Shown here: in pieces, positions 1 to 37,848 of the stretch
How the letters are laid out: every line of letters starts with the position of its first letter
Numbering within the stretch: the stretch's first letter is position 1
Assembly: GCA_016926155.1 (NCBI GenBank)
Contig: JAFGPC010000106.1
Span: 1-37,848, forward strand
Length of the DNA: 37,848 nt
Direction of reading: 5' to 3'
Source of the DNA: Sedimentisphaerales bacterium
Lineage (GTDB): Bacteria > Planctomycetota > Phycisphaerae > Sedimentisphaerales > Anaerohalosphaeraceae
Notes under the pieces: generated by a model
What the model saw: only the letters and a program-made list of their open reading frames with translations
Told to the model about the DNA's origin: nothing
The model's database searches: none
Program-made: the position numbers and the translations under genes

Positions 1-351
1 ATGGCGGCCCGCTGCGGGAAAATCGGCGAACCTATGGTACAGGTCACGGGAAACGGCAGAACTAAAGTCTCCCGTATCGGCATCGGTACCGGCTGTATCT
101 GTGACATTAACGTATTCAGGGAAATGGGGTGTGACTGTTCCGTGGTGACCGATGATGGAAGCACCTACTGGTCGGTGATCCAGCATGCCGCGGATTCCGG
201 TCATCCTGTAATTCGTGTGCATCATGGCGTATCGGAAGAGCCGGGCATGGTAACTCTTACCGATTATATCAATGCCAACATACCGGGTCTTCGCGCTGTG
301 CATCTGCCCCATGGCTGTACCTTCCGTCTTGTCGGACCATTTAAAGCATAG
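1..351 (+). CDS. hypothetical protein, 5'-truncated at window edge (C-terminal 116 codons)
   Basis: Frame is open from nt 1 to a stop at 349-351. Cys-rich (GCICD...GCDC) but I recognise no family. Coding status is unverified. Confidence 0.3.
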   Translation: MAARCGKIGEPMVQVTGNGRTKVSRIGIGTGCICDINVFREMGCDCSVVTDDGSTYWSVIQHAADSGHPVIRVHHGVSEEPGMVTLTDYINANIPGLRAVHLPHGCTFRLVGPFKA

Positions 352-509
352 TGTCTGATTACTGGCTTGTCGGCGAAATATCGAAGACGAGGCTACACAC
401 AAATTGATTTCTGCAGTGGGATTTCTCGCACACACAGACAAACCGTGTAAAACCATTTGTGTTATGGTATGCTAAAAATTCTCTGTCGTAATCGGATGAG
501 AAAAAGAAC

Positions 510-1463
510 ATGGGAATTTTTGAACAGAATATTAAGGATAAGGCGATTGAGCTGGGTTTCGACCTGGTCGGGATAACAACCGCCGATCCGATCAATGAAG
601 AAGACATCGGACATTTACGTCAGTGGCTGGATGAAGGTCTGGCCGGTGAACTGAAATATATGCATCGCTACCTCGATAAACGCATTGATCCGGGAAAGCT
701 TCTGCCCGGAGCAAAGTCCGTGATTTGTGTGGGATTGAACTATAAACCGCCTGAAGAAGCAATTGTCCAACCAACAGAAAACGGCCCCTATGGCCGGGTG
801 GTCAATTATGCATTGTATGATGACTATCATACCTTCATCAAAGATCGGCTCTTTCGATTGGCTTCATTCCTTCATGAATTGGCGGGGAAGGAAAACACCC
901 AATACAAGGCGTGTGTGGACTCGGTGCCGCTGGCCGAGCGTGCCCTGGCCAGGCGGGCAGGACTTGGATTTATCGGGAAAAATCATATGCTCATTCATCC
1001 GCAACTGGGACCGCAGATCCTTCTGGGCGAGTTGTTGACCACGTTATCGCTGGAGCCGAATGAGCCAATCTGTCAGGATTGCGGATCATGTCGGAAATGT
1101 ATCGACGCCTGCCCTACAGAATCGCTGCAGCCGGATGGTCGGTTCGATGCCCGGCGCTGCATTAGCTATTTGACGGCTGAGTTTGATGGGCCTGTTTCTC
1201 CCGAACTTGCCGCCATGATCGGGGATCGCGTGTGTCGCTGTGAAGAGTGTATTCTGGCTTGTCCGTATACCTCTAAAGCACCGCCTTTATGCAATGCTGA
1301 TATTGGTTTTCGGGGCGAGCGAAAATGGATCTCTTTGAATGAGATCATCGAATGGGACCAGGCAGCTTTCGAAAGACTCTTCAAGGGAACCACTGTTGAA
1401 AGGACCGGCCTGAAACGGCTCCAGCGAGCAGCTCGCATCTGCCTCAAGAACTCGGCGCGATAA
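510..1463 (+). CDS. queG: epoxyqueuosine reductase QueG (tRNA queuosine biosynthesis, 2x[4Fe-4S] ferredoxin-type)
   Basis: 317 aa. Carries ERALARRAGLGFIGKNHMLIHPQLGPQILLGELLT, two Cys clusters (CQDCGSCRKCIDACPT and CRCEECILACP) and a DARRCISYLT motif, all typical of QueG/DUF1730. An AAAAAGAAC stretch (493-501) lies 8 nt before the ATG; it is a weak RBS at best. Confidence 0.85.
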   Translation: MGIFEQNIKDKAIELGFDLVGITTADPINEEDIGHLRQWLDEGLAGELKYMHRYLDKRIDPGKLLPGAKSVICVGLNYKPPEEAIVQPTENGPYGRVVNYALYDDYHTFIKDRLFRLASFLHELAGKENTQYKACVDSVPLAERALARRAGLGFIGKNHMLIHPQLGPQILLGELLTTLSLEPNEPICQDCGSCRKCIDACPTESLQPDGRFDARRCISYLTAEFDGPVSPELAAMIGDRVCRCEECILACPYTSKAPPLCNADIGFRGERKWISLNEIIEWDQAAFERLFKGTTVERTGLKRLQRAARICLKNSAR

Positions 1464-1588
1464 AGGATTCGAAATTCCTGTGTTCTTAACATCATCCCTA
1501 TTGCCAGAATCTTGTTGTGTTACTACGATACTATCCTTAGTGAATTCAATTAAAGCTTCACCTGAGAATGTATTCAGGAGACTCATAA

Positions 1589-2080
1589 ATGTCACAAAAT
1601 CCGATCCAATTACAGCAAATGCAGCGGGCCGATATTGATGCGGCTGTCGAGTTGATACGAAAATCAATGAACGGCATCGAGGCCCGCTTTGCTCATAAGA
1701 CGATGGATTTTCATTTCGCTTGTCTCGATCATGGTCTCAATGACGGCCGACATTATTACGTGTATCGCAAGGAGGGACAGATTCTCGGTCTGGTTGGGCT
1801 GCATAACTATATCTGGGGTCCGCGGGAAAATGTCTGGCTGACCTGGTTCTGTGTCCATCCTGATATGCAGGGAAAGGGTCTGGGAACGACATTGCTCTCT
1901 AATGCCGAGGCGATGGCGCGAAAACTGGATTACCGCAAATTTTTTATTGAGACATATGACATGCCGGACTTTTCTACAGCTAGGGCCTTCTATGAAAAAC
2001 AGGGCTTTACCCTCGCCGGGAAAATCGAGGACTATCTACCCAACAAAGCCGGTATGATCGTCTATTTAAAACATGTATGA
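1589..2080 (+). CDS. GNAT family N-acetyltransferase
   Basis: 163 aa. Acetyl-CoA-binding motif region VHPDMQGKGLGTTLL plus C-terminal YEKQGF, typical of GNATs. Confidence 0.75.
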   Translation: MSQNPIQLQQMQRADIDAAVELIRKSMNGIEARFAHKTMDFHFACLDHGLNDGRHYYVYRKEGQILGLVGLHNYIWGPRENVWLTWFCVHPDMQGKGLGTTLLSNAEAMARKLDYRKFFIETYDMPDFSTARAFYEKQGFTLAGKIEDYLPNKAGMIVYLKHV

Positions 2081-2106
2081 TTCCGGGATTTGCCCCAGGA
2101 AATCGC

Positions 2107-2940
2107 TTACCTGTTTTGTCGCTTCTGTTCTTCGGATAAGGCTTCATTCAAGGCACCGGAACGAAAGCCCTGCAAGTCGAGACTGACAAATCGAAAATCC
2201 AGGCCTTTGAGCTTTTCCACGATCTGGGTTCGTATCGGATCGTTGGCTATCTTCAATATATCCGAAGACCTGACCTCGATCCGGGCAATGTCGCCGTGAT
2301 GACGCACCCGGAATTCCACCAGTCCAAGTGACCGCAGAAAATCTTCGGCCTTCTCCACCTGTTTGAGCCGCTCTTCGGTGATCTCCAGGCCATATTGGAT
2401 CCGCGAGGCCAGACAGGGCGAGGCAGGCATCTCGGCTGTCGCCAGACCCAGTTGCCGGCTCAACTGACGGATATCGGCCTTGGTCAGTTCGGCTTCCATC
2501 AGCGGGGCATGAATGCCCATTTGGGTAGCGGCTCGATTTCCGGGGCGAAAGTCATCCTTATCGTCAAAATTGCTGCCACAGAGGATATGTTCGAAACCTT
2601 CCTGTTCGGCTACACGCTTGAGAACACTGAAAAGGTGGGATTTGCAGTGAAAACAGCGGTCAGCCTTATTGGCGACATAAGCCACATCTTGTAACTCGTC
2701 TACGGGTACCTCACGAATGGGGATGCCGATGGCTTCGGCCATTCTGAGTGCCTGAGCATGCTGGCTTTCGGCCAGCGATCCGCTGACGGCAATACAGGCC
2801 AGGATATTTTCTTTGCCCAGTGTATCGACAGCCGCCTTCAACAGGAATGTACTGTCCACGCCTCCGGAATAAGCGATCACCACGCGTTGCAGCGACCGGA
2901 GGTTCTGACAGAGCGAATTGTATTTGTCCTGCACACCCAC
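2107..2940 (-). CDS. LarE-like PP-loop ATP pyrophosphatase (ATP-dependent sacrificial sulfur transferase family, TIGR00268-like)
   Basis: 277 aa. PP-loop SGGVDS, DFRPG, and the SPCLASR Cys that aligns with the LarE catalytic Cys. RVRHHGDIARIE and LDLQGFRSG closely match L. plantarum LarE. The start is GTG at 2940-2938, only 2 nt after the tRNA-Thr 3' end. Confidence 0.8.
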   Translation of the reverse strand: MGVQDKYNSLCQNLRSLQRVVIAYSGGVDSTFLLKAAVDTLGKENILACIAVSGSLAESQHAQALRMAEAIGIPIREVPVDELQDVAYVANKADRCFHCKSHLFSVLKRVAEQEGFEHILCGSNFDDKDDFRPGNRAATQMGIHAPLMEAELTKADIRQLSRQLGLATAEMPASPCLASRIQYGLEITEERLKQVEKAEDFLRSLGLVEFRVRHHGDIARIEVRSSDILKIANDPIRTQIVEKLKGLDFRFVSLDLQGFRSGALNEALSEEQKRQNR

Positions 2941-2942
2941 AC

Positions 2943-3014
2943 AGCCGATGGCGGGATTTGAACCCGCAACCCCGGCTTTACGAAAGCCGTGCTCTACCGT
3001 TGAGCTACATCGGC
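2943..3014 (-). tRNA. tRNA-Thr (anticodon CGU)
   Basis: Minus-strand read GCCGATGTAGCTCAACGGTAGAGCACGGCTTTCGTAAAGCCGGGGTTGCGGGTTCAAATCCCGCCATCGGCT. It has a 7-bp acceptor stem GCCGATG/CATCGGC, T-arm GCGGG-TTCAAAT-CCCGC and anticodon stem CGGCT/AGCCG. The loop TTCGTAA gives anticodon CGT. Discriminator is U. CCA is not encoded. Confidence 0.85.
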
Positions 3015-3196
3015 AAGAAGCACTAGATTACCAATATGGGAGGGGCATGTAAAGCCTTTGGAACAACTTTCTTTGGAAACCACCGTCATTCATTCTTTTT
3101 TAAGTGTTTACATAGCAGTGGCTTACGGGAATCCATCTTATTGTGACGACGGACACGTGGCGCCTTTGGACAACATCCGCAGACATGAAATGATAT

Positions 3197-3229
3197 GAAA
3201 AAAGGCTGTGAGAGGTGGAGCCCACAGCC
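3197..3229 (-). terminator. Rho-independent terminator of the giant surface-protein gene
   Basis: Stem GGCTGTG(3204-3210)/CACAGCC(3223-3229) with a 12-nt loop. Read on the minus strand it is followed by TTTTTTC (rc of 3197-3203). It lies 29 nt after the stop at 3258. Confidence 0.5.
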
Positions 3230-3257
3230 CTATCTTTTAAACAATTCAAAAAAACAA

Positions 3258-6200
3258 TTAAGGTCCCATATTCGCCAAAGAACGAATTTCTGCCGGAGTT
3301 AAAGGGAAGTTATAGATTCTGACATCATCAATCAAACCATCAAAATAGTTGCTGTTATAAGTTCCTCCCCATCGTCCAATTGAAAGATCATCTGATAATT
3401 GATCGGGCAGTGAATCAATGTAATCACTGACAAGAGTTACAGCTTCGCCTTCAAAGTAGAAAATTGGTGTCTTTGTGTTACTGTCAAAAACAACTGCTAC
3501 ATGCTGCCAGGAACCGGTCTGTACGTTTATATTTCCAGTTCTTGCATAACCGTTATTGCCGTCTTTTTCTACATCAAGTCGCAACCACGTATTGTATGCA
3601 TTGTAATATTGCAGTGAAAACACAAATTCTTTGTCATTTCCGTCCTTGAGTTTGGTAACAAGTCCGTGGATGTCAGTAACTGTGTCCGGATTAATCCAAG
3701 CTGTGATTGTATAATCTCCTGCTCCGACACTAACTTCTTCACTATCGGATACGGCAATGTAATCATCGGTTCCATCCAGCTCAATAGCACCATACAATTG
3801 CCCTCCAGAGCTTTGCCAAGTGGCGCCATTCACAAGTGTACCATCGTTACCATCCAAACGATCAATTGCTGTCAATCCGGAAGTTTCATCCAACTGCCAG
3901 TGAGCCACGGGTTCATCCAGACCAAGGTCCCAGGGGCCCATACTTGCAAGATGTGAGATATCATCAGCAGTGAGTTCTCGATTGTAAATACGAATATCAT
4001 CCATCAAGCCATCAAAATATCGGGAATTATACGTTGCCGAGCCCCACCGACCAATATTTAACTCATCATCCAATTCATCAGGAAGTGTATCAATGGAATT
4101 ACTTGTTGTTTCAACAACCTGCCCATTATAGTAGAACACGGGTGTTTTACTTGTTGCATTAAACGTTACAGCGACATGCTGCCATTGCCCTGTAATGAAA
4201 TCGATGTTTTCTGATCGGGCGTACTGGTCGTTGCCATCTTTTTCCATGTCCAGCATTAGATAGGTGTCACTTGCTTTCAGGAGTGTAAAAGCAAATTCCT
4301 TGTCATTACCTCCATGGATTTTTACAAGCAATCCGTGATAACCTGTAATTGTATCAGGATTGATCCAGGCACAAAGAGTGTAATCGCCAGCTCCAACACT
4401 AATGGAATCATCATCCGAAACGGAAATATAATCATCCGAACCATCCAATTCAATTGCACCATTTAATTGCCCTTCGGAACTTTGCCAAGTCGGACCATTC
4501 TGAAGTGTACCATCATTATCATTGGAGGTTGAATCATAGGCCGTTCCACCTGTTTCTTCATCCATTTTCCATAGAGCTACCGGATCATCATATTCGTCAG
4601 CTCCAATATCAATGCGACTATTGATCTCACGTTGTAAATTATCGATGTCTGTCTGACCACCTGTACTTTCACTCGGATCACCTACATCAATACATGCTGA
4701 ATCGTATTCAATGTGATAATCCTTATTGGAAGCATCTGTAAACTTAGGGTCGGAGTTGATGTTGTTATTGCCGGTGGCGCTATACCCACCAAACTTTGTA
4801 CCGTTTAAAGCGCCATCGATATCACAATATGTGAAATACGGGTCGGAAGCATCATCAACAATATAGACTTCTCCACCGCTCGAGGACGTATTATCCCAGA
4901 AAATGCTGTTTCTGATGACTGCATCACAGTCACTTTCGAACCGTATTCCTCCACCATTGGTATCAGAACTATTGTCCGTAAACGTACATCCAATAACATT
5001 CGGATCAGCTTCACTATAGCAGTTCATCCCACCACCATAATCGGCGTAGTTACTCACAATCATGCAATTACGAATGGTCGGATTGGAACCACTATCACGA
5101 ACATAGACGCCACCACCCTTATCATCTGTTTTATTATCATAGATCCAGCAATTTTGAACCAGTGGACTTGAATTCTCTCGAATATAGACACCGCCGCCGT
5201 CTTGTGTAATCGCATGATTGTAATAGATATCACATTCTTCAATGGTCGCGTGACTACTGTAGGCACAATGAATCCCGCCGCCATACTCGGCATCGTTGTC
5301 CCGGACCACACACCCATTGATCGTCGCATCGCTGTTGGTTCGGCAATATATACCTCCACCCTTGTCCCCAGCCGTATTGTTAATAATCTCGCATTCCAGG
5401 ATAATAGCATCGCTGTTGTTATAGCAATAGATCCCTCCGCCATCATCTTCGGCCAGATTTCCCGCTATCACACAATGTCGGATCGTCGGGTTGCTCCCGT
5501 TACAATAAATACCACCTCCGTCTCGATCAGGGGACGTTCCAGGCGCCTTACCGTTGGTCAGTGTCATCCCGGCAAGAATGCTGCAGGGATCTTCACTGTC
5601 ATCGAATGACACTACCCGGCCGAGATCCTGGGCATCGATCACAGTCGCATCGATTACTTCCCAGTCGGTCTCCATACTCCCCTGAAGAGTTATGGCTTTT
5701 CCTCCAAAGTCGATACCCTCTTCATAGACACCAGGAAAAACTTCAATTTCATCAAGACTATTGGCGTCGCTGATCGCTTCTCCAATGCTACCAAACCAGT
5801 TAGACCAGGTTTTGTTGACAACGGTCTTTGTGTGAACTGTGGGATGATCCAGAATGGCAGCATATACCGTTATGTCTACATCACTCAAAGTTGCGCTGTT
5901 CCAATTATAAAGGTTGCTTGCGTCAGTCCGTAAGGGATTATGTGCGTATAAATCTCCTCCCACATCATACAAGTAACTAACTGTCCCACTGTATTCGATA
6001 GCAGTCCGATCATAATAGTCAAGCACCTGACAGTTATCGATTTCAATCCCGCCTGGATAGTCAAGTGTCCGATCTCCAATAGGATTTCCCTGGATATCTA
6101 TAGCACGACCGCTGCTTGCAGTGTTTTTGAACAAACAGTTTTTGAAAGTAACAGGGGGAGCTTTATCCGACTTATTGTAAAGACGTGCTCCATACTCAAC

Positions 6201-7226
6201 GTTTTCAACAAGAACATTCTCAAACCAGATTCCTTCATTGGGATCCGAAACATAATTGGGATCATCATAAGCGTAAGATACATTCAAGCCACGTCCTTCA
6301 CCGTTTCCTGTAATATAACAGTCCTGGACAATGACTCGGATCTCCTCTTCGACAAAATCCGACCATTTTGTCAAGCCGATTACTAAACCCTCTCTGCCAT
6401 TATTCTCAAATATGCAATTTGTAATATTTACATTCCAAAGACTGTCACCACTTATAATCTCGGGTTCAATATCAATCCCAGCTTTAGGTAGTGTTCCCAC
6501 GGTATTTTTGAAGACACATCCTTCAATGGTCGTATTTTTAGCACTTTGTATACTCATACCGTTTCTACGGTTGTTATCACAAACTACATCGCGGATGATG
6601 ATATCTGAATTGTATCGAGGATCACTAACTTGATTAGAAGAATTATCATCCCAGTCAGGAAAAACCCACCCAAGATATATACCATCACCTCCACTTTCGC
6701 CTAGTGTCAATCCATAAATACCGATATCACTGCATCCTGCAAAACGAAGCACATGACGAGACTCACCGGTCGTACAGCCAGTGATACGGCACGTTGCTCC
6801 GTATCCCCAGAAGTCAATTCCTTGGCACATTATGGCATGGAATAACGGATTAAAATTATTCTCATCGATAAAATCTCCTTGACCTGCCTGCCCCTGAACT
6901 ACAGTATCAGGATCAAAGATCAAGACTATGTTATTCTTTTTCGATTTGACCTGACTGTCTGAAAGTTCACGATAAAATGTGATCGTATTGGTAACTGTAT
7001 ATGTTCCCTCTTCGATGATGATTGTGTTGGGATCGCTAGGATTTTCTTGTGGATCGGATACTCCCGCCACAAAGATAGCCTTTTGTATCGTTGCAAACGG
7101 CTGGCTTTCTGTTCCGGGATCTCCATCATCCCCATCCGTTGCGACATAGTATGTGATGCCCCCCCATGTTGTACTACATACCAATAGAATCAAAATTACC
7201 CATTGCCCTGTTTTCCATAACTTCAT
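3258..7226 (-). CDS. giant secreted protein: signal peptide + right-handed parallel beta-helix (about 9 GGGIYC-type PbH1 repeats) + two tandem LamG (ConA-like lectin) domains
   Basis: 1322 aa. N-terminal signal peptide MKLWKTGQWVILILLVCSTTWG. About 22-aa periodic repeats ...D.GGGIYC..S.ATI..C.I..N.A... occupy nt ~4860-5600. Two C-terminal ~220-aa LamG-like repeats carry WINPD, IGRWG and FDGL(I/M)DD(V/I)RIYN motifs. AGGAG lies 9 nt before the ATG. The gene has its own terminator. Confidence 0.85.
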   Translation of the reverse strand: MKLWKTGQWVILILLVCSTTWGGITYYVATDGDDGDPGTESQPFATIQKAIFVAGVSDPQENPSDPNTIIIEEGTYTVTNTITFYRELSDSQVKSKKNNIVLIFDPDTVVQGQAGQGDFIDENNFNPLFHAIMCQGIDFWGYGATCRITGCTTGESRHVLRFAGCSDIGIYGLTLGESGGDGIYLGWVFPDWDDNSSNQVSDPRYNSDIIIRDVVCDNNRRNGMSIQSAKNTTIEGCVFKNTVGTLPKAGIDIEPEIISGDSLWNVNITNCIFENNGREGLVIGLTKWSDFVEEEIRVIVQDCYITGNGEGRGLNVSYAYDDPNYVSDPNEGIWFENVLVENVEYGARLYNKSDKAPPVTFKNCLFKNTASSGRAIDIQGNPIGDRTLDYPGGIEIDNCQVLDYYDRTAIEYSGTVSYLYDVGGDLYAHNPLRTDASNLYNWNSATLSDVDITVYAAILDHPTVHTKTVVNKTWSNWFGSIGEAISDANSLDEIEVFPGVYEEGIDFGGKAITLQGSMETDWEVIDATVIDAQDLGRVVSFDDSEDPCSILAGMTLTNGKAPGTSPDRDGGGIYCNGSNPTIRHCVIAGNLAEDDGGGIYCYNNSDAIILECEIINNTAGDKGGGIYCRTNSDATINGCVVRDNDAEYGGGIHCAYSSHATIEECDIYYNHAITQDGGGVYIRENSSPLVQNCWIYDNKTDDKGGGVYVRDSGSNPTIRNCMIVSNYADYGGGMNCYSEADPNVIGCTFTDNSSDTNGGGIRFESDCDAVIRNSIFWDNTSSSGGEVYIVDDASDPYFTYCDIDGALNGTKFGGYSATGNNNINSDPKFTDASNKDYHIEYDSACIDVGDPSESTGGQTDIDNLQREINSRIDIGADEYDDPVALWKMDEETGGTAYDSTSNDNDGTLQNGPTWQSSEGQLNGAIELDGSDDYISVSDDDSISVGAGDYTLCAWINPDTITGYHGLLVKIHGGNDKEFAFTLLKASDTYLMLDMEKDGNDQYARSENIDFITGQWQHVAVTFNATSKTPVFYYNGQVVETTSNSIDTLPDELDDELNIGRWGSATYNSRYFDGLMDDIRIYNRELTADDISHLASMGPWDLGLDEPVAHWQLDETSGLTAIDRLDGNDGTLVNGATWQSSGGQLYGAIELDGTDDYIAVSDSEEVSVGAGDYTITAWINPDTVTDIHGLVTKLKDGNDKEFVFSLQYYNAYNTWLRLDVEKDGNNGYARTGNINVQTGSWQHVAVVFDSNTKTPIFYFEGEAVTLVSDYIDSLPDQLSDDLSIGRWGGTYNSNYFDGLIDDVRIYNFPLTPAEIRSLANMGP
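3261..4590 (-). repeat. intragenic tandem duplication: two diverged LamG-domain coding repeats (~660 bp each, ~55% aa identity)
   Basis: The protein segments PVALWKMDEE...RIYNRELTADDISHLASMGP and PVAHWQLDET...RIYNFPLTPAEIRSLANMGP align end to end. The similarity is visible at DNA level (e.g. catcaatcaaaccatcaaaatag at 3322-3344 / catccatcaagccatcaaaatat at 3997-4019). Confidence 0.6.
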
Positions 7227-7839
7227 GATCTTTCTCCTTTCTGAAATTCCGGTAACTGTTTACAACGAAGTCCCCTGCTTAAAATATCTTTGTCCACATG
7301 ATTGAAAGGGGATAATAGGATGGATGAGGGATTAGTTGCGAAAAGCCTGTTTCTGGAAATGCCCTTGTCTCCTTGGATATTCCTCATACTTCTCTGTTTC
7401 CCTGGTACCCTCTATTAAGTGGATATCTCATTAACTTCCGACTCACAGAATGTCAAGGAAAAAATATATATTTTATATATATAGGCAATATTGTACCAAT
7501 GCCTGTCTGTCCTTAATGTAAGGATACTCACAATTTATACGGATATTGCTTGCGTTTGATGTGCAATTTTACCAGCTAACCATGATGTGCAGAGATGATG
7601 GTCAGCAAGAAACGTTTCCTGAAAGAGGAGCCGGTACGACACCATAATTTTGTAATCATCAGACCTGTTGGAGTATCCGATTAGGGAAGTCTTTACTATT
7701 TTATCAATTGCGAATCATGACCAAACCGCTTGTTCGTCGAAATAAAAACGGTACAATAGCTCCTATTGGGACGCAAGTTGGGTCTGAGCATAGTCGATGC
7801 CAAGGGATAGACAGCGGCAAGTATTGATATGAGGTGCGA

Positions 7840-9948
7840 ATGAGTCTGGAAAGCTTCTTCACCCCCCGATCGGTTGCTATTGTTGGGGCATCACGGACCA
7901 AGGGCAAGGTTGGCTACGAAGTAGTCTCGGCCATGTTACGGGCCGGGTATGAGGGAAAACTGTTTGCCGTCAATCCTTCCACCGATGAAGTCCAGGGTCT
8001 CAAATGTTATCCGGACCTTAAGAGTATCGGTGAATCCCCGGAACTGGTTGTGGTGGTCGTAGCTGCCAAGCATGTCAAATCCGTGATCCAGGATTGTGCC
8101 GATCTTCGGGTCAAAGCGGCTATTATCATCTCTTCCGGCTTCAAGGAGGCCGGATCGCAGGGAGCCCAGCTCGAGCAGGAAATCGTTCGCATCGCCCGCT
8201 CGGCGGGAATGCGGATTATCGGACCCAACTGCATTGGGGTGATGTGTCCAACCAGCAAGCTCAATGCCAGTTTCGGCGGCCAATTGCCTAAGGCTGGGAA
8301 AGTGGGTTATTTTTCTCAATCCGGCTCGATTCTGGCCGCCATGGTGGATATGGCCGGAGCGACCGACATTGGATTCAGTAAGCTGGTCAGCATCGGAAAT
8401 AAGGCCGATGTCAATGAAATGGATGTGATGCGGGCCCTGGGAGAAGATGACAACACCAAAGTGATTGCCGGTTATCTGGAAACCATCAGCGACGGGGACG
8501 CTTTTATACGTCAGGCCGAGCGAATCAGTCGTATCAAGCCCATCCTTCTGCTTAAATCCGGAGTTACCGAGGCCGGCGCTCGTGCTGCAACATCCCATAC
8601 GGGTCGGCTGGCCGAATCGGAAAATGCTTATGAATGTGTGTTTGAGCGAGCCGGTGTAGTTCGCTGCCCTTCGATTAAAGCCCAGTTTGACTATGCCCGT
8701 GCCTTTGCCTACGATCCGGTACCCACCGGGCCTCGTGTAGCTGTAATTGCCAATGCCGGCGGTGCCGGAATCATGGCTACCGATGCCATCGAGAGAGAGG
8801 GTCTAAAACTGGCAAGCTTTACCGAGCAAACCCTTCAGAAACTCTGTAACGCCAAAGAACTGGCCGGAGTGGCTAATGTCGACAATCCCATTGATTTACT
8901 GGGGGATGCCCTGGCCAACCGTTATGAATTTGCCTTGCATGCAGCACTCGACGATCCGAACGTAGACACTGTATTGGTATTATTGAGCCCCCACGCCATG
9001 ACTGAGGTTCTGGAGACGGCCAAGGCGGTAGTCCGTGTTGCCAAGGAAAAGGATGAAAAACCCGTTCTGACCTGTTTTTTGGGGGCTTCAAGGATCTATG
9101 AGGCCAGCGAAATCTTGCGAAAGGGGCGAATTCCTCAATATGACTCTCCGGAAAGCGCTGTCGGCACCATCAAGGTAATGGCTCACTATTCCCAATGGAG
9201 GTCCCGGCCCAAGCGGGTTGTCAAGCTGTTCAGCGTCAATCGTCACAAGGCCGAGCGGATTATCGAGCGGCGACTGCGACAAAACGTACTGGAACTCGGA
9301 GAGGCTGAAACCAAAGAGATTCTGGAAGCGTATGGCTTTGTCACTCCGCGTGGTGAGATTGCTACAACTGTCGAGCAGGCCGTCAATATTGCCAACTATA
9401 TTGGTTATCCGGTCGTCTTGAAGATCTGGTCTCCCGATATCATTCACAAGACAGATATCGGTGGTGTAAAAACGGATTTGCGGACCGATCAGGAAGTGAT
9501 GGATGCTTTCGATTTGATGATGTACCGTATTCCGAAGAAGGCTCCTGACGCCGATATCATCGGTATCAGTGTCGAAGAGATGGTTGACAAGGGACGCGAG
9601 GTGATTCTGGGGATGAATCGTGATCCTCGATTTGGACCATTGATGATGTTTGGAATGGGCGGAAGATTGGTGGAAGTATTGGAAGATGTGGTGTTTTATC
9701 CCGCACCTCTGACGGCTGCCGAGGCCAAGGAAATGCTGGTTCGAACCAAAACATACGACCTTCTAAGCGGTGCCCGGGGTGAGGAAGGGGTGGATATCGA
9801 TGTGATCGCCGAGGGCCTCCAGCGGCTCAGCCAACTTGTGACCGAGTTTCCGCAAATCAAAGAAATCGATATTAATCCTTACGTCGTCGGACGGGAGGGA
9901 ACCACTCCCATCGCCGTTGACGCCATGATGACATTGGAAAAGGCATAA
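7840..9948 (+). CDS. acetyl-CoA synthetase (ADP-forming), fused alpha/beta (NDP-forming acyl-CoA synthetase family)
   Basis: About 703 aa. The N-terminal CoA-binding Rossmann motif is SVAIVGAS...GYEV. It has succinyl-CoA-synthetase-like ligase-CoA domains and a C-terminal ATP-grasp (VVLKIWSPDIIHKTDIGGVK). Likely ATG at 7840, with GAGG 5 nt upstream. The ORF track starts at GTG 7834. Confidence 0.8.
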   Translation: MSLESFFTPRSVAIVGASRTKGKVGYEVVSAMLRAGYEGKLFAVNPSTDEVQGLKCYPDLKSIGESPELVVVVVAAKHVKSVIQDCADLRVKAAIIISSGFKEAGSQGAQLEQEIVRIARSAGMRIIGPNCIGVMCPTSKLNASFGGQLPKAGKVGYFSQSGSILAAMVDMAGATDIGFSKLVSIGNKADVNEMDVMRALGEDDNTKVIAGYLETISDGDAFIRQAERISRIKPILLLKSGVTEAGARAATSHTGRLAESENAYECVFERAGVVRCPSIKAQFDYARAFAYDPVPTGPRVAVIANAGGAGIMATDAIEREGLKLASFTEQTLQKLCNAKELAGVANVDNPIDLLGDALANRYEFALHAALDDPNVDTVLVLLSPHAMTEVLETAKAVVRVAKEKDEKPVLTCFLGASRIYEASEILRKGRIPQYDSPESAVGTIKVMAHYSQWRSRPKRVVKLFSVNRHKAERIIERRLRQNVLELGEAETKEILEAYGFVTPRGEIATTVEQAVNIANYIGYPVVLKIWSPDIIHKTDIGGVKTDLRTDQEVMDAFDLMMYRIPKKAPDADIIGISVEEMVDKGREVILGMNRDPRFGPLMMFGMGGRLVEVLEDVVFYPAPLTAAEAKEMLVRTKTYDLLSGARGEEGVDIDVIAEGLQRLSQLVTEFPQIKEIDINPYVVGREGTTPIAVDAMMTLEKA

Positions 9949-10016
9949 AAAAAACCGATATGCTCCCGGCGGTAGAATGATTTTTCTTCTGCTGGTTGTT
10001 CATGGAGGGCACAGAT

Positions 10017-11888
10017 ATGCATGAATTTGATTGGAAAGACAAATATAAAGAGCTGATCGGTACGGCACCGGAAGCGATGAGGCGGATTAAGCCGGGAGAC
10101 AGTATCTTCATCGGTACCGGGTGCGGACAACCGCAGCATTTGGTCGATTCGCTGGTCAAACATGGCGGACATATCTACGATGCGCATGTGGTGCACTTGT
10201 TAACGATGGGCGCTGCACCGTATGCCCGGCAGGAGTTTCGCGAAAAATTCAAGATGAACACTTTTTTCGTTGCGGAAAACGTGCGTGATGCCCTGGAACA
10301 GGGCATTGGCGATTACACGCCGGTTTTTTTAAGCAATATCCCGCAACTGTTCGAAACCGGCCGGGTAACGATCGATGTGGCGATGATTACCGTTACGCCG
10401 CCGGATATCAATGGGCTCTGTAGCCTTGGCGTATCGGTGGACATTGTAAAATCAGCCGCCGCGAACGCCAAATTCGTCATTGCACAGGTTAATACCGGAA
10501 TGCCGCGAACCCTGGGGAATTGCTTTCTACATGTGAATTCTATTGATATGCTGGTGCCTTATGATGAGCCGATTATTATGGTTGAGCCGCCCACGACCAA
10601 TGACGTGCTTCGAAAAATCGGACAGAATCTGGCCCGGCTGGTCGAGGACGGCAGCACGATCGAGTGTGGCATTGGGAGAATTCCTCAGGCGATGGCTGAG
10701 TATCTCCATGATAAAAAGGAACTTGGCGTACATACCGAGATGTTCGGAGACTGGATCATTGAATTGATCGAATGCGGCGCGGTTACCTGTTCCAAAAAGA
10801 CAATCAACAACGGCAAGATCGTTGCCAGTTTTTGCATGGGTTCCCAGGCCTTGTATGACTACATTGATAATAATCCGTTGTTCGAATTCCATCCGACTGA
10901 GTATGTCAATGATCCGTTTATCATCGCCCAGCACGATAAAATGGTGGGCATCAATGTCGGTCTGGAGATCGATTTAACCGGTCAGGTTTGTGCCGATTCA
11001 CTGGGCTATCGTTTCTATAGCGGCATTGGCGGCCAGGTCGATTTTATTCGAGGCTGTGCGCGAAGCAGGGGAGGCAAACCCATCATTGCAATGCCTTCCA
11101 CGGCCAAAGGTGACACAATTAGCCGAATCGTGCCAAGGTTGACTGAAGGGGCGGGCGTGGTGACGACACGGGGAGATGTGCATTATGTCGTTACCGAATA
11201 CGGAATTGCCTACCTGCACGGAAAGAGCATTCGCGAGCGTGTACTGTCTTTGATTAACATTGCTCACCCCAAGTTCCGCAAGGAGTTAATCCAGGCTGCC
11301 AAGGCACAGCGTTATATCCAACCCGATCAGATCGAACTGGAATGGGATAAGGTCCACTACCCCGAGGAATTGGAACGATACGAAACACTGCGGGACGGTA
11401 CGGAAATTTTCTTTCGTCCCGTCAAGCCCACCGATGAAGCGGCCCTGTCGGAAATGCTGTATTCGCTTTCTCGTGAATCGGTGAAGAGGCGATACTTTAC
11501 GCACACCAAGACCTTTCCGCACAAGGATGTCCAGAAGCTGACCAATGTGGATTATGAACAGAACCTGGCGATTGTCGGAGTGGTTCCGGGAGCGGCGTAT
11601 GGAGAGGAAATCGTGGCGATTGCGCAATACTTCCTCGATCCAAAGACGCAGGTGGCCGAGGTGGCATTTATCGTGCAGGATGAATGGCAGGATAAGGGCA
11701 TGGGAAGCTACTTACTGGACTATATTACGGACATCGCCAAGAGCCGGGGTGTCAAACGGTTCTATGCCACAGTTTTGCCGATGAATCGGGCAATGCTGCA
11801 AATCTTCTACAACAGCGGTTACTCGGTCAATACGGAGTTTGACGGTGAAGCGTATTCGATCACATATGGCCTGGACAGAAAATCCTGA
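10017..11888 (+). CDS. bifunctional acetyl-CoA hydrolase/transferase family domain fused to C-terminal GNAT acetyltransferase domain
   Basis: N-terminal ~480 aa match the acetyl-CoA hydrolase/CoA-transferase family (Ach1/Cat1/ScpC-like): GDSIFIGTGCGQPQHL, GSQALYDYIDNNP, MPSTAKGDTISRIVP. C-terminal ~150 aa form a GNAT fold (VAFIVQDEWQDKGMGSYLLDYI...). Likely ATG at 10017, with GGAGGG 7 nt upstream. The track starts at TTG 9996. Confidence 0.8.
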   Translation: MHEFDWKDKYKELIGTAPEAMRRIKPGDSIFIGTGCGQPQHLVDSLVKHGGHIYDAHVVHLLTMGAAPYARQEFREKFKMNTFFVAENVRDALEQGIGDYTPVFLSNIPQLFETGRVTIDVAMITVTPPDINGLCSLGVSVDIVKSAAANAKFVIAQVNTGMPRTLGNCFLHVNSIDMLVPYDEPIIMVEPPTTNDVLRKIGQNLARLVEDGSTIECGIGRIPQAMAEYLHDKKELGVHTEMFGDWIIELIECGAVTCSKKTINNGKIVASFCMGSQALYDYIDNNPLFEFHPTEYVNDPFIIAQHDKMVGINVGLEIDLTGQVCADSLGYRFYSGIGGQVDFIRGCARSRGGKPIIAMPSTAKGDTISRIVPRLTEGAGVVTTRGDVHYVVTEYGIAYLHGKSIRERVLSLINIAHPKFRKELIQAAKAQRYIQPDQIELEWDKVHYPEELERYETLRDGTEIFFRPVKPTDEAALSEMLYSLSRESVKRRYFTHTKTFPHKDVQKLTNVDYEQNLAIVGVVPGAAYGEEIVAIAQYFLDPKTQVAEVAFIVQDEWQDKGMGSYLLDYITDIAKSRGVKRFYATVLPMNRAMLQIFYNSGYSVNTEFDGEAYSITYGLDRKS

Positions 11889-11994
11889 ACGATTTTTTTC
11901 TGGCGTTGCGCGGCTATTAACGATTGTCTGGTTACTCAATTTTTTGTTGATAGCTATGGCGGGATGCAATATGACAAATGAGAATAGGCAAAAA

Positions 11995-12771
11995 ATGAGC
12001 CGACCGACAAAAGGCAAATCAATTCGTGTGGCCATGTGTCAGATTTTCTGTCTCTCCGGCGATCGATCGGGTAATTTTATCCGCATTGAAAATGCCCTGC
12101 AGGATGCTGCCCGGGCCGGGGCGCAAATCGCCTGTTTTCCCGAAACATCGATTCTCGGCTGGGTTTATAGTGATGCCCATCAACGTGCATATCCTATACC
12201 CGGACAAGACTCCGATCGTCTTTGTGCCCTGGCGAAACAATATAAGCTCTATATATGTATTGGCCTGGCGGAGAAAAACGGTGTCAACCTGCACGATTCG
12301 GCCATTTTGATCGATCCGGCAGGAAACCTTCTACTCAAACATCAGAAAATGAATATTCTAACGGAGTTGATGAATCCCCCTTATACTCCGGGCGGCCAGG
12401 TTGCATCTGTCGATACCGAACTGGGACGAATCGGGCTGCTGATTTGTGCGGACACCTTTCGGACGGATGTACTGGACGCCATGGCCGAACAAAAACCCGA
12501 TCTGGTACTTGTACCCTATGGTTGGGCGGCCCCCGAAGAAAACTGGCCAGAGCATGGAAAAGAACTTCATTCTGTTGTACAATCAGCAGCTCGAAGAATC
12601 GGCGTCCCGGTCATCGGGGTAGATCTGGTTGGGCAGATTACCCGCGGACCGTGGCGGGATCGGGTATACGGGGGGCAAAGTATTATGATCGATGCATCGG
12701 GGTGCGTCCTGGCTGTGGCTGTGGATCGTGACCGCGATATTGTTGTTGCGGATGTGCCGATAAAAGATTAA
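11995..12771 (+). CDS. carbon-nitrogen hydrolase family amidase (nitrilase superfamily; N-carbamoylputrescine-amidase-like)
   Basis: IRVAMCQIF...ACFPETS places the catalytic Glu in context. LLICAD is the catalytic Cys motif. The start is ambiguous. ATG 11995 (MSRPTKGKSIRVAM) gives a typical cytoplasmic CN-hydrolase N-terminus. The longer track ORF (11839) overlaps the upstream gene and adds a hydrophobic, lipobox-like LIAMAGC segment. Confidence 0.7.
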   Translation: MSRPTKGKSIRVAMCQIFCLSGDRSGNFIRIENALQDAARAGAQIACFPETSILGWVYSDAHQRAYPIPGQDSDRLCALAKQYKLYICIGLAEKNGVNLHDSAILIDPAGNLLLKHQKMNILTELMNPPYTPGGQVASVDTELGRIGLLICADTFRTDVLDAMAEQKPDLVLVPYGWAAPEENWPEHGKELHSVVQSAARRIGVPVIGVDLVGQITRGPWRDRVYGGQSIMIDASGCVLAVAVDRDRDIVVADVPIKD

Positions 12772-12853
12772 TTTGGGCAAAGAATTTTGGGGTACATCGG
12801 AAACTTTCATTGTATTGTGTTTCCGACTTCAAGATGCAGGAGAAAGAGGAATT

Positions 12854-14116
12854 ATGAAGACAATTAATCGTCGAGCTTTTATAAAGACCGCTGTCGCAGG
12901 AGGAATCCTGGGAGCAGCAGGGCCGACCCGTTCGGCGTTCGGTTTGGGATACCCGATTGGAGATAAGAGTAAAGAGGATATCGGTTCGTCAATCGAGGCA
13001 CTTCTTCAGGGAAAAAGCGATGCCAAGATTAAGAGCATAGAAAGTTTCACGGATAAAGAGGCGAACAATCTTAGCTTTGTCCGTGTCGTGACCGAGGATG
13101 GGACCGAGGGATGGGGGCAGATGGCTCCGTTCAACGCCGATATTTCTGCAATCGTCCTGCATCGAAATGTTGCCCCGCTTGTGATTGGAAAAGATCCCTA
13201 TGATTTTGGAGGCATTTCCGATCTAGTCCGGGATCGCAATCTCAAATACCCCTGGTCTTATGTGTGCCGTGCGTTGTCCGGTCTGGATACGGCCTTGTGG
13301 GACCTCCGGGGAAAACAAGAAAACAAGAGTATTTGTGAACTGCTGGGTGGTACTCCTGGCGCAATACCTGTGTATGGTTCCAGTATGAGCCGCAAGATAA
13401 CAGCCGAGGAAGAAGCGCGTCGGATGGTGGCTTTGCGGGAAAGCCATGGATTTCGTGCATTCAAAATCCGTATTGGCTCCGAGGCCGGCCACAATCAGGA
13501 TGCCTGGCCCGGCCGGACCGAAGAGATTGTCCCGACCGTGCGAAAGGCACTGGGCGAGGATGTCGGCCTGATGGTCGACGCCAATAGTTGCTATACTATC
13601 GAAAAAGCCATTGAAGTGGGCAAGATGCTTGAAAAGAACAAGGTTATCCATTTTGAGGAACCTTGCCCCTATTGGGAGTTCGAATGGGCTTCCAAGGTCA
13701 ACAAGGCCCTGAAAGTGCCAGTCACCGGCGGTGAGCAGAATAACGATCCGGCCCAGTGGCAGCGGATCCTAAACGCCAAGGCCTATGATATCATTCAGCC
13801 GGACGTGTGTTATCTGGGGGGATTGACGCGAACATTACGTGTCGTGGCGATGGCACACAAAGCCAAGGTGCCCGTTGTGCCGCACTCTGCAAACTTATCA
13901 CTGGTGACCGTATTTGCCCTGCATCTGATGGGTGCAATCCCCAATGCCGGACCGCATGTGGAATATACGATTGAGAGCAACCCCTGGACGCGCGAGTTGT
14001 ATCAGCCGGTGCTCAAGGTACGGGACGGAAAAGTCGCCGTTCCCAACAATCCGGGCTGGGGCGTGGTCCTGAACAAGACCTGGCTGGAAAACGCCCAGCA
14101 CCAGATCACAGCATAG
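12854..14116 (+). CDS. Tat-signal enolase-superfamily enzyme (mandelate racemase / muconate lactonizing enzyme family dehydratase)
   Basis: Twin-arginine motif NRRAFIKTAVAGG directly after Met at 12854, with a GAAAGAGGA RBS. MR/MLE signatures present: KIRIG, MVDANSCYT, IHFEEP, TGGEQ, IIQPDVCYLGG. Confidence 0.8.
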   Translation: MKTINRRAFIKTAVAGGILGAAGPTRSAFGLGYPIGDKSKEDIGSSIEALLQGKSDAKIKSIESFTDKEANNLSFVRVVTEDGTEGWGQMAPFNADISAIVLHRNVAPLVIGKDPYDFGGISDLVRDRNLKYPWSYVCRALSGLDTALWDLRGKQENKSICELLGGTPGAIPVYGSSMSRKITAEEEARRMVALRESHGFRAFKIRIGSEAGHNQDAWPGRTEEIVPTVRKALGEDVGLMVDANSCYTIEKAIEVGKMLEKNKVIHFEEPCPYWEFEWASKVNKALKVPVTGGEQNNDPAQWQRILNAKAYDIIQPDVCYLGGLTRTLRVVAMAHKAKVPVVPHSANLSLVTVFALHLMGAIPNAGPHVEYTIESNPWTRELYQPVLKVRDGKVAVPNNPGWGVVLNKTWLENAQHQITA

Positions 14117-14136
14117 CCAAAAGTATTTGAAATCTG

Positions 14137-15267
14137 ATGACACAAAAAGCATTTATATATAGTCCTGAACTTGAGGCGTATCCGTATCCGCCCTCATGTC
14201 CTTTTAATACCTCGCGAGCTGGTAAGGCGCGTGCGATACTGACCTCAATGGGACTGTTGATCGGGGATGATAAAATAGAAGTTGCGCCTCCTCCCGCTAC
14301 AAGGGAGGTCTTGGAAACATTCCATACGCCGGAATATCTGGATGCTTTGGAACGATTGAATCGGGGCGAGTATGATTCGGAAATGCTTTACTTTGGCCTG
14401 GGTACGGGCGATTGTCCGGCCTTCAAAGGAGTATGGGACTATTCGGTCCTGGCCTGTGGGGCGTCCGTGCTGGGGGCCGAATGGATTGTGCAGGGAAAGG
14501 CTTCAGTAGCGTTTAATCCATCCGGCGGGCTGCATCACGCCTTTCCGGATCGAGCGGCGGGATTCTGTTATCTCAACGATGTCGTTCTTGGCTGCGAGAC
14601 GCTGGCCAAAGGAAACAAACGAGTCGTTTTTCTCGATATCGATGTGCATCATACGGACGGCGTACAGGCAGCCTTCTATGATCGAAACGATGTGATGACC
14701 ATCTCACTACATCAGGATGGCCGGACACTCTTTCCCGGTACCGGATTTGTAGAAGAAATCGGTGAGGGGGAAGGGAAAGGATATGCCATCAATATTCCTT
14801 TACCGATGGGCACGTATGATGAAGCCTATCTGCGGGCGGTTCGCCAGGTTGTGCTTCCCTTGATTCATGCGTTCGGGCCGGATGTCCTTGCTCTGGAGAT
14901 CGGGGCAGATACCCTATCCGGCGATCCACTGGCAAACCTGAGCCTGACCAACAACGTAATCGCCGATGTCATCGGCCTTCTGCGGGCCTTTGGAAAGCCG
15001 ATCCTTGCCACGGGTGGTGGGGGCTACCATGTCGATAATACGGCCCGGGCATGGGCTCTGGCTTGGACGGCCTTGTGCGGGGAAGATGCCGGCGCTGATG
15101 CGGCGGCTGGATTAGGCGGAGTGATGCTTGAAACGGCAGACTGGCATGGGGGATTGCGAGATCGCGTACTGGCTCCCAGCGAAGCCCAGAAATGCAGCGT
15201 CGATCAAATTCTGAATATCACACTGGACAGTGTTAAAAAGCTGGTTTTTCCCCACCATGGGCTGTAA
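14137..15267 (+). CDS. acuC: AcuC-type deacetylase (histone deacetylase / acetoin utilization protein family; arginase-deacetylase fold)
   Basis: 376 aa. FIYSP...PFN, GGLHHAFPDRAAGFCYLNDVV and LDIDVHHTDGVQAAFYDRNDVMTISLHQDGRTLFPGTGFVEEIGEGEGKGYAINIPL align closely with B. subtilis AcuC. Confidence 0.85.
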   Translation: MTQKAFIYSPELEAYPYPPSCPFNTSRAGKARAILTSMGLLIGDDKIEVAPPPATREVLETFHTPEYLDALERLNRGEYDSEMLYFGLGTGDCPAFKGVWDYSVLACGASVLGAEWIVQGKASVAFNPSGGLHHAFPDRAAGFCYLNDVVLGCETLAKGNKRVVFLDIDVHHTDGVQAAFYDRNDVMTISLHQDGRTLFPGTGFVEEIGEGEGKGYAINIPLPMGTYDEAYLRAVRQVVLPLIHAFGPDVLALEIGADTLSGDPLANLSLTNNVIADVIGLLRAFGKPILATGGGGYHVDNTARAWALAWTALCGEDAGADAAAGLGGVMLETADWHGGLRDRVLAPSEAQKCSVDQILNITLDSVKKLVFPHHGL

Positions 15268-15272
15268 AAAAA

Positions 15273-15306
15273 GAGCGATCCGGAAACTGAAGTTTCCGGA
15301 TCGCTC
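15273..15306. terminator. perfect 15-bp stem / 4-nt loop hairpin between convergent operons; a strong intrinsic terminator for the minus-strand MFS-acs operon, possibly bidirectional
   Basis: GAGCGATCCGGAAAC-TGAA-GTTTCCGGATCGCTC. On the plus strand it is preceded by AAAAAAA (15265-15272), which reads as a T7 tract after the stem on the minus strand. It lies 93 nt after the MFS stop and 6 nt after the acuC stop. Confidence 0.6.
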
Positions 15307-15398
15307 GTCATTGCCTCCAACTTCGACACAATTGTCGTTCCTCACGATCCAACGACTTCCCTGTCATTCGAACCGTGCTTTCCCCTAAGCTGGATTTA

Positions 15399-16748
15399 CT
15401 ATTGCTCTTCCTTGGCTTGTGCATTTAATTCCGGCTGAGGATTTATTGGTTGTACGGCGATACCCGTTGTGTGAAGGGGTCTTAATCCCATTGAAATAAC
15501 GGCCGCCACAAGGCAGGCGATGCCACAAGGGATAAACGCCCACATCCACAATTGCTTATCGCCCATAATGCCGCCAAGAATCGGACCGACCACACCGCCG
15601 ACACCATAAGCCATAAAGACCCATGGATAATTGGTTCCAACATTTTTATTGCCGAAATAATCGGCTGTGGCAGCCGGAAAGAGAGCAAAGTTTCCACCAA
15701 AATTGAAACCAATAATCGCGGCTCCGATATATAAACCGATTTCATTGCCACCGATGAAGTAGAAAACAATCATCATAATGCCCTGCGCGGCGCTCATGAG
15801 GATAATAGCATTCTTTCGGCCGGTTTTGTCCGAGATGGCACCCCATGCAATACGGCCTATGCCGTTAAGCAGGGCATAAAACAAGCCCATTGCGGTTCCG
15901 GCAATGGTTTTTGCAGCCGCTTCTTCGATGCCCCCCTGAGTCAGAGATTCTACACCGAACAAACGGATAATTCCAATGACCATCAATCCTGCCATGCCAC
16001 CTGCCGTAAAGGTCAAGAACAGAATCCAGAATTGCGGAGTTCTTACCATCTCTTTTTCGGTGAGATTAATGCCTCCTGTGCTTGCGGCATGGGCTGCCTC
16101 CGGAGGAACCCACCCTTTTGGCTGCCAGCCATCCGGTGGATTGACCATAAACATAGCCCCAAGAATAACCAGGATGGCAAAGAGAATCCCGTACAAGATA
16201 AAGACTTTGCTGATAGTCCAGCCCATTCCGTATAGACCTTCCCAGCCTGGAGTCAGATTGACGGGACCAAATTTAAAACCGCCGGTCAGTTTGATCCAGA
16301 TCAGGGCTCCAAAACCAAAGCCTGCAACGGCCAGCCCGGTGATAAGGCCCTTCTTATCCGGGAACCATTTGACCAGGGCCGCAATCGGGCATACATATCC
16401 CAAGCCGATTCCGGCTCCTCCGAGGATGCCGACACCAATCAGGATGCCCCAGAAGTTATATCCGGACAAGCCGGCTAGAACATAGCCTAGTCCAAGAACA
16501 AGACCCCCTGTTATGGCAACCTTTTTAGGGCCGACTTTCTTCTGCCACTTACCGGCAATCAAAGCCATAACCACCGCAAACGTCAGCAAGCCGACAGAAA
16601 AAATGACTTGTGTATGCCATTTTTCATAACCGGCTTCGGTCAATTTGTTTGTAAACGCCGACCAGGCATAGATGGCGCCAAGACAGAGCTGGATGAGAAT
16701 ACCGCCGACAACCACGAGCCATCGGTTCATGACCTTTTGTTCCGACAT
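15399..16748 (-). CDS. MFS transporter, oxalate/formate antiporter (OFA)-like family; probable monocarboxylate (acetate?) transporter
   Basis: 449 aa, about 12 predicted TM segments. The N-terminus RWLVVVGGILIQLCLGAIYAWSAF is typical of the OFA family. It sits 74 nt downstream of acs in the same orientation. Confidence 0.8.
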   Translation of the reverse strand: MSEQKVMNRWLVVVGGILIQLCLGAIYAWSAFTNKLTEAGYEKWHTQVIFSVGLLTFAVVMALIAGKWQKKVGPKKVAITGGLVLGLGYVLAGLSGYNFWGILIGVGILGGAGIGLGYVCPIAALVKWFPDKKGLITGLAVAGFGFGALIWIKLTGGFKFGPVNLTPGWEGLYGMGWTISKVFILYGILFAILVILGAMFMVNPPDGWQPKGWVPPEAAHAASTGGINLTEKEMVRTPQFWILFLTFTAGGMAGLMVIGIIRLFGVESLTQGGIEEAAAKTIAGTAMGLFYALLNGIGRIAWGAISDKTGRKNAIILMSAAQGIMMIVFYFIGGNEIGLYIGAAIIGFNFGGNFALFPAATADYFGNKNVGTNYPWVFMAYGVGGVVGPILGGIMGDKQLWMWAFIPCGIACLVAAVISMGLRPLHTTGIAVQPINPQPELNAQAKEEQ

Positions 16749-16822
16749 GATCGATTCCTTTCAAGAAAACAGGCCGGACGCAAATAGAATGCGTCCGGCC
16801 GGATTGTGATTGGACCGGTTGT

Positions 16823-18802
16823 TTATCCGCGGCCTGCGATGAGCTTCTCGACGACACTCGGATCGGCCAGCGTGGTGATATCGCCCAGGTTGCCTGTATC
16901 CTTCTCGGCAATCTTGCGCAAGATTCGACGCATGATCTTGCCCGAACGAGTCTTGGGCAGCGACGGAGCAAACTGAATCGCTTCCGGAGCGGCGATCGGG
17001 CCAATTTCCTTACGGACGTGCATGATCAATTCTTTCTTGAGAGCATCGCTTTCCTCGACGCCATCGACCAGAGTGACATAGGCATACAGACCCTGTCCCT
17101 TGATCTCGTGCGGGATCGGTGTGACAGCGGCCTCGGCGACCTTGGCATGGCTGACCAGGGCACTTTCCACCTCAGCGGTTCCGATACGGTGACCGGAGAC
17201 ATTGACTACATCGTCAATCCGACCCATCAGCCAATGATCGCCGTCTTCGTCGACCCGGCAACCGTCACCCGTGAAATACATGTTGTCGAACATCGTGAAA
17301 TACGTGTCGATAAAACGGTCATGATCGCCCCACATCGTACGCATCATACCGGGCCAGGGTTTGCGGATACACAGCTTGCCGCCTTCATTGACATTACATA
17401 CCGAAGCATCATCCCGCAGCACTATGGTGTCTACTCCGAAGAACTGCTTACAGGCGCTTCCGGGCTTAAGCGTATGGGCGCCCGGCAACGGAGTGACTAA
17501 GATCCCGCCGGTTTCGGTCTGCCACCATGTATCCACGATCGGGCATTTGCTGTGTCCGACCTTTTCATAGTACCATATCCAGGCTTCGGGATTGATTGGC
17601 TCGCCCACCGTGCCCAAAATCCGCAGGGAATCGAGCTTGTACTTGGTTACCCACTCGTCACCCAGACGCATCAGGGCGCGAATCGCCGTGGGAGCCGTAT
17701 AGAAAACGGTGACCTTGAACTTGTCGCAAATATGCCAGAAGCGTCCGGCATCCGGATAGGTCGGGACGCCTTCGAACATCAGACTTGTGGCGCCGTTGGC
17801 CAATGGGCCGTAAACGATATAGCTATGTCCTGTCACCCAGCCGATATCGGCAGTGCACCAGTAGATATCATCGTCGTGAATATTAAAAATATGCTTGTGC
17901 GACAGCGAGGTATGCATCAGGTAGCCGGCTGTGGTGTGGACCACGCCCTTGGGCTTTCCTGTCGAGCCGGAGGTGTACAGGATGAACAGCGGATCTTCGG
18001 CGTTCATATGCTCGGGTTCGCAGTCGGCGCTGGCCTTGGCCATCTCGTCATGATACCAGAAATCCCGACCGTCTATCATATCGCAGGGTTCAGTGTTGAC
18101 CTTCGTCACGATGACGCTTTCGATGGTCGGGCAATCGGCCAGGGCCTCGTCGGCGATCTTTTTGAGAAGGATGTGCTTGCCGGCCCGAAGAGACACGTTG
18201 GAGGTAATCAGCATCTTACAATCGGAATCGTTGACACGGCCCTTGATCGCGTCGGCGCTGAAACCGCCAAAAATGATCGAATGAATCGCTCCGATTCGAG
18301 TGCAGGCCATCATCACAATAGCCAGTTCGGGTACCATTGGCATATAAATAGCCACGCGGTCGCCCTTGCGGATGCCCTTGCCCTTGAGCACATTGGCAAA
18401 TTTGCAGACCTCTGTGTGCATTTCTTTATAGGTAAACTTCTTAACCGCATCCTCGGCCTCACCCTGCCAGAGGATGGCGACCTTGTTCTCAATAGGAGTG
18501 CCCAGATGACGATCCAGACAGTTGTACGAAACGTTCAGCTCACCATCGGCAAACCAGGTATGTTCGATCTTCCGGGCCTTGGTGTCCCAGGTATATTCCA
18601 GACTCTTGGTTGGTTCCTTGAACCAGGTCAGCGTCTTGGCCTGTTCCAGCCAGAAAGCATCCGGGTCGTTGATCGACTTTTCCCACATTTCCTTGTACTG
18701 CTGCTCGCTGTTAATCCAGGCATTCGACTGCACGTTGGTAGGCGGGGGAAACTTACGGCCTTCAACCATGAGCGATTGCATTCCTTTGTTTTGTTCTGCC
18801 AT
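16823..18802 (-). CDS. acs: acetyl-CoA synthetase (AMP-forming)
   Basis: 659 aa. Canonical Acs N-terminus (NSEQQYKEMWEKSINDPDAFW) and AMP-binding motif YTSGSTGKPKG. The conserved acetylatable Lys sits in the PKTRSGKIMRR context. GAGGTG lies 8 nt before the ATG. Confidence 0.92.
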   Translation of the reverse strand: MAEQNKGMQSLMVEGRKFPPPTNVQSNAWINSEQQYKEMWEKSINDPDAFWLEQAKTLTWFKEPTKSLEYTWDTKARKIEHTWFADGELNVSYNCLDRHLGTPIENKVAILWQGEAEDAVKKFTYKEMHTEVCKFANVLKGKGIRKGDRVAIYMPMVPELAIVMMACTRIGAIHSIIFGGFSADAIKGRVNDSDCKMLITSNVSLRAGKHILLKKIADEALADCPTIESVIVTKVNTEPCDMIDGRDFWYHDEMAKASADCEPEHMNAEDPLFILYTSGSTGKPKGVVHTTAGYLMHTSLSHKHIFNIHDDDIYWCTADIGWVTGHSYIVYGPLANGATSLMFEGVPTYPDAGRFWHICDKFKVTVFYTAPTAIRALMRLGDEWVTKYKLDSLRILGTVGEPINPEAWIWYYEKVGHSKCPIVDTWWQTETGGILVTPLPGAHTLKPGSACKQFFGVDTIVLRDDASVCNVNEGGKLCIRKPWPGMMRTMWGDHDRFIDTYFTMFDNMYFTGDGCRVDEDGDHWLMGRIDDVVNVSGHRIGTAEVESALVSHAKVAEAAVTPIPHEIKGQGLYAYVTLVDGVEESDALKKELIMHVRKEIGPIAAPEAIQFAPSLPKTRSGKIMRRILRKIAEKDTGNLGDITTLADPSVVEKLIAGRG

Positions 18803-18872
18803 GAGACTACACCTCGACCTTTCACAAGAATTAACAATTTATTTTCATTCTGCAGCTTTACATAGCTGAAAT

Positions 18873-18929
18873 ATCGCGGATAGGGATTCCCCGCGAGATT
18901 TTGCATACCCTAGCAGGATAGCCCGCGAT
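18873..18929. promoter_or_regulatory. candidate operator: three CCGCGA half-sites (one inverted) 70-127 bp upstream of acs
   Basis: aTCGCGG (18874-18879), CCGCGAgat (18891-18896) and CCGCGAttt (18923-18928). The first two form a 6-bp inverted repeat with an 11-nt spacer. Confidence 0.3.
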
Positions 18930-19103
18930 TTCAATAGAAAAACACAGGATTTGTGAGATTTTGAGAAGAACCAGTACATAAATAGGTTCCAATCGAACAT
19001 TCATAAGTCGCATAAAACAAGTGAATTAGGTGCAATATAAATGATAAAGATTTCACAATAATCTGCACGTTGATCTACTTGTTAAATATATCGCTCAAAT
19101 TGG

Positions 19104-19132
19104 AGTTTACAGAAAAATTACCTAGTTTACAG
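19104..19132. promoter_or_regulatory. direct repeat AGTTTACAG x2 (20-bp periodicity) in the AT-rich acs upstream region
   Basis: AGTTTACAG at 19104-19112 and again at 19124-19132. Confidence 0.25.
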
Positions 19133-19205
19133 CGGCGCTTGGGGTGGTTTCGTCGTCTATATAGGTAGAAGGATTGCTGGTTCACAGGAAAACGGATGCC
19201 ACAGA

Positions 19206-19460
19206 ATGGAAATCACAGCGAGACATAACGGATTGACCACAGAAAAGTTCTCCGAGGAGTTGTATTTCATGCTCCTGTCGACGACAATGCGAAAGCGGGT
19301 TGAGGCCCTCGGGGCCAAGTACGGCCTGGATGGCGACGAACTCCGCTCGACAGTCCTGCAATTGACGAATCAACTTGCCAAACGAACCGGTCAACTTCAT
19401 CGGAATCAGCATGAGGAAGTCGATTTTTTATCTGAGTTAGAGTCTACTTGGACAGTTTGA
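19206..19460 (+). CDS. small hypothetical protein (84 aa)
   Basis: The helical-looking translation (RKRVEALGAKYGLDGDELRSTVLQL) reads more like protein than the antisense ORF does. No clear RBS. It overlaps the 3' end of the convergent TM2 gene by 17 nt. Confidence 0.3.
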   Translation: MEITARHNGLTTEKFSEELYFMLLSTTMRKRVEALGAKYGLDGDELRSTVLQLTNQLAKRTGQLHRNQHEEVDFLSELESTWTV

Positions 19461-19671
19461 CGGGGCGTCCTTCGGCGTCTGTGAAATTGCCCATGACCAG
19501 GATAATCAGGTCAATCAGCCACCAGATGCCGCATCCGCCGGCTGTGAGAAGAAAGAGAATCCCCGAGCCGATCTTGCCCACGAAAAACCGGTGAATTCCC
19601 AAACCGGGTAACAGCAAAAGCAATAACAGGCATGCAACACCGCTCTTGTCCGAGATTTGTCCGTTAGTCAT
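19444..19671 (-). CDS. TM2 domain-containing membrane protein (NINE-family like)
   Basis: GIHRFFVGKIGSGILFLL...GIWWLIDLI is a TM2-domain signature. The likely start is ATG at 19671 (MTNGQISDK...), with GGAG 7 nt upstream. The longer track ORF would start at 19743. Confidence 0.65.
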   Translation of the reverse strand: MTNGQISDKSGVACLLLLLLLPGLGIHRFFVGKIGSGILFLLTAGGCGIWWLIDLIILVMGNFTDAEGRPVKLSK

Positions 19672-19925
19672 CCTGGCTCCTTTCCAATCTCTGTTCATCC
19701 GTTGATTTGCCCATACAATGGACGAACAGATACGCCTTGTCAAATAAAATGTTCACAGTTGCTCGTTTTCCACGTTTTGATCGAATGCCTTTATAGTCGC
19801 AGAACAGCCGATTTTGTGACAGGAAAAGTGCGATATTCCCCATACCCGGAAAGGAGCCGGATGAGAATCGGGGGCAACTCAAGAAAGACATATCCTGTAA
19901 AACCCAGCCTGATATTGACTTGAAA

Positions 19926-19955
19926 GGGCGAAACTGGTACCGTATCGTTTCGCCC
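19926..19955 (+). promoter_or_regulatory. structured leader hairpin upstream of trpS (9-bp perfect stem, 12-nt loop containing UGGUACCG)
   Basis: GGGCGAAAC-tggtaccgtatc-GTTTCGCCC. It is followed by a second AAGGGCGA copy. It lies 50 nt before the trpS start. Confidence 0.3.
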
Positions 19956-20005
19956 CATAAGGGCGATTGGCAGATAAAAGATTCGGATTGAGACAGGAGA
20001 GCAAT

Positions 20006-20974
20006 TTGGCACGGGTACTATCGGGCATCCAGCCGTCGGGCAAGCTGCATATTGGTAACTTTTTCGGGGCGATACGGCAGCATCTGGCGTTACAGTCAGA
20101 GAATGAAGGTTTTTACTTTATCGCCGATTACCACGCGATGACAAGCAATCCCTCCGCAGACGAGCTTCGGAAGCGATCGCTGGAAGTGGTCATGGATTAT
20201 ATCGCCCTCGGATTGGATACGAACAAGACGGTGTTCTGGCGGCAGTCGGATGTGCCGGAAGTGACCGAACTGGCGTGGATCCTGTCGTGTGTGACTCCGA
20301 TGGGGCTCTTGCAGCGATGTACCAGCTTCAAGGATAAAGTCGCCCAGGGCCTGAGCCCCAATCATGGCCTGTTTGCTTATCCGGTCCTGCAGGCGGCCGA
20401 CATCCTGGCCTATCACAGCAACCTCGTTCCGGTCGGTGCCGATCAGAAACAGCATATTGAAGTAACCCGTGATATTGCCCAGCGGTTTAACAATTTCTAC
20501 GGGGAGGTCCTGACTATCCCTGAGGATTATATTTTGGATGAGGTTGCCGTGGTGCCGGGTCTGGACGGCCGCAAGATGAGCAAGAGTTACGACAACACGA
20601 TCGAAATTTTCGAGCCGGAAAGCAGCGTTAAGAAAAAGATCATGCGGATGCAGACTGATTCGACACCGGTGGAGGAACCGAAAGATCCGGACAAGTGCAA
20701 TATCTTTGCCCTACTGCGTCTGGTGGCCTCCAAAGAGGAAATCCAGGAATGGGATCAGAAGTACCGGGCCGGCGGAGTGGGATACGGCTCAACGAAAAAA
20801 CGGGTTGTCGAACTGATGCACGAATATTTCCGACCATATCGAGCGAAACGGACGGAACTGGAGAATAATATCGACTTCGTTAAGCAGGTGTTAGCCGACG
20901 GGGCCGCCCGGGCGCGATCCATCGCCCGAAAAACGCTGGACGAGGTCAGGAAAGCTGTAGGATTAGGAGCCTAA
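20006..20974 (+). CDS. trpS: tryptophan--tRNA ligase
   Basis: Class I aaRS with HIGH-type GIQPSGKLHIGNF and KMSKS motifs. The probable start is TTG 20006 (ARVLSGIQPSG), with AGGAGAG 5 nt upstream. The track starts at ATG 19967. Confidence 0.9.
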   Translation: MARVLSGIQPSGKLHIGNFFGAIRQHLALQSENEGFYFIADYHAMTSNPSADELRKRSLEVVMDYIALGLDTNKTVFWRQSDVPEVTELAWILSCVTPMGLLQRCTSFKDKVAQGLSPNHGLFAYPVLQAADILAYHSNLVPVGADQKQHIEVTRDIAQRFNNFYGEVLTIPEDYILDEVAVVPGLDGRKMSKSYDNTIEIFEPESSVKKKIMRMQTDSTPVEEPKDPDKCNIFALLRLVASKEEIQEWDQKYRAGGVGYGSTKKRVVELMHEYFRPYRAKRTELENNIDFVKQVLADGAARARSIARKTLDEVRKAVGLGA

Positions 20975-20976
20975 GT

Positions 20977-21252
20977 ATGCAAGAGCACCCTCACACGGAA
21001 GACGAACTGGTAACGATTGCCGAGTTTGGGCACGAATTCGAGGCTGAAATGGCACGAATCGCCCTGGAAAACGAAGGAATCGAGGCGACCATTGTGGGCG
21101 GAGACCTGGTGGCGAATATGCCGACGATTGAAGATATCAAGATTCAATTACAGGTCTTTGAGAAGGATGTAGAGCGAGCTGAGCAGGTTCTGGCGGCGCA
21201 GGCAGAATCCGCCGAATCGCTGGATGACTCGGACGACGAGGAACAGGAGTAG
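20977..21252 (+). CDS. small acidic protein, DUF2007-like (putative signal-transducing protein family)
   Basis: 91 aa. Its start is 3 nt after the trpS stop, so it is likely translationally coupled. Two-half architecture with acidic tail DDSDDEEQE. Family assignment is from memory of PF09413 only. Confidence 0.5.
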   Translation: MQEHPHTEDELVTIAEFGHEFEAEMARIALENEGIEATIVGGDLVANMPTIEDIKIQLQVFEKDVERAEQVLAAQAESAESLDDSDDEEQE

Positions 21253-21257
21253 ACATC

Positions 21258-22331
21258 TTGTCGGAATATCATGTCAGTCTGGATATTTTTTCCGGCCCGC
21301 TGGACCTGTTGTTGTACCTGGTCCGCAAGGAAGAGGTTGATATCTACGATATTCCAATCTCCCGGATCACAGAGCAGTATCTGGGCTACGTGGAAATCCT
21401 CAAGCAGATCGATATCGAGCTGGCGGGCGATTTTCTGGTGATGGCCGCGACGCTGATGGAGATCAAGTCTATCATGCTGCTGCCGACACCGGAGGAGGAT
21501 ATGACCGGGACTGAGGACATCAGCGATCCTCGCGCTGAACTGGTGCGGCAATTGCTGGAATACAAACGGTTCAAGGATGCGGCAAACCTGCTCGAATCGG
21601 CGGCGGCCGAACGCGATCTGCGTTATACCCGGCCGGACACGATTATCGCCAAACTCAAGCCGGACGCCGAGCCGGAGGTGGATCTGGAAGACATCTCGGT
21701 ATGGACGCTGCTCGAGGCATTCGACCGGATCATGCAGTCGGTCGGCACCTATCAGAGCTATGATTACATCGAAGATGATACGCCAATTGATCTGTACCAG
21801 ATTGCTTTGTTGCATCGGTTGCAGACGGAAGGAGCAATGACGTTGGAAGGCGTTTTTATGGATCGCCAGAACCGACTGGTGATGATCGGAACATTTCTCG
21901 GCTTGTTGGAACTGATCCGTGACCAGCTTGTGGCAGCCGAACAGAGCCATCCGGAGGCCCCGATTTATTTGCGGGCTCTGACGGATGAACCTGCCGAAGT
22001 AGCGGTTCAGAACGCCATCTATGCTCGCATGGCGCCGGAGGAAGAACAGGCTCAAGAGACGATAGAAGAAAGGCCAACCGAAAGCGCGGAAGGCCCTGAA
22101 CAGGAATCCCAGGAAGACCAGGATACCGATTCAATGGGGGGAAAGGGCGACGAAGATTTCCACATAGAAGAAAAGCCTTTCCCGGATGACCTGCCGGCCC
22201 CGGCCGAAACCGAAGAAGTAGAAGCCAGTTCCGGAGGACAGAAAGCTCCAATCTCTATCCAGGAGATCCCGCCAAAATCCAGCCCTATAGAGTCTCAGAA
22301 AATGACCGAGGAATCCTCCGGTCGGGGATAA
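21258..22331 (+). CDS. scpA: segregation and condensation protein A (kleisin) with ~110-aa acidic C-terminal extension
   Basis: LDIFSGPLDLLLYLVRKEEVDIYDIPISRITEQYL and ELAGDFLVMAATLMEIKS are ScpA signatures. TTG start at 21258. The tail is E/D/P/S-rich and low complexity. Confidence 0.85.
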   Translation: MSEYHVSLDIFSGPLDLLLYLVRKEEVDIYDIPISRITEQYLGYVEILKQIDIELAGDFLVMAATLMEIKSIMLLPTPEEDMTGTEDISDPRAELVRQLLEYKRFKDAANLLESAAAERDLRYTRPDTIIAKLKPDAEPEVDLEDISVWTLLEAFDRIMQSVGTYQSYDYIEDDTPIDLYQIALLHRLQTEGAMTLEGVFMDRQNRLVMIGTFLGLLELIRDQLVAAEQSHPEAPIYLRALTDEPAEVAVQNAIYARMAPEEEQAQETIEERPTESAEGPEQESQEDQDTDSMGGKGDEDFHIEEKPFPDDLPAPAETEEVEASSGGQKAPISIQEIPPKSSPIESQKMTEESSGRG

Positions 22332-22500
22332 TCCGAACCAGAGGCCCGTTCATACATGGATTGAAATTGTAATGGCGGTAGCATCTCTTTTTATGTCCCC
22401 CAAAGTTCCAACACGGGATCGATTTTTCGTTGGACAATGATAGGATCGGTATCTAGGATGTTCTGTTTTATCGGGGCCGGATTGGATAGCTCCTCAGGGG

Positions 22501-22517
22501 GATGTCGTGTGGACATC
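22501..22517. promoter_or_regulatory. inverted repeat GATGTC-N5-GACATC about 35 nt upstream of alaS
   Basis: Perfect 6-bp arms at 22501-22506 and 22512-22517. Confidence 0.25.
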
Positions 22518-22549
22518 TCTGCCGGTCGGTTGCAGACGGAGAAAAACAG

Positions 22550-25279
22550 ATGCTGTCTTCGAAAGAGATTCGAAGTCGTTTTATTGATTTTTTTGAACAA
22601 AAAGCGCATATGTTTGTGCCGAGCGCTCCGGTTGTGCCGATTGGAGACGAGACACTGCTGTTTACGAATGCGGGCATGAACCAGTTCAAGGACTATTTCC
22701 TCGGCTTGAAGGCGGCTCCCTGGAAACGGGCGGCCAACAGTCAGAAATGCATCCGCGTCAGTGGAAAACACAACGACCTGGAAGAGGTCGGATTGGATAC
22801 GTATCATCACACCTTTTTTGAGATGCTGGGTAACTGGTCGTTTGACGATTATTTTAAAGCCGAGGCGATTGAATGGGCTTGGGAATTGTTGACAAAAGTA
22901 TATGGGATCGATCCGAATCGGCTCTGGGCTACGGTGTTTGCGGGAGACCCACAGGATGGATCGGAGCCGGATCTGGAAGCCAAAGACCTTTGGAAAAAAT
23001 TGACTCCGCTTCCTCCCGAGCGAATTCTTTCTTGTGGTAAAAAGGATAACTTTTGGGAAATGGGCGCTATGGGCCCATGCGGACCATGCAGCGAGATTCA
23101 TATTGATCTGGGACCGGATCGATGCGATATGCAGCATGTACCGGGACACACTTGTGCGGTGAATGCAGGTTGTGCACGGTATATCGAGTTATGGAACTTG
23201 GTGTTCATCCAATTTGATCGCAAATCGGATGGAACACTGGAACGTCTGGGAGCCAATTATGTAGATACCGGTGCCGGTTTGGAGCGGATCAGTGCGGTCC
23301 TGCAGAATAAGACCAGCAATTATGATACCGACTTGTTCATGCCGATTCTGAATGCCGTCTCGGACTTGACGGGTCACAAGTATACCTCGAAGCTGGGCAA
23401 TAAGACGGACAACGCTTTTCGTGTGATCGCGGATCATATTCGTTCATTGACCTTTTCGATCGCCGATGGTGTAACTCCCTCCAACGAGGGACGCGGGTAT
23501 GTAATGCGGCGGATCCTGCGTCGGGCAGCTCGTTTCGGTCGAGTGCTCGATGCCCATGAGCCATTCCTATACAAGCTTGTTCCTGTGCTGGCCGAGGAAA
23601 TGGGCGAGGCGTTTCCTGAAGTTCGGCAGCGGGCTGATTTTATTGCGACGGTTATCGAGTCGGAAGAAGCAGGCTTTAGCCGGACACTCGACCGTGGGTT
23701 AGAGATTTTTTCCACGGCGGTCGAACGGGCAAAAAAGGCCGGCCGCAAGCAGATTGACGGGGAGGATGCCTTCCAACTGTACGATACATACGGTTTTCCG
23801 CTCGACCTGACACAATTGCTGGCTCGGGAACGAGGATTGAGTGTCGATGTCAAACTGTTCGAGAAACGTATGGATCAGCAGCGCGAGCAAGCAAGAGCCG
23901 CCCAGAAGGCGGGTACTCTCAAGGCCTCCCTTTCGGGAGTCGAGCTTCCGACAACCGATGATTCCCTGAAATATAAGACCGACACTTGTAAAGCCAATGT
24001 TATGGGGTGGATTAATTCCGACGGCTTTGTAACAAGCGGTTCGTTTTCTGATTCGAACACCACGATAAGCCTTGTGCTGGACCGGACATGTTTTTATGCC
24101 GAGGCAGGCGGACAGGTTGGCGATGTCGGCATGATAACAGGATCGGAGTTCCAATTCGTTGTGGAAGCGACGGAAAAAATCGCCGATTGTGTCGTCCATA
24201 CGGGCAAACTTGCGGAAGGCGCCGTCAAGATTGGAATGGACGTTACGGCAAGCGTTGACAAAAACCGACAGGCCAGCAAAAGAAACCATACCGCAACCCA
24301 TCTGCTACAGTGGGCCCTGCAGAATGTATTGGGCGATTCAGTACACCAGCAGGGATCTCTCGTCTGCCCGGATTATCTGCGGTTTGACTTTACAAGTCCC
24401 AGGGCATTGACGCCGGAGGAAATGGATAAAGTCGAACAACTCATCCGCGACAAGATCGCCCAGGCCGAACCGGTCACGTGCTCAGTGATGCCCATTGATG
24501 CGGCCAAACAAGTGGGAGCCATGGCTTTGTTCGGGGAAAAGTATGGAGACGAGGTACGCGTCATTGCCGTCGGGGCAAAGGATGAGTCTCGGATCAAGGA
24601 TGCCTTCAGCCGGGAGTTTTGCGGCGGAACCCACGTAGCCAACACTTCGGAAATCGGCGGATTTAAAATCGTCAAGGAAGAAAGTATCTCTGCAGGTGTC
24701 CGGCGGATCACTGCATTGACGGGGCAGGGATTGATTGACCATTTACTGACTCGAGGCCAAGTTGTTGACGAACTGGTGGCTCTCCTTAAAACACCCCCCG
24801 AGCGGATCGTCGGACGCATCCAAAAATTGTTGGAAGACAACAAGAAGCTGGTCAAGGACTTGAAAACGGCAGCTCAAAAAGGCGGATCTGACGCGATGTC
24901 GGAGGCGACAGAACTCCTGAAATCGGCTGTAAAAATCGACACCGTATCTGTCGTGGTCGGACAGCTTTCCGCCTGTCCTATCGAGCAAGCTCGTCAGGCC
25001 ATGGATATTGTGAAGAAAAAAGGGAAATCCGCGGCTGTCGTGTTTGGAATGGCCGAAGCCGATGACAAAGTGATGTTGCTCGTTGGTGTGACAGATGACT
25101 TGGTGGCCAAAGGGATCAAGGCAGGAGACATTGTTAAAACGATTGCTCCAATCATCGGCGGCGGAGGGGGCGGCCGTCCACAGATGGCTCAGGCCGGTGG
25201 GAAAGATCCTAAAAAACTTAACGACGCCTTGCAGAAAGCCCGCGAGATCATTGAAGTCAAACTGACAAACGCCTCATAA
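22550..25279 (+). CDS. alaS: alanine--tRNA ligase
   Basis: Class II AlaRS motifs FTNAGMNQFK, HHTFFEMLGNWSFDDYFK, the editing-domain HTATHLL and a C-terminal DHHA1-like GGGGGGRP. Likely ATG 22550 (MLSSKEIRSRFIDFF), with GGAG 10 nt upstream. The track ORF starts at 22502. Confidence 0.92.
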   Translation: MLSSKEIRSRFIDFFEQKAHMFVPSAPVVPIGDETLLFTNAGMNQFKDYFLGLKAAPWKRAANSQKCIRVSGKHNDLEEVGLDTYHHTFFEMLGNWSFDDYFKAEAIEWAWELLTKVYGIDPNRLWATVFAGDPQDGSEPDLEAKDLWKKLTPLPPERILSCGKKDNFWEMGAMGPCGPCSEIHIDLGPDRCDMQHVPGHTCAVNAGCARYIELWNLVFIQFDRKSDGTLERLGANYVDTGAGLERISAVLQNKTSNYDTDLFMPILNAVSDLTGHKYTSKLGNKTDNAFRVIADHIRSLTFSIADGVTPSNEGRGYVMRRILRRAARFGRVLDAHEPFLYKLVPVLAEEMGEAFPEVRQRADFIATVIESEEAGFSRTLDRGLEIFSTAVERAKKAGRKQIDGEDAFQLYDTYGFPLDLTQLLARERGLSVDVKLFEKRMDQQREQARAAQKAGTLKASLSGVELPTTDDSLKYKTDTCKANVMGWINSDGFVTSGSFSDSNTTISLVLDRTCFYAEAGGQVGDVGMITGSEFQFVVEATEKIADCVVHTGKLAEGAVKIGMDVTASVDKNRQASKRNHTATHLLQWALQNVLGDSVHQQGSLVCPDYLRFDFTSPRALTPEEMDKVEQLIRDKIAQAEPVTCSVMPIDAAKQVGAMALFGEKYGDEVRVIAVGAKDESRIKDAFSREFCGGTHVANTSEIGGFKIVKEESISAGVRRITALTGQGLIDHLLTRGQVVDELVALLKTPPERIVGRIQKLLEDNKKLVKDLKTAAQKGGSDAMSEATELLKSAVKIDTVSVVVGQLSACPIEQARQAMDIVKKKGKSAAVVFGMAEADDKVMLLVGVTDDLVAKGIKAGDIVKTIAPIIGGGGGGRPQMAQAGGKDPKKLNDALQKAREIIEVKLTNAS

Positions 25280-25290
25280 TGGCAGAAAGT

Positions 25291-26592
25291 CTATTCCTGA
25301 CGCATCTGGACGCTTCTGGCGTGGGCGTCCAGGCCCTCAGTCATTGCCAGTCGAACAATGTCATCACTGCCGGCGGCAAGTTGCTTTTTGCTGTATTCAA
25401 TGATACTGGTGCTCTTGACGAAGTCATTGCTGCTCAATGGACTGAAGAAGCGGGCACTGGTTCCGGTGGGCAGGGTATGGCTCGGACCCGCCCAATAATC
25501 GCCCACGGCCACAGGAGTATAGGAACCAATAAACATGGCGCCGGCATTGACAATCCGCTCGGCAACCGAATGGCTTTGATCCCCGCATTGAATCTGCAGG
25601 TGTTCGGCGGCAAAACGATTCGCCTGTTCAATCGCTTCCTCCATCCTTTCGAAGACGATAATCCCGCTGAAAGTACGAAGACAGGCGGCGGTTTCTTTGG
25701 CACGATTCAGACAAACCACCTGTTTTTCCAGTTCCTGTAAAATGTGTTCGGCCAGGGGACGGCTGTCGGTAAACACAAAGGCGCTTCCGGGTGCGTGCTC
25801 AGCCTGACTGAGCATATCGGCAGCGATCCAGGCGGGATTGGCCTGTTCGTTAGCCAAGATAAGCACCTCGCTTGGGCCGGCGACCGAATCGATATCCACC
25901 TCACCGAAGACCCTGCGTTTGGCCATCTGCACCCACTGATTGCCCGGTCCGACGATCTTGTCTACCGCTCGAATCGTTTGCGTTCCAAAGGCAAGCGCTG
26001 CAATGGCATGGGCACCGCCGATGCGATAGACCTCTCGTATCCCCAGTTCCTGACAGACTGCCAGGATCACCGGATGAATGCCGCCTTTGAAACGGGGAGG
26101 GGAGACAACTGCGATTTCTTGCACGCCGGCTACGATGGCGGGCACGGCCGTCATGATGACAGTGGACGGAAGCGGGGCCGAAGCACCGGGAACACAGACA
26201 CCCACCCGCCGGATAGGTGTATACCGAACCTTACCCGGAATGCTTTTTCCCTGGAAGATTCGGTTCTGGTATGTACGAACATTATTGATGGCTTGGCGGA
26301 TAGAGGACATCAGATCCCTGTCTACACCTGCATGCGCTTCGATCATCTCATTCCGAGTAACACCGAATCGATCAGGAGACAAAGTCACTTTGTCAAATCG
26401 TTGTGTATAATCCTCGATCGCCCTGTCGCCTTGCAGTTTCACATTACGGAGGATTTCACGCAAAGCTTCGTCGTTTTTGTCTCCGTCTTCGAAATAGGTG
26501 GCCTGTTTAACCGCCTGGTGGACCTGCTGCAAACGTTGTTGCCACTGAGGCGAATCGGATGAGACCAGTATATGGTTCAGATTTTCTGCCAT
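25291..26592 (-). CDS. hisD: histidinol dehydrogenase
   Basis: 433 aa. GPGNQWV, VAGPSEVLILA and SQAEHAPGSA motifs. It converges on alaS with an 11-nt gap. Confidence 0.9.
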   Translation of the reverse strand: MAENLNHILVSSDSPQWQQRLQQVHQAVKQATYFEDGDKNDEALREILRNVKLQGDRAIEDYTQRFDKVTLSPDRFGVTRNEMIEAHAGVDRDLMSSIRQAINNVRTYQNRIFQGKSIPGKVRYTPIRRVGVCVPGASAPLPSTVIMTAVPAIVAGVQEIAVVSPPRFKGGIHPVILAVCQELGIREVYRIGGAHAIAALAFGTQTIRAVDKIVGPGNQWVQMAKRRVFGEVDIDSVAGPSEVLILANEQANPAWIAADMLSQAEHAPGSAFVFTDSRPLAEHILQELEKQVVCLNRAKETAACLRTFSGIIVFERMEEAIEQANRFAAEHLQIQCGDQSHSVAERIVNAGAMFIGSYTPVAVGDYWAGPSHTLPTGTSARFFSPLSSNDFVKSTSIIEYSKKQLAAGSDDIVRLAMTEGLDAHARSVQMRQE

Positions 26593-26611
26593 GATGTATT
26601 AAAACCTGTGA

Positions 26612-27391
26612 TTAGCGTGAGAAGTTTCCGTGTGTATACGTTCGCGCTGCACGTTGCAGCAGCAAGTAATCTTGTCCCCTGAAACGGGTAACAATCCCGG
26701 AGATGCGAAAACGGATGCGTCCGGCCGAATCATCTGTGCTTTGCTCTGTCTGCTGCAAAATCGTATTCGGTAGTAGCTTGAACGACAGGCCCTCAATCTG
26801 CAAACCAAATCCATCCAATACGAAGGTGCGATCTGATCCGTGTCCGACCACAAAACCTGTTCGATTAACCAGGGCCACATCCCTTTGGGCTTCCAGAAGT
26901 TTCGGCATTTTAGTCAAATCGAAAACTACTTCCGGTTTGAGCCGTTCCAGAATTTCCTTCGGTAGAATCGAATTGTCGTTCGGATCGGCAATCCCCGGTG
27001 TTAGTACCGTAGCGGTTGGTTGTTTTTTTGTTTTTGTAGGCACGAAATTTACCGGGAACAGGTAATTCTTCTTTTGATACAACGTTACGCGGGCCATCAA
27101 CCAAACGCCTAGCTCCTTGTCTTCACTTACCATTACCGACAAGATCTTTTCCAGTGTCGCCGAGGGCAATACCATGATCGGCGTCTGGGCCTCAATGCGT
27201 CCTCGACCGTCGGTAAGAGGCTCTCGAGGCAGAAATTCCCAGCAATTCGGATCGGCGGCCTGTCGAAGGATTCCACCGGCGCCGAGAATGACATACCCAT
27301 CACGAAGCGGAATCGTTCTTTGAGAAGAACCGGATTCCTGTCCCAGAACTACCACTGCCATCGCAAAGAAAAATAACACAGTTCCCTTCAT
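26612..27391 (-). CDS. hypothetical secreted protein
   Basis: 259 aa with N-terminal signal peptide MKGTVLFFFAMAVVVLGQ. No family recognised. It sits in the operon between the LOG gene and hisD. Confidence 0.55.
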   Translation of the reverse strand: MKGTVLFFFAMAVVVLGQESGSSQRTIPLRDGYVILGAGGILRQAADPNCWEFLPREPLTDGRGRIEAQTPIMVLPSATLEKILSVMVSEDKELGVWLMARVTLYQKKNYLFPVNFVPTKTKKQPTATVLTPGIADPNDNSILPKEILERLKPEVVFDLTKMPKLLEAQRDVALVNRTGFVVGHGSDRTFVLDGFGLQIEGLSFKLLPNTILQQTEQSTDDSAGRIRFRISGIVTRFRGQDYLLLQRAARTYTHGNFSR

Positions 27392-27415
27392 GGAAATCTC
27401 ACCTCATCCGTGTCG

Positions 27416-27940
27416 TTATCCAATCGTTTCTTTCAGCCGCACTACAATCTGGTCCGGTGTGTCCACCTGTTCCACATATAAACTGCTTTTTTCATCCATC
27501 CGGGTCATCATTTCCACCAGTGGTTTCCAGAAAGATTCCAGAAGCAGGATCGGTTTATCCTGTCCGGCCAGTTTTTTATTTTTCCATTCCCATACGTGAG
27601 CCAATTCTAGTAATGTTCCTGTCCCTCCAGGCAGGACAATATACGCCTGACCAAGTTCAATCAGTGTATTCAGACGTTTTTGTAAAGAATCGGCACAAAC
27701 TTCTTTTGTTATAAATTTATTGGGACCGCTTCGTACAAAGGTCGAACAGGTAACCCCAATCACGTTACCGCCGCCCTTTGCTGCGCCGCAGGCGGTTGCC
27801 TCCATCGTACCACCATATCCGCCATTAGCAATCGTATATCCCGCCTCGGCCAAAGCCAGGCCCAATCGATATGCAAGTTCGTATATCGGTTCTCCCGGCC
27901 GGACCATGCTTGTGCCAAAGATGGATATTACCTTGTCCAC
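27416..27940 (-). CDS. LOG family protein (TIGR00730 Rossmann-fold nucleotide-binding; cytokinin riboside 5'-monophosphate phosphoribohydrolase-like)
   Basis: GGYGGTMEA and PGGTGTLLEL motifs. The start is ambiguous. GTG 27940 (MDKVISIFG) has AGAGG 6 nt upstream and sits 2 nt after the aconitase stop. ATG 28030 overlaps the aconitase gene by 88 nt. Confidence 0.75.
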   Translation of the reverse strand: MDKVISIFGTSMVRPGEPIYELAYRLGLALAEAGYTIANGGYGGTMEATACGAAKGGGNVIGVTCSTFVRSGPNKFITKEVCADSLQKRLNTLIELGQAYIVLPGGTGTLLELAHVWEWKNKKLAGQDKPILLLESFWKPLVEMMTRMDEKSSLYVEQVDTPDQIVVRLKETIG

Positions 27941-27942
27941 GT

Positions 27943-29916
27943 TTAGCCTCTGGCCTGCTTCTTCGTGTACTTCAGTAGTCCCCCGGCCAGCAGGATTTTG
28001 CGATCTCGCGGCGACAGTTTCAGGCTGCAAGTGAAATCAAAACTTGCGGTTTTGTCCGTGATCATGATTTCTTCGGCACTCTCAATCGCCTTGAGCAATC
28101 CCGCGATACTCAGTTCATCATCCGGATTGATCTTGTTGTAATCGGCCTCGTTTCCGAATTCTAATGGTACAATCGCAAAGTTGATGAGATTGGCTTTATG
28201 AATTCGCTCAATGCTCTTGGCAATAATAGCTCGTACGCCCAGATACATCGGACAAAGAGCAGCATGTTCCCGGCTGGAACCCTGGCCATAGCTTTGTCCG
28301 GCAACCACGATAGTGGAAATATCCTGTTTTTTTAATTCCATCGCCCGTTCGGCAAAAGTCGGCTTGTCCTCTTCATTAAAACAGTTGAATACAACCTTGG
28401 AATATTCCGGCACATTGGAGCGATATTTCAAAAAGGCGCCTGCAGGCATGATGTGGTCGGTTGTGATTTTATCATCGCATTTGAGCAGGACTTTACCTTG
28501 CAAGGTATCCGACAAGGGAGTCGGCGATTCAGGAACGACAATGGTCGGGCCTCGGTGCACTTTGGCGTCGTAGGCCTCTTCGACAGGAAGCGGCTCGTCG
28601 ATCATACTGTCATCGATTTCGAACCGGGAAGGCAATTTAACGGAAGGATAGCGGATACCGACAACATCTTTCAGGATTCTTGGATCGGTAAATTCACCCA
28701 TAATCGCCGAAGCAACGGCGGTCTCCGGACTGACCAGATAGCACCTGTCATTTTTTGTTCCCGTTCGGCCGGAGAAGTTGCGGTTGAACGTTCGCAGGCT
28801 CACAACGTTGTCGGCCGGGGAACATCCCTGCCCAATACAGGGACCACAACTGTTTTCCAGGATTCTAGCCCCGGCGACGATCATATTGGCCAGGGCGCTG
28901 TTTTTGGCTAACATTTCCAGCACCTGCCGGCTACCAGGGGCAATCGCGAACTCCACTTGCGGATGAATCTTGCGGCCTTTGAGCACACCGGCTACCATCA
29001 TCATATCGTTTAAGCTGGAATTGGTGCAGCTTCCTACAATCACCTGGTGGACTTCCAGACCATGCAATTCTTCGACCGGACGGATATTATCCGGGGAAGA
29101 GGGGCACGCTGCCAGTGGTTCAAGCCGGGACAGGTCGATCTCGATGACGCGGTCATATTTGGCGTCCGGATCCGGCTCGAAGGGCTGAAAGGCCTTCTCG
29201 CGACCCTGGGCTTCCAGAAACTTTCGCGTCATTTTATCGCTGGGGAAAATACTCGAGGTTACCCCCAGTTCGGCGCCCATGTTCGTCACAGTGGCCCGTT
29301 GCGGAACGGTCAGGTTCTTAACTCCACTGCCGAAGTATTCTACAACACAACCGACGTTGCCTTTGGTCGTAAGGATGGATAAAAGCTTGAGGATGATGTC
29401 CTTGCTGGCGACCCAATCCCGAAGTGTACCGGTCAGTCTAACGCCGATGACCTTCGGACAGGTCAGATAGAAAGCCCCTCCCCCCATTGCCACGGCCACA
29501 TCCAGGCCGCCTGCACCGATAGCGAGCATACCCATCCCGCCGCAGGTAGGGGTATGTGAATCGCTTCCCAACAGGGTGGTTCCGGGTCTGCTGAATCGCT
29601 CCAGGTGGACCTGATGGCAGATTCCGTTGCCCGGTCTGGAGTGATAAGCGCCTGCTTTTCGGGCAATACTCTGGAGATAGAGGTGGTCGTTATGGTTTTC
29701 CGGGCCGAACTGGCTCATGTTATGATCGACATAACTGACCGACAATTCGGTCTTGACCCGCCCAACTCCCATAGATTCAAACAGCAGAAAGGCCGTCGTA
29801 CCCGTGGCATCCTGAGTCAGGGTCTGGTCGATTCGGATTCCAATCGGCTTGCCCGGGATAAGCTCACCATCGACAAGGTGTTTTTCGAGGATTTTATAGG
29901 TTAGTGTCTTTGCCAT
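27943..29916 (-). CDS. aconitate hydratase (aconitase/IPM-isomerase family, single-chain ~650-aa 'Aquifex-type' putative aconitase)
   Basis: 657 aa. Fe-S ligand contexts SDSHT, VGSCTNSS and CGPCIG, plus a C-terminal swivel domain. The N-terminus KTLTYKILEKHLV is typical. Confidence 0.8.
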   Translation of the reverse strand: MAKTLTYKILEKHLVDGELIPGKPIGIRIDQTLTQDATGTTAFLLFESMGVGRVKTELSVSYVDHNMSQFGPENHNDHLYLQSIARKAGAYHSRPGNGICHQVHLERFSRPGTTLLGSDSHTPTCGGMGMLAIGAGGLDVAVAMGGGAFYLTCPKVIGVRLTGTLRDWVASKDIILKLLSILTTKGNVGCVVEYFGSGVKNLTVPQRATVTNMGAELGVTSSIFPSDKMTRKFLEAQGREKAFQPFEPDPDAKYDRVIEIDLSRLEPLAACPSSPDNIRPVEELHGLEVHQVIVGSCTNSSLNDMMMVAGVLKGRKIHPQVEFAIAPGSRQVLEMLAKNSALANMIVAGARILENSCGPCIGQGCSPADNVVSLRTFNRNFSGRTGTKNDRCYLVSPETAVASAIMGEFTDPRILKDVVGIRYPSVKLPSRFEIDDSMIDEPLPVEEAYDAKVHRGPTIVVPESPTPLSDTLQGKVLLKCDDKITTDHIMPAGAFLKYRSNVPEYSKVVFNCFNEEDKPTFAERAMELKKQDISTIVVAGQSYGQGSSREHAALCPMYLGVRAIIAKSIERIHKANLINFAIVPLEFGNEADYNKINPDDELSIAGLLKAIESAEEIMITDKTASFDFTCSLKLSPRDRKILLAGGLLKYTKKQARG

Positions 29917-30075
29917 AGAAATTTGTCCAAAAATCCACTTTATTTCGCCTAAACTGAAACAGCTTACCAGATTCCCAAAATGAATGTAAGATATTTTTGG
30001 TGGTTACCGTCAAACAAGAGCATAAATCAAGTACGTTTTTTTTTCCAAAAAACGCTTGTTATTAGGGGTAGGGAA

Positions 30076-30104
30076 TTGACAGTTATAGAGCCAAAGTATA
30101 CAAT
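30076..30104 (+). promoter_or_regulatory. sigma70-like promoter candidate for the LamG surface-protein gene (TTGACA-N17-TACAAT)
   Basis: TTGACA at 30076-30081 and TACAAT at 30099-30104. The -10 hexamer ends ~130 nt before the ATG at 30234. Confidence 0.4.
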
Positions 30105-30233
30105 AATAGATAGTTCAGGGTGGTGAAAATAATATGAGGGAGTCATATCGTCACGTCCTGCAAAGAGTGTATCGTTTTCTATGTTTATGGGTACAGTTTA
30201 ATTGCATTTTAACCCGATGGTAAGGAGCGTGTT

Positions 30234-32171
30234 ATGAAAAGAGTCGCTTGTTTAGTCGCTATTGTCCTGCTTTTTACTTTGATTCCCGCTTTTGCAGCGG
30301 ATATTACGCAGCCGGGGGATCCGGTCGTGGGTGTGCCGAACGATAGTGACTGGCCCGATGCTGAAACGCCGCCTATGGCAATTGACGACAATGGCAACAC
30401 AAAATTTCTGCACTTTAAGGGCGCCTCTGCTCCACCAACAGGGATTCGGGTAACCCCGACACATAATGACAAGGTGGTTGTTGGCTTGTCATTTACTACA
30501 GCAAATGACCATGATGATCGAGATCCAGTAGCTTGGGAACTTCGAGGGTCAAATGACAGTATTAACGGTTCCTACACGACAATTGCCAGTGGACGAATTG
30601 TTGATTTCGAACAAGCAACCGGATGGCCTCGTTATACAAAAAATACCACTCCAATCGTTTTTGAGAACACAACGGTTTACCAACACTATGAAATTCTGAT
30701 AACGGAAGTCCGTGATCCTGGCGTCGCCAATAGTATGCAGATTGCGGAAATTGAATTGCTGGATGGAACGCCCAGCGTCGATGTCGGCGGCCCTTATTTG
30801 TTGCGGAGCCCCCTTGACACAATTCAATTCGATCCTACTGTAACGGATATTGATTCAGGTCCCGAAGATTTCACTTATCTCTGGACCCAGACTAGTGGTC
30901 CGGGAACCGTCGACTTTGGCGGTACCGAAACCATGCCAAACGCGACTGCGGTTTTCCCCTCCGATAAAGGCTATTATGAACTGGAACTGCTGGTGACCGA
31001 TGAAATGGGCAACGATGCCAATGATGTCCTTCAAGTCCGCGTATGGGATCCTGCAACGGAAGATGCCATGGTCGCGTACTATACCTTCAATGAGGGGCAA
31101 GGAACGATCATTAATGACTCGACGGATTATAATGAGGATGGCTTACTAGGTGCTCGTCCGGAGGGCAGCGAGCCTAATTTTGCGCCTGGTTGGATTCCCG
31201 GAGATGCTCCGAATAATTATGCCTTGGAATTCTCCAATCTGGGCTATGTGGAAGTCGTACCGGATCCAAACTCGCCCAGCCCCAACCTGAGCGAAGATGT
31301 ACAATGGAGCATTTCGATTGCCGGCTGGTTCAATGCCAACGACTGGGACGGCAACCGCCGCATTCTGCAAAAGGGCGCCAGCGACAATCAGTTCCGTCTG
31401 CTGGCCGAAGATGACCAATTTGTTTTCCACCTTTCCGGTGTGGGCAGGCTGGAAGGACCTCTTCCGGTTGCAGGACAATGGCACCATGCCGCCGCGACCT
31501 ATGATGGTTGGATGATGCGACTGTACCTGGATGGCGCCGAAGTTGCTTCATTGGAAGCCAGCGGATTGATTGACTCTACTCAGGATGCGTTATTCATCGG
31601 CACTAAGCATAAAGATGTTACGGTGGTTGGCGATTACTTCATGGGTCTTATGGATGATCTGAGAATTTACAATTATGCTCTGGATGAAGATGAAATTCTG
31701 GGATTGGTTGCTCTGGGTGAAAATGCTCCGCCTCTGGTGAGTGTTGTCGATCCCGAGGATCTGGTCCTGTCGGTCCAGAATTACATTGATATGGATGCCA
31801 CCGCATTCGATGTTAATGGAGACGCCATCACATACAAGTGGACCAGCAGCGATCCGGATCATGTAACGTTTGAGCCAAGTGACAATGTCGAAGATGTGCG
31901 AGCAGTCTTTGCACAGGCCGGCACGTATACACTGCGGCTGAGCGTGGCTGACTACATGTATGGACTGGATGACAGCATCTTTGCGGAAGTCCAGGTCGCT
32001 GTGACCAATCCGACCTGTGAAGATGTGATTGCGGCAGGCCTTGGAATGTTCGGTGACAAGGATGAGGATTGCGATGTGGATTTGGTTGACTTTGCGGCAT
32101 TTGCCGCCAACTGGCTCCTTTGCAACGATCCACTCAATCCGAATTGCATCAATCCGTTCCAGGAAGAATAA
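30234..32171 (+). CDS. secreted multidomain protein: signal peptide, discoidin (F5/8 type C)-like N-domain, PKD/Ig-like, LamG, PKD/Ig-like, dockerin-like Cys-flanked acidic C-terminus
   Basis: 645 aa. Signal peptide MKRVACLVAIVLLFTLIPAFA, with AAGGAG 7 nt upstream. The N-domain ends MQIAEIELLDG (discoidin-like). LamG motifs IAGWFNANDWDG and LMDDLRIYNYAL resemble those of the giant protein. The C-terminus is GDKDEDCDVDLVDFAAFAANWLLCNDPLNPNC. Confidence 0.85.
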   Translation: MKRVACLVAIVLLFTLIPAFAADITQPGDPVVGVPNDSDWPDAETPPMAIDDNGNTKFLHFKGASAPPTGIRVTPTHNDKVVVGLSFTTANDHDDRDPVAWELRGSNDSINGSYTTIASGRIVDFEQATGWPRYTKNTTPIVFENTTVYQHYEILITEVRDPGVANSMQIAEIELLDGTPSVDVGGPYLLRSPLDTIQFDPTVTDIDSGPEDFTYLWTQTSGPGTVDFGGTETMPNATAVFPSDKGYYELELLVTDEMGNDANDVLQVRVWDPATEDAMVAYYTFNEGQGTIINDSTDYNEDGLLGARPEGSEPNFAPGWIPGDAPNNYALEFSNLGYVEVVPDPNSPSPNLSEDVQWSISIAGWFNANDWDGNRRILQKGASDNQFRLLAEDDQFVFHLSGVGRLEGPLPVAGQWHHAAATYDGWMMRLYLDGAEVASLEASGLIDSTQDALFIGTKHKDVTVVGDYFMGLMDDLRIYNYALDEDEILGLVALGENAPPLVSVVDPEDLVLSVQNYIDMDATAFDVNGDAITYKWTSSDPDHVTFEPSDNVEDVRAVFAQAGTYTLRLSVADYMYGLDDSIFAEVQVAVTNPTCEDVIAAGLGMFGDKDEDCDVDLVDFAAFAANWLLCNDPLNPNCINPFQEE

Positions 32172-32200
32172 CCGGTAATTTCATTCTAATTGATTTCAAG

Positions 32201-32235
32201 CCGGGCGTTTTCTTTGTGAAACGCCCGGTTTTTTC
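32201..32235 (+). terminator. Rho-independent terminator after the LamG protein gene
   Basis: CCGGGCGTTT-tctttgtg-AAACGCCCGG followed by TTTTTTC. It lies 30 nt after the stop. Confidence 0.7.
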
Positions 32236-32382
32236 ATGCGCTGAGGCATGAAAAAGTGAATTTGAAAAAAAAGGGGGCAAAGTTTTGTCACACTCAATCC
32301 ATATAGACGTCTTCCTGAATGGAAGAGAAGTGCTTTCCGAATTATACAATGGTAATAAAACGATGGGAAGCGTGGTTTTTTC

Positions 32383-32415
32383 TTGACAATGATCTGCACA
32401 CTGCTACAGTGTGCA
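32383..32415 (+). promoter_or_regulatory. putative pspA promoter (TTGACA-N16-TACAGT) with an overlapping perfect 9-3-9 palindromic operator
   Basis: TTGACA at 32383-32388 and TACAGT at 32405-32410. The palindrome TGCACACTG-cta-CAGTGTGCA spans 32395-32415 and covers the spacer and the -10. Confidence 0.45.
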
Positions 32416-32557
32416 TGGATATTCCGGATGAGCTTCGTTCCGCTTGCGTGGAGCGGATAACAACGGAGCCATTGGACGATCAGACGGGTCCGGTTTCTCG
32501 TCGTCGTCGGTGATCCCGGCCGGGTGGTTGGGAGCCTAGCGGAAAGGAGTATCGATT

Positions 32558-33241
32558 ATGGGTCTTTTCAGACGTCTTCACAGAATCACCATGGGTCGGA
32601 TCGAGGCCTTTTTAGACCGCGCCGAAGATCCGGAAATCATCTTCCCCATCCTGTTGGAGGAGATGGAAAAACAGCTTCGGGCGGCAACCGAAGCCGAAGC
32701 CAAGGCCGCCGCATCGCTCAAGCAGGCACAGCGTGAGTTAAAAGGTCACCAGACCAAGGTGGAACGATTTAGTCAGGGGGCTGCGCTGGCCTTGAAAAAG
32801 AACGACGAACAGACGGCTCGGATGTCTATCGAAGCGCAGATCGATGCCGAGAAAATGGCTTCAGTCGCCCAGCAGAATGTCGACATGGCAACCGATTCTC
32901 TCGATCATGCTGCTGCCGCTCGTAAACGGATTCAACAGCAGCTCGATGAATTACAAGCCAAGAAAGATGAACTGCTCACCAGAGCGCGTGTGGCTAAAAC
33001 GCAACAAAAGATACAACGGACGGTCAGCGGCTCGGCCGGCAGCACTGACAGTATTCTTGATGCCGTAGCTCGCCTGGAAACCGGTGTCGAAGAAGCCGAA
33101 GCCCAGCTTGAGATTCAATCGCACCTGGCGGGCGAAGGTTCCGGCAACGGCACGCTGGAACGCAAGCTCAGTGAGCTGGTACACGACAGCGAAATCGAGA
33201 AGCGGATGGAACAGCTTCGTAAACAAATCTCGCAAACATAA
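32558..33241 (+). CDS. pspA: PspA/IM30 family protein (phage-shock protein A / Vipp1-like), paralog 1
   Basis: 227 aa, all predicted coiled coil. The N-terminus MGLFRRL...AFLDRAEDPEIIFPILLEEMEKQL matches the PspA MGIFSRF...LLEKAEDPQKL...IQEMED pattern. Confidence 0.85.
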   Translation: MGLFRRLHRITMGRIEAFLDRAEDPEIIFPILLEEMEKQLRAATEAEAKAAASLKQAQRELKGHQTKVERFSQGAALALKKNDEQTARMSIEAQIDAEKMASVAQQNVDMATDSLDHAAAARKRIQQQLDELQAKKDELLTRARVAKTQQKIQRTVSGSAGSTDSILDAVARLETGVEEAEAQLEIQSHLAGEGSGNGTLERKLSELVHDSEIEKRMEQLRKQISQT

Positions 33242-33264
33242 CAGGATTCCGGTATACTTTGTGT

Positions 33265-33293
33265 CCGGTCGGGCTCAGGAGGGGCTCGGCCGG
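33265..33293 (+). other. intercistronic RNA hairpin between the two pspA paralogs (12-bp stem incl. 3 G-U, loop AGGAG), weak U-tract
   Basis: CCGGTCGGGCTC-aggag-GGGCTCGGCCGG followed by ATTTCTT. It could act as a partial terminator or attenuator. Confidence 0.3.
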
Positions 33294-33338
33294 ATTTCTT
33301 AAATAGTCCGGTTATGTGCCGGGACAGGAGTGATAGTC

Positions 33339-34007
33339 ATGTCAATATTAGATCGAATTCGACGGATCGCCAAAGCCAACATCAGCCGACTACTCGATAT
33401 GGCAGAACCTGCCGAGCAGGAACTACAAGCCAAGATCAAAGAACTGGAAGAGGCGATTCTGGAAGGCCGCGAAAGCGCGGCAACCTACGGAGCGACGTTT
33501 CGACGTTTGGAAACCGAACTGGATCAGCTCAAACAAAGCCAGACCGAATGCACAAAGCGGGCGGAAACAGCCCTTAAAGCGGGCGATGAGAAGGCCGCCC
33601 GCAAAGCCCTGTCGGAAAAGGTCAAACTCGCCGAAAGAATTGCCCAGATGCAGCCTGGGATTGAACGGGGCCGAAAGACCTATGATATGCTGCGGGATAA
33701 TATCATCAAGCTGCAGGAACAGCTTAAGGCGGCCAAACTCAAGATGGCGGATCTGGAAGCACGCAAGCGAACCGCAGAAGCACAGCTTGCCTTTGACAAG
33801 CATCTGGACCGGGCTACCTCGCTGAATCCGGAGGGCGTGGCCTTCGACCGACTCGAAGAGCAGGTCCTGCAGGATGAAGCACAGGTCCAGATCAATCAGG
33901 AGCTTCGTGGAGACAGCCTGACCGAGGTCGAGCTGGCTCAGCGGTCCAGAGAGCTTCAGATCGAAGCGGAGCTGGAAGAAATGAAAGAGCGGCTGGAACA
34001 GGACTAA
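33339..34007 (+). CDS. PspA/IM30 family protein, paralog 2
   Basis: MSILDRIRRIAKANISRLLDMAEPAEQELQAKIKELEE matches the PspA N-terminal helix pattern. The rest is coiled coil. ATG at 33339, with GGAG 10 nt upstream. The track starts at GTG 33330. Confidence 0.85.
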   Translation: MSILDRIRRIAKANISRLLDMAEPAEQELQAKIKELEEAILEGRESAATYGATFRRLETELDQLKQSQTECTKRAETALKAGDEKAARKALSEKVKLAERIAQMQPGIERGRKTYDMLRDNIIKLQEQLKAAKLKMADLEARKRTAEAQLAFDKHLDRATSLNPEGVAFDRLEEQVLQDEAQVQINQELRGDSLTEVELAQRSRELQIEAELEEMKERLEQD

Positions 34008-34021
34008 GAGAATAAGGAGGC

Positions 34022-34699
34022 GTGGCTATGGAATTTATCCAGGCGGCGTTTTCAGGGCCCAATCTTTTATGTACGATTTTTTTGCTGCTGATGTTCCTAT
34101 ACTGGATCATGGTCATCCTCGGCGCACTGGATGTTGAATTCCTTAATGTAGATGCCGGTGCGGATACAGATGTGGATCTGGATGTGGATGCGGATGCGGA
34201 TGCCGATACAGACGTTGATATAGGCGTAGGGGGCTTTCTGGATGGTTTTCTTGCCTTCTTTTATATCGGTACAATCCCGGTCATGGTTTTACTGAGCGTG
34301 CTGGCTTTATGCATGTGGTCTATTTCGATCCTTGCAAACTGGTATCTGAATCCAGGCGGTTCCGTGCTTGTGGGACTGCCCATTGCGATGGCAAATGTGA
34401 TTGTCAGTCTGATGATCTGTAAAATCGTTTGCATGCCTTTAGCGAGGTTTTTTTCCATGTTCAGAAAAGATTATAATGCTCCTCGCGCCGTCATCGGCAG
34501 AATCGGCAAGGTGATCACAACCGAAGTATCCGCCGGTCGAATTGGGCAGGTTGAGCTAACCACCCACGGCGCTCCGATCGTATTGAATGTCGTTACCGAT
34601 GGTTCGCATGTCTTCCATAAGGGGGACGAAGCCGTCATCGTAAATAAAGATGAAAAGAAAGGTGTCTATACGATAGCACCGGTAAATCTGGAGGATTGA
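34022..34699 (+). CDS. NfeD-like / YqiJ-like inner-membrane protein (flotillin partner) with C-terminal OB-fold
   Basis: 225 aa. N-terminal TM helix, the acidic insert VDAGADTDVDLDVDADADADTDVDIG, more TM helices and a C-terminal beta-rich segment (GRIGKVITTEVSAGRIGQVELTTHGAPIVLNV...KGDEAVIV) like NfeD/YuaF OB-folds. Its stop overlaps the flotillin start by 4 nt. Confidence 0.7.
   Translation: MAMEFIQAAFSGPNLLCTIFLLLMFLYWIMVILGALDVEFLNVDAGADTDVDLDVDADADADTDVDIGVGGFLDGFLAFFYIGTIPVMVLLSVLALCMWSISILANWYLNPGGSVLVGLPIAMANVIVSLMICKIVCMPLARFFSMFRKDYNAPRAVIGRIGKVITTEVSAGRIGQVELTTHGAPIVLNVVTDGSHVFHKGDEAVIVNKDEKKGVYTIAPVNLED
34148..34222 (+). repeat. in-frame (GAT-GYG)n hexanucleotide microsatellite-like tract encoding a (D-V/A)n acidic loop
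   Basis: gat gtg gat ctg gat gtg gat gcg gat gcg gat gcc gat aca gac gtt gat. Confidence 0.5.
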
Positions 34700-36696
34700 T
34701 TATGTTGGCAGCAGGTAATCCATTAATGACCGTGATTTATGTCGCCGGCGGATTTCTCATTCTGGTGTTTGTGGGAATGTTATTCCTGCTTCAATTCTAC
34801 CGTAAGGTAGCCCAGGGTCAGGCCTTAATCCGCAATGGTGTAGGGGGTACCAAAGTCAGCTTCTCGGGGATGTATGTAATTCCGATTCTGCACCGGGTTG
34901 AATTTATGGACATCTCGGTCAAGCGAGTTGAGATCGACAGGACCGGGGCACAGGGCCTGATCTGTCAGGACAACCTCCGGGCGGATATCAAGGTGGCCTT
35001 CTTTGTTCGGGTTAATAACACGGCCGAAGATGTCAAGAAGGTTGCCCAGGCCCTGGGATGCGTACGGGCATCCGATGAGAGGGCATTATATGAGCTATTT
35101 GATGCCAAGTTTTCCGAGGCATTGAAAACTATCGGAAAGCGGTTTGACTTTGCCGAATTGTACGTCGCTCGTGTGCGATTCAAGGAAGAGATCCTCCAGA
35201 TCATCGGAACGGACCTGAACGGTTATGTGCTGGAAGATGCCGCGATTGACTATCTCGAGCAGACCGACAAGAGCCTGCTGAATCCGAACAATATTCTGGA
35301 TGCCGAGGGCATCAAGAAGATTACGGTATTGACGGCCGAACAGTATGAGCTGGCCAACGCCCGGGAGCGAGAGAAAGACAAGACGATCACGAAGCAGAAC
35401 GTCGAGGCCCAGGAAGCGATTCTGGTATTGAATCGTCAGCTTGCCGAGGCCGAGGCCAAGCAGAAACGCGAGATTGCCTCCGTGCAGGCGCGCGAAGAGG
35501 CTGAGACAAAAAAGATCCAGGCCCAGGAAAAAGAAAAGTCCGAAAAGGCCCGCATCGGTGCCGATGAAGAAATCGCCGTCGCCGAAGAAAATAAGTTGCG
35601 TCAGATCATCGTCGCTGCCAAGAACAAGGATCGCACTGATGCGGTCGAGACCGAGCGGGTTGAGCGGGATCGCGGACTGGAAGCGACCGAACGCGAGCGC
35701 CTGGTGACGATCGCCCAGGTGGAGAAGGACAAGGCGGTCGAGGGCCAGAAGAAGGAATTACAGTCGGCAATCCGCGAACGGGTGATCGTCGAGAAATCAG
35801 TGGTTACGGAAGAAGAACGGATCAAGGATACAAGGGCCTTTGCAGGGGCAGACCGACAGAAACGGGTGGCGATTACCGACGCCGAAGAGAAGGCCGAACA
35901 GGCCCTCGTTAAGGATATCAAGGCGGCGGAAGCATCGAAGAAGGCCGCCGAGCACTATGCCGACCAGCAGGTGATCGAGGCCCAGGCGAACTTGGATGCC
36001 GCAGGTCGAAATGCCGATGCCAAGAGGACTTTGGCCGAGGCGGATGTAAAGGTGCAGGCCGTTGGGGGCTTTGCCGAAGCCGAGGTTACGGAAGCCAAGG
36101 CCGTCGCCCTGGAGAAACAGGGTACCGCCGAAGCGAATGTGATGGGGATGAAATATCATGCCGAGGCCGATGGAATCCGCGACAAGGCCGAGGCCATGAA
36201 GATCTTTGATGCGGTCGGCAAGGAACACGAGGAATTCAAGCTGCAGTTGAACAAGGATCTGGAGATTGAGCTGGCCGAGGTCAATGTGCAGAAGGACATT
36301 GCCGCCGAGCAGGCCAAGATTGTCGGCGAAGCGCTCAAGAGCGCCAAGATTGATATCGTCGGTGGCGACAACAACTTCTTCAACCGGCTGGTCAATTCTA
36401 TCACGACCGGCAAGCAGGTGGACCGGATGATCGATAACAGCCAGGCCTTAACTGGTCTGAAAGAGACACTGCTGGGCGATGATCCGGAGATGAACAAGCA
36501 GAAAATCCGTGAGTTCATCTCTCAATTCGGCCTGGACAGCGAGGATATTAAGAACCTCTCGGTCAGTGCACTGGTATTGAAACTGCTGGCAGATGCCGAT
36601 GAGCAGCAGAAGGGAACATTGAACCGGATCCTGGCCGCCGTGAAGGAAATGGGGATCGGCGATATGCCCGCTAAAAAATTGCTGGGGAATAAATAG
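34696..36696 (+). CDS. flotillin family protein (SPFH/band-7 domain + long EA-rich coiled coil; FloT/YqiK-like)
   Basis: 666 aa. N-terminal TM segment, SPFH core (VSFSGMYVIPILHRVEFMDISVKRVEID...GLICQDNLRADIKVAFFVRV) and ~300 aa of E/A/K-rich flotillin coiled coil. Confidence 0.85.
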   Translation: MIMLAAGNPLMTVIYVAGGFLILVFVGMLFLLQFYRKVAQGQALIRNGVGGTKVSFSGMYVIPILHRVEFMDISVKRVEIDRTGAQGLICQDNLRADIKVAFFVRVNNTAEDVKKVAQALGCVRASDERALYELFDAKFSEALKTIGKRFDFAELYVARVRFKEEILQIIGTDLNGYVLEDAAIDYLEQTDKSLLNPNNILDAEGIKKITVLTAEQYELANAREREKDKTITKQNVEAQEAILVLNRQLAEAEAKQKREIASVQAREEAETKKIQAQEKEKSEKARIGADEEIAVAEENKLRQIIVAAKNKDRTDAVETERVERDRGLEATERERLVTIAQVEKDKAVEGQKKELQSAIRERVIVEKSVVTEEERIKDTRAFAGADRQKRVAITDAEEKAEQALVKDIKAAEASKKAAEHYADQQVIEAQANLDAAGRNADAKRTLAEADVKVQAVGGFAEAEVTEAKAVALEKQGTAEANVMGMKYHAEADGIRDKAEAMKIFDAVGKEHEEFKLQLNKDLEIELAEVNVQKDIAAEQAKIVGEALKSAKIDIVGGDNNFFNRLVNSITTGKQVDRMIDNSQALTGLKETLLGDDPEMNKQKIREFISQFGLDSEDIKNLSVSALVLKLLADADEQQKGTLNRILAAVKEMGIGDMPAKKLLGNK

Positions 36697-36817
36697 ATGT
36701 AAAATTGCACGGACGGACCGGAACGGGCTTGACGCAGGATAATATCGAAAGCTTTGTTCCCGCTCGTCCGGTTTGCCATACCGACGATCGGTGATCGTGA
36801 AAGAGAGAGTGGTGACC

Positions 36818-37848
36818 ATGACCGAAAACGATCAGGATCAGGTCCAAGAGCAATCCGCCGACCAGATACAATTGGAAGGCGGCACCTATGAGGTGATTCG
36901 TCATCGACTGAGCAACCATGGTCGGGACTTGCGCCAGCGTCTGGACAAGCTTAACACCGCCCGAAAAGAGGTCTTCGGGGCGATCGAGAGCAAGCTGATC
37001 GCCAGCGAACGGATCAGCACACAGAACAATTGCGTGCCGCGCGACATGGTGCCCGTTGGAGATTCTTTTATCTTTGGCTACAATGTGTTTGTGGGATTGC
37101 GCACCGAGACGGTCGTTGCCGATGTATTCGCCGTCTATCGGTTCCAGGAGGGCAGCTTTGTCGAGAGTGGGCTGGAACTTATCACGGACGAGCAGTTCGA
37201 AGCCGACTTCAAAAATCTCTACAAGTATTACCGGCATACGGTCTTTTCCAAATTTGCCGTCATTGGACATCATCTGTTCATGGTCTTTCAGGTGGGTAAG
37301 GATGTCACGGATGTCAAAACCTTCAAGTGGCTGATCCGTGAAGGCAAACTGCAATACCTGGACAACCGCAGCGATCACGAATTCGTTTACCCGCCGCAGC
37401 ATGAGTTCGAATGGATTCGCACAACACAGGACATGCATCGCAGCGGTCTCAATCCGCATATCTCGATCGAAGACCGGATTTTTGTCGAGACGGTCGGAGG
37501 CGACCTGACGATTAAAATTGAGGACAATACCGCCAGCGGCGAGGGCATCTATTCCGAACCGGTGGATGATCCGGACCAGACGCTGAACGATGCGGAGATT
37601 TATTATGCGATCATCGGCAATGTGATTGCCCTGAAGATCCGCCCGTATCAGGAGCCCCACTTTCGATACATTCTCTACAGCGAAAAGACCCAGCGAGCCG
37701 TCCGGATCGATTCGGTTCGGGATGCGTGCGTGCTGCTGCCGGAAGATCACGGCCTGGTCTTTCCCAAGGGATATTTCCTGCAAACTGGCGATCTGAAACA
37801 GTTTGACACCGACATGCAGGATATGGTCTTTGAAAAAAGGATCAGTTC
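36818..37848 (+). CDS. hypothetical protein, 3'-truncated by the window end (>=343 codons, no stop); fifth gene of the PspA-flotillin operon
   Basis: Hand translation of the + frame from ATG 36818 (AAAGAGAGAG upstream) to the window end finds no stop: MTENDQDQVQEQSADQIQLEGGTYEVIRHRLSNHGRDLRQRL...VFEKRIS. Codon usage matches the neighbouring genes (GAC/CTG/ATC-rich). It is not in the supplied ORF track, which seems to omit ORFs without an in-window stop. No family recognised. Confidence 0.6.
   Translation, partial: MTENDQDQVQEQSADQIQLEGGTYEVIRHRLSNHGRDLRQRLDKLNTARKEVFGAIESKLIASERISTQNNCVPRDMVPVGDSFIFGYNVFVGLRTETVVADVFAVYRFQEGSFVESGLELITDEQFEADFKNLYKYYRHTVFSKFAVIGHHLFMVFQVGKDVTDVKTFKWLIREGKLQYLDNRSDHEFVYPPQHEFEWIRTTQDMHRSGLNPHISIEDRIFVETVGGDLTIKIEDNTASGEGIYSEPVDDPDQTLNDAEIYYAIIGNVIALKIRPYQEPHFRYILYSEKTQRAVRIDSVRDACVLLPEDHGLVFPKGYFLQTGDLKQFDTDMQDMVFEKRIS

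Follow-up and report, generated by a model that had tools for sequence, protein, structure and literature searches.

Type III KATs combine a cAMP-, ACT- or NADP-binding domain with a C-terminal GNAT, as in M. tuberculosis Pat. The characterized relatives of the GNAT described below (PatZ/SePat, SlPatA, and MtPat) all acetylate AMP-forming acyl-CoA synthetases (PMC8556138, PMC12184503). In Pat, the domain resembling an ADP-forming acyl-CoA synthetase (ACD) has lost its catalytic His (PMC8556138). In the acuABC system of B. subtilis, AcuB is an AMP-sensing inhibitor of AcuC (PMC13121692). A CoA-transferase is not among the regulatory domains given in the KAT reviews and the 2025 PatZ survey (PMC8556138, PMC11254643, PMC12184503), and no description of an architecture joining a CoA-transferase to a GNAT (CoAT-GNAT) was found in the literature.

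The window analyzed here, a 37,848-nucleotide stretch of a Sedimentisphaerales MAG contig, encodes such a fusion. All seven of the genes and domains listed in an earlier note on this DNA were recovered at or near the places given there, with very strong Pfam and NCBIfam matches. We read the conserved core of the locus as a reversible lysine-acetylation module at the acetate/acetyl-CoA node, with a probability of roughly 0.55. Its CoAT-fused, Pat-type acetyltransferase would represent an apparently undescribed, yet widespread, kind of protein-acetylating enzyme.

The CoA-Transferase-GNAT Fusion Protein

The fusion gene (10017..11888, + strand; Pfam and NCBIfam) encodes 623 aa, arranged as a family I, 4-hydroxybutyrate-CoA-transferase-like domain (aa 1-~435), a linker, and a GNAT (aa ~448/450-623). 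The protein is 100% identical to P0001, named 'GNAT family N-acetyltransferase [Sedimentisphaerales bacterium]'. The best NCBIfam match of the GNAT is mycobacterial Pat (1e-24). In the PDB its top eight matches are all Pat-type lysine acetyltransferases, including PatZ (9it0, 1e-22), SlPat (4nxy, 3e-21), and MtPat (4ava, 2e-11), and the next non-Pat GNAT follows at 2e-4; the PDB and NCBIfam searches returned zero AcuA matches. Homology to the PatZ GNAT covers the whole length (27% identity, E 3e-29), spanning the entire Pat GNAT with its pre-GNAT YPxxLE...FRP.P.DE segment, and the catalytic E809 of PatZ aligns with E548 of the fusion. The 150 best relatives from a library of 1.8 billion proteins include 68 CoAT-GNAT proteins, 64 that are GNAT only or fragments, 8 with the order GNAT-ACD, and 4 with the order ACD-GNAT. 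Judged by these alignments, the GNAT is a Pat-type protein lysine acetyltransferase and groups with such enzymes, not with small-molecule GNATs.

The N-terminal part matches Pfam AcetylCoA_hydro and AcetylCoA_hyd_C (E 1e-67) and the solved structures 9vag, 3eh7, and 3gk7 (E 1e-131 to 1e-116). Its nucleophile E241, within HTEM, corresponds to E238 of 3gk7 in the alignment, and the GGQVDF motif is also retained; against the NCBIfam butyryl-CoA:acetate CoA-transferase equivalog it scores 280 bits (cutoff 675). The Glu and the GG[QH] motif are retained in 75/75 sequences of the window's subfamily. Of 33 full-length CoAT-GNAT proteins representing the divergent relatives, 16 have the Glu and 7 have both CoAT motifs, while all 33 retain the acidic GNAT residue (E or D). 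Since about half of these relatives lack the nucleophile and none lacks the GNAT acid, the CoA-transferase is proposed to behave as a regulatory domain; its loss of the nucleophile parallels that of the catalytic His in Pat. In the window's subfamily it is probably a working enzyme as well; there it looks fully catalytic, and an enzymatic role rather than sensing may be primary. The AlphaFold model of the fusion (mean pLDDT 66.8) is too poor for reading domain coupling.

Companion Genes in the Window

Upstream of the fusion lies an ACD gene of fused alpha-beta order (7840..9948, + strand; 702 aa), which starts at ATG 7840 with a GAGGTG Shine-Dalgarno sequence just 5′, within an ORF that opens at GTG 7834. 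The protein has five Pfam ACD domains, including CoA_binding_2, Succ_CoA_lig, Ligase_CoA_2, and ATP-grasp_5 (E down to 1e-77). Its best PDB match is 8wzu, a 4-hydroxybutyrate--CoA ligase [ADP-forming] (519 bits), with 340 bits to ckcACD1 alpha and 309 bits to PatZ across aa 4-690, in a subdomain order identical to that of the PatZ regulatory domain; for substrate class, it reaches no NCBIfam equivalog cutoff. The phospho-His of its SHTG motif aligns with H254 of ckcACD1 and is also kept in four neighbor ACDs, and a second His is conserved alongside it. This phospho-His is deleted at that position in E. coli PatZ, so the ACD is probably a working enzyme, as the earlier note had proposed in calling it separate and apparently intact, and not a detached regulatory piece of Pat. 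The same note's phrase of a Pat architecture "split and re-fused" serves as a description of gene layout only, not of an evolutionary direction.

The deacetylase gene (14137..15267, + strand; 376 aa, Pfam Hist_deacetyl 3e-80) encodes a predicted Zn-dependent enzyme with best PDB matches to RPD3, HDAC8, HDAC2, and Aquifex HDLP (~1e-64 to 1e-67). It contains SGGLHH and GGGY, the motifs that define HDAC cluster 2 (PMC11532494 section 14). By sequence it is of the AcuC/class I type, not the polyamine-deacetylase type, in agreement with its proposed AcuC orthology. A hairpin with a 15-bp stem (15273..15306, - strand), found by terminator scan and direct sequence reading, abuts the stop codon of this gene. 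Its T-run is on the - strand only, which makes it a canonical terminator for the MFS transcript only; a hairpin does exist where a "shared terminator" had been claimed, but it is not canonical for both converging units.

Across the hairpin, the - strand carries an MFS transporter gene (15399..16748; 449 aa) and an AMP-forming Acs gene (16823..18802), with a terminator-like hairpin between them (16772..16800, - strand; terminator scan). The transporter passes the cutoff of NCBIfam NF049980 (SfMCT, a monocarboxylate (L-lactate) transporter) with 342.6 bits against 320. The oxalate/formate antiporter (OFA) subfamily, the family first assigned to it, reaches 202 bits, under its cutoff of 375, and is not the best family match. 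Acs matches TIGR02188 with 982 bits (cutoff 725). As had been expected from its motif, the acetylatable Lys is intact: K622, within PKTRSGKIMRR, aligns with K609 of S. enterica Acs, and the surrounding PKTRSGKIMRRILRKIA stretch is identical. Among fusion-linked Acs-like genes, PX4GK is present in 14/14 and PKTRSGKIMR in 13/14.

Two further genes separate the fusion from the deacetylase. The first encodes a Nit-like CN-hydrolase (11965..12771, + strand; ~268 aa, Pfam CN_hydrolase 1e-35) with weak PDB similarity to Nit2/PH0642. It is probably cytoplasmic. In the closest relative, L081, stop codons sit just 5′ of "MAG...", so translation probably leaves out the signal-peptide-like N-terminal extension that the long ORF (from 11839) would add. 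The second encodes an enolase-superfamily (MR/MLE) protein (12854..14116, + strand; 420 aa, Pfam MR_MLE_N and MR_MLE_C) with a twin-arginine signal, NRRAFIK here and RRRFLG in L081; its PDB matches 3t8q and 3tcs (459-438 bits) are both of unknown function. These two genes occur in two genomes only, this one and L081. Since none of the best 80 related loci has a homologue of either, they are a lineage-specific insertion, passengers outside the conserved module, and the five + strand genes do not form one functional unit as the earlier note had supposed.

Distribution and Gene Neighborhood

At least 598 species genomes, spread over more than 25 phyla of bacteria and archaea, carry the CoAT-GNAT fusion; cultured carriers include Desulfobulbus propionicus and Chthonomonas calidirosea. 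Neighborhoods were counted in the best 80 of these loci, which are species representatives and not phylogenetically independent, such that whole-block horizontal transfer could inflate the apparent conservation. An ACD gene is near the fusion in 47 of the 80; in 33 it immediately precedes the fusion on the same strand (usually 20-60 nt away), and in 11 it lies downstream. Deacetylase genes occur in 25, and two distinct HDAC families have been recruited: the AcuC type in 12 loci and the LEGGY type in 13. The AcuC-type homologues (45-62% identity) adjoin the fusion gene, often 30-40 nt past its stop codon. In one relative (P0241, on a 22.9-kb contig), CoAT, GNAT, and HDAC form a single 1013-aa ORF. 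Acs is found in 14 of the 80 loci and MFS in 11, with the MFS-Acs pair recurring near the fusion in 11; a gene for a CBS-pair, AcuB-like protein lies between HDAC and ACD in 7. The arrangement ACD - CoAT::GNAT - HDAC - MFS/Acs recurs in many phyla. Where at least 8 kb is available on both sides (n=37), ACD, HDAC, and Acs are all absent nearby in 12. The fusion family itself is very widespread and not a local curiosity.

Proposed Mechanism and Alternative Readings

In the proposed module, the writer would be the Pat-type GNAT, whose N-terminal partner, a family I CoA-transferase, would replace the inactive ACD-like domain of Pat. From homology and proximity, we infer that the GNAT acetylates the catalytic K622 of Acs and so turns off ATP-costly acetate activation. 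This would be timed to plentiful acyl-CoA/acetyl-CoA, when the co-transcribed ACD could run in the acetate-forming, ATP-yielding direction and the CoA-transferase could activate acetate at no ATP cost; with Acs turned off, an Acs/ACD futile cycle would then be prevented. The CoA-transferase domain may inform the GNAT of acyl-CoA/acid status as a ligand-binding regulator, analogous to the PatZ regulatory domain. The AcuC-type deacetylase would strip the acetyl group and reactivate Acs, and the transporter may bring in acetate or another monocarboxylate. The module would thereby switch Acs off and on in anaerobes. The outcomes that the earlier note had named as damaging to its proposal of an alternative modular acetylation of Acs did not appear: the GNAT is Pat-type, the neighborhood is conserved, and the target Lys is present. 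That proposal stands for the Pat-type GNAT, the Acs Lys, the AcuC-type HDAC, and the synteny; it is not supported for membership of the whole operon or for a Pat-split history.

Linkage to Acs in just 14/80 loci, against 47/80 for the ACD, by far the tightest neighbor, means that the ACD or another protein could serve as the main target or as a further one. ACDs are not known to have an acetylation site or a PX4GK-like motif. The possibility that the same module mainly acetylates the ACD, the CoAT domain itself, or many proteins, with Acs an occasional neighbor, gains from the physical interaction of the ACD-like domain and GNAT in Pat (PMC12184503), but the characterized relatives of the clade all target AMP-forming acyl-CoA synthetases (PMC8556138, PMC12184503) and the recognition motif in the linked Acs genes is perfectly preserved; we regard it as unlikely.

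Less probable still is a metabolic bifunctional enzyme, in which the CoAT makes an acyl-CoA, and the GNAT N-acylates a small molecule (such as an amino acid or amine), with the ACD recycling the CoA ester and the HDAC-type enzyme cleaving the N-acyl product. Such a role would suit the invariance of both catalytic centers in the window's subfamily, the 4-hydroxybutyrate enzymes that are the best solved matches of CoAT and ACD, and the small-molecule activity of some HDAC-family enzymes (PMC11532494). However, the GNAT falls in the Pat clade, the HDAC has cluster 2/AcuC motifs, and the neighborhood repeatedly includes Acs and an AcuB-like gene. Moreover, roughly half of the divergent relatives have lost the CoAT nucleophile but retain the GNAT, which makes obligatory substrate channeling unlikely. 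An acetylpolyamine/N-carbamoylputrescine catabolic operon, as suggested earlier from the CN-hydrolase (AguB-like) and an APAH-like deacetylase that share an operon here and in L081, is largely refuted and very improbable, as the AguB match reaches 52 bits where the cutoff is 410, PDB similarity is weak and Nit-like, the HDAC has cluster 2 motifs where bacterial polyamine deacetylases are reported in cluster 4 only (PMC11532494), and none of the 80 related loci has the CN-hydrolase or the enolase gene, the HDAC there being directly 3′ of the fusion.

Comparison With Known Systems

The fusion shares ~50% identity over 420 aa with solved enzymes of the 4-hydroxybutyrate CoA-transferase (AbfT) family, with conservation of the Glu nucleophile and of GGQxDF, but differs from them in bearing a C-terminal GNAT. 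Its GNAT is closest in NCBIfam to the mycobacterial Pat model (1e-24), as for type III KATs, whereas its N-terminal domain is an enzyme fold, catalytically intact by sequence in this subfamily.

As in B. subtilis acsA/acuABC, acs is clustered with genes for an acetyltransferase and an AcuC-type (cluster 2) deacetylase, joined by a CBS-pair AcuB-like gene in 7 related loci; no AcuB gene is present within this window. The acs gene is divergent from the module in some related loci, as in B. subtilis, but convergent with the operon here. Unlike the B. subtilis system, the GNAT is Pat-type rather than AcuA-type and carries a CoA-transferase domain of ~440 aa, and the most constant partner of the fusion is an ACD gene.

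With Pat/PatZ of Salmonella and E. coli, the locus shares an identical Acs target motif and, as proposed, the logic of pairing a GNAT with a partner domain that binds acyl-CoA. That partner is a family I CoA-transferase here and an ACD-like domain in Pat, while the ACD of this locus is encoded by its own gene and has the phospho-His that is deleted in PatZ. The predicted eraser also differs, being a Zn-dependent AcuC-type enzyme in place of the sirtuin CobB.

Organization of the Locus

The ORF list and the Pfam and NCBIfam scans bear out every gene that the earlier note had named between 7.8 and 18.8 kb. On the + strand, the gene for an ADP-forming acyl-CoA synthetase (ACD; 7840-9948) is followed by those for the 623-aa CoA-transferase::GNAT fusion (CoAT::GNAT; 10017-11888), a CN-hydrolase (11965-12771), an enolase-superfamily (MR/MLE) protein with a twin-arginine signal (12854-14116), and a histone-deacetylase-family protein (HDAC; 14137-15267). 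Successive genes of this five-gene series are separated by 20-80 nt, a spacing compatible with the single operon that had been proposed, although the CN-hydrolase and enolase-family genes do not belong to its conserved module. Convergent with the operon on the - strand are an MFS transporter gene (15399-16748) and acs, encoding AMP-forming Acs (16823-18802), with the transporter gene lying between the operon and acs. The transporter had been assigned to the OFA family, but its best NCBIfam family, and the sole model whose cutoff it exceeds, is the SfMCT monocarboxylate transporter. A 15-bp hairpin (15273-15306) abuts the HDAC stop codon between the convergent units, where a shared terminator had been described, but its T-run is on the - strand only, so it qualifies as a canonical terminator for the MFS gene alone.

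An Rfam scan of the whole window matched only a single tRNA gene (2943-3014, - strand), and the 600 nt upstream of the ACD gene contain no riboswitch or leader. The promoter scan did not rise beyond background (17 sites against 14.7 expected), with no convincing promoter upstream of the operon. The flanking genes are housekeeping genes, among them a TrpRS/TyrRS-class gene, ScpA, AlaRS, HisD, and aconitase. The window also encodes two large secreted-looking proteins of a kind typical of polysaccharide-degrading Planctomycetota, the first (1322 aa; 3258-7226, - strand) combining a right-handed beta-helix with two LamG domains and the second (30234-32171, + strand) combining PKD with LamG domains, as well as a 163-aa stand-alone GNAT (1589-2080, + strand) adjoining a QueG-like gene and two tandem PspA/IM30 genes (32558-34007, + strand).

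The GNAT Domain of the Fusion

The best NCBIfam match of the fusion GNAT is the mycobacterial Pat model (1e-24), and its eight best PDB matches are PatZ, S. lividans PatA, and mycobacterial Pat (9it0 at 1e-22, 4nxy at 3e-21, 4ava at 2e-11), followed at a distance by the next GNAT (2e-4). The alignment with PatZ (27% identity, 3e-29) spans PatZ residues 710-883, including the pre-GNAT segment, and pairs E548 of the fusion (VAEVAF) with E809, the catalytic residue of PatZ (PMC12184503). This position is invariant in two of the alignments (A1 and A3) and is E or D in 108/108 family members examined. For the fusion GNAT there is no match to stand-alone AcuA at E<0.01, all significant matches being Pat-type, nor does the fusion polypeptide hold a dead NDP-forming acyl-CoA synthetase-like domain, its N-terminal domain being a CoA-transferase.

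With the GNAT domain as query, an exhaustive HMMER search through 1.8 billion cluster representatives yielded 12,318 matches at E<1e-3. Among the best 150 of these, CoAT-GNAT is the architecture of 68 and GNAT alone or in fragments that of 64, while eight are GNAT-ACD (type II Pat), four are ACD-GNAT (type I Pat), and others include REC-GNAT and Fe-S+CoAT+GNAT. With both Pat architectures among its nearest relatives and Pat-clade structures far ahead of any other GNAT, the domain groups with protein acetyltransferases, in keeping with the role that the earlier note had given it. In a neighbor-joining tree with query-biased sampling and no support values, the GNATs of type I and type II Pat are placed between two groups of CoAT-GNAT proteins, which is suggestive only.

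The same GNAT clade includes proteins of about 960 aa in which a 4Fe-4S dicluster region precedes the CoA-transferase and GNAT domains (P0166, P0184), and proteins of about 340-360 aa that join a response-regulator receiver domain to a GNAT (P0193, P0266). The related protein P0241 is a single 1013-aa ORF of CoAT-GNAT-HDAC architecture with an AcuC-type HDAC (positions 8001-11042 of locus L086, a 22.9-kb contig), and so joins predicted writer and eraser directly in one chain. Its CoA-transferase domain has HTD in place of HTE, with Asp for the nucleophile Glu, and lacks GGQ. The window's own fusion, from a contig of a Sedimentisphaerales (Planctomycetota) MAG, is 100% identical to the database protein P0001.

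The CoA-Transferase Domain

The N-terminal domain of the fusion (AcetylCoA_hydro/AcetylCoA_hyd_C in Pfam) shares about 50% identity with solved 4-hydroxybutyrate CoA-transferases (E 1e-131). It has the features of an AbfT-type enzyme, namely the two-domain family I fold, the GGQxDF oxyanion motif (GIGGQVDF), and the nucleophile Glu, since E241 aligns with E238 of 3gk7, E238 being the AbfT nucleophile. The nucleophile of family I CoA-transferases is a conserved Glu (PMC3180442). NCBIfam assigns no substrate pair at the equivalog level, its best model, butyryl-CoA:acetate CoA-transferase, giving 280 bits (cutoff 675).

All 75 members of the window's subfamily retain the CoA-transferase Glu, GG[QH], and the GNAT acid (E/D). 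Among 33 divergent full-length CoAT-GNAT representatives, the Glu is kept in 16 and the Glu plus GG[QH] in seven, and the GNAT acid in all 33. Loss of catalysis in the CoA-transferase with a constant GNAT acid is the pattern expected of a regulatory domain; the domain, it seems, is free to become inactive, as happened to the ACD-like domain of Pat, with the GNAT as the constant output. In some lineages the CoA-transferase would have degenerated to a pseudoenzyme acting as a sensor, and in those where it is still catalytic, it possibly informs the GNAT of a covalent enzyme-CoA state or of the ratio of acyl-CoA to acid. The AlphaFold2 model of the fusion, built from 55 aligned members with 76-88% identity, is of low confidence (mean pLDDT 66.8, pTM 0.53, aa 311-404 below 50) and uninformative on domain packing.

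The ADP-Forming Acyl-CoA Synthetase

The separate and apparently intact ACD described in the earlier note stands: its gene is its own and all five ACD subdomains are found in Pfam. H254 of the Korarchaeum ACD1 alpha subunit (ckcACD1) has its counterpart in the phospho-histidine of the SHTG motif, and the second His, in the IIHK motif of the beta part, is invariant. In a direct alignment, the phospho-His is kept in the window ACD and in four ACDs of related loci, whereas in E. coli PatZ four residues are deleted at this position and no His is present. The ACD-like domain of Pat is inactive for want of the catalytic His (PMC8556138), and its retention here argues that the window ACD is probably a working enzyme. 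The ACD is below the cutoff of every NCBIfam equivalog model, scoring 536 bits against 567 for AcCoA-syn-alpha and 623 against 1300 for 4-hydroxybutyrate--CoA ligase. The best solved matches of the ACD and the CoA-transferase are both 4-hydroxybutyrate enzymes, but with both proteins far under the equivalog cutoffs this shared label assigns no substrate.

Conservation of the Neighborhood

Relatives of the fusion were sought in one genome per species, and at least 598 genomes have a full-length one. CoAT::GNAT proteins span more than 25 phyla of bacteria and archaea, with Asgard and Thermoplasmatota among the latter. Neighborhood counts come from tblastn of the window proteins against the best 80 of the at least 598 loci, whose fusions are 46-82% identical to that of the window. 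Their bacterial sources are Planctomycetota, Chloroflexota, Acidobacteriota, Lentisphaerota, Kiritimatiellia, Fibrobacterota, Desulfobulbaceae, Smithellaceae, Myxococcota, Spirochaetota, Nitrospirota, and many candidate phyla; the archaeal ones are Thermoplasmatota, Thorarchaeota, Methanolliviera, and Woesearchaeota.

The proposed gene order is conserved in part. An ACD gene lies near the fusion in 47/80 loci (directly upstream on the same strand in 33, downstream in 11), an HDAC in 25 (12 AcuC-type with NPSGG[FLY]HHA and GGGGY, 13 of a LEGGY-type family), Acs in 14, and the MFS transporter, mostly paired with Acs, in 11; the CN-hydrolase and the enolase-family protein recur in none. Where at least 8 kb is available on each side, 25/37 loci have one or more of ACD, HDAC, and Acs, the rough chance estimate for a single-copy gene within such a stretch being about 1%. 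In several close relatives the HDAC starts 30-40 nt past the fusion stop codon. One Thorarchaeota MAG has two tandem CoAT::GNAT genes beside MFS and Acs (L067, 8648-12431).

Seven loci of a Desulfobulbaceae type (L021, L034, L047, L051, L059, L063, L065; about 6-10 kb in each) share the order HDAC-CBS-ACD-fusion, with a LEGGY-type HDAC of about 320 aa and an AcuB-like CBS-pair protein of about 220 aa. A second, unrelated HDAC family has thus been recruited to the same module, and AcuB itself was recently shown to sense AMP and to inhibit AcuC (PMC13121692). In ten loci, many of them archaeal (L012, L039, L043, L050, L064, L071, L075, L076, L078, L080), a stand-alone PtaN-like AAA_26+DRTGG protein of about 350 aa is encoded beside the ACD gene, a candidate for additional control of the acetyl-CoA/acetate node.

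The CN-hydrolase and enolase-family genes are common only to the window and its nearest relative, L081 (88% identity), which makes them a recent insertion into the operon rather than a part of the module. The CN-hydrolase is Nit-like, and its pairing with an MR/MLE gene is likewise confined to these two. A longer CN-hydrolase ORF, from 11839 or 11866, has a signal-peptide-like stretch ending in AMAGC. A lipoprotein was nevertheless rejected, since L081 lacks the extension and has stop codons directly upstream of its 'MAG...' start; the protein is probably cytoplasmic, with its start at the ATG at 11965. The enolase-family twin-arginine signal is conserved (NRRAFIK in the window, RRRFLG in L081), and the protein matches the structural-genomics proteins 3t8q and 3tcs, both without known function, at about 450 bits. 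An exported MR/MLE enzyme would be odd within a cytoplasmic regulatory operon. In L081 an AAA_21/AAA_15 ATPase gene (8103-9365) interrupts the operon between the genes for the ACD and the fusion, which shows that insertions are tolerated.

A Putative Acetylation Switch

K622 of the window's Acs aligns with K609 of Salmonella within an identical PKTRSGKIMRRILRKIA stretch, so the target lysine named before is retained, and the PX4GK motif is present in this Acs and in 14/14 Acs genes linked to fusion loci. In the PDB the HDAC comes closest to class I HDACs and to Aquifex HDLP (about 1e-65), and its NPSGGLHHA and GGGGY fit XGGLHH and (G/A)GGY, the defining motifs of the AcuC-containing cluster 2 of classical deacetylases (PMC11532494), in agreement with the AcuC assignment of the earlier note.

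We therefore favor, with a probability of roughly 0.55, a reading of the window module as a switch that works on the acetate/acetyl-CoA node by reversible lysine acetylation, with Acs as its target. When acyl-CoA is abundant, we infer, the GNAT would acetylate the catalytic K622 of Acs, with metabolic input through ligand binding by the CoA-transferase domain and, in the window's subfamily, possibly through its catalysis as well. Co-expression with the ACD would keep Acs silenced while acetyl-CoA is converted to acetate with a gain of ATP, avoiding a futile cycle, and the AcuC-type enzyme would undo the acetylation of Acs. The ACD is linked to the fusion more tightly than Acs is, which favors the ACD, or other proteins, as the chief target of acetylation; beside the motif-bearing Acs genes of the related loci, we consider this unlikely. 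That the fusion is a purely metabolic small-molecule acyltransferase, for which an intact CoA-transferase site might speak, is improbable given the Pat-type GNAT. The polyamine pathway offered as an alternative in the earlier note can be dismissed as very improbable, since its supposedly AguB-like CN-hydrolase scores 52 bits on TIGR03381 (cutoff 410) and its HDAC is of cluster 2, not the ApaH-type cluster 4, in which alone bacterial polyamine deacetylases were reported (PMC11532494).

Extending the acetylation switch on Acs to the family, CoAT::GNAT, joined by ACD and an HDAC of the AcuC-like or another kind, and in some cases by an AcuB-like protein, would switch anaerobes between ATP-yielding acetate formation and ATP-consuming activation. 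Somewhat short of even odds, we tentatively propose that CoAT::GNAT is an unrecognized type of prokaryotic lysine acetyltransferase, with the CoA-transferase as metabolic sensor and the module as a master switch of acetate metabolism, and possibly the gene arrangement that gave rise to the ACD-fused Pat enzymes. It would then be a type new to the catalogue and very widespread, chiefly in uncultured anaerobes and archaea, with its writer physically tied to the opposing acetate/acetyl-CoA enzymes ACD and Acs. The module offers a testable answer to how organisms with both enzymes avoid a futile cycle, and the intact and degenerate CoA-transferase domains of one family form a natural series from enzyme to regulatory domain. 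The MAG of L063 bears the label Desulfobulbus propionicus and that of L049 the label Chthonomonas calidirosea; cultured carriers thus appear to exist and experiments look feasible, making this widespread module, whose functional side is predicted, experimentally tractable.

Comparison with Known Acetylation Systems

Prokaryotic metabolic control by lysine acetylation has its textbook case in Acs, which is acetylated reversibly. The acetyltransferases catalogued by regulatory domain, drawn mostly from Proteobacteria, Firmicutes, and Actinobacteria, have an ACD-like, cAMP-binding, ACT, or NADP-binding domain, or none. The fusion fits the type III KAT layout of an N-terminal regulatory domain and a C-terminal GNAT, but a CoA-transferase is not among the regulatory domains in the classifications (PMC8556138; PMC11254643; PMC12184503). 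Full-text searches of openly available literature, these three papers, and PMC11255334 gave no account of a CoA-transferase-GNAT fusion, and public annotation names the fusion only as 'GNAT family N-acetyltransferase' or 'acyl-CoA hydrolase'.

In function, the module would resemble Pat/CobB and AcuABC. Like the AcuABC system of B. subtilis, it has a cluster 2 deacetylase of the AcuC kind and a nearby acs, but its GNAT is fused and Pat-type rather than a stand-alone AcuA. No CBS protein is encoded in the window (AcuB of B. subtilis being CBS-CBS-ACT); with neither an AcuA-type GNAT nor AcuB, the module is not an Acu system. In Pat types I and II an ACD-like domain shares the chain with the GNAT, whereas in the window the CoA-transferase is the fused partner and the ACD, with its phospho-His, is encoded by a separate gene.

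Follow-up and report, generated by a model that had tools for sequence, protein, structure and literature searches.

A CoA-transferase–GNAT fusion in a conserved acetate-metabolism cluster: a candidate protein-acetylation switch

A 37,848-nucleotide stretch of DNA from a Sedimentisphaerales bacterium (contig JAFGPC010000106.1; hereafter the window) encodes a 623-residue protein in which a CoA-transferase is fused to a GNAT acetyltransferase domain. The fusion is a real protein and sits in a conserved acetate-metabolism cluster, which together give it the look of an undescribed bacterial and archaeal protein-acetylation switch. The conserved context, comprising an ADP-forming acyl/acetyl-CoA synthetase (ACD), an HDAC-family deacetylase and an AMP-forming acetyl-CoA synthetase (Acs), points to reversible protein acetylation acting on acetate metabolism. 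Our preferred reading, at slightly better than even confidence, makes the fusion the writer in an acetylation switch directed at Acs, in which a live CoA-transferase would replace the dead synthetase-like regulatory domain of Pat.

The fusion protein and its two modules

The fusion (MBN1125222.1, P0001) is encoded at 10017..11888 on the forward strand and was delineated from the ORF list, Pfam, protein clusters and PDB alignments. It lies within a single stop-free ORF (9996..11888, +), so the two domains share one reading frame with no frameshift, as originally predicted. The annotated ATG at 10017 has a candidate ribosome-binding site, GGAGG, 8 nt upstream. Pfam places AcetylCoA_hydro at residues 21-190 (3.9e-27), AcetylCoA_hyd_C at residues 275-428 (1.1e-67) and Acetyltransf_1 at residues 515-595 (4.3e-09). 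Alignments to solved structures set the limits of the CoA-transferase module at residues ~5-430 (10029..11306, +) and those of the GNAT module at ~447-619 (11355..11873, +). Since these alignments end at ~430 and ~447, the junction falls at nucleotides ~11307-11354 (+). This gap between the two alignments corresponds to a linker of residues 431-446, which is less conserved (0.46 across 78 aligned fusions). The two-domain layout of the original prediction was thus correct, but its sizes of ~480 and ~150 residues become about 430 and 175, and the junction that it had put at 11380-11450 lay slightly too far 3'. An AlphaFold2 model, built from a 32-sequence alignment 76-88% identical to the query, reached a pLDDT of 56.9 and a pTM of 0.44 and is unusable for inter-domain geometry.

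The same fusion recurs widely in other genomes, where the original prediction had proposed to look for it. The query is matched over its full length by 120 or more protein clusters (76-100% identity), and tblastn located the same full-length fusion at no fewer than 594 genome loci. These are distributed over more than a dozen phyla of bacteria and two lineages of archaea, and nearly all of the hosts are uncultured. In one related cluster, a single contig carries a 432-residue and a 195-residue protein, which shows that split or frameshifted forms occur, as would be expected had a sequencing or assembly error joined two genes. The ORF is, however, unbroken in the window, in 78 genomes that were assembled independently and span many phyla, and across the full-length clusters. 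This refutes a sequencing artefact, to which we assign practically no probability. In the databases, the fusion proteins go by no more specific name than “GNAT family N-acetyltransferase” or “acyl-CoA hydrolase”, and the best-scoring matches of similarity searches are saturated by fusions. Looking up the window's protein by exact match yielded no record.

On sequence grounds, the N-terminal module is an AbfT/Cat2-type (4-hydroxybutyrate/butyryl) family-I CoA-transferase. It aligns to PDB entries 9vag (4.2e-131), 3gk7 (2.5e-116) and 3eh7, and both CoA-transferase domains are present (PF02550, 96 bits; PF13336, 227 bits). Glu241 (codon 10737-10739) aligns to Glu238 of 3gk7, which we take to be the catalytic residue of AbfT, and hence Glu241 here. 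Residues 338-343 form a GGQVDF sequence matching the GXGG(Q/F)xDF oxyanion motif. Glu241 and GGQxD are invariant in 78 of 78 aligned fusions and the phenylalanine of the motif is present in 77. The CoA-transferase is apparently active, judging from these residues. It does not reach the cut-off of the butyryl-CoA:acetate CoA-transferase equivalog TIGR03948 (280.1 bits vs 674.8). The original prediction had placed this module in the Ach1/Cat1/ScpC (YgfH) subfamily. That assignment was rejected in favor of the AbfT/Cat2 type: TIGR03458 and NF053853 score 105.6 bits vs 658.7 and 84.7 vs 500, with the C-terminal half alone aligning, and the AarC and Ach1-type enzymes in the PDB match the module at merely 1e-9 to 1e-15.

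The GNAT identity of the C-terminal region held up, with Acetyltransf_1 scoring 37.1 bits vs a cut-off of 20.7. Structural alignments assign it as a Pat-type GNAT, a predicted lysine acetyltransferase. Its nearest solved structures are E. coli PatZ (9it0, 1.3e-22) and Streptomyces lividans PatA (SlPatA; 4nxy, 2e-21), which align over the whole domain, followed by MtPat (4ava, 2e-11); the best NCBIfam model for the region is mycobacterial Pat. A YP..LE N-terminal extension of the GNAT is common to PatZ and SlPatA. In PatZ, E809 is catalytic, and R754 and F756 of the gating motif are required for activity (PMC12184503). Glu548 of the fusion (codon 11658-11660) aligns to PatZ E809 and SlPatA E123 and is kept in 76 of 78 fusions, the other two having aspartate. 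The equivalent of R754 is R492, kept in all 78, and that of F756 is F494, which is phenylalanine in 40 and methionine in 34. The P-loop Q558-D-K-G561-M-G563 aligns to the PatZ G822-G824 loop, with Q558 conserved in 77/78, G561 in 75/78 and G563 in 77/78. Stand-alone relatives of the GNAT (P0137, P0139 and P0145) are found on contigs of ~1 kb, too short to show their gene neighborhoods.

The conserved gene cluster

Immediately upstream of the fusion gene, the window encodes a 704-residue fused alpha-beta ACD (7834..9948, +), identified from Pfam (CoA_binding_2, Succ_CoA_lig, Ligase_CoA_2 and ATP-grasp_5) and the PDB. In 52 of 69 loci, the fusion gene is directly preceded by an ACD gene of the same orientation; the gap between them has a median of ~50 bp and can be as short as 5 bp. 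The protein matches 8wzu at 1.7e-154 and 4xyl at 3e-100, and PatZ at just 7e-91 (PatZ residues 5-685). The phosphohistidine motif SHTG is found at residues 254-257, and its histidine is retained in 59 of 60 partner ACDs. By these comparisons the ACD is nearer to true ADP-forming ligases than it is to PatZ, and it appears catalytically intact. Loci lacking an ACD (L063, L064, L077, L083 and L085) revealed no alternative conserved partner. Their neighbors are unrelated and include an FAD oxidase, NFACT, MTTB, a P-type ATPase, a Na/H exchanger and UPF0261. More distant fusions (~50% identity), archaeal ones included, are also without conserved neighbors.

The prominence of the ACD raises the alternative that the system is primarily metabolic. 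The CoA-transferase would convert acyl-CoA and acetate to the acid and acetyl-CoA, and the co-transcribed ACD would convert acetyl-CoA, ADP and Pi to acetate and ATP, in a cycle analogous to that of ASCT and succinyl-CoA synthetase. The GNAT would then be a secondary add-on, tuning flux by acetylating the ACD, the transferase itself or Acs. This fits an ACD that is by far the most conserved neighbor, often near-abutting, with its phosphohistidine kept and its affinity to true ligases, and also a CoA-transferase module that has an invariant active site and is better conserved than the GNAT module across the 78 fusions. We nevertheless consider a primarily metabolic role rather unlikely. It leaves unexplained why a Pat-type GNAT with intact catalytic residues is maintained across the hundreds of loci, and it does not account for the recurrent linkage to HDAC and Acs genes or for a three-part fusion described below.

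The same pair of genes could also be viewed as Pat in pieces. Here the adjacent ACD would be an in-trans regulatory and substrate-shaping partner of the GNAT, comparable to the in-cis domain of PatZ, and the operon would represent the ancestral state of type I Pat. An ACD followed by a GNAT is also the arrangement of domains within PatZ, the ACD can be aligned to PatZ residues 5-685, the two genes are tightly coupled, and the YP..LE extension is shared by the GNAT, PatZ and SlPatA. We regard this arrangement as highly improbable, as the ACD is apparently intact and nearer to true ligases, and ~25% of the loci have no ACD neighbor.

Downstream of the fusion, the window encodes a 376-residue class-I-type zinc deacetylase (Hist_deacetyl, Pfam 2.9e-80; 14137..15267, +), a putative eraser. 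It matches Rpd3, HDAC8, HDAC2 and Aquifex HDLP in the PDB, all at ~1e-64 to 1e-67. HDLP, which is of the class-I type like the cluster HDAC, is a protein deacetylase (PMC8556138). An HDAC gene is present in 20 of the 35 loci with full flanks, and is directly 3' of the fusion in 16 of 60. One metagenomic protein, P0241, combines the CoA-transferase, GNAT and HDAC in one ORF, a fusion of putative writer and eraser. On the reverse strand, the window contains a 659-residue AMP-forming Acs (16823..18802, -; TIGR02188, 982 bits vs 725), the putative target. It carries the acetylation motif PKTRSGK622IMRRILRK, with the canonical PKTRSGKIMRRILRK motif, and the SGK lysine is kept in all 27 neighboring Acs genes. 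An AMP-forming Acs lies within 10 kb of the fusion in 16 of the 35 loci with full flanks. Between the HDAC and Acs genes is an SfMCT-type monocarboxylate (lactate-family) MFS transporter (15399..16748, -; NCBIfam NF049980, 342.6 bits vs 320), which accompanies Acs in several loci. The window therefore contains the ACD, fusion, HDAC, transporter and Acs together, and in it a candidate writer and eraser are linked to an Acs bearing the target lysine. Both the Pat-type nature of the GNAT and this conserved context go beyond the original prediction.

Two further genes separate the fusion from the HDAC. A carbon-nitrogen hydrolase gene (11839..12771, +; Pfam CN_hydrolase, 1.4e-35) probably has its real start 3' of 11888. 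The second, identified by profile matches, encodes an enolase-superfamily (MR_MLE) acid-sugar dehydratase-like protein (12773..14116, +). Both are lineage-specific insertions, seen only in the window and in loci L008 and L009. A sequence scan located a hairpin with a 15-bp stem (15273..15306) between the convergent HDAC and MFS transporter genes, which is likely the terminator and the end of the operon. A promoter scan over 7000-19900 yielded 16 matches vs 14.6 in shuffled sequence, i.e. no enrichment.

A proposed acetylation switch and its alternatives

The original prediction had put forward two functions for the fusion, substrate channelling and sensing of acyl-CoA levels, and both stand as candidates. 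From the domain identities, intact catalytic residues, wide distribution and gene linkage, we infer a target, a direction of regulation and a role for the CoA-transferase. In the proposed switch, the Pat-type GNAT most likely acetylates the conserved active-site lysine K622 of the neighboring Acs, the counterpart of K609, and may also act on other proteins, the co-transcribed ACD among them. Removal of the acetyl mark would fall to the class-I-type HDAC of the cluster. Bacterial regulatory-domain KATs have Acs as their common target, and the regulatory domain of PatZ binds acetyl-CoA and gates its GNAT (PMC12184503). The CoA-transferase module occupies the position held in Pat/PatZ by a catalytically dead NDP-forming synthetase-like domain, and would make the activity of the acetyltransferase depend on the cell's acyl-CoA/carboxylate state. 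This coupling could run through formation of a CoA thioester and domain closure, through equilibration of acyl-CoA pools at the enzyme, or both. Co-expression with the ACD would supply the physiological rationale: Acs would be off while the ACD turns acetyl-CoA into acetate and ATP, and an ATP-wasting futile cycle between ACD and Acs would be avoided. Several considerations count against the switch. Acs is within 10 kb at under half of the loci, and the more divergent fusions, with the archaeal ones, show no conserved neighbors. It is the ACD that is linked most strongly, and a metabolic partnership between ACD and CoA-transferase, or the ACD as target, would fit equally well. Finally, a pure sensor domain would not need a CoA-transferase that appears catalytically intact.

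The intact active sites of both modules suggest a further alternative, in which the CoA-transferase supplies the donor in cis. Right beside the GNAT, it would make acyl-CoA from free acetate or from another free carboxylate, for example lactate, butyrate or 4-hydroxybutyrate, and lysine acylation would directly follow carboxylate availability. The protein would in effect merge the two members of the E. coli lactylation pair, in which the CoA-transferase YdiF makes lactyl-CoA for the GNAT YiaC (PMC9636275), and it agrees with the SfMCT-type lactate/monocarboxylate transporter in the cluster and with the 4-hydroxybutyrate/butyrate subfamily of the transferase. However, CoA-transferases release free acyl-CoA, with no known tunnel or interface, the Pat-type GNATs characterized so far draw on the general pool of acetyl- or propionyl-CoA, and the HDAC-type eraser and Acs motif fit ordinary acetylation. 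Channelling in the fusion is thus distinctly unlikely in our view. We also entertain, as an unlikely proposition, a self-contained “carboxylate-to-lysine” machine, in which a short-chain acid would be converted to its CoA thioester and transferred by the GNAT to Acs, the ACD or other proteins, to be erased by the HDAC. A related possibility is that the operon of ACD and CoA-transferase–GNAT was an evolutionary precursor of type I Pat.

Relation to known systems and implications

The published classification of these acetyltransferases (types I-V) contains no CoA-transferase–GNAT architecture, and a literature search for such a fusion found nothing relevant. With type I Pat/PatZ/YfiQ from E. 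coli and Salmonella, the fusion shares the GNAT subfamily, the catalytic Glu, the Arg/Phe gating motif, the P-loop, a large N-terminal domain that is predicted here to bind CoA thioesters, and a link to the control of Acs. Pfam detected no CoA_binding, Succ_CoA_lig or ATP-grasp_5 domain in the fusion polypeptide, which therefore falls outside types I and II. Its N-terminus has an unrelated fold, that of a ~430-residue family-I CoA-transferase with catalytic residues, whereas the synthetase-like domain of Pat has lost the catalytic His (PMC8556138). The true ACD in the window is instead a separate gene just 5' of the fusion.

In its arrangement, a non-synthetase N-terminus followed by a Pat-type GNAT, the fusion corresponds to the type III (class I-beta) KATs MtPat/MsPat, MaPatB and MxKat. 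The effector domains in those proteins are small ligand binders, for cAMP in MtPat/MsPat, an ACT domain in MaPatB and NADP+ in MxKat (PMC6456759), but the N-terminus of the fusion is a full enzyme whose active site appears intact. Pfam found no cAMP, ACT or NADP+ effector domain in the fusion (types per PMC6456759, PMC12184503). Full-length homology, the catalytic Glu and GGQxDF relate its N-terminal module to AbfT/Cat2 and butyryl-CoA:acetate CoA-transferase (3gk7, 3eh7, 9vag), yet the enzymes known so far stand alone, at ~430-450 residues.

The B. subtilis acsA/acuABC system similarly clusters a writer of the GNAT family and an eraser of the HDAC family, the class-I deacetylase AcuC, with an oppositely oriented Acs bearing the target lysine. 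Acs is divergent there but convergent in the window. AcuA differs in being GNAT-only (type IV) and from another subfamily, the B. subtilis system has neither a CoA-transferase nor an ACD, and AcuB is absent from the window cluster. The E. coli YdiF and YiaC pair also has a family-I CoA-transferase supplying the acyl-CoA that a GNAT places on lysines (PMC9636275), although as two separate, unlinked proteins of other subfamilies. Literature searches for acetylation of ADP-forming ACS found nothing.

The regulatory-domain KAT architectures currently recognized are few, namely synthetase-like domains and binders of cAMP, ACT or NADP+. If the proposed switch is correct, the fusion would extend this list by a widespread architecture whose “regulatory” module is an apparently active acyl-CoA enzyme in its own right, hard-wired to an ACD and often also to an HDAC-type eraser and Acs. 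The system bears on how anaerobes avoid futile cycling between acetate formation by ACD and activation by Acs, on whether a CoA-transferase can serve to sense acyl-CoA/carboxylate ratios, and on how Pat-type enzymes came by their regulatory domains. Should the “carboxylate-to-lysine” reading hold, protein acylation would directly report the levels of fermentation products.

Fusion protein and distribution

A single uninterrupted ORF occupies 9996..11888 on the plus strand of the window, with GGAGG lying 8 nt upstream of the ATG start codon at 10017. It encodes a 623-residue protein (P0001, MBN1125222.1), deposited from the Sedimentisphaerales MAG as 'GNAT family N-acetyltransferase'. Pfam places AcetylCoA_hydro at residues 21-190, AcetylCoA_hyd_C at 275-428 and Acetyltransf_1 at 515-595. 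Alignments to solved structures delimit a CoA-transferase module (~5-430) and a GNAT module (~447-619), and the junction therefore falls at nt ~11307-11354. The uninterrupted frame bears out the original prediction of two domains fused in one ORF; the anticipated sizes of 480 and 150 residues are revised to ~430 and ~175. An AlphaFold prediction was of low quality (pLDDT 57) and gives no usable inter-domain geometry.

The same architecture, which the original prediction had proposed seeking in other genomes, was found at full length in at least 120 protein clusters (76-100% identity) and was confirmed at no fewer than 594 loci when each species was represented by a single genome. These numbers refute the explanation that an error joined separate genes, to which we give practically no weight. 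The scanned loci come from Planctomycetota, Lentisphaerota, Chloroflexota, Acidobacteriota, Myxococcota, Fibrobacterota, Thermodesulfobacteriota, Verrucomicrobiota, Deinococcota, WOR-3, Hydrogenedentes, Eisenbacteria and Delongbacteria, and from the archaeal Thermoplasmata and Methanobacteriota. Locus analyses used the 80 best-matching of the at least 594 loci, a sample biased toward closer relatives; all 80 derive from uncultured sources (MAGs and one single-cell assembly). The fusion is a real, widespread and uncharacterised protein. In one cluster (P0011), it appears as two products, P0279 (432 aa) and P0281 (195 aa), on one 48.6-kb JGI contig, the result of natural splitting or else of a frameshift.

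CoA-transferase and GNAT modules

The N-terminal module matches the PDB entries 9vag (4e-131), 3eh7 (2e-122) and 3gk7 (2.5e-116), which identifies it, at the level of sequence, as an AbfT/Cat2-type family-I CoA-transferase. The Ach1/Cat1/ScpC subfamily originally proposed is ruled out, with scores of 105.6 against a cut-off of 658.7 for TIGR03458 and 84.7 against 500 for NF053853. The module also misses the butyryl-CoA:acetate CoA-transferase equivalog cut-off (280 against 674.8 bits), and we therefore assign no acid substrate. The motif GVHTEM contains Glu241, whose counterpart in 3gk7 is residue 238, which we take to be the catalytic glutamate of AbfT; the GGQVDF motif is retained. Among 78 aligned full-length fusions (50-83% identity), E241, H239 and G338-G339-Q340-x-D342 are conserved in every sequence and F343 in 77. 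In a separate alignment of 32 close homologues, T34-G-C-x-Q-P (residues 34-39, window 10116-10133) and G33 are invariant; the corresponding site of AbfT (3gk7) reads A-H31-C-V-A-E-P. His31 is presumably implicated in 4-hydroxybutyrate binding, and if this role holds, the acid substrate of the fusion probably differs from that of AbfT.

The top PDB match of the C-terminal module is E. coli PatZ (9it0, 1.3e-22), with further matches to the GNAT domain of S. lividans PatA (4nxy, 4u5y; 2e-21) and to M. tuberculosis Pat (4ava; 2e-11). Together with the Acetyltransf_1 match, this agrees with the GNAT identity first proposed, and the homology indicates a Pat-type GNAT. E548 aligns with PatZ E809 and SlPatA E123, R492-Y-F494 with PatZ R754-Y-F756, and Q558xxG561xG563 with the P-loop. 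Alanine mutants of PatZ R754, F756 or E809 have strongly reduced activity (PMC12184503). In the 78 fusions, R492 is conserved throughout, E548 in 76 (Asp in the other two), and the P-loop residues Q558, G561 and G563 in 77, 75 and 77, respectively. The share of sequences that carry the window residue lies mostly at 0.6-0.9 across the transferase and at 0.5-0.65 across the GNAT module, the transferase being the better conserved. Since the catalytic residues are kept, both modules look catalytically competent. A doubtful alternative is that the transferase supplies the acyl donor in cis, equivalent to YdiF and YiaC (PMC9636275) joined in one protein, possibly for non-acetyl acylation.

A search of 1.84 billion representative proteins, with residues 436-623 as the query, returned 4,204 matches at E <= 1e-10. 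Many of the nearest are ~600-660-aa proteins matched at ~440-620, and Pfam found CoA-transferase domains in seven of ten matches of varied length (P0126, P0183, P0166, P0174, P0175, P0129 and P0206). Several shorter matches proved on inspection to be truncated versions of this architecture. More distant relatives include type II Pats (P0211) and a receiver-domain-GNAT protein (P0195). In P0166 (960 aa), a 4Fe-4S dicluster region precedes the CoA-transferase-GNAT portion, which hints at redox input in some members. P0241 (1,013 aa, L086:6001-9042), known from one 22.9-kb metagenomic contig, carries CoA-transferase, GNAT and Hist_deacetyl domains in one ORF, a putative writer and eraser within a single polypeptide.

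Gene neighborhood

The fusion gene (10017-11888, +) follows a gene for an ADP-forming acetyl-CoA synthetase (ACD; 7834-9948, +) with an SHTG phosphohistidine motif, whose similarity to genuine ADP-forming ligases (8wzu, 1.7e-154) exceeds that to PatZ (7e-91). Downstream on the same strand lie a CN-hydrolase gene (ending at 12771), an acid-sugar dehydratase-like enolase-superfamily gene (12773-14116) and a class-I-type Zn deacetylase gene (HDAC; 14137-15267), whose best PDB matches are Rpd3, HDAC8 and Aquifex HDLP. Convergent to these is an SfMCT-type monocarboxylate transporter gene of the MFS (15399-16748, -); an AMP-forming acetyl-CoA synthetase gene (Acs; 16823-18802, -; TIGR02188 982 bits against 725) contains PKTRSGK622IMRRILRK. 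Between the HDAC and MFS genes, a strong hairpin (15273-15306; perfect 15-bp stem, nine GC pairs) is likely a bidirectional terminator.

Across the best 80 loci, a same-strand ACD lies directly upstream of the fusion in 52 of the 69 with room for one, at a median gap of ~50 bp (minimum 5 bp). Of the 35 loci with at least 8 kb available on both sides, 26 had ACD, 20 HDAC, 16 Acs and 9 an MFS transporter. The phosphohistidine is kept in 59/60 partner ACDs and the SGK lysine in 27/27 neighboring Acs genes. The order ACD, fusion, HDAC recurs in independent metagenomic loci of Lentisphaerae and Latescibacteria, and L004 has Acs and an MFS transporter upstream. Among these 80 of at least 594 loci, the CN-hydrolase/enolase-like pair (11839-14116) is confined to the window and two close relatives, L008 and L009, and is a lineage-specific insertion. 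Inspection of the neighbors of distant members without ACD found unrelated genes. The Pat-type GNAT is joined to an intact AbfT-type CoA-transferase and genetically coupled to ACD, and frequently to an HDAC-type deacetylase and an Acs with a canonical acetylation site. We regard as unlikely a CoA-transferase/ACD cycle of mainly metabolic purpose to which the GNAT is an accessory; that ACD is a Pat-like regulatory subunit acting in trans, or represents an ancestor of type I Pat, is quite improbable.

Upstream of ACD in two Lentisphaerae loci (L001:2322-3407, L002:272-1357) is an AAA_26 and DRTGG gene, for which a PTA_PTB domain was not reported. It resembles what we take to be the regulatory N-terminal portion of class II phosphotransacetylase, and may be another acetate-node regulator. 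Elsewhere, the window encodes a small RimI-like GNAT (1589-2080), large beta-helix/Laminin_G_3 (3258-7226, -) and PKD/Laminin_G_3 (30234-32171, +) proteins, and two tandem PspA/IM30 paralogs (32558-33241 and 33330-34007), followed by two ORFs without a Pfam match (34022-34699 and 34696-36696). Large Laminin_G_3 proteins of such kinds are typical of polysaccharide-degrading Planctomycetota. In parts of 32558-36696, A is in strong excess over T (AT skew up to 0.29).

Proposed function and known systems

We favor, with slightly better than even confidence, a role for the fusion as the writer of an HDAC-erased Acs acetylation switch, with the transferase as regulatory module. The GNAT would place an inactivating acetyl mark on Acs, which HDAC would remove; ACD may be an additional target. 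Co-expressed with ACD, the writer would turn Acs off while ACD makes acetate and ATP, so that a futile ACD/Acs cycle would be avoided. The CoA-transferase would stand in for the acetyl-CoA-sensing regulatory domain of Pat. Family-I CoA-transferases go through a covalent glutamyl-CoA intermediate, and the module could therefore, speculatively, report the acyl-CoA/carboxylate ratio. In PatZ, acetyl-CoA bound to the regulatory domain both gates the GNAT and contributes to the shape of the Acs pocket (PMC12184503). The synthetase-like domain of Pat lacks the catalytic His (PMC8556138), whereas the CoA-transferase of the fusion keeps its catalytic residues.

Prokaryotic GNAT lysine acetyltransferases have been sorted, in reviews and in the 2025 structural study of PatZ, into types I-V, with regulatory domains that are NDP-forming synthetase-like or bind cAMP, ACT or NADP+; a CoA-transferase domain is absent from the classifications in these papers (PMC6456759, PMC8556138, PMC12184503). 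A full-text literature search found no paper on the fusion, an absence that is not proof of absence. By architecture it matches type III (class I-beta), but its N-terminal module is not a known effector domain; predicted to work like Pat, it nevertheless falls outside the type I/II definition. A Pat-like switch on Acs would be already familiar logic underneath. For the protein-acetylation field, the family is notable for a 'regulatory' module that would be a live enzyme, its tight coupling to ACD and a putative writer-eraser fusion, all of which are directly testable.

Follow-up and report, generated by a model that had tools for sequence, protein, structure and literature searches.

The window, i.e., the whole stretch of 37,848 nucleotides that was analysed, ends with genes 1 to 5 of an operon of six, which comes from a Sedimentisphaerales-like bacterium (Phycisphaerae, Planctomycetota). 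These encode, in order, PspA-1, PspA-2, a YqiJ-like membrane protein, a YqiK-type flotillin and a giant DUF3686/MoxR-like ATPase, and in relatives PspA-3 follows past the point where the window ends. This operon is a lineage-specific, three-PspA version of a kind of gene cluster that has been described but is experimentally uncharacterised, and it has its own structured RNA leader. The best explanation, with a probability of roughly 0.55, is that it encodes a module for maintenance or repair of the inner membrane, in which a flotillin platform, served by a giant ATPase, would recruit three PspAs. The window stops within gene 5, and the ATPase module and PspA-3 were read from a relative with 93–96% identity. 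A sequence-only reading had already recognised a single unit, apparently co-transcribed, of PspAs, a YqiJ/YqiK-type pair and a large additional protein; this was upheld, and the unit is conserved. Its count of five genes with two PspAs was corrected by the relatives, which have six and three. The features are listed in Table 1.

Table 1. Features at the 3′ end of the window (position 1 is the first nucleotide of the window).
Feature	Position	Strand	Description
Terminator-like hairpin of the preceding LamG/PKD gene	32198–32231	+	AAGCCGGGCGTTT / AAACGCCCGGTTT arms, then T-run
Candidate sigma-70-like promoter	32383–32410	+	TTGACA, 16 nt, TG-TACAGT; TG extension
Perfect 9-bp dyad, possible operator	32395–32415	.	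TGCACACTG-CTA-CAGTGTGCA; inverted repeat, 100% complementary
Structured 5′ leader RNA, three helices	32412–32557	+	about 145 nt, between promoter and PspA-1 start codon
PspA-1	32558–33241	+	PspA/IM30 (ESCRT-III-fold) paralog, 227 aa
PspA-2	33339–34007	+	second PspA/IM30 paralog, 222 aa
YqiJ-family (NfeD-like) polytopic membrane protein	34022–34699	+	225 aa
YqiK-type flotillin (SPFH2)	34696–36696	+	664–666 aa
Giant AAA+ ATPase, 5′ part	36818–37848	+	343 codons, frame open to window end

All five frames are co-oriented, with intergenic gaps of 97, 14 and 121 nt, as had been claimed. The claimed 4-nt overlap between genes 3 and 4 requires that the flotillin start at TTG 34696, whereas the length of homologs (664 aa) favours ATG 34702 and a gap of 2 nt. 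An open reading frame at 36671–37783, on the strand opposite to the ATPase gene, was rejected as a shadow frame.

That the first two genes encode diverged paralogs of the PspA/IM30 family was borne out by PspA_IM30 (PF04012; cutoff 33.9 bits), which matches PspA-1 over its full length (83.1 bits, E 2.9e-23) and also PspA-2 (90.2 bits, E 2e-25). PspA-1 scores 98 bits against the equivalog model for E. coli-type PspA (TIGR02977), under its cutoff of 243 bits. PspA-1 and PspA-2 are 24% identical. PspA-1 has its own orthologous group in Phycisphaerae and PspA-2 belongs to a separate one; the operon PspAs as a whole form three such groups (mutual identity 24–36%), and the Phycisphaerae PspAs cluster in clades apart from the PspA of Bacteroidota.

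The product of gene 3 is a polytopic membrane protein that has an acidic loop rich in D and, at its C-terminus, a soluble beta domain. The YqiJ_N model (PF21001) scores it at 22.8 bits, just under the cutoff of 23, and matches 8 of 22 members of its family; a profile built from the family aligns with E. coli YqiJ at 97% probability (E 1.2e-10, 175 columns). By these profile matches gene 3 is a distant YqiJ protein, as the sequence-only reading had it, and thus NfeD-like, YqiJ and YuaF being NfeD homologs (PMC2636767). The product of gene 4 has an N-terminal membrane anchor and contains an SPFH region as well as a long coiled coil. By alignment it is a YqiK-type flotillin, clearly homologous to YqiK of E. 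coli: it is 31% identical to the K-12 protein over 445 aa (BLASTP, E 6e-45; hhalign probability 100%, E 7e-42), and its homologs are annotated as “flotillin family protein” or “YqiK” in sources. The flotillin assignment of the earlier reading is therefore sound, though gene 4 had no sequence match in Pfam (including Band_7 and Flot), NCBIfam or PDB; Band_7 matches 3 of 26 diverse members of the family, gene 4 itself not among them. Genes 3 and 4 have the same order and tight coupling as the homologous pairs of NfeD-like protein and SPFH2 flotillin in E. coli (yqiJK) and B. subtilis (yuaF-floT), but the window flotillin is about 110 aa longer, and the E. coli locus has neither an adjacent PspA nor a giant ATPase.

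The fifth gene had been thought to match no family. The opposite is the case: its fragment matches DUF3686 (PF12458) with 443 bits (E 1.2e-132), and shares 93% identity with the N-terminal part of a 1,794-aa protein of a close relative (locus L001), which has matches to DUF3686, DUF7902 and, at residues 1282–1407, AAA/AAA_5. In relatives, the full-length ATPase has about 1,790 aa and comprises DUF3686, DUF7902, coiled coils and a MoxR-like AAA+ module; the family with DUF3686, DUF7902 and AAA+ amounts to 669 clusters at 50% identity, with at least 585 matches among species-representative genomes. No variation occurs over 26–40 diverse members in Walker A (PPGYGKTT), in Walker B (DDIQH), at the sensor-1 Asn or at an Arg that follows helix 4, and by these motifs the ATPase looks catalytically competent; because its Walker B has DD rather than DE, hydrolysis may be slow or regulatory. 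MoxR proteins (CbbQ, NorQ, RavA) have about 250–500 aa and are usually paired with a partner that has a VWA domain. The window ATPase differs from these in its Walker B DD and in the approximately 1,250 aa that precede its AAA+ module and comprise DUF3686, DUF7902, a coiled coil and helical domains, and no VWA domain was detected with it. Pfam found in the ATPase no MIT domain, no DNA-binding, nuclease or protease domain and no transmembrane segment.

The order PspA-PspA-YqiJ-flotillin-ATPase-PspA occurs in L001, L002, L088, L089, L090, L091 and L094 (L003 and L004 are copies of L002, not separate loci), and thus in at least 7 distinct loci with wholly different flanking genes. The operon is not a chance adjacency, since the order recurs amid unrelated flanks. 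Among species-representative loci, 62 extend for at least 6 kb 5′ of the ATPase gene, and their comparison revealed what has been kept: the flotillin gene is directly 5′ of the ATPase gene in 59, and YqiJ-flotillin-ATPase is present in 54, from Planctomycetota, Bacteroidota, Verrucomicrobiota, Desulfobacterota and Clostridia. PspA is found 5′ of the ATPase in 17 of the 62, all Bacteroidota, and the other 45 have no linked PspA. Thus, the stable evolutionary core is the triad of YqiJ, flotillin and ATPase, and the PspA genes are lineage-specific additions, attached to the triad in only two lineages: Bacteroidota and, as three paralogs, part of Phycisphaerae. Close Phycisphaerae loci (L006, L011, L033, L068, L092) have no PspA at all, and PspA is therefore dispensable for the core.

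The combination had been thought to lack a known counterpart, but comparable operons have been described, in which PspA is found with YqiJ/YuaF, a Band-7/flotillin protein and a “beta-propeller + coiled-coil + AAA+ ATPase” protein, e.g. in Dokdonia donghaensis (ANH61663.1), together with shortened versions without PspA [Ravi et al. 2024, mSystems; PMC11237479, section 19 and Table S3]. That description, which is computational alone, predicted chaperone-like activity or ATP-dependent membrane remodelling in such contexts. The published Bacteroidota architecture was recovered in 16 loci, as a cHTH-peptidase gene on the opposite strand, followed by CesT/Tir-like, PspA, YqiJ, flotillin and ATPase genes. 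The window operon has the same YqiJ family, the same transmembrane-SPFH-coiled-coil flotillin, the same ATPase family, the same order and a 5′ PspA; it differs in having three PspAs rather than one (two 5′ and one 3′ of the ATPase), in the absence of the CesT/Tir-like gene, and in having a structured RNA leader instead of the divergent cHTH-peptidase gene. The sole experimental precedent for PspA-SPFH logic is pspA-ydjGHI of B. subtilis, where an ESCRT-III-fold PspA is likewise co-encoded with an SPFH protein and with small integral membrane proteins as partners, but with one PspA and no AAA+ ATPase; the SPFH protein, YdjI, differs in its behaviour from FloA and FloT, the classical flotillins, and is needed for recruitment of PspA to the membrane (PMC8581546).

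These data are best read as pointing to a role in membrane maintenance or remodelling, which the sequence-only reading had also proposed. In the proposed mechanism, YqiJ and the flotillin would build an SPFH assembly that is anchored in the inner membrane on its cytoplasmic side. The giant ATPase would dock on this assembly via its N-terminal DUF3686 and coiled-coil parts and would spend ATP on assembling, remodelling or clearing it or its clients. The three diverged PspAs, made from the same transcript, would be recruited by the flotillin platform in the manner of YdjI and PspA in B. subtilis, and would polymerise on damaged or strained membrane, with the ATPase supplying polymer turnover; the overall role would be maintenance or repair of the inner membrane. 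A parallel for an SPFH assembly that organises a membrane-proximal AAA+ enzyme is HflK/C-FtsH, an SPFH cage around an AAA+ machine, although FtsH belongs to the classical AAA clade, is a protease and has transmembrane helices, and Pfam detected neither a protease domain nor a transmembrane segment in the window ATPase. The literature search revealed no paper connecting flotillins with MoxR-type ATPases.

It is possible, but rather doubtful, that PspA is at the centre, i.e., that the PspAs co-polymerise, the ATPase is their disassembly or recycling motor, and flotillin and YqiJ only target the polymer, as a bacterial analog of ESCRT-III/Vps4 (CdvB/CdvC in archaea; Snf7-Vps2-Vps24/Vps4 in eukaryotes). 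Diverged ESCRT-III-fold paralogs encoded together with one AAA+ ATPase would permit ATP-driven polymer turnover, and the three paralogs hold fixed positions, PspA-3 lying 11–52 nt past the ATPase gene in the six-gene loci. The same ATPase family has also been tied to PspA independently in Bacteroidota and in Phycisphaerae. However, the 45 ATPase loci without linked PspA argue against such a motor, and so does its fold. In an AF2 model of the C-terminal 1,162 aa of a homolog (pLDDT 80.6), the nearest folds are of MoxR/dynein type and not Vps4/Cdc48; helix 3 and the sensor-1 strand are separated by a beta-hairpin (E758–769), and the module clusters structurally with AAA+ ATPases bearing this pre-sensor-1 hairpin, which members of the classical clade are not known to have. 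Similarity to p97 (phmmer) is confined to the Walker A region, and relative to Vps4 the window ATPase is roughly fourfold larger, lacks an MIT domain and belongs to a family linked primarily to flotillin, not PspA. In favour of this reading, Ravi et al. (PMC11237479) explicitly drew the parallel with Snf7/Vps4 for PspA-AAA+ contexts; for the window operon, the resemblance is at most an analogy, not membership.

A third reading, that the PspAs are negative regulators (adaptors) of the ATPase, whose activity is freed when membrane stress titrates PspA to the flotillin platform, is distinctly unlikely. It draws on the hairpin, which NtrC/PspF-type ATPases also bear, and on the tight co-encoding of the genes. 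PspA is, moreover, an established partner and inhibitor of an AAA+ protein, as in E. coli, where it binds to the AAA+ domain of PspF and inhibits it (reviewed in PMC7619361). However, no sigma-54 activator features or DNA-binding domain were detected in the giant ATPase, and three paralogs exceed the needs of a simple inhibitor. Envelope defence, i.e., anti-phage or abortive-infection activity by membrane remodelling, had been offered as an alternative and is now very improbable. Defence islands commonly contain large multi-domain NTPases beside membrane proteins, L088 has a transposase and an integrase a few kb upstream of the operon, and variants of the ATPase module with TPR or ankyrin N-termini exist; but PADLOC gave only weak matches to coiled-coil or P-loop regions (E 0.001–0.008), at the level of noise, the operon has no nuclease, protease or toxin effector, the rest of the window consists of housekeeping genes (AlaRS, aconitase, acetyl-CoA synthetases) and secreted LamG proteins, and the triad is widespread over phyla, outside defence-gene surroundings in the loci inspected. 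That gene 5 is a true “DNA repair ATPase”, adjacent to membrane genes without functional meaning, is scarcely credible: databases label the family so (“ATPase involved in DNA repair” in the Pfam DUF3686 description and NCBI product names) and RuvB is among the sequence and fold matches, but the name carries no cited experiment, the literature search on DUF3686 found no paper, the resemblance to RuvB is one that AAA+ proteins share in general, neither a DNA-binding nor a nuclease domain was detected, and the gene follows that of the flotillin directly in 59 of 62 loci from five phyla.

In the inner-membrane maintenance reading, expression would probably be stress-regulated via the sigma-70-type promoter, the dyad operator and the structured 5′ leader; the putative functions of all three rest on sequence patterns. 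The left border of the unit is the terminator-like hairpin: homology with L001 starts just 3′ of it, and the genes 5′ of it differ. Of the upstream terminator claimed earlier, the hairpin stands (RNA fold −22.8 kcal/mol, z = −4.0, equalled by 0 of 200 shuffles), but a consensus terminator scan does not have it among its calls. The promoter candidate agrees with the consensus at 10 of 12 positions, and its TTGAC −35 box with a correctly spaced TAnnnT is kept in L001, L002 and L088, though not in L089 or L090. The dyad, a possible operator, overlaps the −10 element of this candidate; in L001 it is preserved with both arms altered (CATACTG-CTA-CAGTATG), and it has no counterpart in L002. The leader RNA ends just before the Shine-Dalgarno AAGGAG, and no Rfam family matches it. 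Its three-helix structure is supported by covariation: in an RNAalifold analysis of 8 loci, 11 of 27 pairs have compensatory changes, 97.1% of cells are paired as against 30–57% in slid controls, and the covariation score was reached by 0 of 500 shuffles. A covariance model of the leader matches only 5′ of PspA-led operons, including a locus outside its training set (L071, E 7e-6).

At its 3′ end, the window holds five consecutive forward-strand frames, with spacings of 97 nt and 14 nt, a 4-nt overlap and 121 nt, as described in the sequence-only reading. They encode two members of the PspA/IM30 family (PspA-1 and PspA-2), a YqiJ-like protein, a YqiK-type flotillin and the N-terminal region of a giant ATPase. 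Because flotillin homologs comprise 664 amino acids, translation of the fourth gene may begin at ATG 34702 and not at TTG 34696. On the minus strand, a 370-aa ORF (36671-37783) that overlaps the fifth gene was rejected as a shadow frame; the DUF3686 coding frame of the ATPase is strongly supported.

Features of the operon in the window, domains of the ATPase in the closest relative (locus L001), and instances of the candidate leader at homologous loci in other genomes
Feature	Position	Strand	Details
Terminator-like hairpin	32198-32231		GC-rich, 13-bp arms, then T-run; fold -22.8 kcal/mol, z = -4.0
Promoter-like site	32383-32410		TTGACA-16-TG-TACAGT; 10/12 positions match
Perfect 9-bp dyad	32395-32415		TGCACACTG-CTA-CAGTGTGCA, over -10 element; inverted-repeat search
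Candidate structured leader, 5′ of PspA-1	32412-32557	+	three helices
Gene 1, PspA-1	32558-33241	+	227 aa
Gene 2, PspA-2	33339-34007	+	222 aa
Gene 3, YqiJ-like	34022-34699	+	225 aa
Gene 4, flotillin	34696-36696	+	666 aa
Gene 5, ATPase N-terminus	from 36818, open at 37848 (window end)	+	343 codons
L001 ATPase, DUF3686	residues 43-481		protein of 1,794 aa
L001 ATPase, DUF7902	residues 603-684
L001 ATPase, AAA+ module	residues 1282-1407		AAA and AAA_5 matches
Leader, L001	968-1116
Leader, L002	7787-7932
Leader, L088	6621-6773
Leader, L089	5983-6144
Leader, L090	5892-6051
Leader, L091	6674-6867
Leader, L094	6518-6666
Leader, L071	147-280

The first two genes encode full-length PspA/IM30 proteins, as had been proposed, with 83.1 and 90.2 bits on the Pfam profile PF04012 (PspA_IM30; cutoff 33.9), in both cases over profile positions 1-217 of 220. 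Their scores on the equivalog models for E. coli-type PspA (TIGR02977, 98 and 89 bits, cutoff 243; NF007974, 61 and 50 bits, cutoff 336) and for LiaH (NF045984, 30 and 36 bits, cutoff 380) lie below the cutoffs; thus, they belong to the PspA family but are not orthologs of E. coli PspA or LiaH.

YqiJ and YuaF are NfeD-type partners of SPFH2 flotillins (PMC2636767). The assignment of the third gene to this type holds, as a profile from 22 members of its family matches E. coli YqiJ over the whole length (probability 97%, E 1.2e-10) and genes of this type lie directly 5′ of the flotillin gene in 54 of 62 loci; the Pfam model YqiJ_N (PF21001) is missed marginally (22.8 bits, cutoff 23), and the classical NfeD Pfam model does not match. 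For the fourth gene, the identity proposed earlier stands but the Pfam check proposed with it does not, since neither Band_7 (PF01145) nor Flot (PF15975) matches the protein even at E <= 10 and the check would have led to a wrong rejection. By BLASTP, the protein shares 31% identity with E. coli YqiK over 445 aa (E 6e-45), and profile comparison gives a probability of 100% (E 7e-42, 399 columns, starting at about residue 10); the flotillin call is therefore right. Band_7 matches three of 26 diverse members of the family (best E 3e-13). NCBIfam and PDB sequence searches with the protein were empty, a PDB search with a profile of 27 close homologs found nothing, and one with a profile of the 26 diverse homologs found only the coiled coil of QmcA (E 0.003). 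An AF2 model from a shallow alignment (pLDDT 54, pTM 0.19; SPFH region under 50) was too poor for a judgement of the fold and was discarded.

The fifth gene had been thought to match no family. That view is refuted by its match to PF12458 (DUF3686; 443 bits, E 1.2e-132). In the closest relative, the Sedimentisphaerales MAG GCA_016930745.1 (locus L001), the flotillin is 96% identical to that of the window and the ATPase is 93% identical to the gene 5 fragment across all 343 residues. An exact copy of the window's flotillin is not on record; the region past the window end is inferred from this relative, and the domains C-terminal to the fragment are known only from relatives. The DUF3686-DUF7902-AAA+ family, which bears the database label “DNA repair ATPase”, is large: it forms 669 clusters at 50% identity and over 5,000 at 90%, and has at least 585 matches in species-representative genomes. 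Literature searches found no paper for “DUF3686”, and none for “MoxR” together with “flotillin” or “NfeD”. The term “beta-propeller” is a published assignment; when the DUF3686 profile was compared with itself to find propeller-like repeats, no off-diagonal match was significant (best E 0.22). Three homologs (P0432, P0438 and P0466; some of these proteins are partial) carry TPR or ankyrin-repeat N-termini in place of DUF3686 on the same AAA+ module, which suggests exchangeable heads that bind substrates or partners.

In relatives, the gene order is PspA-PspA-YqiJ-flotillin-ATPase-PspA (L001, L002, L088, L089, L090, L091 and L094; L003 and L004 are copies of the L002 sequence), and the flanking genes are different in each. 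The same order between different flanks implies that the adjacency is conserved, not fortuitous. As a third PspA gene follows the ATPase gene (in L001 after 27 nt, with 63.9 bits on PF04012), the real unit comprises six genes with three PspA paralogs; thus, the five-gene operon of the sequence-only reading was correct in its order and short by one gene. The paralogs constitute three orthologous groups with a mutual identity of only 24-36%. Between the YqiJ-like gene and the large flotillin gene, one extra small gene, for a Band_7/SPFH protein of about 190 aa, is present in two of the six-gene units (L089, 8340-8903; L090, 8332-8904) and in L013 (7011-7562), suggesting a two-SPFH variant. At L071 (147-520), the leader, a Shine-Dalgarno sequence and an ATG are followed by a frame of about 80 codons without PspA similarity, which looks like a remnant after loss of PspA-1, and then by a PspA-2-type gene. 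Directly 5′ of the operon at L091, and at that locus only, a MASE3/HisKA_3 histidine kinase and a GerE-type response regulator are encoded in the same orientation (4200-6478), a pair resembling LiaS/LiaR.

The ATPase is constantly partnered by the flotillin pair and not by PspA. Eighty loci were annotated by iterated profile searches, and the counts refer to the 62 with at least 6 kb 5′ of the ATPase gene. A flotillin gene lies directly upstream of the ATPase gene in 59 of these, and the YqiJ-flotillin-ATPase triad is present in 54, from Planctomycetota, Bacteroidota, Verrucomicrobiota, Desulfobacterota and Clostridia, whereas PspA is found upstream in only 17, all Bacteroidota. In the Bacteroidota layout, a cHTH-peptidase gene in the opposite orientation is followed by genes for a CesT/Tir-like protein of about 131 aa, PspA, YqiJ and flotillin, variable inserts, and the ATPase gene. 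The Dokdonia example of Ravi et al. 2024 (PMC11237479) has exactly this layout, and the authors also mentioned abbreviated versions without PspA. The inserts comprise 0.6-1.6 kb of small variable genes (L038, 8345-10013; L018, 8489-9959; L022, 6833-8240), whose products are small, TM or lipoprotein-like, and unconserved between genera. The operon of the window does not belong to the CesT/Tir-PspA class, in which a CesT/Tir-like gene of the YjfI/DUF2170 type lies directly 5′ of PspA: the cluster of about 131 aa that precedes PspA in 16 Bacteroidota loci, called CesT/Tir-like from its position and the published description rather than by HMM, has no member in any Phycisphaerae locus. Within the Phycisphaerae, some loci lack PspA (L006, L011, L033, L068 and L092) and the relatives of the window have three. 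Thus, the triad is the stable core, to which PspA was attached in two lineages with unrelated PspA clades and different accessory genes. In one PspA-less locus (L092, 7851-17384), an unrecognised 164-aa protein is encoded 5′ of YqiJ, and an FRG-domain protein after the ATPase, in the usual place of PspA-3.

PDB sequence searches with the ATPase gave matches around the Walker A motif only (p97, NVL, RuvB). The fold was modelled on P0391, a 1,162-aa fragment homolog, 63% identical to the last 665 residues of the L001 protein (98% covered), from a 40-sequence alignment (pLDDT 80.6, pTM 0.63). The model begins with long coiled-coil helices (about 230 residues). These are followed by a small beta domain, a domain made up of helices only, and the alpha/beta core of the AAA+ module with its lid; another coiled coil forms the C-terminus. 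The best target-normalised TM in Foldseek comparisons of the AAA+ module was to NorQ/CbbQ (0.55-0.61). Helix 3 and the sensor-1 strand are separated by a beta-hairpin; such a hairpin is the mark of the pre-sensor-1-hairpin superclade of AAA+ proteins, and the classical clade does not have it. Invariant in the family are Walker A PPGYGKTT, Walker B DDIQH (DD, not DE), the sensor-1 Asn and an Arg after helix 4. Taken together, the Foldseek matches and the hairpin place the motor, as modelled in the homolog, among the MoxR/dynein-type AAA+ proteins (AAA_5; closest to MoxR, dynein and midasin), with which the name given to the ATPase by JGI agrees. Vps4, a classical AAA protein that lacks the hairpin and binds ESCRT-III tails through an N-terminal MIT domain, does not correspond to this fold.

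This kind of system is known from a published computational prediction (Ravi et al. 2024, PMC11237479), and none of its members has been the subject of experiments. The present analysis adds the three-PspA Phycisphaerae architecture without CesT/Tir, the counts that establish the flotillin pair as constant partner, the predicted structural placement of the motor beside MoxR/dynein, and a candidate leader RNA. The flotillin and YqiJ could assemble into a platform, and the giant ATPase may act on this platform or its clients. In B. subtilis, the SPFH protein YdjI recruits PspA (PMC8581546); by analogy, the platform in this lineage would also recruit the three PspA paralogs, and the ATPase would supply PspA turnover. 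With a probability of roughly one in five, part of the Phycisphaerae possesses a self-contained ATP-driven membrane-remodelling machine, in which three specialised PspAs of the ESCRT-III fold and a flotillin/NfeD platform are joined by a dedicated giant MoxR-like motor that turns over the polymers, while an undescribed structured leader RNA, responsive to a membrane-related or metabolic signal, controls the whole unit. Such a machine would be a functional analog of ESCRT-III/Vps4 with a non-homologous ATPase.

A cycle centred on PspA itself, after ESCRT-III/Vps4, is possible as an analogy, but it is weakened by the majority of ATPase loci being PspA-less and by the non-Vps4 fold of the ATPase. 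Alternatively, the PspAs might inhibit the ATPase, in an arrangement like that with PspF. A true role in DNA repair would accord with the database label of the family, for which no support was found. Anti-phage defence, raised earlier as envelope defence, finds no known defence family in PADLOC-DB 2.0, where only JetC/LmuB coiled-coil and mad8 P-loop matches appeared (E 0.001-0.008).

A Vps4-like ATPase appears to be absent in bacteria (2025 review, PMC7619361). The three-PspA operon, together with the far wider triad, offers a concrete candidate for a dedicated ATPase that would assemble or disassemble the bacterial ESCRT-III-like PspA/Vipp1 polymers, and the value of the system lies mainly in this handle on an ATP-driven partner for such polymers. 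As the flotillin pair is the conserved partner and PspA an add-on, and as the motor is MoxR/dynein-like rather than Vps4-like, the flotillin-ATPase interaction is the first to examine, for which Bacteroidota or Planctomycetia isolates with the triad would be tractable models.

The stretch of about 145 nt from the promoter-like site to the start codon of PspA-1 is conserved block-wise across loci whose proteins are only about 75% identical, with the invariant blocks GACGAU...CGUCGUCGGU and GGRAGCC. From eight sequences, RNAalifold predicted three helices with 27 pairs, 11 of which have compensatory changes; 97.1% of the cells are paired, compared with 30-57% when the partner columns are slid, and the covariation score was reached by none of 500 shuffles. 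An insertion of about 45 nt in L091 falls exactly in a loop. A covariance model from the eight sequences, run on 0.85 Mb of collected loci, found one new instance only, 5′ of the first PspA gene of L071 (E 7e-6), and none in the PspA-less loci of that set; among the loci examined, the leader is thus confined to PspA-led versions of the operon. Rfam had no family for it, its only matches (RsaF and SSRC38, 22-23 bits, gathering thresholds 60 and 80) lying over the upstream terminator region instead, and a metagenome scan with the leader pattern found nothing beyond two JGI contigs already in the set. Nine sequences are few, and the leader is thereby a good candidate for a structured 5′ RNA rather than a proven one. 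Supported by covariation, it is a small independent lead on envelope-stress gene regulation in a poorly studied phylum.

The dyad over the -10 element is kept in L001 with changes on both arms and is absent in L002; it may be an operator for some repressor. The terminator-like hairpin is absent from the list of a simple terminator scan, and there is no ORF between it and PspA-1. The flotillin-ATPase spacer (36697-36817) has no conserved structure across eight loci, and its fold in the window is no better than that of shuffles (z = -0.43). Homology between the window and L001 (93-96% identical) starts right after the upstream terminator (about 32255 and 790, respectively), and the genes 5′ of this boundary differ, encoding a LamG/PKD secreted protein in the window and an ABC-2 permease in L001. 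Since the flanks are unrelated at all other loci too, the operon apparently moves or is rearranged in one piece. Its setting in the window is one of housekeeping genes. Also present is an acetyl-CoA-related cluster, apparently part of ordinary metabolism and perhaps involving acylation control: at 7834-15267 (+), an ADP-forming acetyl-CoA synthetase-like protein, an acetyl-CoA hydrolase/transferase fused to a GNAT domain, an enolase-superfamily enzyme and a histone-deacetylase-type deacetylase, and at 16823-18802 (-), on the strand opposite to the rest, an AMP-forming acetyl-CoA synthetase.
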